From the NCBI GenBank assembly GCA_034226945.1, contig CP120457.1:124001-188000 (forward strand): a stretch of DNA of 64,000 bases. The letters run 5' to 3'. The notes under the pieces are model-generated. The model worked only from the letters and a program-made list of their open reading frames with translations, did no database searches and was not told the DNA's origin. Positions 1 through 64,000 of this stretch are shown here, piece by piece. Every line of letters begins with the position of its first letter. The first letter of the stretch is position 1. The translations under genes were made by a program, and so were the position numbers. Source of the DNA: Picochlorum sp. SENEW3. Taxonomy: Eukaryota.

Positions 1-1198
1 TCGCTCTGTGGATGACGTCCGATTGGAAACTTTGAATGGATCTGTTAATCTTCTCTCTGATTGCATGCATCACGACCGTGGCAGATATATTCACCCCAGG
101 TATCGTAATGCTCTGAATTGAAGCTTCGAGGTATTCCAAAATACTTTCACGTGTGCTTTTTCTAAACAATGCTACAAAAAATGCTGTTTGACCGGCGACT
201 TTGACCACACCCTTGCCCAGCAGGGTGGCTCCAAAGAATTCCCAGAATGGCATGAGAAAGTGACCGCAACAAATGCCACATAAATCAAATGCTGCATTGG
301 GATACGCTGCTAATATGAATATTCCCCAAAACCCCCTCTTTTCTATAAAGTCAAGCATCCAGTGCTTGATCTTGCTGATGGTCATCTGAAAGAGGGCAAC
401 CATTTTGGAATACCATGATGCTGCCTTGCTATATCGTATCGATGATGAATGTTCCAACTTTGCAATTTCCTCTGCTTCGATGTTTTTTCTCCCAGCTTTT
501 GCAGCCTGGTAGCTGAGCAAGTAAGGCGGTATTTCTCCAATTGCGGTACCAATACCCCACAGAATCCCAGCAGGGAGTGAGTGCAAAAACACCTGCCAAA
601 AGCCCACCATATCGCTCGGGTCCCCTTTCGATACAGTAGGAACGCATTGAAATGCATCGCTTCTCCACCACATATCTGATCGGATATCAAAATCCAGATT
701 ACCACATCGCTCTGATGCCAAACAAATCTTGAGGATGTGAGGAAACAGAAACAGGAGGCCAGAATGCATTCCTGAGCCAAACCCTATCGAGGATAGTATC
801 CCCAGTCCCATCCACCACACCACAAACTCGCTTGAGAATTCAATCTGCTCGATCGTGTCCTCTTGCACTCCCGCTATTTTCAGAAAAACGTACAGAAGAA
901 GGACGGGGAGTACCACAAACAGTGTGGCAGGATGCGCTACCGTCCATCTCACGAACAACCATATACTGTCCAAAGCACTCAAATAAAAATACTTCAATGT
1001 CAATAGAGGAGACCCAAAGAGTGTCAATCGAGTGCGTTCTTTGGTCAATCGATTCCCCAACTGCTACACAGTCCCAAGGGCATATTGTCAGCGAATAACA
1101 TCTCTCATCGGATTAGATACACATATGTATATTTTCTTTCATAATCAGCATACCTTGGTGTCCACCCGAAGACTGTCTTGGAGTGTGTCGCTCTCCAT
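1..1198 (-). CDS. VMP1: Vacuole membrane protein 1 (VMP1/KMS1 family); 3' end runs off the window
   Basis: Not in the ORF track. Manual minus-strand translation gives WWMGLGILSSIGFGSGMHSGLLFLFPHI and PNAAFDLCGICCGHFLMPFWEFFGATLLGKG, typical of VMP1. ATG at 1198, short exon 1 ending AAG|GTATGC, then one intron. Confidence 0.85.
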
Positions 1199-1284
1199 TG
1201 TGGGAATTCCGTTGCAATGACTTATTCAATCATGTCAGTCTTTAGAATACGTGTTACATTCAATAATGGTAAAGAAGTATTTTT

Positions 1285-2631
1285 TTAATCTTCTTCTTCG
1301 CTGCTGTCGTCATCCGTCTCAGCCTCTTCCAACCACTGGACGATTGGCTGGGCGGCATCTCTGATGGCCTTGGCATCTTCTGGAGAGACACCAAGCACGG
1401 CTCCGGCGTTGGCCTTGTGATGCCATCCGATGATGATTTCCTCATCGATAATATCCTCTTCGAACAAGTACTTGAGAATGAATGGGATCTCTTTCATTCT
1501 ATCCTTGAAAGAGGCTGCCATGAGGGCCTCGAATGCCATCAGTTGCGCCAGCTGGCTTGCTGAATCACTGGCAAATTCATGCAAGACGGGGGACTTTTTC
1601 TGAACAAGTTGGAGCAACGCCTCTTGTTTGGAGTCTGAGAAGAGGGATGAATACAGAACTGACACTTTGGCAGGCATGTTGCCAGGAAGCCCGGCATATG
1701 CCTCCCTGATGGCATTCATATCAGTGGGGGATGCACTGAGAGCAGTATTCAACACTGTGACTGGATCGTTCAACGCCAAACGCCTTGCTTCTTCTTCTAA
1801 TCGTGCCTTTTCTTCCTCTGCTTTTCTCTTCTCCTCTCTCTTCTTTGCAGCAGCACGATCAGCCTCCAAGTTGCCCTGCGTCACCATCTTGGCAGTGGCA
1901 GAAGAGAGCTGCTCCTGAGCCCTCTTCTTCATGGCTTCGTCACTGGTATCAGTCATCCAGACAACATCTTCCTCGTCCTCCTCCTCATCGTCATCGTCCC
2001 TGTCTTCGCTGACATCCTGTTCCTCTGAAGGCGCTTGTTCTCCGTCAGGTCCATCCTCCTTGCTTTCCTTACTGCTCTTCTTCTTCTTCTTTTTCTTCTT
2101 CTCCTCCTTCGTGGATCCCTCGGATTCAAGACCTTTCAATCGCTCCTTCTCCGCCTTCTTCACCTTTTTCTCCGCCTTGCTCAGCTTGTTCTCTGGAGGA
2201 TTCTTAATGATGAATGTGTTCAACCTGAATTTGGGGTCAACAGTGGATACATGCCCGCATGCTTTGCACTTGAGGTATATATTTTCCTTTTTTATTTTGA
2301 TCACCGTCTCTGGGTTGCCACAGCCATAGCACTGGACGTACTTTTTGATGAACGATTCCAAAATCTCACTCAACTTTTTCTGATCGTGCGCTCCATTCAC
2401 AATAGACGTCCCAATCTTCTTATCAAACTTGGTCTGAGCCCCAAGCTCAATCCCAAAGTACTTGATAACATATTCCGGAGGCCTCTCCAGTGCCTTGGCG
2501 ATATCAACATTATTCACCACGTTGGTCTTGATTCCATTCCCTCGTCCCTCAATCTTACACTGCAACTTGGGCATTTTGTACCTGTAAAAGGCATCCCCTG
2601 CATTCTCCCCTCCAATATTGAGCATAGCCAT
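1285..2631 (-). CDS. EIF5: Eukaryotic translation initiation factor 5
   Basis: FYRYKMP...EGRGNGIKT N-terminus, CxxC...CxxC zinc finger, C-terminal W2 domain ending WLEEAE; intronless 448-aa ORF. Confidence 0.97.
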   Translation of the reverse strand: MAMLNIGGENAGDAFYRYKMPKLQCKIEGRGNGIKTNVVNNVDIAKALERPPEYVIKYFGIELGAQTKFDKKIGTSIVNGAHDQKKLSEILESFIKKYVQCYGCGNPETVIKIKKENIYLKCKACGHVSTVDPKFRLNTFIIKNPPENKLSKAEKKVKKAEKERLKGLESEGSTKEEKKKKKKKKSSKESKEDGPDGEQAPSEEQDVSEDRDDDDEEEDEEDVVWMTDTSDEAMKKRAQEQLSSATAKMVTQGNLEADRAAAKKREEKRKAEEEKARLEEEARRLALNDPVTVLNTALSASPTDMNAIREAYAGLPGNMPAKVSVLYSSLFSDSKQEALLQLVQKKSPVLHEFASDSASQLAQLMAFEALMAASFKDRMKEIPFILKYLFEEDIIDEEIIIGWHHKANAGAVLGVSPEDAKAIRDAAQPIVQWLEEAETDDDSSEEED

Positions 2632-2671
2632 CTTGAATTCTTCGTGTCCTCTTCCTCAACGCGTATCCGTA

Positions 2672-2719
2672 CTACGATAACGTTGTCTTCTTCTGAGCAG
2701 CTGGGCAAGCTTTCAACAT
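2672..2719 (-). promoter_or_regulatory. Poor-context upstream ORF (15 codons) in the eIF5 5' leader
   Basis: TTG-ATG-T context (-3 U, +4 U) encoding MLKACPAAQKKTTLS*; ends 40 nt before the strong-context main AUG (AAG-ATG-G); lies just 3' of a putative 5'UTR intron acceptor (TTCAG at 2730-2726). Confidence 0.6.
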
Positions 2720-2949
2720 CAACACCTGAATAGCATTTAGTTCACACAGCACCAACCACGATGCAATTGTAAATTAAATAAATTTCTGTAACATTCGTCA
2801 ACTACGGTAAAGCCCGTTAATGCCTCGTTGAAAGCAAACGAACGAGTGTCTCCACAAGCTGATTGACTGCTACTGTACTATCACAGAAATGCGCGCATGC
2901 ATTCAGTTTAAAACACTACATGTATATGTGTTGTAATAATAATTGAATT

Positions 2950-3148
2950 TGGTATGCAGTCCGGCAGCGTGGGTGGCACATTCTTGTATGTAGACTACAG
3001 TCTCATCTGATTGGGACCTGTCATTGATATCCCATCAATGCTAGTGCCAGAGAGGCACTGGAGAAGAATATCAATACGTGAATGTTCACTCGGTCAATAA
3101 CATGGGTTGATAGGTCCATATGTGTGTGAGATGCCGTACTGAATACCA
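2950..3148. ncRNA. Candidate structured RNA of unknown family
   Basis: Nested complementary arms 2950-2966/3132-3148, 3001-3006/3126-3131 and 3014-3023/3108-3117, plus internal hairpins 3041-3061 and 3078-3089. G-U pairs favour the + strand. Confidence 0.35.
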
Positions 3149-3233
3149 CTGTGTTCTTGTCCAATTACACGTTTCCGACACATATAAAATTCCACACTAC
3201 ATATATAGATAGATACAATGAAGAGTGGCAGAT

Positions 3234-4085
3234 ATGGCGTCAATTGACGAGTGTGTGGATCCCTGTTACGGTTCAGCAGTTGTGGACGAGTTGTTGGACC
3301 CGACTCCAGACATTCATCGACTGTTTTGTTATTATAATGATCTTTATTTTAAATCTAGGTTAGAATCTCGGGTCATGGTGGAATGGAGTAGCTCTAGAAT
3401 GACGAGTTGTGGTGGGACCTGTGCTCTCCTTCCTGGAGGTGGAATCATGATTCGGTTGTCCAAGCCTCTGCTGTGTCTTCGACCACCGTCGGATTTGAAG
3501 GATGTGTTGCTCCATGAGATGATCCATGCATATATGATGGTGCATAATACCCGTGATAACGATCCTGGTGGTCATGGGGATGTCTTCAAACAATGGATGA
3601 GGGATATCAACATGTCCAGGGTACCAGATATGTATAGGCCTTCGCAAGGGTACCATATAACGGTGTATCATACAATGTTTAATGAGGTTGAATACTATAG
3701 GAGGCATCATTGGCAGTGTGGGCGGTGTGGTGATCTGGTGAAGAGGTCTGTCAATAGACGTCCTCAGCCAGCTGATTGTCGATGGTATGCTCGCCGGCGA
3801 GGCCATGCAGATACAGCCAAGGATTTTGATTGTAATGATATGGGGTGTCGATGGCACATGCACTTAAAGTTCTGCGGTGGCGAGTATGTCAAGATACAGG
3901 AGCCTGAGAAGACAAAGGTGCCAGAAAAGGAAAAGAAGAAACGGAATGCTGCCTCCAGTATGCGTCGAATTGACACTCTTCTGGCAAAAAAGAATGAACC
4001 GAATGCCAAGCTCGAGTCATCAACAGGGAGTATCGTTGATTTGACAGAGGATGATGCCACTGTTGTTGATCTGACATCTGAATGA
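3234..4085 (+). CDS. SprT-like (Spartan/SPRTN-family) DNA-protein crosslink metalloprotease
   Basis: DPTPDIHRLF..YN..YF, VEWSS.RMTSCGG, HEMIH (HExxH) zinc motif, YRRHHWQC zinc-binding region; first ATG at 3234. Confidence 0.9.
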   Translation: MASIDECVDPCYGSAVVDELLDPTPDIHRLFCYYNDLYFKSRLESRVMVEWSSSRMTSCGGTCALLPGGGIMIRLSKPLLCLRPPSDLKDVLLHEMIHAYMMVHNTRDNDPGGHGDVFKQWMRDINMSRVPDMYRPSQGYHITVYHTMFNEVEYYRRHHWQCGRCGDLVKRSVNRRPQPADCRWYARRRGHADTAKDFDCNDMGCRWHMHLKFCGGEYVKIQEPEKTKVPEKEKKKRNAASSMRRIDTLLAKKNEPNAKLESSTGSIVDLTEDDATVVDLTSE

Positions 4086-4209
4086 ATCACTTTTATTTTT
4101 CCTTGATACTGTGCATATATATTCTTTTTATTTATTTCATACAGTAATCCAGTCATCTCTGTGATTAATAATAAAAGTGATCCACATAAAAAAAGGAATA
4201 AATCAGTGC

Positions 4210-5070
4210 CTACTCGAGGGATGCATATTGAACAAGGTGAGGATGGAGGTCATATGGTCCATATGATCTATAGTCAAAAAAGTCCAACGACTTATGTTTT
4301 CGAAACGCCTCCCTCAACAGTGATTCATCTGCCGAAGCAATCCTAACACTTGATAATTGAGTCATCGCGTCCATCCATGCACCGACCGACCCATCACAAA
4401 GCAATCCTACATCCACACCATACGAGTCCTTCATAGCAACGCGAGCTCGCTGCACAAAGGGATACACTACAAAATCAGAAAGAGTAGCTTGCTGTTCTCC
4501 AAAGAGAAATAGTCCATCTCGGCCAGTTTGATCTGAGAACAATGCTCCTAAAGATGACTCAAGTCCCTCTATTTGTGATGGACGAATCTTTGTTCCTATC
4601 CCCCAAAATCTAGCATTGCTCCCAGACATGGCATCCAGACAACTCGACACGGCACTAAAAAGAAGCGCATCATCATGCGTGTCTTCGCCGCTCAACCACC
4701 GACATAAATCCATTGACTCTGTCATCACATTCCCTTTGTGGGAAACAGCAGGAACAAGCCCCCTTGGATTCACTCCATAGTACCAATCTGGCTTGTTGGA
4801 TAAATCTATATGAACCATTGTGAACGCACATCCCTTCTCCAACAATGTCAACCACACACGTTCCGCATATGGACAGAGCGTATGAGAAAAGAAGGTATAC
4901 CTGTCCTCTCCCAAGAGGAAAGCACTGTCCTCCAACTGACTCCCCTCAATAACTACAAATCGACTCTCCTGCATTGCACTGGCACAAATACGCCCACTAG
5001 GTTGAAATAAAGGGGTGTGAAATCGTGTAGATATCCGGTATTGTCCAAATGTGGCCAAGGTGTACGCCAT
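4210..5070 (-). CDS. Cys-type glutathione S-transferase (lambda/omega-like), probably organellar
   Basis: CPYAERVW active-site motif, KPDWY, NPRGLVP and TESMD motifs; transit-peptide-like N-terminus from ATG 5070. Confidence 0.85.
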   Translation of the reverse strand: MAYTLATFGQYRISTRFHTPLFQPSGRICASAMQESRFVVIEGSQLEDSAFLLGEDRYTFFSHTLCPYAERVWLTLLEKGCAFTMVHIDLSNKPDWYYGVNPRGLVPAVSHKGNVMTESMDLCRWLSGEDTHDDALLFSAVSSCLDAMSGSNARFWGIGTKIRPSQIEGLESSLGALFSDQTGRDGLFLFGEQQATLSDFVVYPFVQRARVAMKDSYGVDVGLLCDGSVGAWMDAMTQLSSVRIASADESLLREAFRKHKSLDFFDYRSYGPYDLHPHLVQYASLE

Positions 5071-5406
5071 CCCTTTCGAAAGCGAATGGATCACAGTGTC
5101 TCCTTCGACTGATCCAGGGATTCCTATGATATATTATTCGCAAAATGAATAAGATCTTGGCATTCAAAGCTATTGATAATCAAGGATTGCTTCATCATGG
5201 AACATTCTTCAAATAGCGGAAACCATTATTGTGGCATGAGCCATAGTGCCAAAATGGAGCCAAAAGAACCAGATGAATGCTTGGCAGAGGCAATCTACGT
5301 GGTCGAAATAAACACTTTTTTTAAATAAATATATCTTTAGCATACTATTAGGAAGATTAACACGTGTTCATAGCATCTGTTTGCTTAGAAAAAGCAATTT
5401 TCAGAA

Positions 5407-7936
5407 ATGTCTTTTCGGCACACGTCCGGGGCAAAGGAGGGTACGACGGTGGATGGAAATTCATCATGGAAGCAAGATTCTGATAATAATATGAGAGCTC
5501 ATGTGAGTCAGTCAGCTCTCTCGACGTCGACTGACTGGAACTACATATCCGAGGCAACTGCCACGACTGGAGAGGACTTGGTAGAGATACCTCAGTGGAA
5601 TATTCGAGTGAATGGGCGTGTCTTCTCGCATTACTTGGGAATTTCAAAGAGAATGTACGATTTGAAATCTCTATCTATTGCTGCATTGCGTTGAGGTTGC
5701 ATTGAATTTGAAATATCTTTTGGTTGCAGTCCTCGGAAGAGTATTTTCTTATTGCCTGTCATTGATCCTGCCAGTCGATTGGCTACATTCTGGGGATATA
5801 CGAATACTATTACAGATATGACCTATACGTCTTTTATCGTGCCCCTATCTATGGCTTTTAATGACTACTCCAGGGTCAATGCATGGTCCATCATGGATCT
5901 GATCGGAAGTTGTATCTATATAATTGATCTGTTGATGCAGTTTCACATAGGATTTATGGTCCGATGGGATATGGAACATGTGACAATCACGGATGGGATT
6001 GCAGTTGCGAAAAGGTACATTCTACATGGGACATTTGCCATTGATTTTTTGGCATCCCTTCCTGTTATATTGCAAGTCATGTTTATGGCTGATTCGGATT
6101 TGGATGAGAATCAGAGTGCTGTGAGACTGATTCAGCTGATTCGTTTGCTTCGTTTACTCAGAGTGGTGAATTTGATCATGGTAAGTACGTGTGCACTGCG
6201 AGCATTATCGTGATAGATGCGTCATATCCAACTCTATGGAAATCTATGCAGCGTATGGGGCAGGTGACGGAAGGCGGTTCCATGTCATTTTATTTTGCAA
6301 GTAAATTCAGCACGCTCAGTCTGTTCATCATTAGAATTGTGTTCACTTTGTCTGTACTTGTGAATCTAATGGCATCTCTATGGTACGCGAGGTTGATTTG
6401 TAGCACATTTTCAAAGTTGTACTTGAACTCACGTACTGTGATGGTTGTGTAGGTGGTGGATAGCTGCGACTGAAGGATTTGAAAACAGTTGGGTTGAACC
6501 TGTTGATCAAGGTGAGATGCTTTTTGTTTTGGCTTTTTGTGAATCTAGAATACGTTCCTGAGTATTCTCTCGCGCTTACTCTGTGCAGCAAAACCCGATT
6601 TGAATTTGGACACCACAAATAATCTGAATCGCTGGCTTGTTTGTGCCTATTTTGTTCTATGTACTGTGAGCACCATTGGATACGGAGACATCACGCCTGT
6701 AAGCATCGCGGAAATTTGCCTTAATATTCTTTTTATACTGATAGGAGTCGCCTACTTTGGTTATGTGATTTCGTACGTCATTTTTTTTTTGCGGTAGATG
6801 TGTAGATAGAGAATAATGCCCTTACACTGTGTGAATGCAGGAGTATTTCTCAGCTGTTGGCCATGTCCAAGTCATCCTCCATTGATGGAGGTCAATTGCT
6901 TGAGAAACTTCGTGGTATGGAAGTCTGGATGAAAAAGAACGGATTTAAGAAGAAGACAAGGGAGGAACTGAGAAGGTTTTACTACACAACATGGTCACCT
7001 GCCCAGGATAAGTCTGACATTGAGTACTTTGATGAACTTCCATTGTGGTTGCGGAGCAAAGTAATCAAGTCAATGATTGGAAATTCGAGGGCTTTGGAAA
7101 ATTTCACCGGAATAAAAATGCACCCAGAATCAAAGATTGCAAAACAAGTCATCAAGGCTGTGGCAGCATCTGCAGTCCCACTGCATTTCCGCAGTGCAGA
7201 AAAGGTGTTCAAAAGGGGAGAGGAAGCCAACTACGTATATTTACTTGAAGAGGGAGAAGTCGGAGCTATTATTGTAGGTGATAAGATACCGTACAGTATC
7301 CGTTCTCCTGGAGTGTTTGGATCTGCTGCTGTGTTTTCTAGCAAAATAGAAGCGTGTAGTCAAAGGTCCTTGACAGTGTTTACAATCACATCATGCACGG
7401 TGTGGAGGGTAGATGGACAAGATCTCTTTGCAAGACTTCTATCTAATGCGCCTATATCGCTTGTCCATATCTTAGAGCATTTCCTTGACGGTCTTGGAGA
7501 CTTGAGGGAGTATGTCCTTGAGAGAAGCCAGGATGATGACGTCATGATTGACGAGGGCCATTTGCGAGATGTATCATCGCAGATTCTCGAAGAAGGAGCA
7601 GAATTAAAAGAAGCACTGGCAAACACAAGTAGACGTGCCTTTGAAAAGGATATTGCTCGCGGAGAGGTTGAATTGGGGGATGTTGACCACAGAAGCTTCT
7701 ATCACATCTTGCATGAGGATGAAACCGAGCTCCACATTGATGTAGGGAATCTTCAAAATGACGACACTAACTCTGAAGATGAAGATGAGGAGCCAAGTGG
7801 CGGTAATGCGTTGAATCGGAAAGCAGCAGCTGTCAAAAACTGGCTGCAGAAGATGCCCCTGGTATCAATGGGCAGGAATGAGTTTTTTGATGACGAATCA
7901 GATGATGACGTTGGATTTAAACGATCCATTATGTAA
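5407..7936 (+). CDS. Voltage-gated K+ channel with cyclic-nucleotide-binding domain (Shaker-like/KCNH/HCN superfamily), multi-exon
   Basis: S4 RLIQLIRLLRLLRV, selectivity filter TVSTIGYGD, C-linker and CNBD (VFKRGEEANYVYLLEEGEV); ORF pieces joined by GT-AG introns. Confidence 0.9.
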
Positions 7937-8216
7937 CTAGCACTATTGTTCAATGTATGGTAGTGCATATGCTTGTATTAGGAGAGTACTGCACACTCTT
8001 AAATTGGAATGCATGAAAAATCAGGCTGCATGAGCATCCCATGCATCAGAGGGCGTGTCATCGGCCCCATGCGATTTCCATCAAATTCACGCACCCACCA
8101 CACATGCATCACAACAAATTAATAAATATATTATTAATCAATTTTGTTTCTGTAACTAATCAGAGAATTCTTGTTTCGCACATTCACAGCGGTACACTCG
8201 TTCGTCACTGGCCAAC

Positions 8217-9660
8217 ATGCAAAAAACTGCGGAAAAGAGGTATGACAAGGTTTCGACGTTATTATTCGCCTTGTAATATTAAAACGTAAAACTAGATCGT
8301 GTCTGATCCTGACAAATGAATGTTGTTTGCGTGCAGCAAGAGTCCCGAGGCAGCGGGTGGAGAAGTGGCCGATTTGGTTGAGGAAGGAGCTGAAATAGAG
8401 GTATGCATCGAAAATGATCTTAGTAGTGTATCTATAAATATTGATGCATGGTGTCTTTGCAGTTTCAACCTATTGACAAACTTGAAGAACTTGGTATCAA
8501 CAGAGGTATGGCAAAGTGTTACAAAGTCGCATCTTCACATGCCAATTATGTTTCTCTGATTGATCTATTTTTTGAATACAGGTGATATCAAGAAGTGCAA
8601 GGATGCTGGGTATCACACAGCTGAGTCGATGCTAATGAACACGTTCAAGGTATGTCATGCAACCTCATGCACAATCTCATATTGAGAGTGCGTTTCAACT
8701 CGTCGGAAAACAGGGACTCAATTATTACTTATATATTCGATATAGTGTTTGAGTGAGATCAAAGGATTGAGTGAGGCCAAACTCCTGAAAATCCTTGATG
8801 CCGCAAGGAAAGTCTGTCCATCTGGGCATGGGTTTATGACAGGCAAGGAGTTTGATGTGCAGAGAGAGAGAATGATTGTCCGATTATCAACTGGTTCTAC
8901 ATCTGTCGACACATTGCTTGGAGGAGGGATCGAAAGCAAGTCAATCACAGAGATATTTGGGGAATCCAAAGCTGGGAAGACACAACTGTGCCACACTATG
9001 GCTGTAACAGCTCAGATCCACGACAAAAGCCCGGGGAAAGTGGCATACATTGATACAGAAGGAACATTCAGGCCTGATCGTATCAAGAAGATCGCATCCA
9101 GATTCGATGTCGACGGAGACACCGTTCTCAGCAACATTGTGTATGCCAGGTGCTCGACGTATGAGTCTCAGATGAGTATTCTCGAGCCTCTTGCTGCCAT
9201 GATGGCTGAGGATCAGTTCAGGCTCGTTGTTTTGGTACGATATTACATTAAATAGAATGAAACGTACGTATTCCATCCATGTATGAATTATTTTCTTGTA
9301 CAGGATTCAATCACGGGGTGCTTCAGAACAGATTTTACTGGGAGGGGCGAGCTCAGTGAGCGTCAGCAAAAGCTGAATATCCATCTTGCAAAGCTAAGAA
9401 AGCTATCTGAAGAGTTCAACGTAGCTGTGCTGCTGACGAATCACGTCATGTCGGATCCATCTGGTGGTGCCATGTTCATCAGTGATCCCAAGAAGCCTGT
9501 GGGAGGCCATGTGATTGCTCATGCATCAACGGTGCGCCTGTCCGTCAGAAAAGGGAAGCAAGAGCAGCGAGTCATTAAAATAATTAAAGCTCCACACCTT
9601 GCTGAGGGTGAGGAGAGTTTTGTCATTCAAGATGGAGGTGTCGGAGACTACAGTGATTAA
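8217..9660 (+). CDS. DMC1: Meiotic recombinase DMC1 (6 exons)
   Basis: RecA/Rad51 fold; DMC1-type motifs RQQKL..., [33 protein letters not shown]; five GT-AG introns restore one frame. Confidence 0.88.
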
Positions 9661-9673
9661 TGTGGTTACAACA

Positions 9674-12546
9674 CTACATGGTCAATCCTTCCATTTTCGA
9701 TTCTAAAGAGGAGATATCAATGCAATCTGGTCCCATAAATAAGCGAGAATATGTAAATATATTTGCGCAAATCTTCTTGTAGGATTCAAGAATTTCTGCA
9801 CTTGGGTTGAGGAGATCTGTCATCTCAAGCAGAACTTGTTCACATGTGTCGTGGGATATCCCCGTGAAATCTGCCGCCTCGAGATTTTTTATGAAGGCTT
9901 GTAGTGCATCTTCTTTATTTGTGCTATCTAGTAAATAATCAATCTTGACTGCTGAAAATGCAGATTCGAGATTGAATTTGCCAATGTTACTCTTCCATTT
10001 CTGGTGATATGCTGCAACATCCCGGCCCCCTATAAGTGCCTCAATGCGCTCCTGCACTACATCGTATACTAGCGAATCTTTTTCATCATAGATTCTTTGG
10101 AAATCTTCCATCAACACTCTTCTTGCGATATCAACGATGCATTCATGGACCAGTGGAGCAGTCGCAGAAGATAATTTAATTGCCTTGTTGATGTGCTTGA
10201 GAGCTAAAAGCGCTCTATTTCTTCTAATATGTACTCTATACGCAAGAATATGGCTTTGCACATCATCCGAAGCTCCCGAGAGAAGGTTTTGGACCATTTT
10301 GTTTGCCTCTCCTAGGGGATCTTGAGTTTTCAGGAGTCGCTCTCCTTTTGGATCAGGATCAATTCTCCTGCCCTGAGCATCCTTTGTTGCGACTGTCTCA
10401 GACTCCTCTTGTTTCTTCTTTTTTGCGGTAAGTTTTCGAAGCTTTTGCCTTTCTTTCTTTGCATCCTCTACACTCATCGACGCTATCCTCTCTTCTAGCA
10501 GTTCCTCTTCTGATTTCTGAGGATTATCGAAAAGATGCAAATATATTCCGACTGCTCTCTCAACAGCCAACGCATACGTTTTATTAGAATAAATATTGTC
10601 GAGCATGCGAAGAGCATCAACATAGGATCTCATCGTCTGTTTCCTTAAGCAGTATGCATGGAAATCGAATTGGTCCTCCACAAAATCCGCAAAGTGTTCA
10701 TCCACCTTTTTGAAACGTTTCAAGGCCTGGCCGTAATCCTTCAGTTTCAGATAACAGTCTCCAGATGAGATTTCATACCATGTCGCTTGCATATCATAAA
10801 AGTTATTTCCCTGATCTCCCACTTTTGTAAAGAGGTGGGACACCTCCTCTGCCTGCTCTGCCTTGCATGCCTTGAACAGTGCCATTGAGGCCTGGCAGTT
10901 CAGAAATCTATCAGCTAAATCCATCCTTCTCGCACGGTCTGCAACCAATGCTGCTCCTTCTGAATCTCCTGCAATGTCCAATATTTTTGACTTTGCAGAA
11001 TGCGCCTCGATCAAGTCTGGCTGAAGTTCAATGCATGTATCAATAGCTTTAAACGCTTCCTTGAATCTCCCACACTCACAATAATGAAAAGCCAAACAAA
11101 GATATACCCACGCGGATTGCTTGCCCGTGAATTTAGTACACATATCTTGCAAGGTCTTATCAATGATCTCAACCTTGGCTTTGTCAGCATACAATGGCTT
11201 CAACTCTGAAAACAGTGATGGTATACCCTTTTCCAGATATGGCTCTACAAAGACTCGAAGCGCAGTCTCGAACTTTCGACCAGATAAAAAGTCCAACGGA
11301 AGCCTTTTGCAAGCAGTGCTATTGCTACAGGCGTGCCGCAGATCCTCTGTGTAACACTTCTCTAAGGCCTCTTCCCCCATCTCTCCCTGATCTTCAAACA
11401 CTGCTGCAATGTATTTACGATGATATTCATAATTCTCCATATTTATCTTCAGTAGCTTTCTATATACCGCTGCTGCTTCTGGATACCGATTCAAAGAATA
11501 TAATAATTCTGCTCTTATTTCCATTGCTGAGATGACGTCTTTGATTTGCCGTGCCTCCTCTGCTTTATCCAAAGCTTGCAATGCCTCTTCAAACTTTTCA
11601 CCTTCCTTCAGAATACTCACTTTATAAAGCAAAATCTCACTATGCTCATACTGCTCCATATTTATCATAACTTGATCCATAGTTGCCTCATATTGCTCCA
11701 ATATAACAGCAGCAACATCATAATTGCCTTGCAAATGATGCGCCAATGCCAAAGACACCCAACTCTGCCTCACCGTCGGCTTCAATTCGAGCAACCGCTG
11801 GCGTGTCTCCAAGAACCCTCCGATATCCCTCATCTGTATCTGCAACTGGGCTAAATCCCTCAGAACGGTGACATTATCCTTGTCCATCCGTAGCGCATTC
11901 TTGTAGCACTTTATTGCCTCATCATAATTTCTATCTGATCGGTACAGCAGCCTGCAAGTCGCATTTGAAATACATTCATATAGTATCATCTACTGTCCAA
12001 AGCATGTGCCAGGCATCCCCAAGAGAATATGTACAAAAACATGTGTGTGTGTGTGTACCCAAACAAACAGCACACATCGGAAGACACAAAGGAACAGCAA
12101 CGTACCCGTAGACATGCCAACACACTTGACTCCTCAGATTGTTCTTCACCCCTTCTTTCACCAGTGTATAAGCCTCCTCCTTCCTGTTCAAACAGTTACA
12201 CAGCAGCCCTTTCATAGCAAGCGTCTCCCCATTCGTTGGGCATTTCTTCAGAATGGCATCCGCTGTTTTCAGTCCTTTTTTGTACAGTTTAGACTGCATA
12301 ATAATTCTCATGTATCAGATTGCATCCACATTGGCCAATAGACGGCGAGACATCCCAGACCACTTGGGTGCAGTGCATCCACCCAAGTATTCCGATATCA
12401 CGGCTTTGCTCTCATATAGATCCCTTTATGAGTACATATATGTATACATACAACCATCATACCTCATATTGCTTGACTAGCTGCCGAAAGAGCGCCTGTT
12501 CTTTTGTGGGCAATTCCTGCCCGTCACTCGTCGCTTTTGGCGGCAT
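9674..12546 (-). CDS. NAA15: N-terminal acetyltransferase A auxiliary subunit
   Basis: LPTKEQALFRQLVKQYE/SKLYKKGLK, GETLAMKGL, CWHVYG, DQFDFHAYCLRK; TPR-rich; two introns near the 5' end. Confidence 0.95.
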
Positions 12547-12775
12547 GATGTCAACCCTTTGAACACGATAAACTACAATTTATATATATTTACATTAAAT
12601 ACAGTCACGATCGCAGGTGAGTATGCAAATCAGAGGTCCTGATGGTCTGATTCCGCAATATTTGCAATCACATCGATCTTCCCTTGCAAGCTTGTGCAAG
12701 TCCAATTAGTTGGATAGTGCCTCGTGTCTTGGTTGAATGACATGAGAAGGGCACGGTATTACACAATATTGAATC

Positions 12776-14262
12776 TCATTCGTCCTCCTTGAGGTCCAAT
12801 GCATGAATGAATACGCCATTCTTTGCTGCAGGATCTCTCAACCATCTGCCCATCCGTGGCTCTTGGCCGATGCCTGCAACGACAAATCTGGCACTGGATG
12901 CAATGGCGAGAGAGTTTACAAATCCACGAACAGGTAAACCGCCTATATTCTCTAGTGCCCTTCGTCCACCATCTCCTTTGCCTCCGTCCCATACTTTCCA
13001 GAATTGTATGACACCATCCCCAGCACCAGAGGCAATGAGGTCAGACCCGGGACAGACAGCCACAGATCCAACCCAGCTACAGGCATCGCCCCCAATGCTA
13101 CCAGCACCGACATGGTCGGTGCTATCATCCGGTATTCTATATGCCACATGTGCATTTCTGCACGTATAGGTTGGTTTCTTCTTGGCAGAGTTCCATAATT
13201 GGACAGATCCTTGTCCATCTCCTGTCACCCATTCACTTGATGTGATGTATGCACACGATTCAATATTGACCCAGTTACCTCGGAACACAAGCTGCGATTC
13301 CTCGGGAATTTTCCATACTCGACACGTTCTATCAGCACCACACGTCAGTGCTCTATCTCCCTGAAGGGAATCCAGACCCAAAATGGGACTCTGATGCCCA
13401 AACAGCGTGTCAACATACGTCATATCCTCCAATGACCATATATACAGAGACCGATCCAAGGAACCGCTGAATAACTGGTGTGTTCCCTGCCGAAAGGACA
13501 AGGCAGAGACAGCATCCTTGTGCCCAGGAAATGATCGAATCAGCTGCCTAGACCGAGCATCCCATATATGAACCTTTCTATCACCTCCACCGACTGCCAA
13601 ATACTTTCCATCACTCGACACAGCAGCTGCTAACAACGATGTCCTACTCCCCTGCCGGGCCGCAGGTGTCATCCATGGAGCACCACCAGTCATCCCATCC
13701 CCAGGAGAGGGGCTGCTGTGAGAAAACACCTGCCTCTTCCCACTCTCTACATCCAACTCCATAATTGATCCATCCTTGGAGACAGAGAATACCTTTGCAT
13801 CGTCCCGTGTCAACGCAATAGCTGTCACAGGCAATCGGTGCCCTCTATACAGCTTCCCACCGTCCTCCCGTCTATCATATGCTGCCACCACAGGCACGTC
13901 TGGCAACACCACTGTATCCGCAATAACCCGTCGCAGATACCCCATGGATTCCAGCGCATCCTGACGGAGAATTTCAGCCACACCCCCTTCGTCATGCTCC
14001 TCATTCAACTGCTCAATATGACTCAAATATTGCTTCGCTGCACCATGAAGTTCAGGTATCAGCCCCTTTCCTATACTTGAAATGTTTATATACACCAATG
14101 TAACGCACCTAGACGCAACCGTTTCTCCTCAGCAGTCTCTACATCCTCCTCGCTTTCCTCTTCACTCTCACGTTCCTCCTCGCTATTCCCCATCATCAGC
14201 ACATCCTCATCATCCTCCTCTTCAAAGAATTTATCTCTTTTCTGTCTCTTTCGCTGCACCAT
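12776..14262 (-). CDS. RRP9: U3 snoRNP-associated WD40 protein (Rrp9/U3-55K)
   Basis: Acidic N-terminus ETAEEKRLRLAKQYL across one intron, WD40 repeats, YVDTLFGHQ, WKIPEESQLVF, GQEPRMGRW. Confidence 0.93.
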
Positions 14263-14620
14263 GATTGCTCTTTGTTTTGAGGAAACTCTACTGTTTTACA
14301 AGGAAAAAGATTGCATGCTGCTCAGAAGCATGCTGCATGTTTTTCAGGATTGGGTACCAGTACGAGTATGCAGAGTATGTCAATAATTACTATGAATTTG
14401 AGGATCAATTCTTCGTTCATACCACGAGAAACAGACAAAGAGGAGATAACATAAGGAGGATAGATTTGTACATAAAATACTAATTAGTGTCCTCTTCTGA
14501 TCATCAGGATATGTATGTATCCTACTCGTACGATTCGTCATGACGATCGAATGGGGTCTTCCACCCCGATTCTTTCATGCTGATGCATCATATGAATGAT
14601 GAGAGATGATGGTCATTGAA

Positions 14621-14644
14621 GTCTGTCGTCTGCAGACGACAGAC
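14621..14644. repeat. Perfect 24-bp palindrome
   Basis: GTCTGTCGTCTGCAGACGACAGAC equals its own reverse complement. Confidence 0.95.
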
Positions 14645-15075
14645 CCAATGTCATCCTCCGTGAATGGTGGAAGGCGCCTAGAGTTGCGCCCATCCATGCG
14701 ACGATAGCATAGCGTGTGATTTTTGGGGCTCCCATGAAAGAGTTCTTTCGATGGGATGGTATGAGAAGACCAAATATGGCATTGTGCACTGAATTTCCAT
14801 GTCCCATCATTTCCATATCAGAAAATTATCAGAATGCTGCCAGTGACAGCGATTCTCTAGAAAAGCTTCTCAGGCTTCTCAAAATGCCTCATCAGGCCGA
14901 AAAACTCGTCCAGTAGGTGGCAGTCAACGTGGGGATGACTGAACTGATATGGACTCTCCCGTGGTGTATATCTGGTCTATCGTTGCTGTACCTTTGATCA
15001 GGATACACCAAATTATCATTATTATGGTATAAGAACTTAACATTCAAATGAATGCGAATGCAACGCCATATTTCG

Positions 15076-15202
15076 TGGCGATAGCTTGGCGATAGCGTCA
15101 CACGCTATCGATCTAATCTAGAACCTCCCATGAAACGTCAACTTAATTGATGACATTGACAAAACCGATAGCGTGGTGTAAATTCCGGACCACGCTATCG
15201 CC
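15076..15202. promoter_or_regulatory. Cluster of CGATAGC(G) motifs in direct and inverted arrangement
   Basis: CGATAGC at 15079, 15090 and 15166; reverse complement at 15103 and 15193; inverted pairs of 9 bp (15090-15098/15102-15110) and 12 bp (15166-15177/15189-15200). Confidence 0.55.
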
Positions 15203-15552
15203 CAACTCTCATCGACTTGGGCGCCACGTGCGTGGCGTCTGGGACCTTCTGACCAGTCTGACGACTGTCGGTCTGACTGACGACCGTCATGATGTCGGCA
15301 TGCGACGACACGTCGCTTGATATACATTGATTGGGGGCACATTGCCTGTATAATATATTAAAACTTAATAAAGTATACACTTCATCGCACATAAATCAGT
15401 CTCAGAGAGAACTGTGGCGGTATTCAGATATTCGGAGAGACGCACCCAAAAGTTGACCGACACGAAACACGGCGCTACAACGTTGACGCGGTTGTAAAGA
15501 GAGCTCATTTTCATTGACCATACAGTTACACACATATATCAAGAGTTAAAAC

Positions 15553-16002
15553 ATGTTTGCTATTCGTTTTCTTGCGGCATTGATGTGCCTCATCTCCTGG
15601 GTTGCCATGGCATCTGCTGCCAACAGAGGCTATGGAACAGCTTACAGCAAGCCATACCGTATGAATGCCACTGGAAAGAACGCTTGTCAATTCAATGCGA
15701 AAAAGCTTGCAAAGAGGTGGCAGGTCTACTACGCCGCGCTGAACGAGGCTGACTGGAAGAAGGCTGGGGTCAAACGTGGCAAGAGCAAGGCATGCGGGCG
15801 CTGCCTCAAGGTGAAGGGCCTGCAGCGAAGGAGAGGACACAGGCAAAAGAATGTCATCGTCAAAATTGTCGATTTGTGTCCAAAATGGGCTTGCAAGAAG
15901 GGCAATGTTGATTTCTCCACCAAGGCTCTCAAGGACATCACGGGATACTCATGGGACAAGAAGAAGATTCAGTGGTCCTTCACCCGCTGCCCAAAGAAAT
16001 AA
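15553..16002 (+). CDS. Secreted double-psi beta-barrel protein (RlpA-like/barwin/expansin N-terminal domain)
   Basis: Signal peptide; NACQF, YYAALN, ACGRCLKV, VKIVDLCP..C..GNVDFS..A motifs; very Lys/Arg-rich. Confidence 0.85.
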   Translation: MFAIRFLAALMCLISWVAMASAANRGYGTAYSKPYRMNATGKNACQFNAKKLAKRWQVYYAALNEADWKKAGVKRGKSKACGRCLKVKGLQRRRGHRQKNVIVKIVDLCPKWACKKGNVDFSTKALKDITGYSWDKKKIQWSFTRCPKK

Positions 16003-16448
16003 ATACGGCAGTATCATGCACAACTATTTTTTCGTTACGGAGTCTCCTCATGCAGTGAGAGACGCAACTGCTATATATATACCACAAGATGTACTACTAC
16101 TATATCTCCGCTACGGATCAGTGACAAATTTTATTGAATAAATGGACACATACTATATAATGGACATACTCATGATACGAGAGAGGAGCATGTTCAGACA
16201 TAAATGTCATTGGTTTCAGTGACACAAAGAAAGAAGAAACAGCAAGATCAAGCAGGGACTTTTTTCTCATTTCATCATAAGCTCAACAAGAAGCAACAAC
16301 TTCATTCATTCCCATCAAGGATTCTTTCATGACAATGATCTTTTTTCTTTTTTCCTTATTTCATGACTCAACCTATTCTACTTTGTAACCAAAACCCATA
16401 TCTGTATAGCTGAATAGCACTGAATCAAGAGCTCTTGTTGTTGTCTCG

Positions 16449-17822
16449 ATGCTGGGTCAGAGACCACGCGGCGTGGTACACGACTGTCGCTGGGTCACCA
16501 GAACAACAACACGCTCTCCACGTTGTCATGGTGTCCACCAATATTCAAAAACTGATAATGGAGATGTTATTGTCGTAGGAGCGGGTGTGGTTGGCCTTTT
16601 CATCGCCTCTCGCTTGCTTCAACGTGGGTATACAGTAGTGCTTTTGGAATCTGCTCAGGGCTTGTGCAGTGGGGCCACGGGTGCGGGGCAGGGGTACATA
16701 TGGCAGAGTCACAGGGATCCTTTGGCAGTGGGAGCTTGGAAGATGGCTGAGCAGAGTAAACAGGAGTGGAAAGAACTCTTGTCTCCTCATGTGCAGGAAG
16801 AAGAAGACCTGTATGATGAGAATGGGAGTCTGCTGTTGGCCACTACAAAGCAGGAATCCGTTGCTTTAAAGGAAAGGGTTGAATCTCTACACAAGCATGG
16901 TGGTTTGCATGCCAAGTATCTGTCATCGTATGATGATATTGTGTGTGTAGAACCATCTCTGAGGGATTCCAGGATAGAGCTGTATGCTGGCGTTGTGACG
17001 CCATCTGATGCCCAGATAGATGGTAGAAGGGCTGTAGATGTACTGTTTACTTCATGCGTAGCGCATGGTGGGGAGAGATTTGTGTCTAGATTTGGGCATG
17101 CTGTGGAGTCATTGATACTCAGAGATGATGGTCGAGAGGGACAATGTGCACATGGTGTCGTCCTGGATAATGGGCATACCATCTATGCGGACCGTATCGT
17201 AGTGGCTGCTGGTGCTTGGAGTGGGCAGATGCTATCGACCTGGCTAGGTGAGCAAGGCGATGCATGGAAGGAGCGGATTGTCCCCAGGCGGGGACATTTG
17301 CTTGTCTGTACAATCCCACGCACTGATACTACAAGGCAGCTTCGGCACGGTATCATGGAAGCCAAATACACACACCATTATTCAAAAAAAGGAGCAGCTG
17401 ATGAGTACGATGTCACATTCACAGCCACAGAAAACGCTCTTGATGGTAGCCTGTTGATTGGCAGTAGTAGAGAGCTGCTCAGCAGCACCATGAAGGATTC
17501 GTGGGTCCAGGATGCACAGCCGCATGTCGTACGAGACATTCTAGACAGAGCAAGGGAATTCTTGCCCCAATTGCTGGATGAAAATATGAATATGACCATC
17601 CGTGATGTCCGCGTGGGTCTGAGGCCATTTGCCACACACCACCATGCAGGGCCCTACATTGGTCCCGTGAGAGGCATTGGTGGCCTGTTCGTGTCTTCAG
17701 GACATGAGGGTTCTGGGCTCACACTCGCCCCAGCGTCTGCAGATGTTCTCATGCACCATCTATTCCACGATGTGTCCATAGATGCTGACATTGAAGCGTA
17801 TACACAAACCGTGTACACATGA
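16449..17822 (+). CDS. FAD-dependent oxidoreductase (DAO/glycine oxidase family)
   Basis: VIVVGAGVVG dinucleotide motif, GATGAGQG, VVAAGAWS, VGLRP, GHEGSGLTLAP. Confidence 0.9.
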   Translation: MLGQRPRGVVHDCRWVTRTTTRSPRCHGVHQYSKTDNGDVIVVGAGVVGLFIASRLLQRGYTVVLLESAQGLCSGATGAGQGYIWQSHRDPLAVGAWKMAEQSKQEWKELLSPHVQEEEDLYDENGSLLLATTKQESVALKERVESLHKHGGLHAKYLSSYDDIVCVEPSLRDSRIELYAGVVTPSDAQIDGRRAVDVLFTSCVAHGGERFVSRFGHAVESLILRDDGREGQCAHGVVLDNGHTIYADRIVVAAGAWSGQMLSTWLGEQGDAWKERIVPRRGHLLVCTIPRTDTTRQLRHGIMEAKYTHHYSKKGAADEYDVTFTATENALDGSLLIGSSRELLSSTMKDSWVQDAQPHVVRDILDRAREFLPQLLDENMNMTIRDVRVGLRPFATHHHAGPYIGPVRGIGGLFVSSGHEGSGLTLAPASADVLMHHLFHDVSIDADIEAYTQTVYT

Positions 17823-18406
17823 TACATCCCCCCATGGAGTATTGCTTTTGATGGGCGCCTGCTATGCATCCCTTGCGTTGGGTACTTTAGCTCATTCGCG
17901 CCCCATCCTTGACAAGGTGAGGCCTTGCCCGACATGGAATAATTCCTATGTAAAACTGTTGCGATTTCGGTCGAACATTGGTCTATTGTATGAGTAGAGC
18001 CACCGTCTTCGACTCCGTTGCACTCACTACAATAAGATAGGGTGCGGTGTGACACGAACAGGAAGCCATACCGTGGAATAGAGTAGGATTTACGAATTGT
18101 ATTTCATAGTCAGGGTACCAGATACCTACATTTGCCCTTTTAGTACGCGTGGACACTGCGAGTCAGGGGGCAGGCTGTGAAGATAAGATAGAGGTGGCAG
18201 TACACCCCTAGAGAATGTGCTGTCTCGAATGAACATCGGCAACTATATACTTTCATTATTTCATTTATTGGGACACGCCTCGTACAGCTGAAGCGGCTCA
18301 GGCTCTGAGAAGTGAACAGATTTCATTCTTCTTTTTCTGAGTCGGAATAGTGGAAGATATTACGCTACAATTGTAGTGCAATTTTGATTTGATTTAATAG
18401 AAAGAC

Positions 18407-19918
18407 ATGTCTAGGCAAGAAGCAGGAGGGAGTGAAGGGACATTTTCGCCAGCTGGGTTGAAAGTGCTTGTTGTAGACGATGACCCCATGTGTCTCAAGG
18501 TTGTTTCTGCAATGCTGAAACGATGTAATTATGAAGTTGACACGGAATCGAATGGGCATCAGGCGTTGGATAAACTGAGGCAGATGCAGGAGAATGGGTG
18601 TCAGTTTGATCTGGTGTTGTCGGATGTGTACATGCCAGATATGGATGGGTTCAAGTTGTTGGAGAGCATTGGGTTGGAGCTCGAGGTGCCAGTCATCATG
18701 ATGTCGAGTGATAGTGACACAAATGTGGTGCTTCGAGGAGTGACGCATGGGGCAGTTGATTTTTTGATAAAACCAGTGAGGATTGAGGAGCTGAGAAATG
18801 TTTGGCAGCATGTTATTCGTCGGCGGAGTTCGCAGATGAGTCGCGGAGCTACTGCCGAGGAGTCTGGTGTTGAGCAAGATATTAACTCTCGGACGTCACA
18901 AGGAACGAAAAGGAAGGACGTGGAAGTTATTCGTGCAGAGCATGAGGGTGGATCAACGGGAAAGAAGCCTCGGGTTGTGTGGTCTGTTGAAATGCACCAG
19001 CAGTTTGTGTATGCTGTGAATACGCTTGGTATAGACAAGGCTGTTCCCAAACGAATTTTAGATTTGATGAATGTGGAAGGGCTGACGAGAGAAAATGTGG
19101 CATCTCATCTACAAAAGTATAGGTTGTACTTGAAGCGGGTTGAGGGTGTTGCAGGCAAAGGTAATGTTGCAGTGGTGAAAGGAGGTGTTCCGAGGAATGT
19201 CGATCGATTGAATGGGAAGCCCCCTCTTCAGAATAAAGTACCAAAGCAAAGCAAGTCATGTGGAACGAGCAGAGCTGAATCATCAGATGCAGAACGGAAG
19301 CTGAACACACTGCATGCCTCAGGGTCTAGCCCAAACCTTCAAGGAATCTCCTCCTCCCACTGGTCACAACCACACGGATATTATAACTTACACGGTCAAA
19401 TATATGGCAACTCGGTCAGAATGAATGCAACTGGTGCCCCACCAACGATGATGGGCTGGCAGAATCAGAATGGTGTCCCTATGGCTACACCAATTCAGTA
19501 TGCCAATGTGCCTAGCACGTCTGCGTTCTATCAGGGAAGTGGCCATATGTATCCGGCTCAGGTTCCACCAATCAACGGTCAGATGGGAGTAACGAACAAT
19601 AATAATGTGTTGCACTCAGCAATTGATAGCAGCCAGCGACCATCCTGCACTGAAGCACATGTCAATGGATCAACAAACGCGACTGGAAATGCACCTGGAT
19701 CTGACAATGAATTTGATACAGTTGTGAATAACAACACAAATGTGCATTCGAGCACAGATGATGCATCTCACAACAAGATTGCGACTGATATTCTGAGGTC
19801 TGGATCAAGTGGACTGGATGATGACGGGCTTCCAAACATTGCAGGCCTTGACAAAAATCATGACCCAGACGATGATGTCTTAGACATGTTTATCAAAGGA
19901 ATGGAAGGGGAAACTTGA
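18407..19918 (+). CDS. Type-B response regulator (receiver + GARP Myb-like domain)
   Basis: [17 protein letters not shown] (phospho-acceptor Asp), [20 protein letters not shown]...[13 protein letters not shown]. Confidence 0.95.
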
Positions 19919-20051
19919 AGTATGCACGAACAATAAATGATTAAACGTTAAGTAAGAAATTCATACAATGTGTGTCGTCAATTTTGCCTGTAGACAGAAA
20001 TGAGCCTGATGGATATCTGTGTTGGGTTCTCAATTCATCCTGAAACATCCA

Positions 20052-20702
20052 TTATTTCCCCCTAAAACAACTACACAAGCGCGTCAGAAAACCCTCTGGT
20101 TCTTTTCGTACCCTCGTGAAACTAGATGACACCCCAGAAGGGTTGACATCATACGGAGGACTAGACTCATGAACCCACTGTCTCACTCGCGTCAGATTCT
20201 GATATCTACTATCAGGATCCTGTGCTTTCATAAATAATTGCAAATTAGCCTTACTTAACCTATCCGACTTTCTCTCCTTTCCATCTCCATCTCCCTGATC
20301 TCTAAACTTCAACTGATAACTTTCCAATTCCTTTGGGGCAGAATTCCCCCGTACCAACTGAGGATCTGATCGACTCTTCCTCCGCTCCATTCGTCGACTC
20401 ATTTTCTCTTGTCTCTCCTGCAACGCAGACAAATTCAACACGGGTACAGGACCAACACCAGCAGGCCCCACCTCCTCTTCTACTCTAGACATATTTTTCA
20501 TGCCTGCTCTTCCCTCGTCCTTCCCCGCACCATTCGGCGTCGTCTTTTCTAAACCCTCGACACCTCTTCTATCCCCTGTTTCGTGACGCTGATCATCAGT
20601 GACTGTATTTTCTAGAATAATTTCCTTCTCCTCCACCCGAAGTTCCAACTGAGGAGACTCTCCACCAGGACCACCTTTCACCTCGTTCAGATTCGATCCC
20701 AT
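20052..20702 (-). CDS. Hypothetical hydrophilic protein; an upstream exon is possible
   Basis: 216-aa ORF with protein-like composition, C-terminal FLTRLCSCFRGK; no family recognised. Confidence 0.55.
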   Translation of the reverse strand: MGSNLNEVKGGPGGESPQLELRVEEKEIILENTVTDDQRHETGDRRGVEGLEKTTPNGAGKDEGRAGMKNMSRVEEEVGPAGVGPVPVLNLSALQERQEKMSRRMERRKSRSDPQLVRGNSAPKELESYQLKFRDQGDGDGKERKSDRLSKANLQLFMKAQDPDSRYQNLTRVRQWVHESSPPYDVNPSGVSSSFTRVRKEPEGFLTRLCSCFRGK

Positions 20703-21272
20703 CCACCCCTATTGTGTTTGTATATCTATCCAAAAGACGTCTTTTTTCAGTCTTTTTTCACGTCGACGTGCACCGAACCCACAAAACTGCAGGGACGTCG
20801 CGGCGCAAGGTCTTCTCGTGCTCAAGCCTTGTCTTCAGTAAAACACCAATACAGGCGATCATTCATCCATGTAACACTATTTCATAGTTTTAGAGTGCCA
20901 GTCATAGAGAAAAAACGTGATACAGCTTTCGCTGTCAGTAATTGAAAGAATGCCAACGTCAACACCGACTATTCCTGCATCCTCGCTGCCTGCAGAGAAG
21001 AGTAGGTTACTTTTTATTCATCATTACAATAACGATGGGTTGTTGAAGCTGTGTACGATTCTACTCGAGTCATCCTACGGATGAGGATCTTTCGCCCGTA
21101 CTGAGTGGCAAGGAGGGGGGAGAGACTCACCTCCTTCATCGGATCCTACATGTCGCGTGTTGTTGTTACATGCTGAAAAATTACTAGCACAGAGAACTAG
21201 TGAAACAAAATTATTTTAGCCTGTGCTGCATTGTACTCACAACTGCGGTAATGATGAAAATGATAGCTATGT

Positions 21273-22619
21273 TTAGACGGATGAGGCACCAGACACAATC
21301 TCTGTCAGCTCAGTTGTAATCTTGGCCTGACGCTTACGGTTGTATACCAGGTTGAGCTTCTTCTTCAATTCACCAGCGTTATCAGAAGCACTGTTCATGG
21401 CATTCATACGGGCAGCCAACTCGGATGCGAGAGCCTCCTGGAGGGATCTGAGGAGGGTGGCGTTCATGTACAATGGCAAAAGAGCATCTACAATCTGGAC
21501 TGGGTCCTGCTCAAAAATGAGAGAGGCATCGAGGTCTCCAGTCTCGGTGGTGCTGCGCTCAGACTCGACCACAAGCTTACCGTCTCTGGTGGTGAGCTTG
21601 AAAACCTCATCCTCGGCAGCATCAACGCAGTTTCCATCAATGTCACAGACAGTTCCCTCTGCGCTCAATGGAAGCATGGTCTGGATGACTGGTGCAGAAG
21701 AGATCAAAGACACAAACTTGGTATACACGAGCTCGACCTTGTCGACCTTTTCAGAGACGAAATCAGCAAAGATGGTGTCGGCAACAGCCTGGGCCTCCTT
21801 GATGGTTGGGCTCTGTCCAACCTCGAACTCTGCCTCAATAGTGTACTGTGGGCGTCTCTTGAAGTATGTAGCTCCCTTGCGACCAATGCAGACGAGGGAG
21901 ACATCCACACCCATGGATGTCAACTCTCTGTGTCTCTGCTCTGTCTTCTTAATCAACTGAGCGTTGTATCCACCGCACAGACCACGGTCTCCAGTCACAC
22001 ACACAAGAAGCACCCTCTTCACTGGACGAACCTGGACGAGAGGAGATTCGACATCCTCGACCTGGAGTCTCTGGTTCACTCCATACAACACCTGCACATG
22101 GTTATTGGCACACCCACATCAGCCACCATATCTCCTACCAGTCACAATCTACTCCCTCGCCAACGCACCTTGACCAAATTCTCAGCAAATGGACGTCCAT
22201 TCACAACAGCCTCCTGAGCTCTGCGCACCTTGGCAGCAGCCACCAACTTCATGGCTTCTGTGATCTTCTGCGTATTCTTCACAGAAGAGATACGATCACG
22301 AAGCTCTTTCATACCAGCAGCGCGGATCTGTAATAAAAAAGTAAAATGTATCAATTATACTCTATGCAAATGGCATTGCAGGCATCACAAGGTCGCAGAC
22401 AGGAAAAGCCGCCCGAAAAACTGTCCCATGTGACCTTGCAATATATCACACAATCTCCGCATTCCTCTGTTATCAAATTACATATAAATGATATCTGACT
22501 CTGTCTAGACCTACCTGGAGCTGACCACGGGATGGAGCACCGGCCGATGCGTTGCGAGTTGCCTGGAAGGCGTGCACATTGCCGTGGAAGGCAGATTTAG
22601 TTGCGAGTGCACTCTGCAT
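21273..22619 (-). CDS. ATPC: Chloroplast ATP synthase gamma subunit (3 exons)
   Basis: Transit peptide from ATG 22619; [33 protein letters not shown], redox insert [19 protein letters not shown]. Confidence 0.97.
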
Positions 22620-22832
22620 TGTGTATCTACGTTTTTATAAGTGGGATTTCTTGAATAAAATGGGAGGCACTAGCTGAGGGATGGGTGAGTTTAGATGGAT
22701 AAGGTGGATAATCGACGACCCTTGTTTCCACGCATAGCCATCCCATCAAACGGATGATTTGATGGGTATAGTATTACACGATCAAAAAGTTCATGAGACC
22801 AGTCTGCTCTAGATGTGTACAATGCACGTTAT

Positions 22833-24065
22833 TCATCTACTTGTAACAAACAATACGCAGGTGATTAATCCAGTCATGAGCGATGTCAGTAGGGCTGACA
22901 CAATGTTCACCCCATTGTTATCTAAAACAGCTATACCTGATATTCTGGACACATCAGGGCCTGATGTTCCCGTGATCTTACCAGTCACTCTATTATACCC
23001 TGTGAATTGGACTGTTGCACCTAGAATCGAGTCAATCAGGGAGCCAATCAGTCCAGCTGCGGCACAGACACCCACCAAAGGCCACTGGCCCATGGCGTTG
23101 CCAAAGACTGCTGATGGGGACAGCAGTCCAGTGAGATAAAAGACGAGACCGATGTATACACCCCCAATGACACTTGTACCCAAGCCTAAAAGCGTGACAC
23201 CGCCGTTTGTGCCCTTCCTCACCGGCCTGAGAGTTGTGATGAGGCGTGGCTCTTGTTCACTCAGTTGTCCCACTTCTGACGACCAGGTATCGCCGCAGCA
23301 ACACGAATAGTATCCTAGGAATGCAGCTGTTAAAAACGAATACAATGGATGGGGACCTGATGGCAGCACTGTGTACTCGAGACCTCGAGACAACGTGGCT
23401 GCCTGAACAGCATACAGAGCAGGTATGAGCCCGTTCGCCAGGACCTGGACCCAGTTCCGCTGTCCACCGCGCTTGAAGTCTTCTTCAACGTCTTTATTAT
23501 CTTCTCCAAATCGAGTCAACGCGCTGCTCGCGAAGAAAAAGGCCAGCAGGACAAGCCCACACCGGAAACTGGATCCCAGCGTCACAGACCCGACCGCTAC
23601 AGCGGCAAGCGCCCCCGATGGAGACAGCGATCGATTTCGATAGCCTTTAAATCCCACATATGTTGCTAGGAATACCCCACCCATCACCTGGCTCGTCACA
23701 TGAAGCGCATGTGTTATATAACAGTACCCCAGCAGACCCACATACTTTGACAGCGGTCGCAGCACTCGCTGCCACAAGACATCTATTCGAGTCGGCATTC
23801 GAGCACTTGGAAGTGTTTCAATTGAATCAATGACCGTCTCAGCATGCGAAATCGCATCGTGAACCTTTCGCAAAGCGTCTTCCACCTCTGGATTGGTACT
23901 TGTCCTTTCCGATTCAGGCTCTGGTGTCACTTCTGCACTACTCTTTGGTTTCTCTAGGCTAATAGTTTTATTCGCTATCGGTTTATTGTGATTCCACCCG
24001 GTATGTGCGATACGACATGGTCGAATGGTGTGACACAGTCTCGCATTACCACGCCATATCGTCAT
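22833..24065 (-). CDS. DUF92/TMEM19 (PGR-like) membrane protein
   Basis: SLSPSGA, GGQRNWVQVLAN, CCCGDTWSSEVG, GTNGGVT..G, DSILGATVQ, LDNNGVN. Confidence 0.9.
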   Translation of the reverse strand: MTIWRGNARLCHTIRPCRIAHTGWNHNKPIANKTISLEKPKSSAEVTPEPESERTSTNPEVEDALRKVHDAISHAETVIDSIETLPSARMPTRIDVLWQRVLRPLSKYVGLLGYCYITHALHVTSQVMGGVFLATYVGFKGYRNRSLSPSGALAAVAVGSVTLGSSFRCGLVLLAFFFASSALTRFGEDNKDVEEDFKRGGQRNWVQVLANGLIPALYAVQAATLSRGLEYTVLPSGPHPLYSFLTAAFLGYYSCCCGDTWSSEVGQLSEQEPRLITTLRPVRKGTNGGVTLLGLGTSVIGGVYIGLVFYLTGLLSPSAVFGNAMGQWPLVGVCAAAGLIGSLIDSILGATVQFTGYNRVTGKITGTSGPDVSRISGIAVLDNNGVNIVSALLTSLMTGLITCVLFVTSR

Positions 24066-24174
24066 ATCATCAACACTGTATTTAATTTTGGCCTCTAATT
24101 CATCTAGTATGAAGATCGAAGAAATTGGTTTAGAAACCTTGCATCACAGGGGTGAAAGGATATGCCATGTGCTG

Positions 24175-26212
24175 ATGATGGCATTTTCTTCAACATCCGT
24201 GGCCCATTGTCCTCCGCCATTTCCTAATCGTATTCAAGTATTGTTAGAGAAGATATTTAATGGCAAAGATGATGGCGATCAATGCAAGAGCTCAGGGCAT
24301 GGCCGTTCCTGTCAGACATGGGACATGTCGTGGACTAGGAATTCAAAAGGGAGCTGTGAGATGTGCGATGTATTCATCTCATGGAATAAAATCAACAGGA
24401 TCGATGGATAGGTGTGTGTGATGGAATGATGCCTGGTCGATGTGGAGAATTCAAAACCCTCCTACGAGAGCATTCAACCCTTGTGGTTGATTGGGGCTGC
24501 TATGCATCGGATCATGATTCTTATATATAACGCATTGCAATTTTGATGCAGGATTGGGGCACGTATGGGATCGATCAAAGGGGTTGTTCCTCAGGCGACA
24601 GCAGCTGCTGCAGTTGCTCAGCCAGAGGGGGCATCACCTCCGTGGCCAGGGGCCAAGATTGCACCTTTGATAGCATCCGTGTCGTTGGGTTTGGTGTTGA
24701 ATTATGTAGTGCCTACTCCGGAGGGTATTACGCAGCAAGGGTGGACGCTGTTGTCCATCTTTGTGTCTACAATTGCGGGGTTGGTGCTTGAGCCTCTTCC
24801 AGTGGGTGCCTGGGCTTTTCTGTCTGCGACAGTCGCCATTGCGACCAAGACGTTGAGCTTTACATCGGCATTCACTGCGTTTACGAATGATGTGATTTGG
24901 CTTATTGTGGTGTCCTTCTTTTTTGCCAAGGTAGGTTTTGTTGTTGGGACCTGCCATGAATGGAATGGAATGTTACATGTGTGTGAACGAATGCTGTGTA
25001 GGGATTTGAAAAGACTGGTTTAGGAGAGCGTGTCGCTCAGTTGTTTGTAAAGTTCTTCGGAAAGAGCACGCTTGGGTTGGCGTATGGACTTTCTTTTGCG
25101 GAAGTATTGATTGCTCCAGCCATGCCTTCTACCACTGCGAGAGCTGGTGGGATTTTCATGCCTATTATGAACTCCTTGTCGTTAAGTGCGGATTCCAAGC
25201 CAAGTATGTTGATGTATTGTGATAACAACCTGTCGATGTGACTCACGTGTTGTAATGTTCCTGTATTCTTCTTTGTGCAGATGATCCATCAAGGAAAAAG
25301 TTGGGGGCTTTTCTGGTGAACACGCAATTTCAGGGATCTGTGAATTCGTCAGCCATGTTTTTGACTGCAGCTGCCCAGAACTTGCTGTGTCTTAAAATTG
25401 CCACGGAAATGGGAGTCATCATTCCCTCTGCGTGGGTGACATGGTTCAAAGCTGCATTTGTCCCAGCAATTATCAGTTTGTTGCTGACGCCAATGATTAT
25501 GTACAAAATCTTTCCCCCAGAAATAAAATCGACACCTGAAGCTCCTGCTTTGGCAGAAAAGCGTTTAGAGAGTATGGGGCCAATGAGTCGAGATGAGAAG
25601 ATTATGCTCGGGACAATGGGAACAGCTGTTCTCCTGTGGGTGTGTGGGGATGCATTGGGAATCTCTGCCGTGACCACAGCCATGATTGGTCTCTCGGGGC
25701 TTTTGCTCTCAGGTGTGCTTACGTGGAGAGAATGCCTGACGTATCCTGCTGCGTGGGATACCCTGTTTTGGTTTGCCATCTTGGTGGGAATGTCTGGTCA
25801 GTTGAATTCTCTGGGAGTCATTTCTCATTTTGCAAATCAGGTCGGAACTCAATTGGCAGCTGCAAGTATGAGCTGGCCACAAGTATTTGTCATCCTTAAT
25901 GCAGCATACTTTGTGTTGCATTACATGTTTGCATCCCAGACAGCTCATGTGGGAGCATTGTATTCTGCCTTCTTGGCAATGAGTCTTTCAACTGGTGTCC
26001 CTGGAGTGCTTGCAGCACTGTCCTTGGGAGTTATGTCGAACCTGTTTGGTTCTCTGACGCATTATGGATCTGGTCAGGGTGCCGTGTACTATGGTGCCGG
26101 ATATTTGGATTTGAAAGAGGTGTTCAAATATGGAGGATTGATGGGAACCTTTAATTTCATCCTGTGGATGTTGATTGGATCTGTGTGGTGGAAATTCGTG
26201 GGCCTGTTTTAG
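24175..26212 (+). CDS. DIT2: Plastidic dicarboxylate transporter (DASS family, DiT2-type glutamate/malate translocator); 5' exons uncertain
   Basis: LEPLPVGAWA, PAMPSTTARAGGIFMP (DiT2-like), FLTAAAQNLLCLK, AWDTLFWF, FASQTAHVGALY, THYGSGQ. Confidence 0.88.
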
Positions 26213-26286
26213 ATGATATTGCAGTCTATACACAGGAAGAAAGAAAACTATACAGATATTATTATAATAATGTTGAACATGAAAAA

Positions 26287-27945
26287 CTACTTCTTCTCCT
26301 TCTTAGCCTTCTTTTCCTTCTTCTTCTTTTTCTTCTCCTTCTTCTCAGATGTATCTGGTGCCTCACTTTCAGCCTTGCGCTTTTTCTTGTCCTTCTTTTG
26401 CTTTTTGCTAGGGGTCTCAGCATCTGCAGCAGCAGATCCTCCTCCCAGAGCTGTCACAACCTCGTGCATCACATCAGCATTCTTTCGTGGAGCAACACCC
26501 TCCTCATAGAATCTAAGTCTCTCTTCCACCTGCTCCTTCATTTTCTCTCCAAACGCTGGTGTACTCTCATCCATAAAGGCATCAATTCGAGATGCGATAG
26601 AACACTTGTTTGCAAGATATCGTGAAATTCTTCCCTTATTCCTCTGCTTTGCACGACCAATAAAGCTGGAATGGAAGATGAGCCCATACTTTGGTGTATT
26701 TCCTTTTGTTTTCAACGCTCTAAACAAAGCCTTCTCAGCTCCCAAGATTTGCACCGTCGAGGCTGGATATTTGGCCAAATTCGTAAGAGACCCTGCATGC
26801 GATATCAGCCTTGCAGCAACAAGCTCCCCAATAAGAGCTCCCAGGTTCGGGGCCACGGCCTGCATTTTATCCTGAAGATAGGTGAACAATTTATGTCTAT
26901 ACTCTGCCAAAGAAATAACCCTCTTGGCAAAGGCTTCGATATTAATCAGATCAATTGGAGATATATCCTGACCCATGGAGGCCTTGGCAGCATCCACCAC
27001 CTCCTTTGCCTTCTCCTCATCACCCAAAATTTCCTTAATAGCAGGAATGGACTCATCACTCAGAGTAGACTTGTCCTTGATGAACAAGGTCAATTTGGCA
27101 TAGAGGTAATTGTCTGTGACAATCTTGACAAGCTCTGGGAAATGCCACGAGTACCACTCTCTGACTCTCATCACAAACGTATTCACATCTTTATCCAAGG
27201 TATCCAAGAGAGCAATCGCCTGAATAATCATATTATCAGACTTGTTTACGTTGAATTTCACTTTTGCTCTGGAGTACGAGTGCGCCAAACCAAGCTGAGC
27301 CCTTGACATATCAGAACCGCTCAACCCCTTGATGAACGTCGTAAAGTGGTATCTGACCCCTCTGATCAACTCTCCAATCTTCTCATTACACTCACAGGGA
27401 ATCTTTGTCTCTTCCTGAATAGCAGACCCAAGCTTTGCTTCTGACACACCCAAGGTAAACTTGGCTTTCGAAGAACTCTTGACTTTCGGCAAGTTGGTCG
27501 TCAGAAAATTCACCAAATCCTCAGTCACCTATATCAACGACATCACGTCATATAAGAGTGTATGGAGACAAAGCACTTGGAGCCGGCACATTGCCGTCCA
27601 TCAGAAAAACCAATACACAACAGCATCGCCCATGTCACCATCACATCCATACATGAAATCAAATATCAATGATATTCTTAGCCCACCCTCCCATACTCAA
27701 GCACACATCCGCCGGGTGTCTGCTGCATGCATTACCTGTGACTCGGAAACGGCATTAATCTGCTCCAATGCATTCGCTGCGGACACGAATGGCTTGAAAG
27801 CTGTCAATTTAACACTTTTGCCAAATCGTGACACATCGATGATGCTTTGTTGCATTTCATCCACCGAGTTGCCAATCTCATCGAAACTCGAGACTTCGAA
27901 CAGGCCATAGCCTGATGCGCTTTCGTACAACAAAAACGTCGTCAT
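26287..27945 (-). CDS. NOP56: Box C/D snoRNP protein Nop56 (intron 27529-27735)
   Basis: [68 protein letters not shown] tail. Confidence 0.97.
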
Positions 27946-28108
27946 TGTTGTTCAATTTTACAACAATAAAAAAGTATGTGCCGCAGGGGATGGGTATCCT
28001 GCATGTATACCCTGTGTGCCATCCTGACATCCATCCAGGTGCAGCCAGAGCCAGATTGGTGTTCCTCACTGCAGTGACACGAATTCCACCGAGAAAAGGA
28101 TACGTATT

Positions 28109-29296
28109 CTACGAAATATTCTTTGATCTACTCTTCTTATGCCCAACGGATATGGATTCAGCGTTATCGAGAATGTCCTCAAACGCTGGTGGTCTCTTTG
28201 CATGCCTCACATCTCTCTGTTCTGCTGCCACCTCTCCTCGACGAGGCTCATCCTCAGCCTGAGGCGATTTCAAGTCCTCCATAGGCACCCTCCATAAATC
28301 TTGCGTTGCTGGAGATTTTTCTTTTCTCTCCCATATCACCCCTCCCTCTGAATCAGGACTCCCCCCTGTAGTAACAGTAGTATACATGGTGTATGGATCC
28401 GGAGGAATACTAGCTGTTTCATTCCCGTTGCGCTGTTCTCCGGCATCTTCTTTCTTCTCGCTTTCTATCTTTCTTGGAAAAGATTCTGAGGAACGTTTTG
28501 TTGAAGCAGCAGAGCCACTCAGCGTAGATATCAACATATACATGAGAGCTGTACCCAGCACAAGACCACCTGTTCCCATGGCAATCAATGCAACATTTTT
28601 GGAATCTACATTCTGCAACAAGGCTGAAACCCCACCACCTTCTTCAACTCTATCAACACGCCGATTAGTAGCTAGGCCATCCTCTCGCTCTCCCAACAAT
28701 GCGGCAGTTTCATCCTCCTCTTCACCACCACCGCCACGAACAATCTCAGAAGAAGCAGGAGGAGATGCCCCTGCATCCCTGCTCTCCACCACAACCATGT
28801 TACTCTTCTTTTCTTCTATATTGCTATTATTGCTGCTCCGTTGAACATCATCATCTTTATTAGTAGTAGTAGAATCATTATTCCCCACCAACCCCTGAGG
28901 AAACTCCTTCAACCCAACACCTTGCTGCTCAAACAACTTTGCCACATCCTCATCAGACATGGTCGACAGCATATCCCTATATCGCTCCACAAGCATCTTC
29001 TCAGCAACCCATCGAGGTATCGGAACAGTCCTCTCCTGCTGACCAATAGACTGGATGACCAACATGTGTCCATCCAGCCATGCACCATGTGGTTCTTGTA
29101 TTCCATGAAATGCTCCTATTCGACGCCTACAGACTATGAAAGATCCACGTCGACACCATGGTGCTCTCACATTATGAAGGATGTACGAAGAAGAAGGCTC
29201 TAGAGTTCTTGCAGAAGAATTGCGTCCATGCCGAAGAGAACTTGTGACTGATACCCTATACTGCATCCGTATCGAATGCAATGCTTTTATTTCCAT
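28109..29296 (-). CDS. Hypothetical protein with transit-peptide-like N-terminus and one transmembrane segment
   Basis: 395-aa intronless ORF; hydrophobic VALIAMGTGGLVLGTALMYMLISTL; no family recognised. Confidence 0.6.
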   Translation of the reverse strand: MEIKALHSIRMQYRVSVTSSLRHGRNSSARTLEPSSSYILHNVRAPWCRRGSFIVCRRRIGAFHGIQEPHGAWLDGHMLVIQSIGQQERTVPIPRWVAEKMLVERYRDMLSTMSDEDVAKLFEQQGVGLKEFPQGLVGNNDSTTTNKDDDVQRSSNNSNIEEKKSNMVVVESRDAGASPPASSEIVRGGGGEEEDETAALLGEREDGLATNRRVDRVEEGGGVSALLQNVDSKNVALIAMGTGGLVLGTALMYMLISTLSGSAASTKRSSESFPRKIESEKKEDAGEQRNGNETASIPPDPYTMYTTVTTGGSPDSEGGVIWERKEKSPATQDLWRVPMEDLKSPQAEDEPRRGEVAAEQRDVRHAKRPPAFEDILDNAESISVGHKKSRSKNIS

Positions 29297-29404
29297 TTAA
29301 AAAGTACACAATGGTGGTACACGCGTGTGCGTAGGTCTCAGAGAAGGAAAGAAGCACCCTATTTTCCAACAATCGAGGCAAGGCTGTCTTAAAAAATTCT
29401 CCCG

Positions 29405-29486
29405 TATCGCGTCATGTCGCGTTATAGCCGGTCATCAAAAGAATCTATGAATGCGGCAAAAGATTCCCAAACTAGGCTATATAAAT
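29405..29486 (+). promoter_or_regulatory. GAPDH upstream region with motifs shared with the arsJ upstream region
   Basis: TATCGCGTCATG 29405-29416, GGCAAAAGATTCCC 29455-29468, TATA-like CTATATAAAT 29477-29486. Confidence 0.65.
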
Positions 29487-29524
29487 TAAACTTTTGGTTT
29501 ACGAATACCCGATAGTGATTGAAA

Positions 29525-30751
29525 ATGGCTCCTGTTCCATGTTTACTCAATGGCTTTGGTCGCATTGGTATGCCTTTTTGTTGGTGTTATTCAAGGAACG
29601 AAGGACGATTCACATTGGTGTGATTGTTCCTACTACGATGCAGGAAGACTTGCCATGCGCATTGCATACGATTCCAAGGATACATCAGGGATTCAGGTTG
29701 TGCATATTAATGATTTGGCGAGTGTGGAGAGTTCTGCATACCTGCTGCAGTATGACTCTGTCCACGGGACCTGGGAGCATGATGTCCAGGTGGATGACAA
29801 GGGTAATATTGTGATTACTGATGCTCATACCAAAGAGAAGCAGGTTATTACGTACTCGAGGCATACAAGTCCAAAGGATTTGGTTCTGTCCGAGTGCAAT
29901 GGGGCGTCCATGGTGTTGGAAGGCACTGGGGTGTTTTTGACGCGGGATGCACTCCAGCCCTATTTTGATAATGGAGCATCAAAGGTGGTTGTGACTGCTC
30001 CGGTCAAGGATGCGGCAAACCCAGTGACGAATATTGTGTATGGAGTGAACCATGCCGTGTATGATCCGGCCAAGGATTCCATCGTGACTGCTGCCTCGTG
30101 CACCACCAACTGCCTGGCTCCAGTGGTCAAAGTAATTCAGGAGAAGTTGACGATTCGTCATGGATGCATCACGACAGTGCATGATGTGACCAATACTCAG
30201 AGTATTTTAGACTGTCCGAATACGAAGAAGAGCGATCTGAGGAGAGCGAGGTCTGCATTGGTGAACCTGGCCCCGACCAGTACTGGCAGTGCCACTGCCA
30301 TTGCGCTCATTTTCCCAGAGCTCAAAGGCAAGCTGAATGGACTTGCGATCCGAGTTCCGCTCACGAATTCTAGTATTACGGATTGCGTCTTCGAGGTGGA
30401 GAAGGAGACGACGGCGGAAGAGGTGAATGCGCTGTTGAAGGAGGCAGCTGAAGGGGAGCTCAAGGGTATTCTTGGGTATGAAACCAAGCCACTCGTGTCT
30501 ACCGACTACATCAATGACCCTCGCTCAGGCATCGTTGATGCTTTAAGCACCCAAGTTATTGATAAGACATTGGTGAAAATATATGTATGGGTACGTTGGT
30601 GGCTCTCGTGTAGTAGTAGTAGTATGTTGAATTGTTGTCATGGTACCCGTGATGATGATGCGTGTCTGTCGTGCAGTATGACAATGAGTTTGGATACTCT
30701 CACCGTTTTGTTGATGTGGCCAGCATGGTTGCCGCATCCATCAAGCAGTAA
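29525..30751 (+). CDS. Glyceraldehyde-3-phosphate dehydrogenase, ArsJ-associated (bacterial gap3-like) subtype; exons 29525-29567, 29644-30590, 30677-30751
   Basis: Spliced N-terminus MAPVPCLLNGFGRIGRLAMR; subtype-like motifs IVTAASCTTNCLAPVVKVI, HDVTNTQSILD, TGSATAIALIFPELKGKLNG.A.RVPL, TDCVFEVE, PLVSTDY..DPRS; ends WYDNEFGYSHR; no transit peptide. Confidence 0.93.
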
Positions 30752-30918
30752 TTATAACTGCTCATATATATGTTTTGTTCGAGTAGAATGTAACACGCAG
30801 TATGATTATTATTACTACTATGCTCCACTGCTGTTGTACTGGCTGCTCTTGACAATAGCAGTCAAGATATCTTGACCATCGCGATGGTCAGTGCCGCACT
30901 ATGCTGCACATAGTGTCA

Positions 30919-31000
30919 TATCGCGTCATGGCAAAAGATTCCCTCGGAGAATTTGTTACTTGTGCGGCGTACTCGCCTTGTTTATATAGTCTATAAAATT
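30919..31000 (+). promoter_or_regulatory. arsJ upstream region with the same two motifs fused
   Basis: TATCGCGTCATG 30919-30930 overlapping GGCAAAAGATTCCC 30930-30943; TATA-like CTATAAAATT 30991-31000. Confidence 0.65.
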
Positions 31001-31054
31001 CTAAATAATTATTTTATTGGTATTTGGGTGTATTGTGTCCGCGCATTTGCAAGT

Positions 31055-32811
31055 ATGGAGGGTCGAACTGACGCGGATGGTAAAGTCGGGGAAGAGGCTG
31101 CGTCTCAAGAGGTGATGGATCCATCAGTGGCTGAACTGGACACTGCCATGACGACTGCGAGCAATGGCGATGCAACGATTGGGGCAAAGCCATCTCGAGG
31201 CTTTGGGCATTATAAAAGGGCGATGAAAGAAAAGTATGGGGCACTGTACCCGTTTGCCATTATATCCATCACCTATCTGTTGTTTACTGTGACTGATGGG
31301 GCTGTGAGGATGATTGTGCTCTTGCACGCATATAATAAAGGATTTACTGCCATGGATGTGGCTATTATGTTTAGTTTCTACGAGTTTGCTGGTGTTGTGA
31401 CCAACTTAGTTGCTGGAATGTTGGGGGCGCGGTGGGGAATCAAGACAACATTGTTGACTGGATTGACGGTTCAGTTGGTTGCCTTTGGTATGCTGTTTGG
31501 ATGGCAGAACGACTGGTCAACAGTGGCGGCCATCGTCTATGTTACCGTGTCTCAGACGATGAGTGGTGTCGCAAAGGATTTGACGAAATTGGGGGGCAAG
31601 ACGGTGACCAAACTAGTTACTCCTGAAGGAAAGAACTCATCCTTGTTCAAACTTGTGTCTTTCATCACGGGGTGGAAGAACTCTCTCAAGGGTGTTGGAT
31701 ATTTTCTCGGTGCAGCATTAGTGAGTGTGAATTACTATCTTGCATTGGGTGTATTATGCGGGTTTATCCTCGCCGCCTACCCATTCGCTCTATTTGGTCT
31801 GTCGAATGAGCTTGGCAGAGCACGAAAGGAAAATGTCAAATTCTCTCAGCTGTTCAAGTACGTTGTTGCTGTTTTTTTCTTTTTCTCCGTGGTATCTATG
31901 TCTATGGAAAGATCATGAGTATTTATGTATATATTACGATACCTTTATGTTGCAGGAATAAGTATAACATCAACATTTTGTCCTTGTCTCGAGTGTTTTT
32001 ATTTGGGTCACGAGATTTGTGGTTTGAAGTTCCACTTCCATTCTTTTTGAGAAATCCCGAGTCGGGAATCGGATGGAGTAGAACACTAACAGGAGCTTTT
32101 CTGGCAATATTCATCATCGTGTATGGCCAGATGCAAAGTTGGACACCCCAACTTGCCCTCAAGCCCCTCAGGCAGTCACCCCCAGACAAGTATGCTGCCA
32201 TTTGGTGGTGTGCCTCCTTGTCTGTGCCGACCGCCATTCTCGGAGGATTACTTTTAGGAAGCGATGTATTTGGTCCAAATGCAAGCTCTGGGTCAGCAAT
32301 ATCAGCATTGACCGTACTCCTGTATTCATTCTGCATCTTTTTTGCCATTAATTCTGCCATCCATTCATACTTGATTGTCCGGTATGCTGATGGAGACAAA
32401 GTCGCCATGCAAGTTGGTGTATACTACGCATCGAATGCGCTTGGAAGATTATTAGGAACCTTATTCTCTGGAGTTTTATACACATATGTGGGAAGCACTG
32501 TTGTGGATGGCTTTGGGGCATGTGTCATTGCATCATGCCTGGTGTCCTTGGTGTCCACATTTATCGATAACTTTTTGCGAGAAGATCAGGTAGGAGCCAC
32601 ATTCTTCGGACCATTGAACAGATGCTTCCCTTGCTGGATTCCAGCACCACAAGCTGTGCTGGATATTGAGGCAAAGGGAGTAGATGATTCAGCACAGCAG
32701 ACTGAAGGAATGACACCATGTGACAAGACCATGGATGGAGAGCAATCGATAGAAAACGTCAACGGGGCTGTAGATGCACCATCAGAGATGGCACCGCCGT
32801 CAAAGTGCTAG
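31055..32811 (+). CDS. arsJ: ArsJ-family organoarsenical efflux MFS transporter (intron 31858-31955)
   Basis: FTVTDGAVRM.VLL, FSFYEFAGVVTNL.AG.LGAR, SGVAKDLTK, TGWKNSLKGVGYFLG, INILSLSRVFLFGSRDLWF.V.LP.FL, FAINSAIHSYLIV.YA.GDKVA..VG.YY..NA.GRL.GT. Confidence 0.9.
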
Positions 32812-33185
32812 CACTTTAGTATTTACACGTATATTTCATAGCTGATGATGATGATGATACGTACCTGTCAGTATGAATTTCAAGTAGCTCTCGGAAACCA
32901 CCGGTATCTGTCTGGTATGATTTCTGTATCCAAGAAGAATAGTTCGAGAATAAGCATCATCACAAAATAGAAGAGAGACGTGCACAGATTGAGACGAGAG
33001 AAGAGAGAGCGCATAGCAGCAATACATGAATGAATGGAGAAGCAGCACAACAAGAAGTAAAAGGTCAAGAGCAATATATACATTGCATACCCACTTTCAA
33101 TGCGAATTGGCTGTTTCATTCGTTATTATTCTGCTCCTGGTACCTCAACTGCAATGTTACACAAAGAACACAATACCAACACTCT

Positions 33186-34667
33186 CTACATCTCTGGTGG
33201 CTTTTCCCACTGGGTGACCCCAGTCACAGTATTATAGTAATATGGACGATTTTGATCATCTCTGTATTCTATCCATTGTCCTCCTGCAGCTGGTGCTGCC
33301 ATATTTGGGTCCTGGGCAGCTTGCTGCTGATAGTCATAGCCTCCTGCTGCTGGTGCAGCTCCAGCACCATAGTCTCCATATCCACCATACCCACCGTATC
33401 CTCCACCTCCATATCCCGATCCGTACTGCCCACCATATCCACCGTACCCGCCATACCCACCATACTGCTGCTGCTGTCCTCCATACCCCCCACCACTATA
33501 TGGGTTGGGAGCAAATGGATCCCCACCATTCATAATCTCTGATATCAAAGATTTAGCCTGATCAACAGTCGACTGCTGCCCTGAAATTGATATTTTGCAG
33601 GGGTCATCACTCTGATCAATCTGAACAGTGGCACCAGACACCTTTTGAATATTCTTGATCGTCTCCCCTCCCCTGCCAATAATCCTTCCAATCACCATTT
33701 TCGGAGCAAGCACTAAATCCGTTTCTCCAATCCCATATTTTTGACACACACGCAGAATCACAGACTGCGCCGACCCTGGCTCTCCATGAATCAATTCATT
33801 CACCATCAACTCGGCCCTCTCAACTGCCTCTGGCTTCCCCGTGATGATCACCTGCCTCGGTACTTCGGGAGGAAAATCTTGATTCACAGAAATACGAGCA
33901 TCACTCGCAGTCTGCAACGCTCTAATCGTCTCCCCACCACGCCCAATAATCTTTCCCACCAAACTTGGCGGACACTCCACAGTCTTGGAAGAATCCTGAG
34001 AATCAGTCGTGAGAATCGCCGCCTTTGCCCGAGCAACATTTTCCTGAGTCTTTCCGGTAATAGTTATCTTCCTTTCAGTACCCTGACTCGCATGATCGAT
34101 CTGAATATGGGTATCCGTCGACTGCTGCATTTGGCGAATCGTCTCACCTCCACGCCCAATCAACCTCCCTACCAGCGCTGAAGGCACCATGAGTGTCTCT
34201 GTAATTCCATCCTGTGTATCATGGTATTGCGCATCGTCTGGAACCCTTTTGCTGTCTGGCTCGTCAAAAGCATCACCGTCTCGGGGCCGCTTGTTCGTTT
34301 GGTCCGCATGCTCAGCTCCAGAACTAATCGGATATTCCTGTTGCTGATGTTTATTCATCAGTTTGGCTGCCACAGCAGCTGCTGCAGCCGCAGCATCTGC
34401 CATTTGTTGAGCCTTGTCTTCTTCAGCAGGTGGCTGTTGCTTTTCTTCTGCCTCCTCTTCTTTTGCATCGTCTTCTCCCTGTCCGGTCTTGCCCTCATTC
34501 TGTTCTTCTTCTTGTTGTTGAACGTCTTCTTTGGTCTCGTCGCCAGTACGCTCCTCCTTCTCCTCCTCCTCTTGCTGCTGCTGTTCTCCCTCCACCTCCT
34601 GCGCTGTCACCTCCTCCTCCTCCGGCTCCTGCTTTTTCCCCGTCCTCTTACGTCGCGTTGCTACCAT
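33186..34667 (-). CDS. KH-domain RNA-binding protein (three KH domains, GY-rich region, C-terminal WW domain; FUBP/KSRP-like)
   Basis: Three G.IIGRGGETI loops; WIEYRDDQNRPYYYNTVTGVTQWEKP. Confidence 0.92.
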   Translation of the reverse strand: MVATRRKRTGKKQEPEEEEVTAQEVEGEQQQQEEEEKEERTGDETKEDVQQQEEEQNEGKTGQGEDDAKEEEAEEKQQPPAEEDKAQQMADAAAAAAAVAAKLMNKHQQQEYPISSGAEHADQTNKRPRDGDAFDEPDSKRVPDDAQYHDTQDGITETLMVPSALVGRLIGRGGETIRQMQQSTDTHIQIDHASQGTERKITITGKTQENVARAKAAILTTDSQDSSKTVECPPSLVGKIIGRGGETIRALQTASDARISVNQDFPPEVPRQVIITGKPEAVERAELMVNELIHGEPGSAQSVILRVCQKYGIGETDLVLAPKMVIGRIIGRGGETIKNIQKVSGATVQIDQSDDPCKISISGQQSTVDQAKSLISEIMNGGDPFAPNPYSGGGYGGQQQQYGGYGGYGGYGGQYGSGYGGGGYGGYGGYGDYGAGAAPAAGGYDYQQQAAQDPNMAAPAAGGQWIEYRDDQNRPYYYNTVTGVTQWEKPPEM

Positions 34668-34820
34668 ACTAATTATTGGTTAATTGTAATGACTTCGCTG
34701 AAGGAGACTGCCACGCATGGCTTGATCATGGCAATTCTGTTGTCTGCTCATATTGCCCATCAAAGACATCCTTTGATCGGAGACACAACTTCTTTCGTCG
34801 CGAGGTCCTGAATTCGAAAA

Positions 34821-35631
34821 ATGATGCATCAAATCCCTTGGTATGCCTGTACTGGTGTGGACAGACACGCAACCAATCGCACATAAATTTCTTTACTGGT
34901 ATCAAAATCATTGTACGCATAGGGCGGTATGCATCAGAATGCCAAGTTCAATCTGGAGAGAAACTGGCCCACATGTGGTGTTCCACAAACCTTTCCATAA
35001 CCACCACGCCATACCCAGGAATCACGCCATCTGTACTCTCAAAAGAACTACAGGTGCGTCGTCGAGTTCCTGGCGTGCGAGGAGTCGACGCTGGCACAAC
35101 GAAGAATGGGAGCGTAGTTTGTTTGTTGACCCTACTACTACTCCTCAGGACAGCAACGAGGTGATCGTGACCGTGTTTGGCAAGGACGGGGCCATCTCTA
35201 CCATCCCACCCAACTACGTGAGTCCATCGTCTTTGATGGCATCTGATATTGGGTTGAAGCTGGAAGGCGGGGACACAGCTCCCTCCGGGATGCCAACAGC
35301 AGAAGAGCAAGGGCTGTGCCTAGGATCTGTCTTTAGCATCACTGCGACGAATGGCTTCGATGTATCGAGAAGAATGAATGTGTTTGGTTTCTGTCAAAGT
35401 TTAGATTATTTGGCTGAGAATATTCATGTTGCCATACGGTCGAGGGGAGGGGAGATTTCTCATGTCAAGAGAAAGGTGTGCAATGATTCGCTGAGTGAAT
35501 CCATCACCATGTCCCTGTGTATTCCATTGCTGTGGGGTGTTCCGCCCGAGTTTGACAGGGTGACGCGAGGCATCGAAAATGGAGGTGGCATCATTCACAA
35601 AGTCTATAGGGAATGGTTCATCATCCCATGA
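34821..35631 (+). CDS. Conserved green-lineage protein of unknown function, likely plastid-targeted (one intron near the 5' end)
   Basis: ATG 34821, TG|GTATGC...TAG intron restores the frame; C-terminal GGE...PLLWGVPP...GGGIIHKVY..W resembles an uncharacterised plant family. Confidence 0.7.
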
Positions 35632-35744
35632 AATGTATATTATTAAGAGTCTGTACAGCCTGTACTGGCAATGGTTGAATGTATCATCATTTTGATTTCC
35701 CTTGTAATCTTTAATGTTGTATCTCTCTATCCAAGACTTTTGAA

Positions 35745-37190
35745 ATGTTTGATATGAATGATATGAAACTTGTTGCGGTACTTGTCCTATCTGTTGTAGC
35801 GCATGTTTCGAGCAACGAAACGCTGGAGCTGGTTCGTGGGTCAGCCGTGACGAGTCCTGCTCTTGAATTGATCGTGCCGGATGGGTCTACTTTTGATCCA
35901 TCAAATATTCGAGGCACATACATCATACAAGACAAGTCCAAGGGTGTGACCTGGTTGCTTAGATTAAGGGAAGGCAAAGCCAAGGCTGTGTCGCTTCCGT
36001 TTCCTGGAGGAAATCACGAGAGTGCAGTGTCTGGAGATGGTCGAACGGCGTTGACGACGCACTATGATACTGCATGGCAAGGAGATGGAGAAGGTGGGGG
36101 CATTCCCGGCAGTGATGTGGTCGCAATCGATGTGTTGGATGGGTCTTCAAGTGTGCTACTGCAAGCTAAGAGCAACCCGCTGCAAGGGTCCATGCCACAT
36201 GGCGTCTTGGTTTTAGATAACGGTGATATTATAGTGACGGCACAGTTGGATAATAGCGTAGTTCGATTTCCTTCGTATAGAGCCGGTGAGATGACGCCAC
36301 AAGTGTACAATCTGACAGAGACTGGATGTATCACGCCTCACTTGTTGAGAGCTGTTCCTCAAAGTACTCTGATTGTGACAGGGTGTCGAGCGACGAACCC
36401 TGGTGTATCTGATACATATCCGGGTAAAGTAGCAATAATTGGCGTAGAGAGTGGGGAGGCGGCGGCGTTGGATGCTGGTCTTGGAGCAGAGGGGATTGCT
36501 GTGACTGGAAAAGGTGACGTGTGGGTGGCTGGGCAGCGCGATAATACAATCTCTGTATATGGGTTTGAAGATGGAACTGCGAAATCAGTTGAAACCTTCA
36601 AAAAGCAAGCGGACCTCAATGTATCGGGCATTGTAAAGCCTCTACGTCTGGCATATGATTATGTTCATAATAGGGTTGGGGTTGCAGCATTGAGCACAAA
36701 TGCATCCGAGCCAAATTTCTACGTGTTTGATGCGAACACGTTTGACCTGATTTTAAATTCAACGATTGAGAGTGAAAAGAGAGGCAGGGTGAACATGGAA
36801 GGATTGATATTTGATGGGAATGGATATTACTTTTCAGGAGGATTTGATAACCAAGCAGTAGTCTTTATCAATGCATTGACTGGACAAGTGGATGCTGAGA
36901 TTGACATGCCGAGGTGTTCCATGCCAGATGTATTTAATGTACCCACATTTGTTTCCACTGAACAAGCTCAGAATGAGAACCTGACTGGATCCAACAATTG
37001 GAGCGGTGGGTTTTGCAATGCCTCCATGAGAAATCCAAATGACACAAGGTTCCTCACAATGGACGGATTTGAATGGAGTCCTATAGAATCTACGCTCTGG
37101 ACAATGAATATCCCAGAAGGTAGTTCCAGTGCATCTTTTCTTACGAGTCATACTGCACTCATGGTGCTCTTCTTTGTATTATCCATCTGA
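35745..37190 (+). CDS. Secreted, probably GPI-anchored beta-propeller protein (YVTN/YncE-like)
   Basis: Signal peptide; blade motifs HESAVSGDG, PHGVLV, AEGIAVT..GDVWVA...DNTISV, PLRLAYD; many N-x-S/T sites; SSSA followed by hydrophobic tail. Confidence 0.75.
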   Translation: MFDMNDMKLVAVLVLSVVAHVSSNETLELVRGSAVTSPALELIVPDGSTFDPSNIRGTYIIQDKSKGVTWLLRLREGKAKAVSLPFPGGNHESAVSGDGRTALTTHYDTAWQGDGEGGGIPGSDVVAIDVLDGSSSVLLQAKSNPLQGSMPHGVLVLDNGDIIVTAQLDNSVVRFPSYRAGEMTPQVYNLTETGCITPHLLRAVPQSTLIVTGCRATNPGVSDTYPGKVAIIGVESGEAAALDAGLGAEGIAVTGKGDVWVAGQRDNTISVYGFEDGTAKSVETFKKQADLNVSGIVKPLRLAYDYVHNRVGVAALSTNASEPNFYVFDANTFDLILNSTIESEKRGRVNMEGLIFDGNGYYFSGGFDNQAVVFINALTGQVDAEIDMPRCSMPDVFNVPTFVSTEQAQNENLTGSNNWSGGFCNASMRNPNDTRFLTMDGFEWSPIESTLWTMNIPEGSSSASFLTSHTALMVLFFVLSI

Positions 37191-37493
37191 GCAAATGGAA
37201 GTACACATGATGAATACATTTGTGTAAAAATCTTCGGCCAGTCGACCCGGCACATCTAGTGCAATATCAAGACATTCGTGGAACTCAATATGAGCATATA
37301 TAACATGACAAGACCTGATGGCCATGCAGCAGGAGATGTGGGCCCACACTGGATGTATAAAATTCCCTCTTGTTCTCAATCCCCTTTACGGATATACCAG
37401 TCGTATGTACCATTCAAATCATGTTATAGTTATAATCTATGTATCTATAGAAGCATTGTGATACAGTGATGACTGACTGGATACAAGATACGA

Positions 37494-39218
37494 ATGTCCT
37501 CGGTACTCAACCAACAACGACCCTGTGGAACCAAGGAAGGGATAGAGAATACTTCAGACAAGGGATATGCACTCCTAGATTTACCAGACGATGTACTAGG
37601 GCGGATATTGTCATCATTGGATGAAGAGGAGCTCAAGCACTCTGTGCCCTTGTGGAGTGGCACGTGTCGTAGACTTTCTCGGTTGTTGATCAGGTCTATT
37701 GAGTTTCGGTATCCAGACTCTGTGTCAGTGTCGAAAAAGATTGCTTTGTTTCCCTGTGCGGAGACTGTTGCTATTCATGGGGTTGATGGATATTCCATGG
37801 GAAGCATCCTGAAGGATGTGCATGTTGGGTTGGTGAGGCTTGAGAGGTTGGTTTTGAAAGGGCTTTGTATCGACCAGGATGCGATGGAGACTCTCACGGT
37901 TTTCAAAGGCAGATTGCGTGAGATTGAGTTTGTCAATGTGGACTTTGACGCGAGTGTTAAAGGTCTGCATGGTGTGGTGGGGGATGAGCTCTGTGTTTTG
38001 AGAATGCAAGATTGTCGGGGTGTGTCGTGTGAGGACTTGCGAGTGGTGTTGAGTGGTGCAAAGAATTTGGAAGAATTGTCTCTGGAAGGCATGCAGTTGT
38101 GTGATGATGTGTTTCTTGGTGTGCATGAAAGATTGTCCTTTTTGAATGTGTCATCCAGCTGTTCATTCACGTGGAGAGGTATTTGTCACCTGCGAACGTG
38201 CAGGCGGCTGAAGCGGCTTGTGCTATCTGCGTGTTATAATATTGATGATGAGGTGTGTAAAGCGATCAAGGAGGCGGTGCCTCAGGTGGAGGAGCTTGGT
38301 CTTTTTGAGTGTGGAGAGCATCTTGGGAGGCAAGGGCTTGAGCATCTTTCCTGTTTGGTTCATTTGAAGACGCTTGATTTTGGATATGTATCCGGTTGTT
38401 TTGAATCGAAAGATATAGAGGGTATGGTGTCCAAGTTGAAGAAATTGAAGGTTTTGAAGCTTTCGGGCACATCATATGTGGATAACACTGTCCTCCAGGC
38501 CTGTGTAGACCACTTGCCAGTGCTTGAGAAATTGGATATCAGTGAATGTCAAGAGATTACGCGAGACGGCTTTATGGTTCTAAGAAACTTTAAAATGCTG
38601 AAAGATTTAAATCTTGGATGGAATGCTAGGGTCACAGATGATGTGTTGGAATACCTGCCAAGAACACTGCATCGATTGGATGTATCGTTTTGCTCGAGGC
38701 TGTCGGGTGCAGGGCTATGTCATGTGGCGAAATTGAAGAATTTGAATGATTTATGTTTGCGACGGTGTCGAAAGATTGGAAACAGGGGAATAGAGGTTTT
38801 GACATCTGGGTGCACACGTTTGTCAAAATTGGATATTTCATTCACACAGATTCACGCAAAAGCGCTTTGTGGTTTACAACGGCTCCCTGCCCTCAGGTAT
38901 CTTGACATGAGTGACTGCAAGTATGCGACAACGGTCATGGGAATGGCATCGCTGTGTTTGGTCAAGTCGTTGGAGGAGTTGAATCTATCAATGAATCCAC
39001 GGCTGGATGATGGGTGCCTCCATGCAATCAGCTTTCACCCTGGGCTCCGGGTGCTGTCAATTCGGCATTGCCCTGAGGTGTCTTGCTACGGTGTTTTAGA
39101 ATGTCGTCGACTGCGGCGACTGAAAAAACTCGATATCTCTGGCTGTTCTGCACGAGTTTCAAGTGCCTCCATTTGTACAGTAGCATCCAAATTGAATGCT
39201 CATATTGTGTATCAATAA
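37494..39218 (+). CDS. F-box/LRR-repeat protein
   Basis: LLDLPDDVLGRILSSL F-box; repeated L..LDIS.C..I.D cysteine-containing LRRs. Confidence 0.9.
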   Translation: MSSVLNQQRPCGTKEGIENTSDKGYALLDLPDDVLGRILSSLDEEELKHSVPLWSGTCRRLSRLLIRSIEFRYPDSVSVSKKIALFPCAETVAIHGVDGYSMGSILKDVHVGLVRLERLVLKGLCIDQDAMETLTVFKGRLREIEFVNVDFDASVKGLHGVVGDELCVLRMQDCRGVSCEDLRVVLSGAKNLEELSLEGMQLCDDVFLGVHERLSFLNVSSSCSFTWRGICHLRTCRRLKRLVLSACYNIDDEVCKAIKEAVPQVEELGLFECGEHLGRQGLEHLSCLVHLKTLDFGYVSGCFESKDIEGMVSKLKKLKVLKLSGTSYVDNTVLQACVDHLPVLEKLDISECQEITRDGFMVLRNFKMLKDLNLGWNARVTDDVLEYLPRTLHRLDVSFCSRLSGAGLCHVAKLKNLNDLCLRRCRKIGNRGIEVLTSGCTRLSKLDISFTQIHAKALCGLQRLPALRYLDMSDCKYATTVMGMASLCLVKSLEELNLSMNPRLDDGCLHAISFHPGLRVLSIRHCPEVSCYGVLECRRLRRLKKLDISGCSARVSSASICTVASKLNAHIVYQ

Positions 39219-39244
39219 CATGTATATTACAATTTTGTGTAACA

Positions 39245-42106
39245 TTATTTCTTCTTTTTCTTTTTCCACATCCCTCCTTGGCCTCCACTCTTGAAATCAG
39301 ACTCTTGCTGCTGGAGGAAGGATATGGCTCGTTTCGCACTGTTGTCGAGTCTTGTTTGGAGCCTGCGCTTTTCTTCATCCCTCACACCAGCCATAAATAC
39401 AGCATCCTTTCTAAGTTCTCGAATAGCTCCACGTTCTTCCTTTCTGATTTGTCGCTTGAGACGCCGTTCTTCAGCTCGTTCCCTGTCTGGGTCATAGTCC
39501 TTGCCCTTTGCATAGGATTCTTCAAACCGTGGGTTGTACTGTTTGACTGCTGGAGCTTTTGATATGGAGGAAATATAGACTGGTTTCCGTTTGCTGGACA
39601 TTTCATCAGATTTATCCCTGAGTTCATCTGCTAAACGCTGTGCAGCTGTCAAGAGTTCTGGATCAAGGTAGCAAGGCTTTGATGATGCATGGGCACTCAA
39701 CTCCTCCAGCAGGAGCACTGCTGGGCTGAAAAGCTCTTCAAAAGCTTCGACGTAAACGCTACATGAAATAGTCCTGATGAGCTCCAAAGTGACGTTGAGT
39801 AGTGAGTTGCAGAAGGATTCGGATGTGAAATCCTGTGAGCCATGTAAGCAGTCTTCGAGATTCAACCCCACGCTGTACCCTTTTGAATTACCTTTGAATT
39901 GAGATCTATGGAGGGCCTTCATCCATTGGAGATTTTCAGATTCTTCGAAGTCCAAGGAAATATACCCTTTGAAGCATTGTAACAGCCCAGTCGCAAAACA
40001 CAATGCCTCTGGAGAGAATCGACCAGAGCGGGCATGGGCATGGACCAGTAGGTGTGACACAAGTAGTCCTTTGACGGCATGGACCGGCTCCACAATGGGG
40101 CACAATAGCAGAGCAGAGCTCAGAAATGTGCATAATGGCGTGAGAACTTGATGCCTTTTGTCAGTCACTGGATAAATATCCATGAAAAGCTTGCTGAGCA
40201 AAATCATTCTGTTTGAAGGCCATGCATTGACACGCTCGACTGGATTTTTAAGCGATCGTTTCATCGCTTCATATTCCTTCTCAAGTCTTGATCGTGCCAA
40301 CACGCCTGAATAGTAAGGTACTAGAGGAGTCATTTCTGCAATATGTGACACCAAGGCATCTAGTGTACCAAATGGAATGGGAGTCTGCCCTGCAAGTGAG
40401 ACAAAGTGTTGCAAGATGCAGCCATATAAGACTTGCATCTTCTTTCGACCACCTTCTGATAGCGCAGCAGCATTGTATGCTCTCACCCGACTAATCATCT
40501 CGTGCATCTGTTCTGGCTCAAGGGCATCCACAAGCCTCTTGAAATCATCATATGACTCTGGGAGTGCTGGGGTGAATGTCAAATTCAATGTATCCTCCTG
40601 ATCATGCTCTGAAGTTTCGTCATCTTGTTTTGGAGAGGGATGCTTTTCATCAGACTGATTGTCTTCTTCCTCATCCTCTTCGCTGGAATCCTCCTCTGAG
40701 TTTTCAGATTCGCCTGATTCATCCTCGCTCTCACTCGCAGATTTGGATCCACTTTTCAGTATTCCCTTTGTATCTCCCATCTTGTGCCGCTTGAGTAATT
40801 CGAGAGCGACATCCCGGAATTGCTCCTGCAAGGGATGGTTTCCACTGGCTTGTTCCTGGCGCCTCTTTTCAACAGCAGTCAAACCATCTTCGTACTCACT
40901 GTCATCCTCATCATCACTCGTACCCTCTTCCTCTTCTTCTTCTTGCTGCCTCATCTTCTCCTTCATACGTGCCCGTCGAGCAGCATATCCACCGGTTGGC
41001 GCAGCACCAAGGCCACTGATTCCTTCAAAGTCATCTTCAAGATCATCACCACCCTGCAGTATTGCCAATCAAAAGTCAACATACATAACGTTCTCTTCAC
41101 TGTAATAAGAAATCATTTTAATACAAGTAACACACCTTTTCTCGATGCACTCGTTGTTTTTCTAGTTCCTCCAGTCTCTGCCGCTCTAAATCCACCAGCT
41201 CCTCCTTGGTCAATGTCCTCTCACCAGCCTGAGCTTTGGCTTCAAACACCAACTCCCTGGTCAGCGAGTCAAACTTTTTATCCTCCTCCGATACCAATTT
41301 TTTCCCCTTCTCTCGTTCTTCTGCACGCGACCCTTTTGGTCTCATCATGTCGGATGTAAGATTTTCCTGGGCCAGCTCCTTCCAAGCCACATCCAATGCA
41401 TCAGTCTCATCCAAATCTTCTTCCCTCTGTTTCGCTTTCATTGCTTTAAACATCTTACTCTTGGCAATGACCTCCTCCATAATTTCCTTTTTCGTCTTGT
41501 GCCTCGGTGACCCCCCTCCCTCCTCCTTCCCACCACCAAAATTGTACTGCTCCAAGAGATCAGTTCCATCGTCATCATCATCATCATCCAGAATACGGCT
41601 CTCTGGCATCCTAGATAACGTCTCATCTAGACTCTGCCCCATATGAGTCAATCCTTCTCCATCATCATAGTCGTCCTCCTCAGCAAGTGTGAATTTTGAC
41701 CCAGAAAGCTCCTTCAACCGCTGCTTCTGAAACCTCATCAAGGCCTTCTCTTCTTGAGTCAAACTCACGTCATCTTCCCCAAAGCGACGATCAACAAACG
41801 CATTATTCTTCCTCAACTGCTTATACTCCACGAGAAGGGTATCTTTTCGCTGCAAACACGCACACGTAGATACTTGATACCTGACAATAAGAGCAAAACA
41901 AAAACTCGCCCACATACCTTCTCAACAGCCGCTGAGCGCAGCTGCGTCGTCCTCTTGGTATCACCTTTAGTCTTCTTACCTAATACATTGAACTTTTTCC
42001 TCGTCCGGATCTGTTCGAATGCATTCTTTGCTGCTGCGGACTTTTCAATGTCACGCTTCAACCTGCTCTTCGCAGCTAATTTGGCCTTTGACTTGCTTCT
42101 ACCCAT
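39245..42106 (-). CDS. NOP14: Nucleolar protein 14 (SSU processome), 3 exons
   Basis: NAFE...RKKFNVLG, RKDTLL.EY....K.N.FVDRRFGE, KTKKEIMEEVIAKSK, YDPDRERAE..RLK..I.KE.RGA.RELRKD. Confidence 0.95.
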
Positions 42107-42479
42107 ACTGTAATTTCTAAAGATACAGCTAAACCACGACAATCGTTCAACTATCAAAGCAGCATGCACGAGTCCATTGCATGGCCCAATTCTCTTTCCC
42201 CCAGCCTTCACGAAACCACCAATGATTCAATATACTCGTTGAATATAAAATACTTAATGGCATCTCAGGAAGCAATATAGCCAGACTGGTTCAGGATACT
42301 TGGGAGTGAAGACGATTCTTTATTCTTTCTTTTGAAGGAAAGCATCTTCCAGTCCCTAGGCCTTTCTACGATGGAAATCGCATTTAAATAATTTTCTTTA
42401 ATACTATAGTCGTGCTATGGTGTGTTGAATCGACCCAAACCGTAGTTCTGACAGCGAACGAGTGCAGAAACAGATTGTC

Positions 42480-43859
42480 ATGGTTGTTTCAACGCGACAC
42501 ACGAAACGTCAGGATACGGGTGGAGTTTCTGGAAAAAAACATAAACAAATAGATAGATCTACGCATACTGACTATGATCCATGGACTCAGTTTCTCTATG
42601 TTCCCAGGACGGTGACTTTTTTGGTTGTCGGTCTGTTGGCTCTGACGTATTTTAGCCATCCTTTTGAATCTAGCAGCATACAAGATCCGTTGGCGGCACG
42701 GAAAGCATCGTATGAGAATGTAAAGCATGGAATATGGGCGATTGTCTCTGTATTTTTGGGGTATTCTGCTGTTCAAGGGACATCTTCTCCTCATCTGGTC
42801 AGGCCACATCCATCATTTTGGAAGCTGGTGCATGGTGTCATGATCTGCTATCTCTCCTTCATGGTCTTCCTTCTGTTTCAGACTGTGGATGATGCTCGTA
42901 TATTTCTCAAGGTATGGTGTATGCGTTGAACCTGCTGGGTGACGAGAAGATCAAACATGATGATGGTGCTTGCTGTGCAGCATTTGTACCCAGAGCTGGG
43001 TGTGGAATTGGCAGAGAGGGCATACGGCGAATCGTGCAATCTTCTTCTTCCTGACGGTCATGTGAACTGGGGTGTGATCAAAGATACTGTTTTTGATGAA
43101 TTTGTCATAGCGCATACGTTGGGATGGTGGGGTAAAGCCCTCATCTTGAGGAATGAAGGGATGCTGTGGGTTGTGAGCATCACATTTGAACTTCTTGAAC
43201 TGACTTTTCAGCATCTGCTGCCGAATTTTAACGAATGTTGGTGGGACTCGTGGATATTAGATGTGTTAATATGCAATTTTATTGGTATCGTGACAGGCAT
43301 GTGGACTGTTCGCTATTTCCATAGCAAGGAGTATAATTGGAGGGGAATATCAGAGCAGCCTACATTGTTTGCAAAAGCGCGGCGAGGTATCATGCAGTTC
43401 ACACCGCACTCGTTGGATAGTTTTCAGTGGCATATATTTTCAACACCGAAGAGATGCTTACAATGCTTCTTCCCTGGAGCCGTGATCCTCTTATTCGAAG
43501 TAAACCACTTCTTTTTGAAATATGAATTATGGGTCCCACCCACCAATCCTCTCAACACAATTAGACTGTCAATTCTGTTTCTGATGGCTATACCAGGGAT
43601 TCGCGAGTATTATGAATTCATCGAGTCAGATTCCAATGATATCTTTAATAAACTGGGTCCGTTTGCATGGACAGCGGTCGCTATTGCGTTTGTGGAGACA
43701 TTAATCATTATAAAGTTTGGACATGGCATGTTCCCGCAGCCTTGGCCGACTAAAGTCCTGGTCGCATGGGGCACCGCTGCCGCAGTCTTCCTCGTGGTAT
43801 TTAGCACGTGGAGCCTTCGATTCTATTGGAAGAAGACGAAGAAAGACAAGAGAGTTTGA
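42480..43859 (+). CDS. PSS: Phosphatidylserine synthase, base-exchange type (one intron)
   Basis: RPHPSFWKLVHG, FELLELTFQHLLPNFNECWWDSWILDVLICN, FFLKYELWVP. Confidence 0.93.
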
Positions 43860-43911
43860 ATGATTTTATTTTGAAAGTTTACAACGATGACTACTTTTTG
43901 AAACAAACAAA

Positions 43912-44774
43912 TCACTGCACTGATGGCTTGGCGTCAATCAACTGTGTGATATCCTTTGGCTTTTGAGCCTCATGTGGGTGAGATGCTCCCTTGTACACCT
44001 TGAGATGATTGAACAATTTGCTTCCTATGCGACCCTTTGGCAACATACCTTTGACTGCCTTCTCCAAAATTCTCTCTGGGATACGTGCTCTAACCTGCTC
44101 CAGGGTCTCTTTTTTCCAGCTACCTGGACGTCCAACAGTGTGACGATGGTAGATCTTCTGTTGCTCTTTCCTTCCAGTCACATCAATCTTGTCGGCATTG
44201 ATGACAATGACAAAGGCTCCCATGTCCATTGATGGAGTATACCCTGGGCTGTTCTTACCACGAATATGATTCGCCACCAGGCTTGCAACTCTTCCGAGAG
44301 TCTTTCCCTCAGCGTCTACAATATACCAATCTTTGTGTACACTTGCGGCATCGCTAGCAGTTGGATAATATGTATCATTCCACTTATCTGCTCCCAAGCT
44401 CTGAGCTGCGGCAGCTGCACAAGACAAATCCATGCATCACTCCATGAAATCACCCTGCCATTGTCAGACAATCATGCATATATAAAATGTACCATATGCA
44501 ACGTACCATGACAGACTCCAGCAGCACGCCTTGCCACAGTAGGGCGTACTACAGGCGCCACGGAATATCCTACAACATGAGCAGAGTTCTGCAAACACAA
44601 TCCGATCGTTAGTACTGGATTTCGACCATTACAAATTCATCTAGAGATATATTGAAGGTTTAGATACCCAGCATCAGCACGAGTGACAGAAGGTGTCGTC
44701 GGCGTACACCATACCTTCCTGATAGCAGCTCTAGGGACCCCCGTTTGGGACACAGAAACAGTTGCGCTCATCAT
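43912..44774 (-). CDS. PRPL13: Plastid ribosomal protein uL13c (3 exons)
   Basis: Transit-peptide exons from ATG 44774; [44 protein letters not shown]. Confidence 0.95.
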
Positions 44775-45140
44775 CCTATATAGTTTGAAATTAATGAATC
44801 GTTTTAGCGTCGGTCACAGTCACAATGTACCAGTGTAAGGCGATGTTCTGGGATGGATGCCATGAGGGAGGAATGCGTTGACATGTCCCATCGGGGGTGT
44901 ACTCTGATGGGGTACTAATGATTGAGAGAGACGGCCGTCTGCCGGCTTCTGTCTCGTGTGGTGGAGCGAGTTTCATCCAACAATGGACAATGCACTGGAT
45001 CAATGGCATACTTTGATCGGCTCTTGTCTATAAAAATATATTCTAGAGGAATTTCATAGCTTGGATTGCGTCGATTGCGTAGGAACTGCTTCATAGTAGA
45101 CACAAGTTTCAGTGCAGTCGGAGCCAGAAGAGATACAAGT

Positions 45141-45742
45141 ATGGTCGCATTTTTATCAGTCCAGACACAGTCAGGTATGAAAAATATCACCATGTGATAC
45201 AATGTAGCACGAATGGTAGGCTCATTGGCATTGTATGTGTGTGCTGCAGTGTCTCTGCGTGGGGCCGTCGTTCCAGTTGCTCGCCCAACAGTTGTTCGCC
45301 GTAGCATTGCTCAGCCAATTAGGTATGTTGATTGGATAGTAAATGTATGGATAGATATTCCCTCACAGGACGGAGGGACGTCGTTCTAGGTGGATGGTAT
45401 GTGTAGTAACAGTCGACACCCTGTACTGAACACTTTGCCCTTGTTGCTTGCAGCGCCAAATACCGTGGACACGGGACCGACTTGTCAAAGGTGCCAGATT
45501 TTCAGCGTCATGAGAACGATTCTGGTTCTCCAGAGGCTCAGATTGCCCGCATGAGTGCCAGGGTGATTCAGCTCACAGACCATTTGAGAGTGCACAAGAC
45601 TGACTACTCAACCAGACGCGGACTCATGGCTGTTCTCTCCAAGAGAAAGCAGTTGCTCAGGTACCTCAGAAGTAAAGATAAGGCTGCATATGAGAGATGC
45701 ATCAATGAGCTTGGAATTCGCCAGCTCAAGGCTGAGGTGTAG
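45141..45742 (+). CDS. PRPS15: Nucleus-encoded organellar (probably plastid) ribosomal protein uS15 (3 exons)
   Basis: Spliced transit peptide MVAFLSVQTQSVSLRGAVVPVARP...; RHENDSGSPEAQIA, HL..HK.DYSTRRGL......RK.LL.YL. Confidence 0.9.
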
Positions 45743-45928
45743 AACATAGTTTGAGTACAACAGGATTATAATTTTAATGTTTGCGTATAATAACAATACA
45801 AATACAATATAATCTAGACGAAACAGAATGGGTACAGAATTCCTGTGAACAATATGTGAGTACCATGCCCCACACAAGACTTGGCATGCAATGCAAATAG
45901 ACTATCAAGGCCGAAGAGATATGCATCG

Positions 45929-46582
45929 TCAGGATGTTTTAAAGACGGTTGCATTATTTTCATCAATGGCCTTCTTCATCTGCTCATCCTGTTGTTTCAT
46001 TCTCTCCAGCCAGTCACTCCCTTGAGTCTGGGATTCATACTCTTTCGGCAGCAGCGAGGGTCCTCCCGCATGATATTCTACAGAATTCTTTGCATTCACA
46101 TCATATGAATGTATCGATTGCTTCAATGCCTCATCTCCATGCGATGATCCACCGTTGGCATCATACGTGCAAAAGGTGTCGTGCGTCTTCTCCAAAGCAG
46201 TGTCCAGTTGCCTCACATTTTCGGCTTCCTGCGACATTCACAACAGGTCAATCAGTCCTTGCTTGATCTCAAAAACACGAGCAAGAATAATAATAGTTCA
46301 AAGGACACCTACCTTTATCAGTATATCTTTGCAGTAATTCGAGTCGTAGTCCTTTCGTAGTCCTTGAAACTGAAGGTCCAGCTTGGTCCGCTCCTCTTCC
46401 GCGACGCGTTCGAATTCCTCAATGGGGTTTCCGCGCGCTCGTCCCACATATAATGTCCCATTATCACTTGCTTTCGATTGATTTTCATCTAAGGCCGCAG
46501 GTCTGCCCGTACTCTCCTCCGAGGCTACCAAACGGGTATGCCCACTTGGGTTCTCCACAACAAGGCCTATTCTCTCGTCCAT
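45929..46582 (-). CDS. Hypothetical ~190-aa protein (two exons)
   Basis: ORFs 46298-46582 and 45929-46237 join in frame through AAG|GTAGGT...GCAG|GAA; no family recognised. Confidence 0.55.
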
Positions 46583-47448
46583 AACTACCTCCCACAGGAT
46601 CTCTGCTGCTATAATATGCGCATAGAAGTAGACAGAATGCTTTATAGCTTTACAAATTCGACCAGGAGGGAAGGGATATTCAAAGGAACGGAGAATTCTC
46701 TAGGTCATCCGTATCATCCTATCAAAAACGAATTTGACGGTAAAGTATGTAATCGATATACGTCAACTATTGAACAGTGTGTTTGACGGTACATATACGA
46801 TAGGGTAGAATCTCAGAGATACGTAAATCTTCTTTTTAATGCTGCTCCGGCAAGGGGAACGAAAACCACGATTGACGGGCCCATAGACTGCCTTTATACC
46901 ATAGACAAGTTCTATGGTATATTCTGAAGGTATGGCTTTGCTGTCATGGGAATATATATGGAGAAGCAATGTGCCAGTTGACCATCTGCCAAAGTGGCGC
47001 CTAATTTGCCATCTATCGGATTGGATAGAGAGCAGATTGACTAGGTTCCAAGATTCTGTTGATGGCCCCATACACTTCCAATCTCACAGACAACTCGTCC
47101 ACAATTATTACTCATTTTGTAGCACATCCGGGGTAAACTGAGGGCTCTCCAAAGGATTCTTTGGCCGTATCTTGTCTTTCAGTCTTATCGACAACACTCC
47201 AGAGATAGAGACAAAAAAGAGGTTATAGATACGGCTACGGACAGAAGTTTGCTCAGTTGACGACAATTTTGATTCAGATATTTTGAAAGTATCTCTATCT
47301 GTAGATAGTGGATGTGCTGCCCTCAAAACGAGTGATTTTGTTGGTCTAGCTCTTTGGGTCTGGAAATGGCTTGTGGCGATTTCAAGGGAGAGTAGATAGA
47401 ACTACAGCGACGGGATACGTTTAATATCATCTGAAAGAAAATACGGAT

Positions 47449-48467
47449 ATGAACGAGGCATATATCGAGCAAACTCAGTCTAGCACTGATGTCAGCGATT
47501 CAGAAGCCCTTGGGTTGTCAAGTGGTGAGCCTCATGAGAAGGTCGATCAAGGCGAAAAAGAGCCAGAACCTTCTTCAAAGGTGTGTCACAAAGATTTGTA
47601 TTGGCTTGTCATCATGATATTGTACTCTACAGAATTCCATGAGCTGTGCAGAATGGATCAACCAGAGCGTTTGGGCATGTGAAGTGGTTCAACTGCTCCA
47701 AAGGGTTTGGGTTCATAACCATGGATGCTACCGACGAAGAGGTATTTGTACATCAGAGTAATATTGATACTGAAGGGTTTCGAAGTCTACAGGAGGAAGA
47801 GCCTGTAGAATTCGATCTTGTAGTGGGAGAGGATGGTAAGAAGAAGGCATTCCATGTAACAGGGCCAGGTGGGGCACCACCAAGAGGGCATTATCATGGC
47901 CATTCCGGCAGGCCTGTTATGCCAGGAATGGAAATACCTGGTATGGAAGGTGGCTATATGCCCCAAGGTCTGCCAGGACAGGCGTATCCTGTCATGGGAA
48001 GAATGCCTCAAGGCCCAAGTGGACCAGGTATGCCGCCTCATGGATACTATACAACCCAATTACCCCCAGAGGCATTTATGGGATATTATCCCATGAGTGG
48101 TTCTGGATATCCACAGTACTCTGCGCAGCAGATAATCTCTCCTAGTGGACGGGGATTCTTTCCTGGTGGGCAGAATTGGGCAGGTGCAAGGCCTCCTCCT
48201 CCTGGCCAGCCAGGGTTTAGCAGCGGTCTTCAGGTAGTTGTTCACAATCTTCCCTGGGATTGCACGTGGCAGCAATTGAAAAACGCTTTTGAAAGTTGTG
48301 GTGAGATAGAAAGGGCTGACGTTGTATTTGACAGTCAGGGGCGATCGCGTGGATTTGGTATTGTGCGCTTCCCAAACCAGGAATCAGCAGAACTGGCTGT
48401 TCAAACGATGAACAATAAAACAATAGGTGGCAGAGTTGTATCTGTTCGTGTAGATAGATTTGCCTGA
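47449..48467 (+). CDS. NAB1: Cold-shock domain + RRM protein, NAB1-like translational regulator (one intron)
   Basis: G.VKWFN..KGFGFI...FVHQS CSD; SGLQVVVHNLPW.C.WQQLK...ERADVV.D..GRSRGFG...SVR.DRFA RRM, as in Chlamydomonas NAB1. Confidence 0.88.
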
Positions 48468-48495
48468 AGCAATGTAACAGATAATGTCATCTTCA

Positions 48496-49257
48496 TCATG
48501 AAACAGAAATAAATATTCGCAATTCATTTCGATCTCCACGAGTTATCCTCAAGTCTCTATCCAGAAACACCACATCAAAACTCGAGCTTCTGAATGAATC
48601 ATCAAGAAAGTTTAAAACACTTGGTATGGTCAGTTCTGGAATGGATTGCACCCAGCTACTAAATATGCCCCCCTGAGGTTGAAGTGTAGTTCGGTCATAG
48701 GTGATCCTCATCGTTCTTGCTCCAGAAATGGAGTATGAATGTCCCAAGCATGCTATCACCCTAGGGGTTTCAATCCTATCTCTAAGAATATTTGCCAAAG
48801 AAAAGCTAACCTCGAGGTCTACAACATTGTCAAGCCTCTTCTCTTTGGCATCAATCATCTGCATCACACTGCCAATCTTGACAGGACTGAACTCTGCCGG
48901 ACGCACCGCATTTCCAGGATTCTTGGCATTGCCTGGCACAAATTCTGAACTATACAAAAGCTTCCAACGCCCTGCCAATAATTCTTCCTCTACGTTGGGA
49001 TCATCTAACCGAACCACACTGCTCCTTTCTTCAATCTGGTCCACATATGTCTCAATTCTGCGAGCATCCTCCAGTGTTGCGCCCCTCCCTTTATCCAATG
49101 GCGCCGTATATGCCAATATTTGAGATTTGACATGCTCTTGCTCGCCCTTGGTGGAGATTTGGGCTCTCACAACAAATTCTGCACCCCTCCTCGGACGGTA
49201 AACAGACCAGACAGATCTGTTGGCTCCTGCTGTTCGCATACCTGCTTGACAAATCAT
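48496..49257 (-). CDS. Plastid lipid-associated protein / fibrillin
   Basis: LDKGRGA, L.GRWKLLYS, FDVVFLDRDLRITRGDRNELRIF; transit peptide. Confidence 0.9.
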   Translation of the reverse strand: MICQAGMRTAGANRSVWSVYRPRRGAEFVVRAQISTKGEQEHVKSQILAYTAPLDKGRGATLEDARRIETYVDQIEERSSVVRLDDPNVEEELLAGRWKLLYSSEFVPGNAKNPGNAVRPAEFSPVKIGSVMQMIDAKEKRLDNVVDLEVSFSLANILRDRIETPRVIACLGHSYSISGARTMRITYDRTTLQPQGGIFSSWVQSIPELTIPSVLNFLDDSFRSSSFDVVFLDRDLRITRGDRNELRIFISVS

Positions 49258-49794
49258 TATTTCAGATCATTATTGTACCCGTGAGGCGGCAATATGACAC
49301 ATGTAACACCTCGACCGATTTCTATTCCTTAAATGAATATTGCGAAATGTCCCGAATCCAAAACTTGCTGACATCTGGTAGCATGCGCAGGCATCAATCC
49401 AGAAAAGATTCCAAATTTTATATCAAATTCATTAGTAGCATTCTGTGATACCTTCATCTCGAGCCGGAAGAGCATTGCAAGGCCGTTGAATTTTCAAAGC
49501 GGACAGTTTTGTTACCGGAAGGGCCGAACAACTGATTTGACACTCTAAAGGTACGTAGATGATACAATTAGTGCAAATTATTGATATATATTTGGTTGTT
49601 TCTGAAATAAAGTGGGTTTGGGACGATACATCGGGGGTACGGGATAACACGGTTGTTGGCAACTGGACAGTTGCCACAGCAGTGGATCTGGTATGAACGT
49701 GGTGTGATTGATGCCTTGTTTGTACTATATAGAGTGTAGAGTCTAGATTCGATCAAGGCATAGAGAGTCTGCTTGATTCAGGGAATTGCGTCGA

Positions 49795-52700
49795 ATGGCG
49801 AACAAGCGACCTGCAAAGGTCCTTTTTGGTGCAAGTCCCAATGATGCAGGATGGCATGCTGCGATCCATATGGTCGTTCGCAGGTTAGGAAGGCATTTTG
49901 GATTTCAAGCATTCAACTTGGATTCAAGATCAGATAGAACCAAAAATGTGTATACGCCTGCAACAATATTTCTGGTCACTGATCATCTTCATCACCTGCT
50001 GGTGAGGAACTACATGAGAAGGGATAAGACATCAGCTGCTGACGAAGAGAAATTTGTCAGAGCTGTATATAGGCTTCATGCAGGGATTTTCCAAGCATAT
50101 AAGGATTGGTGCAAGCATGTGGGTTTGATGGAAAGATTGCAGGAGTTGGAATATGCCAGCATGCTGCGTGAGAGGGGGAATGTGCTTGAGTGGGAGTATT
50201 TGCTCGAGGAGCTGTCTCTCTATTTCTTGGTGTATACTGAGGCATCGAATGTGCGCCATTGCCCGGAACTGTTGTGGTTTTTATTCTGGGTGATGAGGAA
50301 TTCCAAAAACAGGGCTGCTGCTGTCATGGGCTTGCCATGCACTCATCCTAACTCTGCCAACCAGGCCATCTATTCTGAAGAGTATCGAGCAGTAGTCCGG
50401 AAGCAAATTCATCTCAGAAACAAATATGATGCCGAGATTACAATGATGCGACGTGACCTGCATGTCAGTCCCAATGGGGACTATAAGGATGATAGGGAGT
50501 TGGAGAGCATCAAGGCAGAGGCAGTTCGATCTATACGCAATCTCCTACCAAACATGCGACTTGAAACCGATTTAATGGTAGATATGGTAGCATATGGGGA
50601 TTCTGGATCGTTTTTAGATCGCGTTATTGAGCCGATCTTTAACTACTTTGCATTAGAAGTTCTCGAGAAAAAAATGCAAGGCAAAGACATCCAGGCTCGA
50701 GTTGCGTATGATGACTGCAATGAGAGTCTCTGTTCAAAAGAAATGGTTAAAAGGGTGCTTTCTGATCTTGGTATAAAAATAAACATGAGGCGGAAGAGAA
50801 TCTTTATGAACAATGACCCATATGACACACTGCTCTCTGTTGGTGAGGAGGGCCAGGCATTGAGAAGCCAGGCCACCAATCAGGAAATGTATAGCAGAAC
50901 AGGATGGAATTATAAGAATGCTGTGGCGTGGTGGAAAAAGAAAGTCTTTGGCAAGACCTTTGTGGAGAGGAGATCATGGCTCACCATGGGAAGGGCATTC
51001 TTCAGAGTTTGGATGTTCCTCATTTTGGAATTTCAAACCATGTGTCTCTTTTTATGGGCCTGGGACTATGAAAAATATCGTTGGTACTGGATGTCGACAC
51101 TGGTCGGAACACACGCATTCGGAAATTTGTGTTATGAAATTGCTGGTGCTTGGACACAGAGAGGTACAAAGGATGTCCGTTTGCATGGTAGCCCGTTCTG
51201 GAAGTATCATGCAAGGGGTGTCTTAGAGTGGCTCATAATTCTAGCAGTTTTAGCCTTGTGCTTTGTCTCTCAGTGGCTGAACTACTTTGATGGGCTATAT
51301 CTGTGGTGGTATGTCGCTGGAGCTTACACAGGGATTGTTGTTTTCCAGGCAGTCTTTTCACAGAGAGATGGTTACTGCATCTCGATCACAAACTCAATCG
51401 CATATCTTTTCAGAGCATGCAAATTATATCCATTTGCTTGGCTCTTTGATTTCATCGGACGATCAAGTGCAAGACCACCTGCAGAGCAGTACTTGGCTCC
51501 GTACCAGCTGAAAGTTGGTTGGGGTACATATCTGTCGAATGCTGTTTTCTGGATCCTTGTTCTGGCGGCCAAGATTGCATTTGATTGGTTTGCAGTAATG
51601 TATACGATGAAAGATGCTGTGATTGCCTTGTTCAATTATGGAAGCTGGATGGGCTATAATGCAGAGACAGGTGAGGATACAGGCTATGATCTTGATATCA
51701 TCCTGTGCATCGGGAGGGTGATTCCTGGCTTCATTGTGATCATGAATGATATGCAAATCTTTTACTACATCGTTGGAGCATGTGTTGGTGGTCTGAAAGG
51801 CTTATTACAACTCAATCTGGGCTCCATCACTTCATTCCAAGAGTTAGTTCTGACATTCCACAAAGCTCCTCAGTACTGGGGGCAGAGATGTTTATCACGA
51901 GAAGGAAAGATGAATATACAAGATAGGGTCAAGAAGGTGATGAACAATGACGTGAATGGCTCATCAGCGCATGCTTTTGAAACCAAGACAGAAGCCATGC
52001 GAAGACGACACTCACCAAGTGATGCTGCGTTGTATTCAGAGCATGTTTTTGACGCAACAGCCTCTATTCTATCGAATCCTCAGCGTAAAAATGCTCGCTT
52101 ACATCTTCAAGATAATGATCTGCCTCTCTGGCTCACCTTTGCTGATGTTTGGAACACGGCTGTACAGGAGCTTCGAGACCTGGATTTAATTTCCAACAAA
52201 GAGCAGGGCTGCTTGAAATTTGTGGATTTGTATCTTGATGATGAAACCAGTGTCGTTCCTGGAATGAAGCCAATCATGCTTCCAATTTTCTTCTATGGTG
52301 GTCAAGTTACCAGGGCAATTGAGTCCCCTGGGGATGATCCTACTCAGGGTGTTGTGCTGTCAGAGATCAGGTCCCTTCTTGTATACCTTTTGGCGCAGAC
52401 TGGAATTATATCCGAAGCTCAGGTCAAGGCATTCTGTGAGTTTGAGCCCGAGAAAAAAGCAGGGAAGCTGGAGCAAAAACTCATGAGAAATAAAGCAATT
52501 GAGTCTGTTTCAAAATTATGCAAATGCATTCAAGGAATCATGGCACCTGACCAAAGCACCTTCACTCAGAATGAAAAGTTCAAGGATTTGCGAAATATTT
52601 TGAAGAATCTTTATGATACTGCATCCTATGAAGCTCAGATAGTTCTCAGCAAACATAAATCACCACCCCGTGGTGCCAGTGAGAGCAATCCATCAAGGTT

Positions 52701-55700
52701 GAAGCATGGCAAAGCTGTAGCTATGATGAAGGCTTTGGAGGGAATTGAAGCTAAACGCCTCGATTCTATGGAATGGAACATGTTCTGGGGAGAGGAAGGC
52801 GCTCTTAACTTTTTGTTTGCTGAATCTGAAGAGACTGTTGCTAGAACCAATGTCAGAAAAGTAGCACTGCACTTGCACATGATGCTGAATTCAAGTGCGA
52901 AGGGCTCCCAGCCAAGAGGAGAAGAGGCTGTTCGCATATTGTCATTCTTCATGGGCTCGATGAAGAATCCCACTTTACAAAGCCCTCCAAGCTTGGATGA
53001 AATGCTCTCATGGACTGTTCTCACCCCACATTATCATGAAGACGTTCTGTATGCACTGAATAGGAAGGAAGTCGCCGCATACTTTGGAATGCAAGGATCA
53101 GACGTATCGAAAGTCTCTGACCTTGTGAACCCAAATGATGACGGTGTAACGGTTATGGCATGGCTGAGGTCCAATTATTCCCATGATTGGGACAACATGT
53201 TGGAAAGACTCAAGCCTGCACTCACCAAAGCAAATATCGATGCCAAATCTGTTCGAGAAGCAGATTTTGATGAAGGAGCCCCTCTTGCTGCGCACAGAAT
53301 GGAGTTGCTGCAGTGGGCATCATACAGAGGACAGCACTTGTCGAGAACAGTTCGAGGTATGATGGCATATGAGAAGGCTTTGAGACTCCTCGCAAAGATT
53401 GAAAACCCAAACCCAGGAGTTAGTGCATTGAGATATAATTCATCCATAGATGATTTGGTGCGCTCCAAATTCTCATACGTGGTGGCGTCTCAGAATTATG
53501 GTAATGCAAGGAAATCTGGTAAACCAGAACAAAGATGGCTTGCCAGGGGTGTGGAGATGTTGCTTCACCAGCATCCTGGACTTCGCGTTGCGTTTTTGGA
53601 CGATCAGAAAACCGCCAGTGCAACAATACAATATTCTGTGCTCATAAGAGCGCGCCATGGAACTCCAATCAATGATCCGCAGTGCACTGAAGAGTTGTAC
53701 AGGATTCGATTGCCAGTGAATAGGCTGCAATCATCTGAATCCCAAAAGGGGATCATCCTTGGGGAAGGTAAGCCTGAAAATCAGAATGCATCGATCATTT
53801 ATTGTTTTGGAGAAGCCATTCAGGCCATCGACATGAACCAGGATAATTATCTGTTTGAAGCACTGAAAATGAGAAATCTCATTGACGAATTCAACCCCCC
53901 AAGATATACAGATGATACATGGAAAACTGCAATAGGACCTTATGCACGGAGGAACTGCGGTCCTGATAAAGTTGCAATCAAGACAAAAGCAGAGGTGACA
54001 AAACTCATTCAAAACGGACATGCCCCCAGCTTGCAGATGGAGGATGTCACCACAGATATTGTTGCTTACGAAAGACCATGGCCTGATATGAGATCCATGC
54101 CAGTCACCTTGATTGGTTTCCGTGAATGGATCTTCTCTCAAGACTCCGGAGCGTTGGCTTCATTTGCAGCTGCCACTGAGTTCACATTCGGCTCAATGGT
54201 TCAAAGGATCATGACATGGCCAGGAGGGGTGAGGTTCCATTATGGTCACCCAGATCTCTGGAATAAATTATTTGTGATGACCAGGGGTGGCGTTTCCAAG
54301 GCCACGAGAGGATTCCACATCAGCGAGGACGTATTCGCCGGGTACAATCATGTACTCCGTGGGGGAAAAGTCAAGTTTAAGGAGTACATCTCCTGCGGAA
54401 AAGGTCGTGATATGGGCTTCGACTCAATCAATTCGTTCGAGTCCAAAGTTTCTGGGGGTAACGGAGAACAAGTCATGTCTAGAGATGTGTATCGCTTGGG
54501 GACTCATTTTGATTTCTTCAGGCTGCTGGCATTCTACCACTCTGGTCCAGGATTCTTTATCAATTCCTATCTCGTGATGCTGTCAGTATATGCAAATATC
54601 TGGATGCTGACTCTTCTTGCGTTGACAAATAACCAGGAACTCGCGGATCCCAATGATCCAACGCAAGTGATTTCTACATTAACTGGGCAGTCTACATCAG
54701 TTGCCGTGCAGCAGCTTGTGCAAATTGGAATGTTTTCCATCGTGACATATGCCATCGAACTTCTCCTTGAATATGGGCTTATACACACGCTAGCGACACT
54801 TATTCTTCAGATCATCCAAGGCTCGATTGCATTTTTCGTTTTCAGAACCAGGACAACGGCAAAATATTTCCTGAAGGATGTGCAGTATGGTGGTGCACAA
54901 TATGTTGCAACTGGCAGAGGTTACCAGCTCCACCACAATTCATTCGTAAGGGTGTATTCTACATATTCTAGAACACACCTTTATTACGCTGCAGAGTTGC
55001 TGCTGCTTTTGATTTTGCTTCCCTTACTGGGATGGAATCAGTATGCTGCAACAACATGGTCAACATGGTTGGTGTGCGTATCACTGTTCTGGGCACCATT
55101 CTGGTTCAATCCAAGCGCATTCAGGCTTCAAAACACGTCTGATGATTTTGAATCATGGCAACTGTGGATGAGAGATGTGGTTGATACAGATATAAAAAAG
55201 ACATGGTCTGCATGGAACAAGGAAGAATTAGCAAAGCATCGAAATGATCGTCAAGAGCAATCAAACCCGTTAGCAACGTCCATCAGAGGAATTTTGGGTG
55301 CCCTGCCTACAGCCGTATTGACCTTGGGGTCGATCACTGGTCTTGAAAACACAACATGGAACAAGTGGGCCATTTTCGGTGTCATTACTGGAGTATTTTG
55401 GTTTGTGGTCCTTGGTCTTGGCCTCACACATAGAATCCTCATTACAAGAACACACTATCGAATTTGGAGACTTTTCCGAACCTTGGCTGTCATCTGCCTC
55501 CTTGCTTTTTTCATTTGCGCCATTATCTTTGTGCCATCTGTTGGAGGTGGCGTTGGGCTAAAAAACTTTGTGTTGATTGTGTTTGCAAACTTCTCGGTAC
55601 GGTGCTTTTTCTTTTTGCTCGATCCATATTTCATAACACCAACAATATATATCTAACCTGAACGTTGTTTATATCTACAGGCTGCCGCTGTGGTGACTCA

Positions 55701-56031
55701 ATTCCTAATGTATGTGTTCCCAAGGCACTTGTTGTCAAGAGACCTGGTCGAGAAATCCTTCAGAGTGCTCGATTACATTTTGGGCTTTTTCCTCTTCCTC
55801 TGGCTTTTCCTCTTCTCATTCCTCAAAGTCTTTGATTGGGTTCAAACCACGTTATTGTACAATATTAAATTCCAGGAAAAGCTTGATCAGGCACGCATGC
55901 TTGGCAGCAACAATTATATGAGTTTGTACATTGACAGATCCCTGGAGCGAAACAATAACAATATTCGCAAAGAATTTCAGGAAAAATATGCCAGAATGCA
56001 GGCCCCTCCGTCGCAGCCTACTCTCGTGTGA
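49795..56031 (+). CDS. 1,3-beta-glucan (callose) synthase, GT48 (intron ~55597-55680; start uncertain)
   Basis: LYFLVYTEASNVRHCPE, WASYRGQ.L.RTVRGMM.Y, GEGKPENQN, IDMNQDNY, GFREWIF, RFHYGHPD, ISEDVFAG, GKGRD.G, K...GNGEQ.MSRD. Confidence 0.96.
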
Positions 56032-56086
56032 CAGAGCCAAAACATATCTATACATGTTGTTACAAATGATGTTACATCTCAATGTT

Positions 56087-57299
56087 CTATGAAATTCTAC
56101 AGATGGCACTGCTCGACGCACTCGGATTTCCATCCTTGTCAGTATTTCTTTCCACACTACCGTTTTCCATTTCTTGCATTTCCAACTCCCGCAATGACAA
56201 AGAACTTCCACTCGGTCTTCTTGAAAGACGGATGCCCTTCCCTTCCCCTTTGCTGCCTTGCCGCACATGCTGTGCAGGCACAGTGACCACAGGAAGCAGG
56301 GGCTTATCAGACGGCGATCCATCGCCATTTTCCTCCTTCATGGAAACTCCCACATCCTCTCCAATCAATGGTCGATGCGGCCACTGCTCATGAACAGGCC
56401 TCACTGTTGTCCACCGCCTCATCATGGCGTAAAACACCAATGGCACAGTGTACCATGCGACAACGACATCAACACTATAATGTTTCCGTGATGCCACAAT
56501 ACACAAGCTCATCATCCCGACACCAATCCAAGCAATAATCTTCAAAATCAAGGTTTCCCCATACTCTGTAAACGTAAGACAACCAACCAACACAAACGTC
56601 GTGTGAGACGAAAATATCAAGTCTCCACACCCATGCGTCGCTTGTCGACCCAAATTTATCACAATATGACCCCACCAAGAATCCGGCATGGGCAACACCG
56701 CCGTATCCTCTCCAGCCCTACAATGATAATTTGGAGCAGGAAGCTGTGTCACAGTAAACGACAAAATTCTCAAAAACTGACACAAACTAAGTACTACAAG
56801 TATTCGAGCATATATCACCGCCGTATAAAACCGCTTTCTCGACGTCACAAAAGGAGAGAATGACCATATGATGAATGGGATGAACAGAGACCAGAAAATA
56901 GTCTCACTAATCCAAGCATTCTGCAAACCAAGCTCCTGCACACACACCAACCATAATGACGATCATCATCGCAACGCAGGCAATAATACGTTATAATAGA
57001 ACATACAGGGAGGTATGTAAAGCCCAAATCGCCCAATGGCTCCTCCTGGGGCTGGTGCATCCTGTGAGCCAACTGCGTTGACACGCCATGAAAATACTGA
57101 AACAAAGCCCCGAACAATATCTGCTTCCATCTAGCTATTAGCATCGGCAACTGGATGAATAAAGTGATGTTAAGATAGCATTCACACAAGGTATCTCTCT
57201 CTCGCTGACGAGAATGCACCAACCCACCTCGATTCGAAATTCGAGTCGCACTCGACGACGCCATTCCTGCGTCTGATCCCATATATACTCAATTCTCAT
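56087..57299 (-). CDS. IPCS: Inositol phosphorylceramide synthase (3 exons)
   Basis: Spliced start MRIEYIWDQ...ELPMLIARWK; PL.DLGF, TQLPAPNYHCR, HGCGDLIFSSH, SRKHYSVDVVVAWY. Confidence 0.92.
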
Positions 57300-57698
57300 A
57301 CTTGTATTCTGTCTGTTTGATGGCTCTAGGGAATGAGTAAATCAATCCCAAGACTCTACTGGAGAATGTTTCTCAACTGCTCTTGCAAGCGTAAATCATG
57401 CTATGAGGGGTATAGAGAGGGAAAAAGTATCTCAAAAAATCAAATAAGAAATAATATGTATTAAAATACAGGAATGAGGGGCCATGAGGAGTATGTCCTT
57501 GCAACTAGCATAGGATTCATGGAATCATCATTCCAAGAGATCTCTTTGACAAATTTGTCAATCATCTTTAAAGATGAAGGGGAAAAAAAGATGATGGTCT
57601 TAGTTGTGTTACACTGACGATTGACCTTGACACTCGTATCTTCTATATGAGGAAGAAAAAGCAGAAGAAAAAACAACTAGAAGAAACACACGGTGCTC

Positions 57699-58484
57699 TC
57701 AGCATGTCACGGTCCAGTCTCCACTCTGGTCTTTTGTGATGTAAAGCCCCAAGCTTGGCAAGTTGATCTCGGCCTGAATATCTCTCGTATTCTCTGTATA
57801 GATGACCATTGGTGTTTCATCCGTCTCAGTTGGTTTTGGATTATAAATTAATCCAAGAACCTCGGCAGATCTAAAGAATGGAGGGATTGAGGATTCCTGT
57901 TGTTCAGAGCAGAGGGATACGTCTCCAACAATGCCAATAAGGTTTCCTTCAACCCCAAAGACGTCTAGGTCTTTGGACTGACACCCGACTTTGATGGAAA
58001 ACTGCTTGAAATTGCAGGGATGGGTTTTACAAAAGTCGAGGACAAGGACGTCAGCGTCGCTCGTTGGCTGATACAGATAGGTCGACGCCGCGAGTCGAAA
58101 GGCGCCGTCAAAGCGTTCATTGACGCTGTACGAGTTTAGCTCGGTCACATCACAGACATCCTCGGTTGAGCCCGTTTGCCTCGCTTTCAATGCCCTTTTT
58201 AAACTTCGAAGAATTTTCTTCTCCGGGTTTTTACCACTGCCAGTGATATCATTTCTCATGACGACGTTTGTCGAGCGCTCCAGCTTCTCCTGGTCCACGT
58301 ACGAGGTGCACGCAGTTTGCGAACACCCTGAGCCGGTACACGCGCACGAGTCCCCTGTAACGATAATACCACATGATTTAGGGCAAGTATAGCACTTTTT
58401 ACCGTCGCACGACGCAGCACGAGTGACGCCTAGCACGGTCAACGTGGCAAGCACGATCCAATGGAGAAATCTGTTGTGGTGCAT
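57699..58484 (-). CDS. Secreted hypothetical protein with Cys-rich N-terminal module
   Basis: Signal peptide, then 8 Cys in ~35 aa (CDGKKCYTCPKSC...CAC....C....C); rest unrecognised. Confidence 0.7.
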   Translation of the reverse strand: MHHNRFLHWIVLATLTVLGVTRAASCDGKKCYTCPKSCGIIVTGDSCACTGSGCSQTACTSYVDQEKLERSTNVVMRNDITGSGKNPEKKILRSLKRALKARQTGSTEDVCDVTELNSYSVNERFDGAFRLAASTYLYQPTSDADVLVLDFCKTHPCNFKQFSIKVGCQSKDLDVFGVEGNLIGIVGDVSLCSEQQESSIPPFFRSAEVLGLIYNPKPTETDETPMVIYTENTRDIQAEINLPSLGLYITKDQSGDWTVTC

Positions 58485-58885
58485 GCTGCAAATAGTTTCT
58501 TCGTTGTGTCTTTGTCACTTTTATTATATGTGGTTATTTCAAAATTTATTTTCTTTAAGGCGAAGAGTGCTGCACACGCGGTTTTCGGTCCAATGTCAGC
58601 TTCTTTGACGTGTACATGGTCATTGGAGCGCTCGACCCCGGACGGACGACTTCTTGTGCCGTTGGAAGGTCAGTCATGCTTGCATCGTGTCTAGCTTCCT
58701 TGCCACGTTCAGTTCTACGCGAGGGGGATGAAATTTAGATGCGTTTACATATATATGAAGATATTCGTGTTGATACAAAAAGCATGGGTTGATTCATCAA
58801 CTGAATAAGCAACACAATCTGAAAGAAAAAGGATTTCAATACTTACTGACTTGTGTCCCAGCACAATCGTTCTTGTTCATCATTC

Positions 58886-61231
58886 TCAGCACTTTCGCAG
58901 TGATGTGGAGGAAGATAGTTTCCTGAGTCTCCAGTATTGGTACCCAGAGCTTAGAACCCTGCTGGAGGTGAACACGCTTGAGCTGCCACATCGAGATGAT
59001 CTGCTCATATTCGAACTATAGTTTCTGTTTTCACGACTCTGCATATCACATAAAAAAGGCACGTCAGATTCTACTCCATAGAGTACACGTAGAAAAGAAA
59101 TAGGCACATACCACTGCTCTGATGACAACTTTGCTGCACGAACTTCCGTCATAGGAGATCATCCTCCAACTCGTCGGGTAGGATGATAGATACACATTTC
59201 TCGCACTGGAAATCCTAGACTTTACAGCCACGTATTTATTCTTCGTGGTGCATGATTTGACTGCCCGTATTGACACTCTATTATTTCCTTTGGACTCCAC
59301 AACAAATCGTGTGGCTGTTCTGGATGTCTTCTTTTTCGCCTTGACAGATCGTGATCTACAGTTCGAGGTCCATGAATTGAGGTACCTGGTACCACAGCCA
59401 GAGTCATACCCGTAAATGAGGTATGTTCCTTCGTCAATGTCGCAAATCTTCTCAACTGGTGGAGGTGGTGGGGAGGGAAGCGGGAAGAATGGAGGAGGAG
59501 AAGGCGTCACGGAAGGTGATGGAGGAGAAGGCGTCACGGAAGGTGGAGGAGGAGAAGGTGTCACGGAAGGTGGTGGTGGGGAAGGCGAAGGAGTTGGTGT
59601 GTTGCCAGTTTGCACTGCAAAGCAAAAGACAGACATGGTAATGCACGCAAACAACAAGAGGAAGAAGAAAAGCAAGCATACCTTCACCATACGTATTCCC
59701 AGAAAAGCGCGATGATGGCACAGGAGTGGCATTCGAATCTGCAACCTGACAATTTGCACCAGCAACATTGTACTGATCACCACCAAGTGGACCAAGCCAG
59801 GTGAAATACTTGCATCCAGGAGTGTCCACACAAAACTGTGCACAAGCACCAGCAGAAACAGCACCCGTTTCTACGATATTTGAAGCATCAGTGTATTCGA
59901 CGAAACCGGACTGTCTTTGAGTGCCAGGTGGAAACTCATCTCTGTTCAACCAGCCTCCCTGGCAGTTTCCTGCAGACTCTACAAAACCTGCTGGCTCATG
60001 AAGCTTACACACACTTGTTCCCTTGTCATAAGCCCATGCTCCACAATTAGAGCTTCCTTTACAGGCTGCACAACAATTTCCACCAGATTCTTGAGAACTA
60101 GAAGAAATCACAGCACCACTGAAGCACACATCCTCTTCCACCAATGTATTCAGCACCGAAGGAATGGATGTCCTGCACATGATATTTCACAACATTAATA
60201 CTATGCGTCTACCATAAAGCATATATCCCAGGAAACGACAAAGAAAAAAATACCATCACGCACCCTTCCCAATTAAAGTACCAAATCTGATCGTTGATCC
60301 ACGTTGTAAACTGAGCCACACTTGTGTATCCTCCATAATCATTTGGTCCACCACACGGAACAGGACCGTAACTCGTAATACCAACTTGAATATTTTCGTT
60401 ATATCCAGCTGTTGGCCATCGAGCACCTTCAATCGCCAATGGACCTCCAGAGTCTCCCTGACATGCATCACTATCCGGTACCCCAGGCGTATCCCCACCA
60501 GCACAAATATGAGTTGCCGACGGTGGCTGCAGTCCCCACAGTCTATACGTCTGATCACATGTCTGCCTATCTATATATGGAACATCTGCGTATTGAAGAA
60601 CTTCAGCCACGTCCCTATTCCCATCGGTATACTCCACCTCAGTCTTGCCCCACCCAGCCACATACAAGGGACTCGGTATCTGATCCTCCCGCAACGTACT
60701 CAAAAGCACACTCTGAGCAGGTATCTCATTCTCATACGCAATCAAACCTATATCATTCTGAAACGATCTCGAGTTGTAATTCTCGTGAGAGGTGTATTCA
60801 TATGCAGACACCTGGTTGGCTCTAAATTGGTTCTGGTTGACAATCCCATAGGCAGCAGTAGCATCCCTCAAATTATCCGCCAAGCAATGCGCCGCTGTCA
60901 TCGCAACACGAGGCGCAATTTTTGTCGAAGCACACTGCCCAGTAGAGCCAGCTGCCGTTGTCAGGCGTGTCAGCCCAATGTATGGAAAGTCCCCTGGAGC
61001 TGCATCATTTCCATACGACACTCTGGCAGCCACCTTCTCCTTCGAGGAATCACGATTGTCTATACTCGCCAATCGAATCACAGAAGATGTATTCAACACC
61101 CGCAGCTCATCACCTTGAAAATTCTTCGGCAAGGAGACCCGCGCAATCTTCTTCTTCCCAAGCACACTGGCAAACACGGTTGCCAGCACACAGCACTGAA
61201 TCACTATCTTTACAGCGGTTAAAGATCTCAT
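58886..61231 (-). CDS. Secreted trypsin-like S1 protease with two PAN/apple-like domains, Ser-Pro-rich linker and basic C-terminal domain (4 exons)
   Basis: Signal peptide; TAAHC, NDIGL, DACQGDSGGP triad; CC.AC.....C.AW and CAQFC...PGC.YFTW; SPPPPSVTP repeats; GT-AG junctions link the ORFs. Confidence 0.88.
59491..59585. repeat. 27-bp coding tandem repeat, ~3 copies (Ser/Pro-rich peptide)
   Basis: GGAGGAGAAGGYGTCACGGAAGGTGRN repeated; encodes PSVTPSPPP on the minus strand. Confidence 0.9.
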
Positions 61232-61665
61232 CTTTAGCCAATTATAGAATGATATCTGACTGCTAGACTATATATGTGATACAAAGTAATGCTACGCGCT
61301 CAGTCTATACTTGCTGACTCGGTGATTCAAGGATCACTTTGGCCTCGTTGTCTTTGTCTTGAGGGTCTACAGACGGCGCAGTAATATGTACAATATGTGT
61401 ACGTTAGTATACATTAAAAAGGGCCACCTTCCTCGGACACTCTTGAGTATGAATTGGCGTGGCATGGCTTCATACATGGCCTTGTACGCAGCAACGTCTT
61501 TCCCCATCAATACAGGCACACGACCGAGCGGACGCAACCGCATGGCCGCGGGAATGAAGGTGCCAACGAAGCTATCATCACATGCCAGGGAATTCACTGG
61601 CGGTGCTCTCTATGTGAGACAAAACGTGCAATTACAACAAAGAATGGTACTATTCATACAGCATT

Positions 61666-62325
61666 CTATTTTGGCTCTGCTGTCCCGGCCTTGGATGCCA
61701 GAATGACTCCAACAATCAATCCGTAGAGAGCAAGAGCCTCAGCGAAAATCAAAATCAAAATCATTCCAACAAACAATTTTGGCTGCTGCGCATTCGCACG
61801 CACTCCAGCATCTCCCACAATACCGATGCACATACCAGCTCCCAACGCAGCAAATCCACACGCTATTCCAGAGGCAAAGTGGGCATACCCATCAAAGTAG
61901 TAGTATGCCTTTTCCGCAGTCTGATTGATTCCTGTACTGATCACCACCGCGATGATAAGACCGTAGATTCCCAACACTCCCGCCATAACAACAGGGATAA
62001 TAGACTTCATCACAAGCTCTGGCCTCATCACACCCATGGCTGCTATACCCACCCCAGACTTGGCTGTCCCATAGGCAGCTCCAAAGCATGAGAAAATAAT
62101 GGCCGATGCCGCTCCCAAATATCCAAAGAATGGAGCAATCTGCACACCATGATCATCCATGCATCAGTCATCATACAACTATACGTTCCCAATCCGCTGC
62201 TGCCACATCCCGTGAGACATGGACCAACAGCCACCCCGTCAGCCACACAATCCCCAAACCCCACCCCCTCAACCCATACAAATACCATAGAAACCCACCT
62301 GATCTCCGTTCCACTCCGCTGCCAT
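61666..62325 (-). CDS. VHA-c: V-type ATPase 16-kDa proteolipid subunit c (one intron)
   Basis: Exon 1 MAAEWNGDQ, then APFFG..GA...[47 protein letters not shown]. Confidence 0.97.
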
Positions 62326-63016
62326 GATTTATTACGTCCGTGCGTGATACCAACACAAATCTACTCGATCAATCAAGCGTCACTGGATCGATCAACCAAG
62401 CAATGGTTTCTCCCACTATATATCTACTATATAAGAAGAATTGAGAGCCCGGCTATGCGTATAGGATACGTTACAGATACAACGAGGACCAACGTCAGAT
62501 GCTCGTTCGACCAACACCAGCGTCCTGTATACTCGTCAATACGATGCAGAGAGTGATGATATGGCTCTATCCAAGCATACAATACTAGTATGTAATACTA
62601 TTATAGTACGAATGACCACCCGTGCTGCTTGGGTGCACTCCGGAGACCGACCATGAAGTAAATATACATGGTACCGGTCAAAACTATAGTTTCATGGGAT
62701 GACTATTCATGCTACAACGATGCCCTACCACGGAGGCACCGCCCCTGTCAGCAGAGTCACAAGACCGAAGGGGCTTGATCCATCTAGAATCTTTCGCCTG
62801 GACTGTGGACATTCCAATTCACGTGGATTGTTAGGGTCTGACTGACGATACCTCTTCTGTATTCTATAGTTGAATAAGAATTCACATGTACTAGAAATTT
62901 TGCGTACTCTATAGAGAGAGCACCAAAGGAAGGAGAAGAAAACAGACTATCAATCAGTCAATTGGCAATTGGAATAATTCTTCTGGAAGAGAGCACAGGA
63001 GTTCAGGCTGACGTGA

Positions 63017-64000
63017 ATGAAACGAGAGGTTCGGTTTGCATTACGTCAGATTGTAAGGAATGCATGTTCTCATGCGAAGGGTGTGCCCAATGTGAATGGC
63101 AGTGGAGGAGGCGTGGTCTCGGAACCATGGCATAGGGCTTTTGGCTCTCGAGGAATCTGTCACGGTGGAGGGGGTGGCATGGGGTATCGGTCTGGTGATT
63201 CCCATGCTTATTATGGGCAATATGTGCATATGAATAGGTATCATGATGGGCGGAGCAGCAATGGTGGGGTTGTTGGGGCCATGCGATTGTTGAACGACGG
63301 CATGTTCCCCCGCGGCTGTGGAGGGGAGTGCGTGGGGAGATCGAGGCCGTCGCATGTGTACATGGGATATCGGGAGTACTATGGGACTCCTCATGATATG
63401 CGAGCATTGACGGCGGAGGAGGAGCAGGCGGAGCATATGGACCCAAGTTTTGCCAGGGGGACGCCGAGTGTGTGTGTGGATGCGCATGCGACCATGGTGG
63501 AGGAGATGGATGTTCCGCTGGATTTTGATGATCCAAAGGCTGCGTTTGCGAGTAAGACGACGTGGGAGATTATGCGATCGCTGATTGTGTTTCGAGTGTG
63601 TAAGATTTCATGGTTGGTGCAAAAGGCTGATACAGCGTTGAAGTGGAGCAAGCGGTTGTTTACGCCGTACCTGGTGAACTTTGTGGTGAAGAACTCGTTT
63701 TATCAGCAGTTTGTGGCGGGGGCTGATGCGGAGGGTATTCGGCCTGTGATGGAGCATTTGGAGAGGAATGGGATTCATTCTGTGTTGGACTATGCGGCAG
63801 AGGATGATGTGGATGAGGAGACTGGGGTGGCGCAGAGTCGAGCGTTGGGGGGTATTTCGAGTGCGGAGGATTTGAGGATCAGTACTGTTGTAGCGAGGAC
63901 GTACAGATATGAGGATGAGGAGGCTTGTGATAAGAGGATGAATAATTTCCTGAAGAGTATCAAAGCTGCTGGGTTGGTGGATAGGCAAGGGTTTACGGCC
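63017..64000 (+). CDS. PRODH: Proline dehydrogenase, mitochondrial; runs off the window
   Basis: Not in the ORF track (no stop in window). Open frame from ATG 63017 (MKREVRFALRQ...) gives LDFDDPKAAFASKTTWEIMRSL.VF..C, FYQQFVAG, SVLDYAAEDD, ARTYRYEDEEACD. Confidence 0.92.
   Translation, partial: MKREVRFALRQIVRNACSHAKGVPNVNGSGGGVVSEPWHRAFGSRGICHGGGGGMGYRSGDSHAYYGQYVHMNRYHDGRSSNGGVVGAMRLLNDGMFPRGCGGECVGRSRPSHVYMGYREYYGTPHDMRALTAEEEQAEHMDPSFARGTPSVCVDAHATMVEEMDVPLDFDDPKAAFASKTTWEIMRSLIVFRVCKISWLVQKADTALKWSKRLFTPYLVNFVVKNSFYQQFVAGADAEGIRPVMEHLERNGIHSVLDYAAEDDVDEETGVAQSRALGGISSAEDLRISTVVARTYRYEDEEACDKRMNNFLKSIKAAGLVDRQGFTA

What the first reader, a model, noticed from the sequence alone, without database searches (positions are those of the whole stretch)
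29405..30943. Two exact motifs shared by the GAPDH and arsJ upstream regions: operon converted to regulon
Seen: TATCGCGTCATG (12 nt) at 29405-29416 and 30919-30930, and GGCAAAAGATTCCC (14 nt) at 29455-29468 and 30930-30943. The order is the same in both, each set is followed by a TATA-like box, and each lies within ~140 nt of its ATG. A reverse-oriented AGATTC core (GAATCT) is at 29441-29446. Two exact matches this long in two short intergenic spaces are unlikely by chance. Known: AGATTC/GAATC cores are bound by GARP-family factors (NIGT1/HHO; type-B ARRs bind AGATT), and CGTCA/TGACG is a bZIP half-site. Inference: a dedicated arsenate- or phosphate-responsive module, possibly made by promoter duplication when polycistronic expression was lost. 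I know of no description of it. A shorter AAAAGATTCC also occurs at 49403-49412.
Basis: partly seen in the sequence, partly recalled or inferred. Interest (0 to 1): 0.78.

Follow-up and report, generated by a model that had tools for sequence, protein, structure and literature searches.

The report
Shared promoter motif of GAPDH–ArsJ pair
Two neighbouring arsenate-detoxification genes of a small-genome alga, originally a bacterial operon, each carry the same short DNA motif in front of their own promoter, and its 8-base core is kept in a related species, so it is probably a switch that turns both genes on together.

Summary
A single 12- or 14-mer repeat is at chance level in this window, but two collinear ones are not: this is the only such chain in the window, and 0 of 150 simulated windows had one. 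In the arsJ upstream region the two motifs form one 25-mer; in the GAPDH upstream region 38 nt separate them.

The genes are an intron-bearing ArsJ-associated GAPDH and ArsJ. This neighbourhood is already published for green algae.

A syntenic metagenome contig from a related species (about 78% protein identity) has otherwise unalignable promoters. Both still carry AAGATTCC, in the same orientation and at a similar distance from the ATG. It is the only k-mer of 6 nt or more shared by all four promoters (6 of 20,000 simulations). The 12-mer is kept only in the closest relative.

I read AAGATTCC as a conserved cis-regulatory site that co-regulates the two genes. The factor is probably a GARP/Myb-type protein and the signal possibly phosphate or arsenate status, but both are inferences. 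No RNA data, no genome-wide scan and no binding data were available.

This is a modest, testable finding.

The parts
29405..29416 (+). A-box copy 1 (TATCGCGTCATG) in the divergent promoter between an unknown minus-strand gene and GAPDH
   Evidence: Exact match. Contains CGTCA. Not shared by all four promoters.
29437..29446 (+). B'-box AAAAGAATCT, a degenerate or inverted GAWTC site inside the 38-nt spacer
   Evidence: MAFFT places the L002 GAPDH B-box opposite this site. The strain variant A>G at 29440 lies here.
29455..29468 (+). B-box copy 1 (GGCAAAAGATTCCC); conserved core AAGATTCC at 29460-29467, 65 nt before the GAPDH ATG
29478..29485 (+). TATA-like box of the GAPDH promoter
   Evidence: TATATA/TATAAA hits.
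29525..30751 (+). ArsJ-associated GAPDH gene; exons 29525-29567, 29644-30590, 30677-30751; GT-AG introns
   Evidence: Gene model. NF033735 424 bits on exon 2 alone. Gp_dh_N and Gp_dh_C domains.
30789..30793 (+). TGTAA, a possible green-algal polyadenylation signal of GAPDH
   Evidence: Position. The role is inferred from recalled knowledge of chlorophyte poly(A) signals, not tested.
30856..30910 (.). Hypervariable spacer, including the perfect 18-nt palindrome at 30873-30890
   Evidence: Dense substitutions and indels in runs X9 and X12. Run X11 replaces 30861-30909 with 17 other letters. Palindrome checked.
30918..30953 (+). Conserved 36-nt block holding the contiguous 25-mer (30919-30943: A-box plus B-box; core AAGATTCC at 30935-30942, 120 nt before the arsJ ATG) and the following TCGGAGAATT
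   Evidence: 35 of 36 positions identical to L001, against 74 of 101 in the rest of the promoter. The core is invariant across the three species.
30983..30997 (+). TATA-like boxes of the arsJ promoter
31055..32811 (+). arsJ gene (MFS organoarsenical efflux permease); exons 31055-31857 and 31956-32811
   Evidence: Gene model. NF033734 194 and 168 bits on the two exons.

Best explanation
The shared sequence is a proximal-promoter cis-regulatory element. GAPDH and arsJ derive from a bacterial gapdh-arsJ unit but now have their own introns, and each sits behind its own TATA-like promoter. Each promoter carries the element upstream of the TATA-like box, in the same orientation.

The part under long-term selection is the 8-bp core AAGATTCC. 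I propose that one sequence-specific factor binds this core in both promoters, so that the enzyme making 1-arseno-3-phosphoglycerate and the pump exporting it are switched together. The factor is most likely a GARP/Myb-related protein, because the core contains the GATTC/AGATT recognition sequence. The signal is most likely phosphate shortage and/or arsenate.

The extra exact identity in this lineage (the 12-mer and the flanks of the 14-mer) is best read as a more recent copying or conversion of a promoter patch between the two promoters, 1.5 kb apart, or as a lineage-specific composite site.

Shown: non-chance repetition; conservation of the core in both promoters across species; position and orientation. 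Inferred: that it binds a factor, which factor, which signal, and that the two genes are transcribed separately.
For: (1) The collinear pair is unique in the window, and 0 of 150 simulated windows have one.

(2) L002 is syntenic with window 24738-39146 and has about 78% identical GAPDH and ArsJ. It has AAGATTCC on the + strand at 4443, 78 nt before the GAPDH ATG, and at 5843, 128 nt before the arsJ ATG. The window distances are 65 and 120 nt; L001 has 119 nt. L002's other two hits are in coding sequence.

(3) In an unbiased test, the only k-mers of 6 nt or more shared on the same strand by all four promoters derive from AAGATTCC. A common 8-mer arises in 6 of 20,000 Markov-1 simulations. Starting from the window motifs, the same 8-mer falls in both L002 promoters in 217 of 200,000 simulations.

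(4) Against L001 (about 88% ArsJ identity), the block 30918-30953 is 35 of 36 identical, against 74 of 101 for the rest of the promoter.

(5) The core is not a general promoter word. The window has 5 sites (2.2 expected): two are these, one is intergenic at 49405, and two lie in ORFs.

(6) On the factor family: NIGT1 GARP proteins bind GAATC/GATTC (PMC7660924, passages). The window encodes a receiver+GARP protein whose GARP domain matches the Arabidopsis ARR1 DNA-binding domain at E=6e-31.

(7) On the signal: Cre07.g354150, named as the Chlamydomonas ArsJ gene in PMC7826186, rises 3.0-, 3.9- and 2.7-fold in a PSR1-overexpressing line. It correlates 0.96 with PSR1 and belongs to Venn class ACD, which also includes the published P-stress set (PMC10413257, Table 2 and passages). 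In the cyanobacterium Nodularia, the ArsJ-associated GAPDH and arsJ rise under P limitation (PMC9846622, table passage).
Against: There is no expression, TSS or binding evidence. All four runs laid were DNA contigs.

No genome was held, so neither a regulon nor enrichment could be tested.

Conservation rests on three related taxa. Only one of them, L002, is diverged enough to be informative and has both promoters.

Pairwise local alignment of the orthologous promoters is not above shuffles: 241 and 350 of 1000 shuffles score at least as high. The B-box is merely the top hit in each.

The A-box is not conserved in L002.

Six more distant ArsJ loci (L003, L005, L006, L011, L013, L014) have no AAGATTC or GAATCTT within up to 900 nt upstream of the first exon hit.

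The canonical PHR1/PSR1-type site, GNATATNC (consensus recalled), is absent from all 5 promoter regions. The phosphate link therefore cannot run through a textbook P1BS.

Exact identity over 25 nt is more than a typical binding site needs.
Confidence: 0.55

Rival explanations
1. The identity is a neutral remnant of a recent promoter-patch duplication or gene conversion between the two promoters and has no regulatory role.
For: The flanks are unalignable while 12+14 nt are identical. The 12-mer and the flanks of the 14-mer are not conserved in L002. The GAPDH copy is interrupted by 38 nt that resemble a degenerate second copy.
Against: A neutral copy would not leave the same 8-mer in both promoters of L002, whose intergenic DNA is otherwise diverged to chance level. 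The arsJ copy is 24 of 25 identical in L001, while the surrounding promoter is 73% identical.
Confidence: 0.15
2. It is a functional co-regulatory element read by a non-GARP factor. Candidates are a bZIP on CGTCA in the A-box or a Dof-type factor on AAAG. Alternatively the signal is unrelated to P or As.
For: CGTCA is present in 4 of 5 promoter regions. AAAAG precedes the core in 4 of 5 instances.
Against: CGTCA and AAAG are both missing next to the core in the L002 arsJ promoter, which reads CATGTAAGATTCCC. Only AAGATTCC is common to all four promoters.
Confidence: 0.15
3. It is a fragment of a dispersed repeat or mobile element that landed in both intergenic regions.
For: The L001 contig begins exactly at the motif, as assemblies often break at repeats. 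No genome was available to count copies.
Against: There are only two copies in 64 kb. There are no terminal repeats or extended similarity. Orthologous, position-conserved copies in L002 fit a promoter element, not insertions. The contig break is equally well explained by the hypervariable spacer just upstream.
Confidence: 0.05
4. It is an RNA-level element in the 5' leaders of both mRNAs, acting on translation or stability.
For: The TSS is not mapped. Same-strand orientation in all five instances is also what an RNA element would show.
Against: The motif lies upstream of the TATA-like boxes. No Rfam match at E up to 1. Folding is no better than shuffles, with z of -0.20 and -0.55.
Confidence: 0.05
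5. It is coincidence.
For: Single 12- and 14-mers recur 202 times in the window.
Against: 0 of 150 simulated windows have a collinear pair. 6 of 20,000 simulations give a four-promoter 8-mer.
Confidence: 0.02

Closest known systems
GAPDH3-ArsJ(-PGK) arsenic-detoxification gene neighbourhood of green algae (Foflonker & Blaby-Haas 2020, PMC7826186; passages read)
   Same: An adjacent, same-strand, intron-bearing bacterial-type GAPDH and ArsJ. The authors suggest the two were acquired together from a bacterium.
   Different: No PGK-like gene was found beside the pair among the ORFs I scanned. In the passages I read, the paper does not treat promoters or cis-motifs of this neighbourhood. The shared AAGATTCC element is what this report adds.
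GARP-family binding sites: NIGT1/HHO GAATC/GATTC pairs (PMC7660924, passages); type-B ARR AGAT[T/C] core
   Same: The core contains GATTC and AGATT. Two of four promoters have a second, inverted GAWTC within 25 nt. NIGT1 targets are nutrient (N/P) genes.
   Different: No binding was shown here. NIGT1 is described in that paper as plant-specific. The conserved word is longer (AAGATTCC), and a partner half-site is not consistently present.
P1BS element of PHR1/PSR1 phosphate-starvation regulators
   Same: A Myb/GARP-related factor controls P-starvation genes. The Chlamydomonas ArsJ orthologue follows PSR1 (PMC10413257).
   Different: GNATATNC (consensus recalled) is absent from all 5 promoter regions examined.
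Bacterial ars operons carrying gapdh-arsJ (Chen et al. 2016, as cited in PMC7826186; Nodularia locus in PMC9846622)
   Same: Same two proteins, same functional coupling, and P-limitation responsiveness in Nodularia.
   Different: In bacteria there is one transcript under ArsR-type control. Here there are two eukaryotic genes with introns and apparently separate promoters.

Membership tests
ArsJ-associated GAPDH + ArsJ module | Proteins match the curated families NF033735 and NF033734 | tested here: met
   NF033735 gives 424 bits on GAPDH exon 2 alone (cut-off 450 for a whole protein). NF033734 gives 194 and 168 bits on the two arsJ exons (cut-off 400). Each is the best family hit. Exons were scored separately, so whole-protein scores were not obtained.
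ArsJ-associated GAPDH + ArsJ module | The genes are adjacent, on the same strand, with GAPDH first | tested here: met
   GAPDH is at 29525-30751 and arsJ at 31055-32811, both on the + strand. L002 has the same arrangement.
GARP (G2-like / type-B RR / NIGT1) binding site | Contains the GAATC/GATTC or AGAT[T/C] core | tested here: met
   GATTC and AGATT are present in all 5 promoter regions at the conserved core.
GARP (G2-like / type-B RR / NIGT1) binding site | A GARP protein of the organism binds it | not testable with these tools
   Only the existence of one GARP protein is shown: the type-B response regulator at 18401-19918.
GARP (G2-like / type-B RR / NIGT1) binding site | Paired inverted half-sites, as for the NIGT1 dimer (GATTC-Nx-GAATC) | tested here: inconclusive
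   A second GAWTC lies within 25 nt in 2 of 4 promoters: window GAPDH at 29441 and L002 arsJ at 5873. The orientations are opposite in the two cases.
P1BS (PHR1/PSR1 site) | GNATATNC present in the promoter | tested here: not met
   0 hits in 5 promoter regions. The consensus is recalled.
bZIP/CRE half-site | CGTCA/TGACG conserved next to the core | tested here: inconclusive
   Present in 4 of 5 promoter regions and absent from L002 arsJ. The distance to the core varies.
Dispersed repeat / mobile element | Many copies, extended similarity, terminal repeats | tested here: inconclusive
   Two copies in 64 kb and no extended similarity. No genome was held for a full count.
Known structured RNA | Rfam match or above-background folding | tested here: not met
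   0 matches at E up to 1. z-scores of -0.20 and -0.55.

The most novel reading that the evidence does not exclude
AAGATTCC is the recognition site of a phosphate- or arsenate-responsive GARP factor, conceivably the type-B response regulator encoded 10 kb upstream. On this reading the site arose de novo in this algal lineage and re-coupled the two halves of a horizontally acquired bacterial operon into a small eukaryotic regulon. Binding-site turnover and patch copying between the two promoters would still be visible in the sequence.
Probability: 0.15. Interest if true: 0.55.

Novelty: new member of a known kind. Interest (0 to 1): 0.35.

Why it matters
When a bacterial operon enters a eukaryote, its genes must each gain a promoter and still be expressed together. 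Concrete examples that show the cis-element doing this are few. Here the candidate element is short and conserved, and it sits in a compact genome, so a reporter or DAP-seq experiment could test it directly. If it responds to phosphate or arsenate, it would also be a handle on how small marine and brackish algae link arsenate detoxification to phosphate scarcity. If it does not, this is simply one more promoter motif.

Tried and rejected

RNA evidence: the one read-laying run used four runs that all turned out to be DNA contigs. They have no spliced joints, and contigs run through intron 1. There is therefore no TSS or expression information. None of the 40 listed substitution rows or 12 listed indel rows falls inside the motifs. 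However, 139 and 40 further rows were not shown, so I do not claim invariance among strains.

Diatom reading: I first assumed a diatom and looked for the PtPSR recognition motif. The original paper is not held. The citing papers and passages I read give no sequence, and a motif I recalled was found in no paper. I dropped this line when the window turned out to encode a plant-type type-B response regulator and the gene pair matched the published green-algal neighbourhood.

Other attempts that gave nothing useful:
- Gapped local alignment of the two window promoters scored 29.5, against a shuffle maximum of 39.5, so it was not informative.
- Orthologous promoter alignments were not above shuffles. 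My by-eye collinear alignment of A-box-like blocks between the window and L002 is therefore not claimed.
- The protein atlas returned only bacterial MFS clusters for ArsJ exon 1.
- The atlas gave nothing usable for the divergent neighbour gene.
- Rfam and folding were negative.
- The search of earlier findings returned nothing.

Full report
OBSERVATION. The 12-mer TATCGCGTCATG lies at 29405-29416 and 30919-30930. The 14-mer GGCAAAAGATTCCC lies at 29455-29468 and 30930-30943. In the arsJ upstream region the two overlap by one G and form a single 25-mer, 30919-30943. In the GAPDH upstream region 38 nt separate them. By eye that spacer looks like a degenerate second copy (TCGCGT..GTCATcAAAAGAaTC). 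The GAATCT at 29441-29446, the AAAAGATTCC at 49403-49412 and the TATA-like boxes are all as stated.

A single repeat of this length means little. The window has 202 non-low-complexity exact direct repeats of 12 nt or more. Two collinear repeats within 100 nt are another matter: the window has exactly one such chain, this one, and 0 of 150 order-3 Markov windows had any.

GENES AND ORGANISM. GAPDH has exons 29525-29567, 29644-30590 and 30677-30751. arsJ has exons 31055-31857 and 31956-32811. Both have GT-AG introns. Their best NCBIfam families are the ArsJ-associated GAPDH (NF033735, 424 bits on exon 2) and ArsJ (NF033734, 194 and 168 bits on the two exons).

The window is gene-dense. It encodes, among others, a receiver+GARP type-B response regulator at 18401-19918, whose GARP domain matches the Arabidopsis ARR1 DNA-binding domain at E=6e-31. 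Together with the published green-algal GAPDH3-ArsJ neighbourhood (PMC7826186, passages), this points to a compact-genome green alga. The genus is not established. My initial guess of a diatom was wrong.

RELATED LOCI. One metagenome scan with ArsJ exon 1 returned 17 loci.
- L001 (about 88% ArsJ identity) begins exactly at the motif. It carries the 25-mer with one base deleted.
- L002 is syntenic with window 24738-39146 and has GAPDH and ArsJ about 78% identical. Its intergenic DNA has diverged to the point that the longest words shared with the window (8-10 nt) are no longer than those between non-orthologous regions. Local alignments are not above shuffles.
- Even so, L002 has AAGATTCC on the gene strand 78 nt before the GAPDH ATG and 128 nt before the arsJ ATG. 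The corresponding distances are 65 and 120 nt in the window and 119 nt in L001.
- L002's other two copies lie in coding sequence. One of them is orthologous to the window's copy in the Nop gene.

TESTS. A shared 8-mer appears in 6 of 20,000 simulations. Against L001, the block 30918-30953 is 35 of 36 identical, while the remaining promoter is 74 of 101 identical.

WHAT IS NOT CONSERVED. The 12-mer is kept in L001 but not in L002. CGTCA occurs in 4 of 5 promoter regions. Six more distant ArsJ loci have no AAGATTC or GAATCTT within up to 900 nt upstream of the first exon hit. These loci are GC-rich or intron-rich: L003, L005, L006, L011, L013, L014. The element is therefore a feature of this narrow lineage, not of algal ArsJ genes in general.

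STRAINS. Four runs holding 0.49-0.61 of the stretch's words were laid, and all proved to be DNA. They show a hypervariable spacer at 30856-30910 directly upstream of the 25-mer. It has dense changes in X9 and X12, and X11 replaces 30861-30909 with 17 other letters. The spacer includes a perfect 18-nt palindrome at 30873-30890, which is therefore not conserved. Listed variants near the GAPDH copy fall at 29403, 29440 and 29449, outside the two exact motifs. The table was truncated, so I do not claim the motifs are invariant.

ANATOMY. In all five instances the core lies on the gene strand. In the four that have a TATA[AT]A match it lies 11-79 nt upstream of that match. L002 GAPDH has no such match, only an AT-rich TATA-like stretch seen by eye. 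A TGTAA follows the GAPDH stop at 30789. This fits two transcription units, with GAPDH ending before the spacer, but that is inferred and not shown.

WHICH FACTOR, WHICH SIGNAL. AAGATTCC contains GATTC. That is the NIGT1 GARP site, which NIGT1 binds as a dimer on paired sites (PMC7660924, passages). It also contains AGATT, the type-B ARR core (recalled). A type-B response regulator is encoded 10 kb away, but proximity is not evidence of regulation. The P1BS consensus (recalled) is absent from all five promoter regions.

The signal has only indirect support. The Chlamydomonas ArsJ gene Cre07.g354150 (identified as ArsJ in PMC7826186) is listed as MFT22 among P-transport genes. It rises 3.0-, 3.9- and 2.7-fold in a PSR1-overexpressing line, correlates 0.96 with PSR1, and belongs to a class that overlaps the published P-stress set (PMC10413257, Table 2 and passages). 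In Nodularia the same two genes rise under P limitation (PMC9846622, table passage).

RIVALS. A purely neutral recent copy cannot explain the L002 result. It may, however, explain the surplus identity in this lineage. Chance, a structured RNA and a dispersed repeat are each disfavoured, though the repeat hypothesis needs a genome to close. A non-GARP reader of the site remains open.

WHAT IS KNOWN. The gene pair and its probable bacterial origin as a unit are published (PMC7826186). My searches were 'arsJ'+'diatom', 'Picochlorum'+'horizontal gene transfer'+'arsen', the three Chlamydomonas gene ids and 'ArsJ'+'alga' (25 of 26 papers listed by title and abstract start). None of the listings or passages I read describes a shared cis-element for these genes. 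Subscription papers and supplements were not seen.

VERDICT. This is a real, conserved, probably regulatory 8-bp core shared by the promoters of two ex-operon genes. The factor and the signal are hypotheses.

Noticed in passing
window 18401-19918 (+): An intact type-B response regulator. It has a receiver domain with the DD, D and K residues, plus a GARP domain about 84% identical to the Arabidopsis ARR1 DNA-binding domain (E=6e-31 to PDB 8xas). It is a candidate reader of AGATT-type sites, but nothing links it to the motif other than being in the same window.
   Followed up: partly
window 30873-30890: A perfect 18-nt palindrome, TGACCATCGCGATGGTCA, in the GAPDH-arsJ spacer. It lies inside a stretch (30856-30910) that is rewritten or replaced in other strains (runs X9, X11, X12).
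   Followed up: partly
L002 5808-5850: A 10-nt unit, CATGTAACGC, is repeated three times in tandem and runs directly into the conserved core (CATGTAAGATTCC). Each unit contains TGTAA.
   Followed up: no
window 20187-20201 (+): TCGCGTCAGATTCTG is an A-box-like TCGCGTCA fused directly to GATTCT. It lies about 270 nt downstream of the response-regulator stop, inside an unannotated minus-strand ORF (20052-20708, no Pfam hit).
   Followed up: no
window 49403-49412 (+): A third intergenic AAAAGATTCC, followed by AAATTTTATA. It lies between a PAP-fibrillin gene (minus strand) and a 1,3-beta-glucan synthase gene (plus strand, ATG near 49796). Further GATTC words lie at 49743-49780. No orthologous sequence was available to test conservation.
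   Followed up: partly
L005-L017: Intron-rich eukaryotic ArsJ homologues, several with exons spread over several kb, occur on many metagenome contigs. L006 has a GAPDH fragment on the opposite strand downstream. ArsJ is therefore widespread in eukaryotes beyond this lineage.
   Followed up: no
window 28109-29296 (-): The gene divergent from GAPDH shares the motif-bearing intergenic region. It has no Pfam family and no usable atlas hit, and is weakly conserved in L002. The atlas record starts at residue 11, an ATG at 29266. It could be a third gene under the same element.
   Followed up: partly

Follow-up and report, generated by a model that had tools for sequence, protein, structure and literature searches.

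The window analysed here is a stretch of 64,000 nucleotides of contig CP120457.1 from Picochlorum sp. SENEW3. It contains a tandem of two genes on the forward strand, i.e. a three-exon gene for a glyceraldehyde-3-phosphate dehydrogenase (GAPDH) of 354 aa, referred to as GAPDH3, and a two-exon gene for an ArsJ-like MFS permease of 552 aa (Table 1). Neither spliced coding sequence contains an internal stop codon. A preliminary description of this DNA had placed a GAPDH gene with two introns 303 bp upstream of an MFS gene with one intron on the same strand, all of which is borne out by the spliced models. The spliced GAPDH3 model is identical at 354/354 residues to the public protein P0388 (Glyceraldehyde-3-phosphate dehydrogenase 3 [Picochlorum sp. 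SENEW3]). Its NGFGRIGR motif begins at residue 9, too close to the start for a presequence; the lack of a transit peptide had also been stated for this GAPDH from the outset.

Table 1. Features of the GAPDH3 and ArsJ genes and of their promoters (positions in the window).
Feature	Position	Strand	Remarks
Promoter motif m2 (TATCGCGTCATG), GAPDH3 copy	29405..29416	+	exact 12-mer common to 30919-30930
Promoter motif m1 (GGCAAAAGATTCCC), GAPDH3 copy	29455..29468	+	exact 14-mer common to 30930-30943
GAPDH3 exon 1	29525..29567	+	start codon, first 14 codons and 1 base; from sequence reading
GAPDH3 intron 1	29568..29643	+	76 nt, GT..AG
GAPDH3 exon 2	29644..30590	+	315 full codons; catalytic SCTTNC and TVH motifs
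GAPDH3 intron 2	30591..30676	+	86 nt, GT..AG
GAPDH3 exon 3	30677..30751	+	24 codons and TAA
Spacer, GAPDH3 stop to ArsJ start	30752..31054	.	303 bp; holds ArsJ promoter
25-nt element (m2 and m1, one-base overlap)	30919..30943	+	112 nt before ArsJ start codon
ArsJ-like MFS exon 1	31055..31857	+	acidic N-terminal extension of ~66 aa and first transporter half
ArsJ intron	31858..31955	+	98 nt, GT..AG
ArsJ-like MFS exon 2	31956..32811	+	second transporter half and C-terminal tail of ~80 aa, TAG; translation P0001

The gene models were compared with contigs from X3, an RNA-type run of a close relative, and from X1 and X2, which are DNA-like runs. At GAPDH3 intron 2, the X3 contig skips exactly 86 nt with GT..AG borders and the X1 contig is unspliced; at the ArsJ intron, the X3 contig skips exactly 98 nt, again with GT..AG borders, and the X1 and X2 contigs are unspliced. 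Two introns out of three are thus removed in the RNA-derived contigs exactly where the models place them. Intron 1 of GAPDH3 lies outside the X3 cover and is based on the identical public annotation P0388, on homology at the N terminus (P0006) and on the relatives L002 and L005, in both of which the same position is interrupted. The relative L002 has neither GAPDH3 intron 2, the site of which is crossed by a single HSP, nor the ArsJ intron. This presence and absence of introns among close relatives offers a dated example of intron turnover in what appears to be a transferred gene. As gene models, P0002 and P0003 (98% and 96% identical to the window, respectively) were rejected; both were called in prokaryote style, unspliced and with intron 2 read as coding sequence. 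Similarly, X8, an oligo-dT RNA-Seq run of a sediment metagenome, was uninformative on this alga: it touches conserved GAPDH stretches only, with unlike flanks.

The best family models of both proteins are bacterial-type, as they would be if the region were bacterial contamination or an assembly chimera. By contrast, all three introns have GT..AG borders and two of them are spliced in RNA-type contigs, the pair does not stand out in GC content, which is uniform along the window, and the closest homologues are all algal. Moreover, the flanking genes are eukaryotic/algal (a Nop56/58-like gene, a KH/WW gene, Nop14, a callose synthase gene and an ATP synthase gamma-family gene), and the synteny of the pair region is kept in the independent contigs L002 and L005. 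A contaminant or chimeric origin is vanishingly improbable, and we consider contamination excluded because of the RNA-confirmed introns, the eukaryotic neighbours and the conserved algal synteny. The argument against contamination had first been made from the introns and the algal neighbours, and the RNA-type splicing, the neighbours and the synteny all agree with it.

In searches against family models, P0388, i.e. spliced GAPDH3, scored 478.3 bits on the NCBIfam model NF033735 (ArsJ-associated GAPDH), for which the cut-off is 450; this model tops all GAPDH models, the next best being PRK08955 (440.6) and TIGR01534 (383.6). GAPDH3 exon 2 alone reached 424.4 bits on NF033735 and matches Pfam Gp_dh_N and Gp_dh_C. 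A GAPDH tree of 71 rows, all of them bacterial GAPDHs or algal GAPDH3, was built by a rapid search with SH-aLRT values as its sole support. In it, GAPDH3 of the window falls in one clade of 59 rows with a support of 100. This clade comprises all 40 bacterial arsJ-adjacent GAPDHs, five of these genes a second time as recovered from whole genomes, 13 algal GAPDHs and the window protein; the remaining 12 rows, which are further GAPDH copies of five bacterial genomes, lie outside it.

As proxies for eukaryotic GapC and GapA/B, we used cyanobacterial and other bacterial paralogues as well as bit scores against PDB entries. Three cyanobacterial GAPDH copies (L161, L162 and L168), which have an N-terminal RNFxRCW context and which we take to be of the Gap2 type and proxies for GapA/B, lie outside the arsJ-adjacent clade. 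Among PDB entries, exon 2 of GAPDH3 scored 231 bits with GapA and 212 bits with GapC1, the best overall being 1gd1 at 267 bits; the algal GAPDH3 homologues score 380-669 bits against the window, and C. reinhardtii GAP2 (P0095) scores 396. The alignment to 1gd1 also showed that the context of the catalytic Cys and His is kept in GAPDH3. The three motifs singled out in the preliminary description (HDVTNTQSILD, TGSATAI..IFPEL and TDCVFEVE) are all present in GAPDH3; they are typical of the 40 bacterial arsJ-adjacent and the 13 algal GAPDHs and differ in the 12 other copies, the clade-typical residues present in GAPDH3 being H-D-x-T-N-T-Q, T-G-S-A-T-A-I…I-F-P-E-L and T-D-C-V-F-E-V. Finally, GAPDH3 adjoins an arsJ gene on the same strand across the 303-bp spacer. 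With NF033735 passed, a place in the arsJ-adjacent clade and a position apart from the other GAPDH types tested, the proposed subtype holds, and on these sequence criteria we assign the window GAPDH to the ArsJ-associated GAPDHs, i.e. the GAPDH3 of green algae.

For the window MFS, NF033734 (ArsJ) is the sole NCBIfam match at E up to 0.001. Exon 1 scored 194.3 bits over profile positions 3-200 of 392 and also matches Pfam MFS_1, and exon 2 scored 167.2 bits over profile positions 205-388 of 392. The equivalog cut-off of NF033734 is 400 bits, and the window MFS was scored as two separate exons with the intronless ortholog of L002 (86% identical to the window) as a stand-in. This ortholog scored 380.3 bits, C. 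reinhardtii ARSJ 380.0 bits and O. tauri ArsJ 391.1 bits, and Pseudomonas ArsJ reached 620.2 bits; the algal ArsJ proteins scored are thus just under the bacterial cut-off, and we therefore file the window MFS under an algal sister group of bacterial ArsJ and not as the bacterial equivalog.

In an unrooted ArsJ tree, the window protein lies in an algal clade of 25 rows, which is split from 43 bacterial ArsJ proteins with a support of 100. The clade includes P. renovo P0130, which is sister to the window protein with a support of 99, and C. reinhardtii P0138, which we assume from the organism name to be the product of Cre07.g354150. The window protein differs from bacterial ArsJ in its sub-cut-off score, in its identity of 35-44% to the bacterial proteins and in its N- and C-terminal extensions, which are absent from bacterial ArsJ. 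The early identification of the MFS as ArsJ thus holds: only the ArsJ model was matched, over the whole profile, and the protein belongs to the algal ARSJ clade, next to the bacterial equivalog, the cut-off of which it stays slightly below.

The ArsJ–GAPDH3(–PGK) neighbourhood of green algae was described by Foflonker & Blaby-Haas (Mol Biol Evol 2020/21; PMC7826186), and the algal pair is also treated in PMC9812998. A supplementary table of PMC7826186 lists Picochlorum SENEW3 g935 (GAPDH3) and g936 (ArsJ) as adjacent. The window shares with the neighbourhood in that account the two families, their adjacency and the inferred bacterial origin, and it represents that locus or a near-identical one; the window GAPDH3 is the public Picochlorum SENEW3 GAPDH 3 protein. 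The caveat raised at the start that the ArsJ/GAPDH pair may not be new was well founded, given its publication for green algae and for Picochlorum SENEW3 in PMC7826186. We conclude that the intron-containing, bacterial-type arsenate-detoxification pair in a Picochlorum-type alga is real, confirmed and already known, and since the pair has been published for Picochlorum and mutants have been described in Chlamydomonas, our analysis mainly confirms the annotation.

With high probability, GAPDH3 and ARSJ are nuclear genes that act as a pair in arsenate detoxification in a green alga of the Picochlorum type (Trebouxiophyceae). The cytosolic bacterial-type GAPDH would use arsenate in place of phosphate and convert glyceraldehyde-3-phosphate to 1-arseno-3-phosphoglycerate, and the adjoining ArsJ-type MFS permease would export this unstable product such that As(V) leaves the cell. 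This is the GAPDH/ArsJ biochemical mechanism that PMC7826186 attributes to Chen et al. 2016, and Picochlorum GAPDH3 and ArsJ would perform it likewise. Both genes would be descended from a bacterial gapdh-arsJ unit and would by now have become two separate eukaryotic genes, each with a TATA-containing promoter and spliceosomal introns.

Alternatively, the pair could serve carbon/phosphate metabolism, e.g. the export of phosphorylated glycolytic intermediates, with arsenate handling as a side activity. Automated annotation reads the pair in this way, as glycolysis plus a transporter, which PMC7826186 calls a naive hypothesis. Moreover, GAPDH3 keeps all catalytic residues for normal chemistry, and a PGK-like gene joins the cluster in 31 of 80 algal loci (with Pfam PF00162 in L016, L025 and L044). 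However, the GAPDH3 clade is found directly before arsJ in 73 of 80 bacterial loci, and C. reinhardtii mutants in arsJ (Cre07.g354150) and in pgk3 are arsenate-sensitive according to PMC7826186. Furthermore, no match for a PGK-like gene was found within the 64-kb window, in agreement with the report in the same paper that Trebouxiophyceae have no adjacent PGK-like gene. Altogether, we regard a primary role in carbon/phosphate metabolism as very unlikely and favour arsenate detoxification.

The order of gapdh followed by arsJ, which the preliminary description had given for Pseudomonas-type ars operons, agrees with 73 of the 80 bacterial arsJ loci, in which gapdh is directly upstream of arsJ on the same strand. 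Among 80 algal metagenome loci, which were not de-replicated, the arrangement varies: GAPDH lies ahead of ArsJ in the same orientation in 20 (directly adjacent only in L002 and separated from ArsJ by an opposite-strand PGK-like gene in the other 19), divergent in 12, convergent downstream in two and absent from the flanks seen in 46. Among the closest relatives, L003-L005 have GAPDH in inverted orientation, and L007 carries it on the far side of the KH/WW gene; despite these local inversions and moves, the pair is still clustered. In Nannochloris desiccata, the genes are far apart by locus tags (g03529 versus g07519).

Such variation in arrangement would be expected if the arsenate function was kept, but the genes were acquired separately or were separated after transfer and then clustered by selection, so that their order is secondary. 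By contrast, each algal clade is single and joins the bacterial sequences of its tree close to their base, and the tandem order of GAPDH before ArsJ on the same strand is found in two distant green lineages, the Picochlorum-like and the Ostreococcus-like. Locus-tag numbering, which is the sole basis in these three cases, suggests that GAPDH and ArsJ are adjacent also in Micractinium, Ulva and Mesostigma. PMC7826186 likewise favours joint acquisition of both genes. We consider secondary clustering unlikely and infer the joint arrival of both genes; the trees single out no bacterial donor, and that of ArsJ is unrooted. From the earlier proposal of a horizontally acquired operon that was eukaryotised, we put forward the conversion of an operon as such more cautiously, and the tandem order is not universal in algae. 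In total, these observations support a horizontally acquired gapdh-arsJ module giving predicted arsenate efflux. The locus would thus be a clean case of a bacterial two-gene detoxification unit turned into ordinary eukaryotic genes that are still clustered.

The window pair and the gapdh-arsJ pair of Pseudomonas aeruginosa (Chen et al. 2016, via PMC7826186) have the same order and strand, the same GAPDH clade and an end-to-end match to the ArsJ profile. The algal pair differs in consisting of two monocistronic-looking genes 303 bp apart with their own TATA-like promoters and introns, and it also differs from a bacterial ars operon in that a scan of the window's 30 large ORFs examined here turned up no further ars gene. 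In the GAPC1–OCT4 pathway of Pteris vittata, the product is reportedly sequestered and not exported. This pathway follows the same logic as the algal pair, i.e. arsenylation by a GAPDH followed by transport of the product (Cai et al. 2019, cited in PMC7826186). However, GAPC1 and OCT4 of P. vittata are non-homologous plant proteins, which points to convergence. The yeast ARR/ACR cluster encodes an arsenate reductase, the Acr3 exporter and a bZIP regulator; it differs from the algal pair in having these other proteins and no GAPDH step. It is likewise a eukaryotic arsenic-resistance cluster with separate promoters (Bobrowicz et al. 1997, cited in PMC7826186).

The promoters of GAPDH3 and ArsJ share two exact words. 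The 12-mer m2 (TATCGCGTCATG) occurs just twice in the window even when one mismatch is allowed, and the two copies of the 14-mer m1 (GGCAAAAGATTCCC) in Table 1 are the only exact ones in the window. Before ArsJ, the two words run together as an uninterrupted 25-mer; before GAPDH3, 38 nt lie between them. In the GAPDH3 promoter, TATATAAA lies at 29478-29485, 10 nt after the m1 copy, and the ArsJ promoter has TATA-like runs at 30983-30998 in the spacer. In an empirical null of 20000 randomly drawn pairs of 300-nt segments, three pairs had both a match of at least 14 and a second of at least 12 in common. The m2 word holds what we take to be a TGACG-like bZIP core.

Upstream of ArsJ in the relative L001, the 25-nt element is kept at an unchanged distance but lacks one base. 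Its core AAGATTCC recurs in otherwise unalignable promoters, i.e. in that of L001 ArsJ and in both promoters of L002; it is also present as a palindrome in the shared divergent promoter of L005 and in reverse orientation in the GAPDH3 promoter of L007. The core was not found in the ArsJ promoters of L007 and L006. To our eye, it resembles GARP/Myb-type sites.

An abundant X3 fragment of 128 nt in the GAPDH3 promoter (29336-29463) was considered as a small RNA, for which there was no support: a search of 28900-33300 against Rfam at E up to 1 gave no match for it, and its folding was no better than that of shuffles on either strand (z-scores of -0.57 and +0.29).

Each of the two genes has its own TATA-like element, and no X3 contig among those listed bridges the spacer, although such contigs cannot show transcript ends. 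A term look-up in the accessible parts of PMC7826186 did not find the shared promoter words, the intron differences or the local inversions, and the word promoter was found there only in general and reference-list uses. From the shared promoter words, we tentatively suggest that the pair may be a former operon that lost co-transcription and in which a duplicated promoter element now keeps the two genes together as a regulon; this element would be a candidate site for an arsenate- or phosphate-responsive factor. The locus is of further interest for the way in which co-expression may be achieved without an operon, and the shared words provide a testable candidate arsenate-responsive cis-element in an alga that is fast-growing and transformable.

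The GAPDH gene (GAPDH3) and the ArsJ-like MFS gene were read from the sequence as three and two exons, respectively, with 303 bp between the GAPDH end and the MFS start. The exons, joined by coordinates with a script, encode 354 (GAPDH) and 552 (MFS) residues without internal stops. The GAPDH is identical over 354/354 residues to the public protein Glyceraldehyde-3-phosphate dehydrogenase 3 of Picochlorum sp. SENEW3 (P0388), and two Picochlorum sp. BPE23 proteins differ from it by 2-3 residues. Its dinucleotide-binding motif NGFGRIGR begins at residue 9 and, therefore, leaves no space for a transit peptide. These gene models agree with the preliminary description in the coordinates, the intron counts (two plus one), the same-strand spacer and the lack of a transit peptide; the three GAPDH peptide motifs that it listed are also present.

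Features of the window at and around the GAPDH3-ArsJ pair
Feature	Position	Strand	Remark
GAPDH3 gene, 3 exons	29525-29567, 29644-30590, 30677-30751	+	sequence reading
GAPDH3 introns 1 and 2		+	76 nt and 86 nt; both GT..AG
MFS (ArsJ-like) gene, 2 exons	31055-31857, 31956-32811	+	sequence reading
MFS intron	31857/31956	+	98 nt; GT..AG
Exact 12-mer (m2), two copies	29405, 30919		before GAPDH3 and ArsJ
Exact 14-mer (m1), two copies	29455, 30930		before GAPDH3 and ArsJ
14-mer match with 2 mismatches	54858		
Family-less ORF	28109-29296	-	395 codons stop to stop; one hydrophobic stretch; divergent neighbour of GAPDH3
X3 fragment	29336-29463		128 nt; over GAPDH3 promoter
Response-regulator receiver + Myb-type DNA-binding domain ORF	18401-19918	+	Pfam; 10 kb upstream of pair

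Contigs from the RNA-type run X3 (labelled 'RNA?'), which comes from a close relative, omit exactly 86 nt at GAPDH intron 2 and exactly 98 nt at the MFS intron, in both cases with GT..AG ends, and contigs from the DNA-like runs X1 and X2 (labelled 'probably DNA') are unspliced through both introns. The X3 contigs reach these two introns and not GAPDH intron 1, and the contigs are uninformative on transcript ends, levels or co-transcription of the two genes. In total, the observation of an intron-containing GAPDH-ArsJ pair is confirmed. GAPDH3 intron 1 is common to the window and to L002 and L005, two algal metagenome loci from close relatives. L002 is without GAPDH3 intron 2 and without the ArsJ intron, with single HSPs across both; since it kept only intron 1, two of the three introns are either young gains or were lost in its lineage. 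In the algal locus L001, the ArsJ match is also split into two pieces.

A Pfam scan of 30 large window ORFs gave a family match in 24, all of which are ordinary eukaryotic or green-algal genes, including those for eIF5, a NatA subunit, an ATP synthase gamma-family subunit (which we take to be probably plastid-type), a Nop56/58-type protein, a KH/WW protein, Nop14, callose synthase, PAP-fibrillin and a response regulator with a Myb domain. GC is even across the window (0.42-0.50 per 2 kb; 0.46 at the pair). Moreover, L002 and L005 repeat the local order Nop, family-less membrane protein, GAPDH3, ArsJ and KH/WW, followed in L002 by DUF7811 and an LRR protein and with a Nop14 ORF at the far end of L005. 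The preliminary description had argued against contamination from introns and algal neighbours; the flanking genes, the even GC and the recurring order rule contamination out, and the pair is a resident nuclear locus.

GAPDH exon 2 alone had NF033735 'ArsJ-associated GAPDH' as its top NCBIfam model (424.4 bits). The full-length P0388 scored 478.3 bits, above the curated cut-off of 450 bits and above all other GAPDH models, and the orthologues of Nannochloris desiccata (476.4) and C. reinhardtii (458.7) also passed. Against solved structures, the best match was a Bacillus-type GAPDH (267 bits), with 231 bits for plastid GapA and 212 for cytosolic GapC, and the contexts of the catalytic Cys and His align with the solved structure. 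We built a tree of 71 rows by a quick IQ-TREE search with SH-aLRT as the only support measure. Its 40 bacterial arsJ-adjacent genes were every second usable gene plus seven chosen ones, two truncated genes having been dropped, and all 17 GAPDH copies from five of the arsJ-locus genomes were added. One clade (support 100, stem 0.84) held the 40 arsJ-adjacent genes, 5 identical whole-genome copies, 13 named algal GAPDH3 proteins and the window GAPDH, and the remaining 12 copies from the five genomes fell outside. The algal proteins and the window formed a single clade (support 96), with Nannochloris desiccata as sister of the window (support 100). By column counts, the motifs picked out earlier are those usual in the arsJ-adjacent clade, and the other copies differ at them. 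Thus, the proposed ArsJ-associated subtype holds in profile and tree; the separation from bacterial paralogues stands by tree, and that from GapA and GapC by structure-match bit scores, all tree rows being bacterial GAPDHs, algal GAPDH3 proteins or the window GAPDH.

ArsJ (NF033734) was the sole NCBIfam family matched by either MFS exon (194.3 and 167.2 bits), and the exons jointly cover profile positions 3-388 of 392. Full-length algal ArsJ proteins scored 380-391 bits versus 620 for Pseudomonas ArsJ; with the cut-off at 400 bits, the algal proteins fall just short of it and form a sister group of the bacterial equivalog. In a 68-row tree without outgroup, a split with support 100 set 25 algal rows (green algae, a haptophyte, a diatom and the window) apart from 43 bacterial ones, and the window adjoined Picochlorum renovo (support 99). 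The ArsJ assignment of the preliminary description is, therefore, upheld. Two parts of the window protein extend beyond the profile: an acidic stretch of ~66 aa at the N-terminus and a tail of ~80 aa at the C-terminus.

ArsJ-like MFS proteins (P0447, P0245 and P0453) are also annotated in the hemichordates Saccoglossus kowalevskii, Ptychodera flava and Glandiceps talaboti, with 47-50% identity to window exon 2. These matches suggest either that the eukaryotic ArsJ clade extends into animals or that they are algal contaminants.

In bacteria, gapdh lies directly upstream of arsJ on the same strand in 73/80 loci, bearing out the likeness in gene order; 69 were labelled tandem by the script and 4 'convergent', the latter only because HSP ends overlap. 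Four further loci had no upstream flank, and three Methylophaga loci had a flank without GAPDH. An ArsJ exon was used to find 80 algal metagenome loci, which were not de-replicated and come in many cases from the same species. In these, GAPDH3 is upstream on the same strand in 20, upstream and divergent in 12 (including the close relatives L003-L005), downstream and convergent in 2 (L007 and L028), and not seen within the flanks, short in several, in 46. Only L002 is directly adjacent as in the window; the other 19 same-strand loci have an opposite-strand PGK-like gene between GAPDH3 and ArsJ. Of these 80 loci, 31 have a PGK-like gene; the 64-kb window has none by tblastn (best E-value 0.83), which agrees with the statement in PMC7826186 that trebouxiophyte PGK2 is not proximal to the pair. 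By locus-tag numbering only, the two genes are seemingly adjacent in Micractinium tetrahymenae (007396/007395), Ulva mutabilis (UM036_0107/0108), Mesostigma viride (Mv16691/Mv16690) and Picochlorum renovo (28961/28962), and far apart in Nannochloris desiccata (g03529 vs g07519).

PMC7826186 describes an arsenic-detoxification neighbourhood of 'ArsJ-type' in green algae, made up of ArsJ, GAPDH3 and a PGK-like gene. It sets 'GAPDH3' apart from GAPC/Cp and GAPA/B, proposes joint acquisition from bacteria, and reports that C. reinhardtii with insertions in arsJ or in pgk3 is sensitive to arsenate. The nine chlorophytes covered there include Picochlorum SENEW3, for which the supplementary table lists the neighbouring genes 000004F_consensus.g935 (GAPDH3) and g936 (ArsJ). 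PMC9812998 refers to this cluster and reports ArsJ in Cyanidiales as well. Among the best 10 of 14 papers matching Picochlorum and arsenate, only PMC7826186, judged by title, bears on the pair. Therefore, the pair has been published before for the same genus, and probably for this same genome, as the caveat about algal surveys had anticipated. In total, the earlier interpretation, a putative horizontal acquisition with a predicted arsenate-efflux function, is supported; its main claim is not new, and the shared promoter words add to the published pair.

The 12-mer and 14-mer adjoin each other before ArsJ, and 38 nt separate them before GAPDH3; a TATA-like run lies downstream of both sets. Even with 1 mismatch allowed, the window has no further copy of the 12-mer, and it has no other exact copy of the 14-mer. 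Of 20000 pairs of 300-nt segments drawn at random from the window, 21 had an exact match of at least 14 nt in common, and only 3 had such a match plus a second of at least 12 nt. In L001, the element before ArsJ is kept while the remaining promoter diverges. Both L002 genes have the core AAGATTCC in front of them; in L005 it forms a palindromic pair within the divergent promoter common to the two genes, and L007 GAPDH3 has it upstream in reverse orientation. It was not found before ArsJ in L007 and L006. The 7-mer AGATTCC is not rare (12 window copies vs 7.8 expected); the case for a promoter element rests on position and conservation rather than on rarity. We infer from these words that they may form a co-regulatory site. 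The core resembles GARP-type sites, and the putative site may be linked to GARP/Myb or bZIP factors. In the L002 ArsJ promoter (L002:4970-5030), a 10-nt unit (CCATGTAACG) occurs three times in tandem and leads into the AAGATTCC core.

The response-regulator ORF upstream of the pair has what we take to be a type-B ARR/GARP architecture; we claim no link to the pair. The family-less ORF and GAPDH3 have in common a 228-bp promoter region that contains the 12-mer and 14-mer, and counterparts of the ORF lie at the same place in L002 and L003-L005 (35-42% identity). Its divergent arrangement with GAPDH3 does not hold in L005, which leaves no firm link to the pair. Finally, X3 contains a discrete fragment with adapter at both ends that spans the promoter 12-mer and part of the 14-mer, at a depth of 139 versus 34 for the GAPDH3 contig. 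It had no Rfam match and nothing unusual in its fold, and may come from the 5' end of the transcript of the gene that lies divergently upstream.
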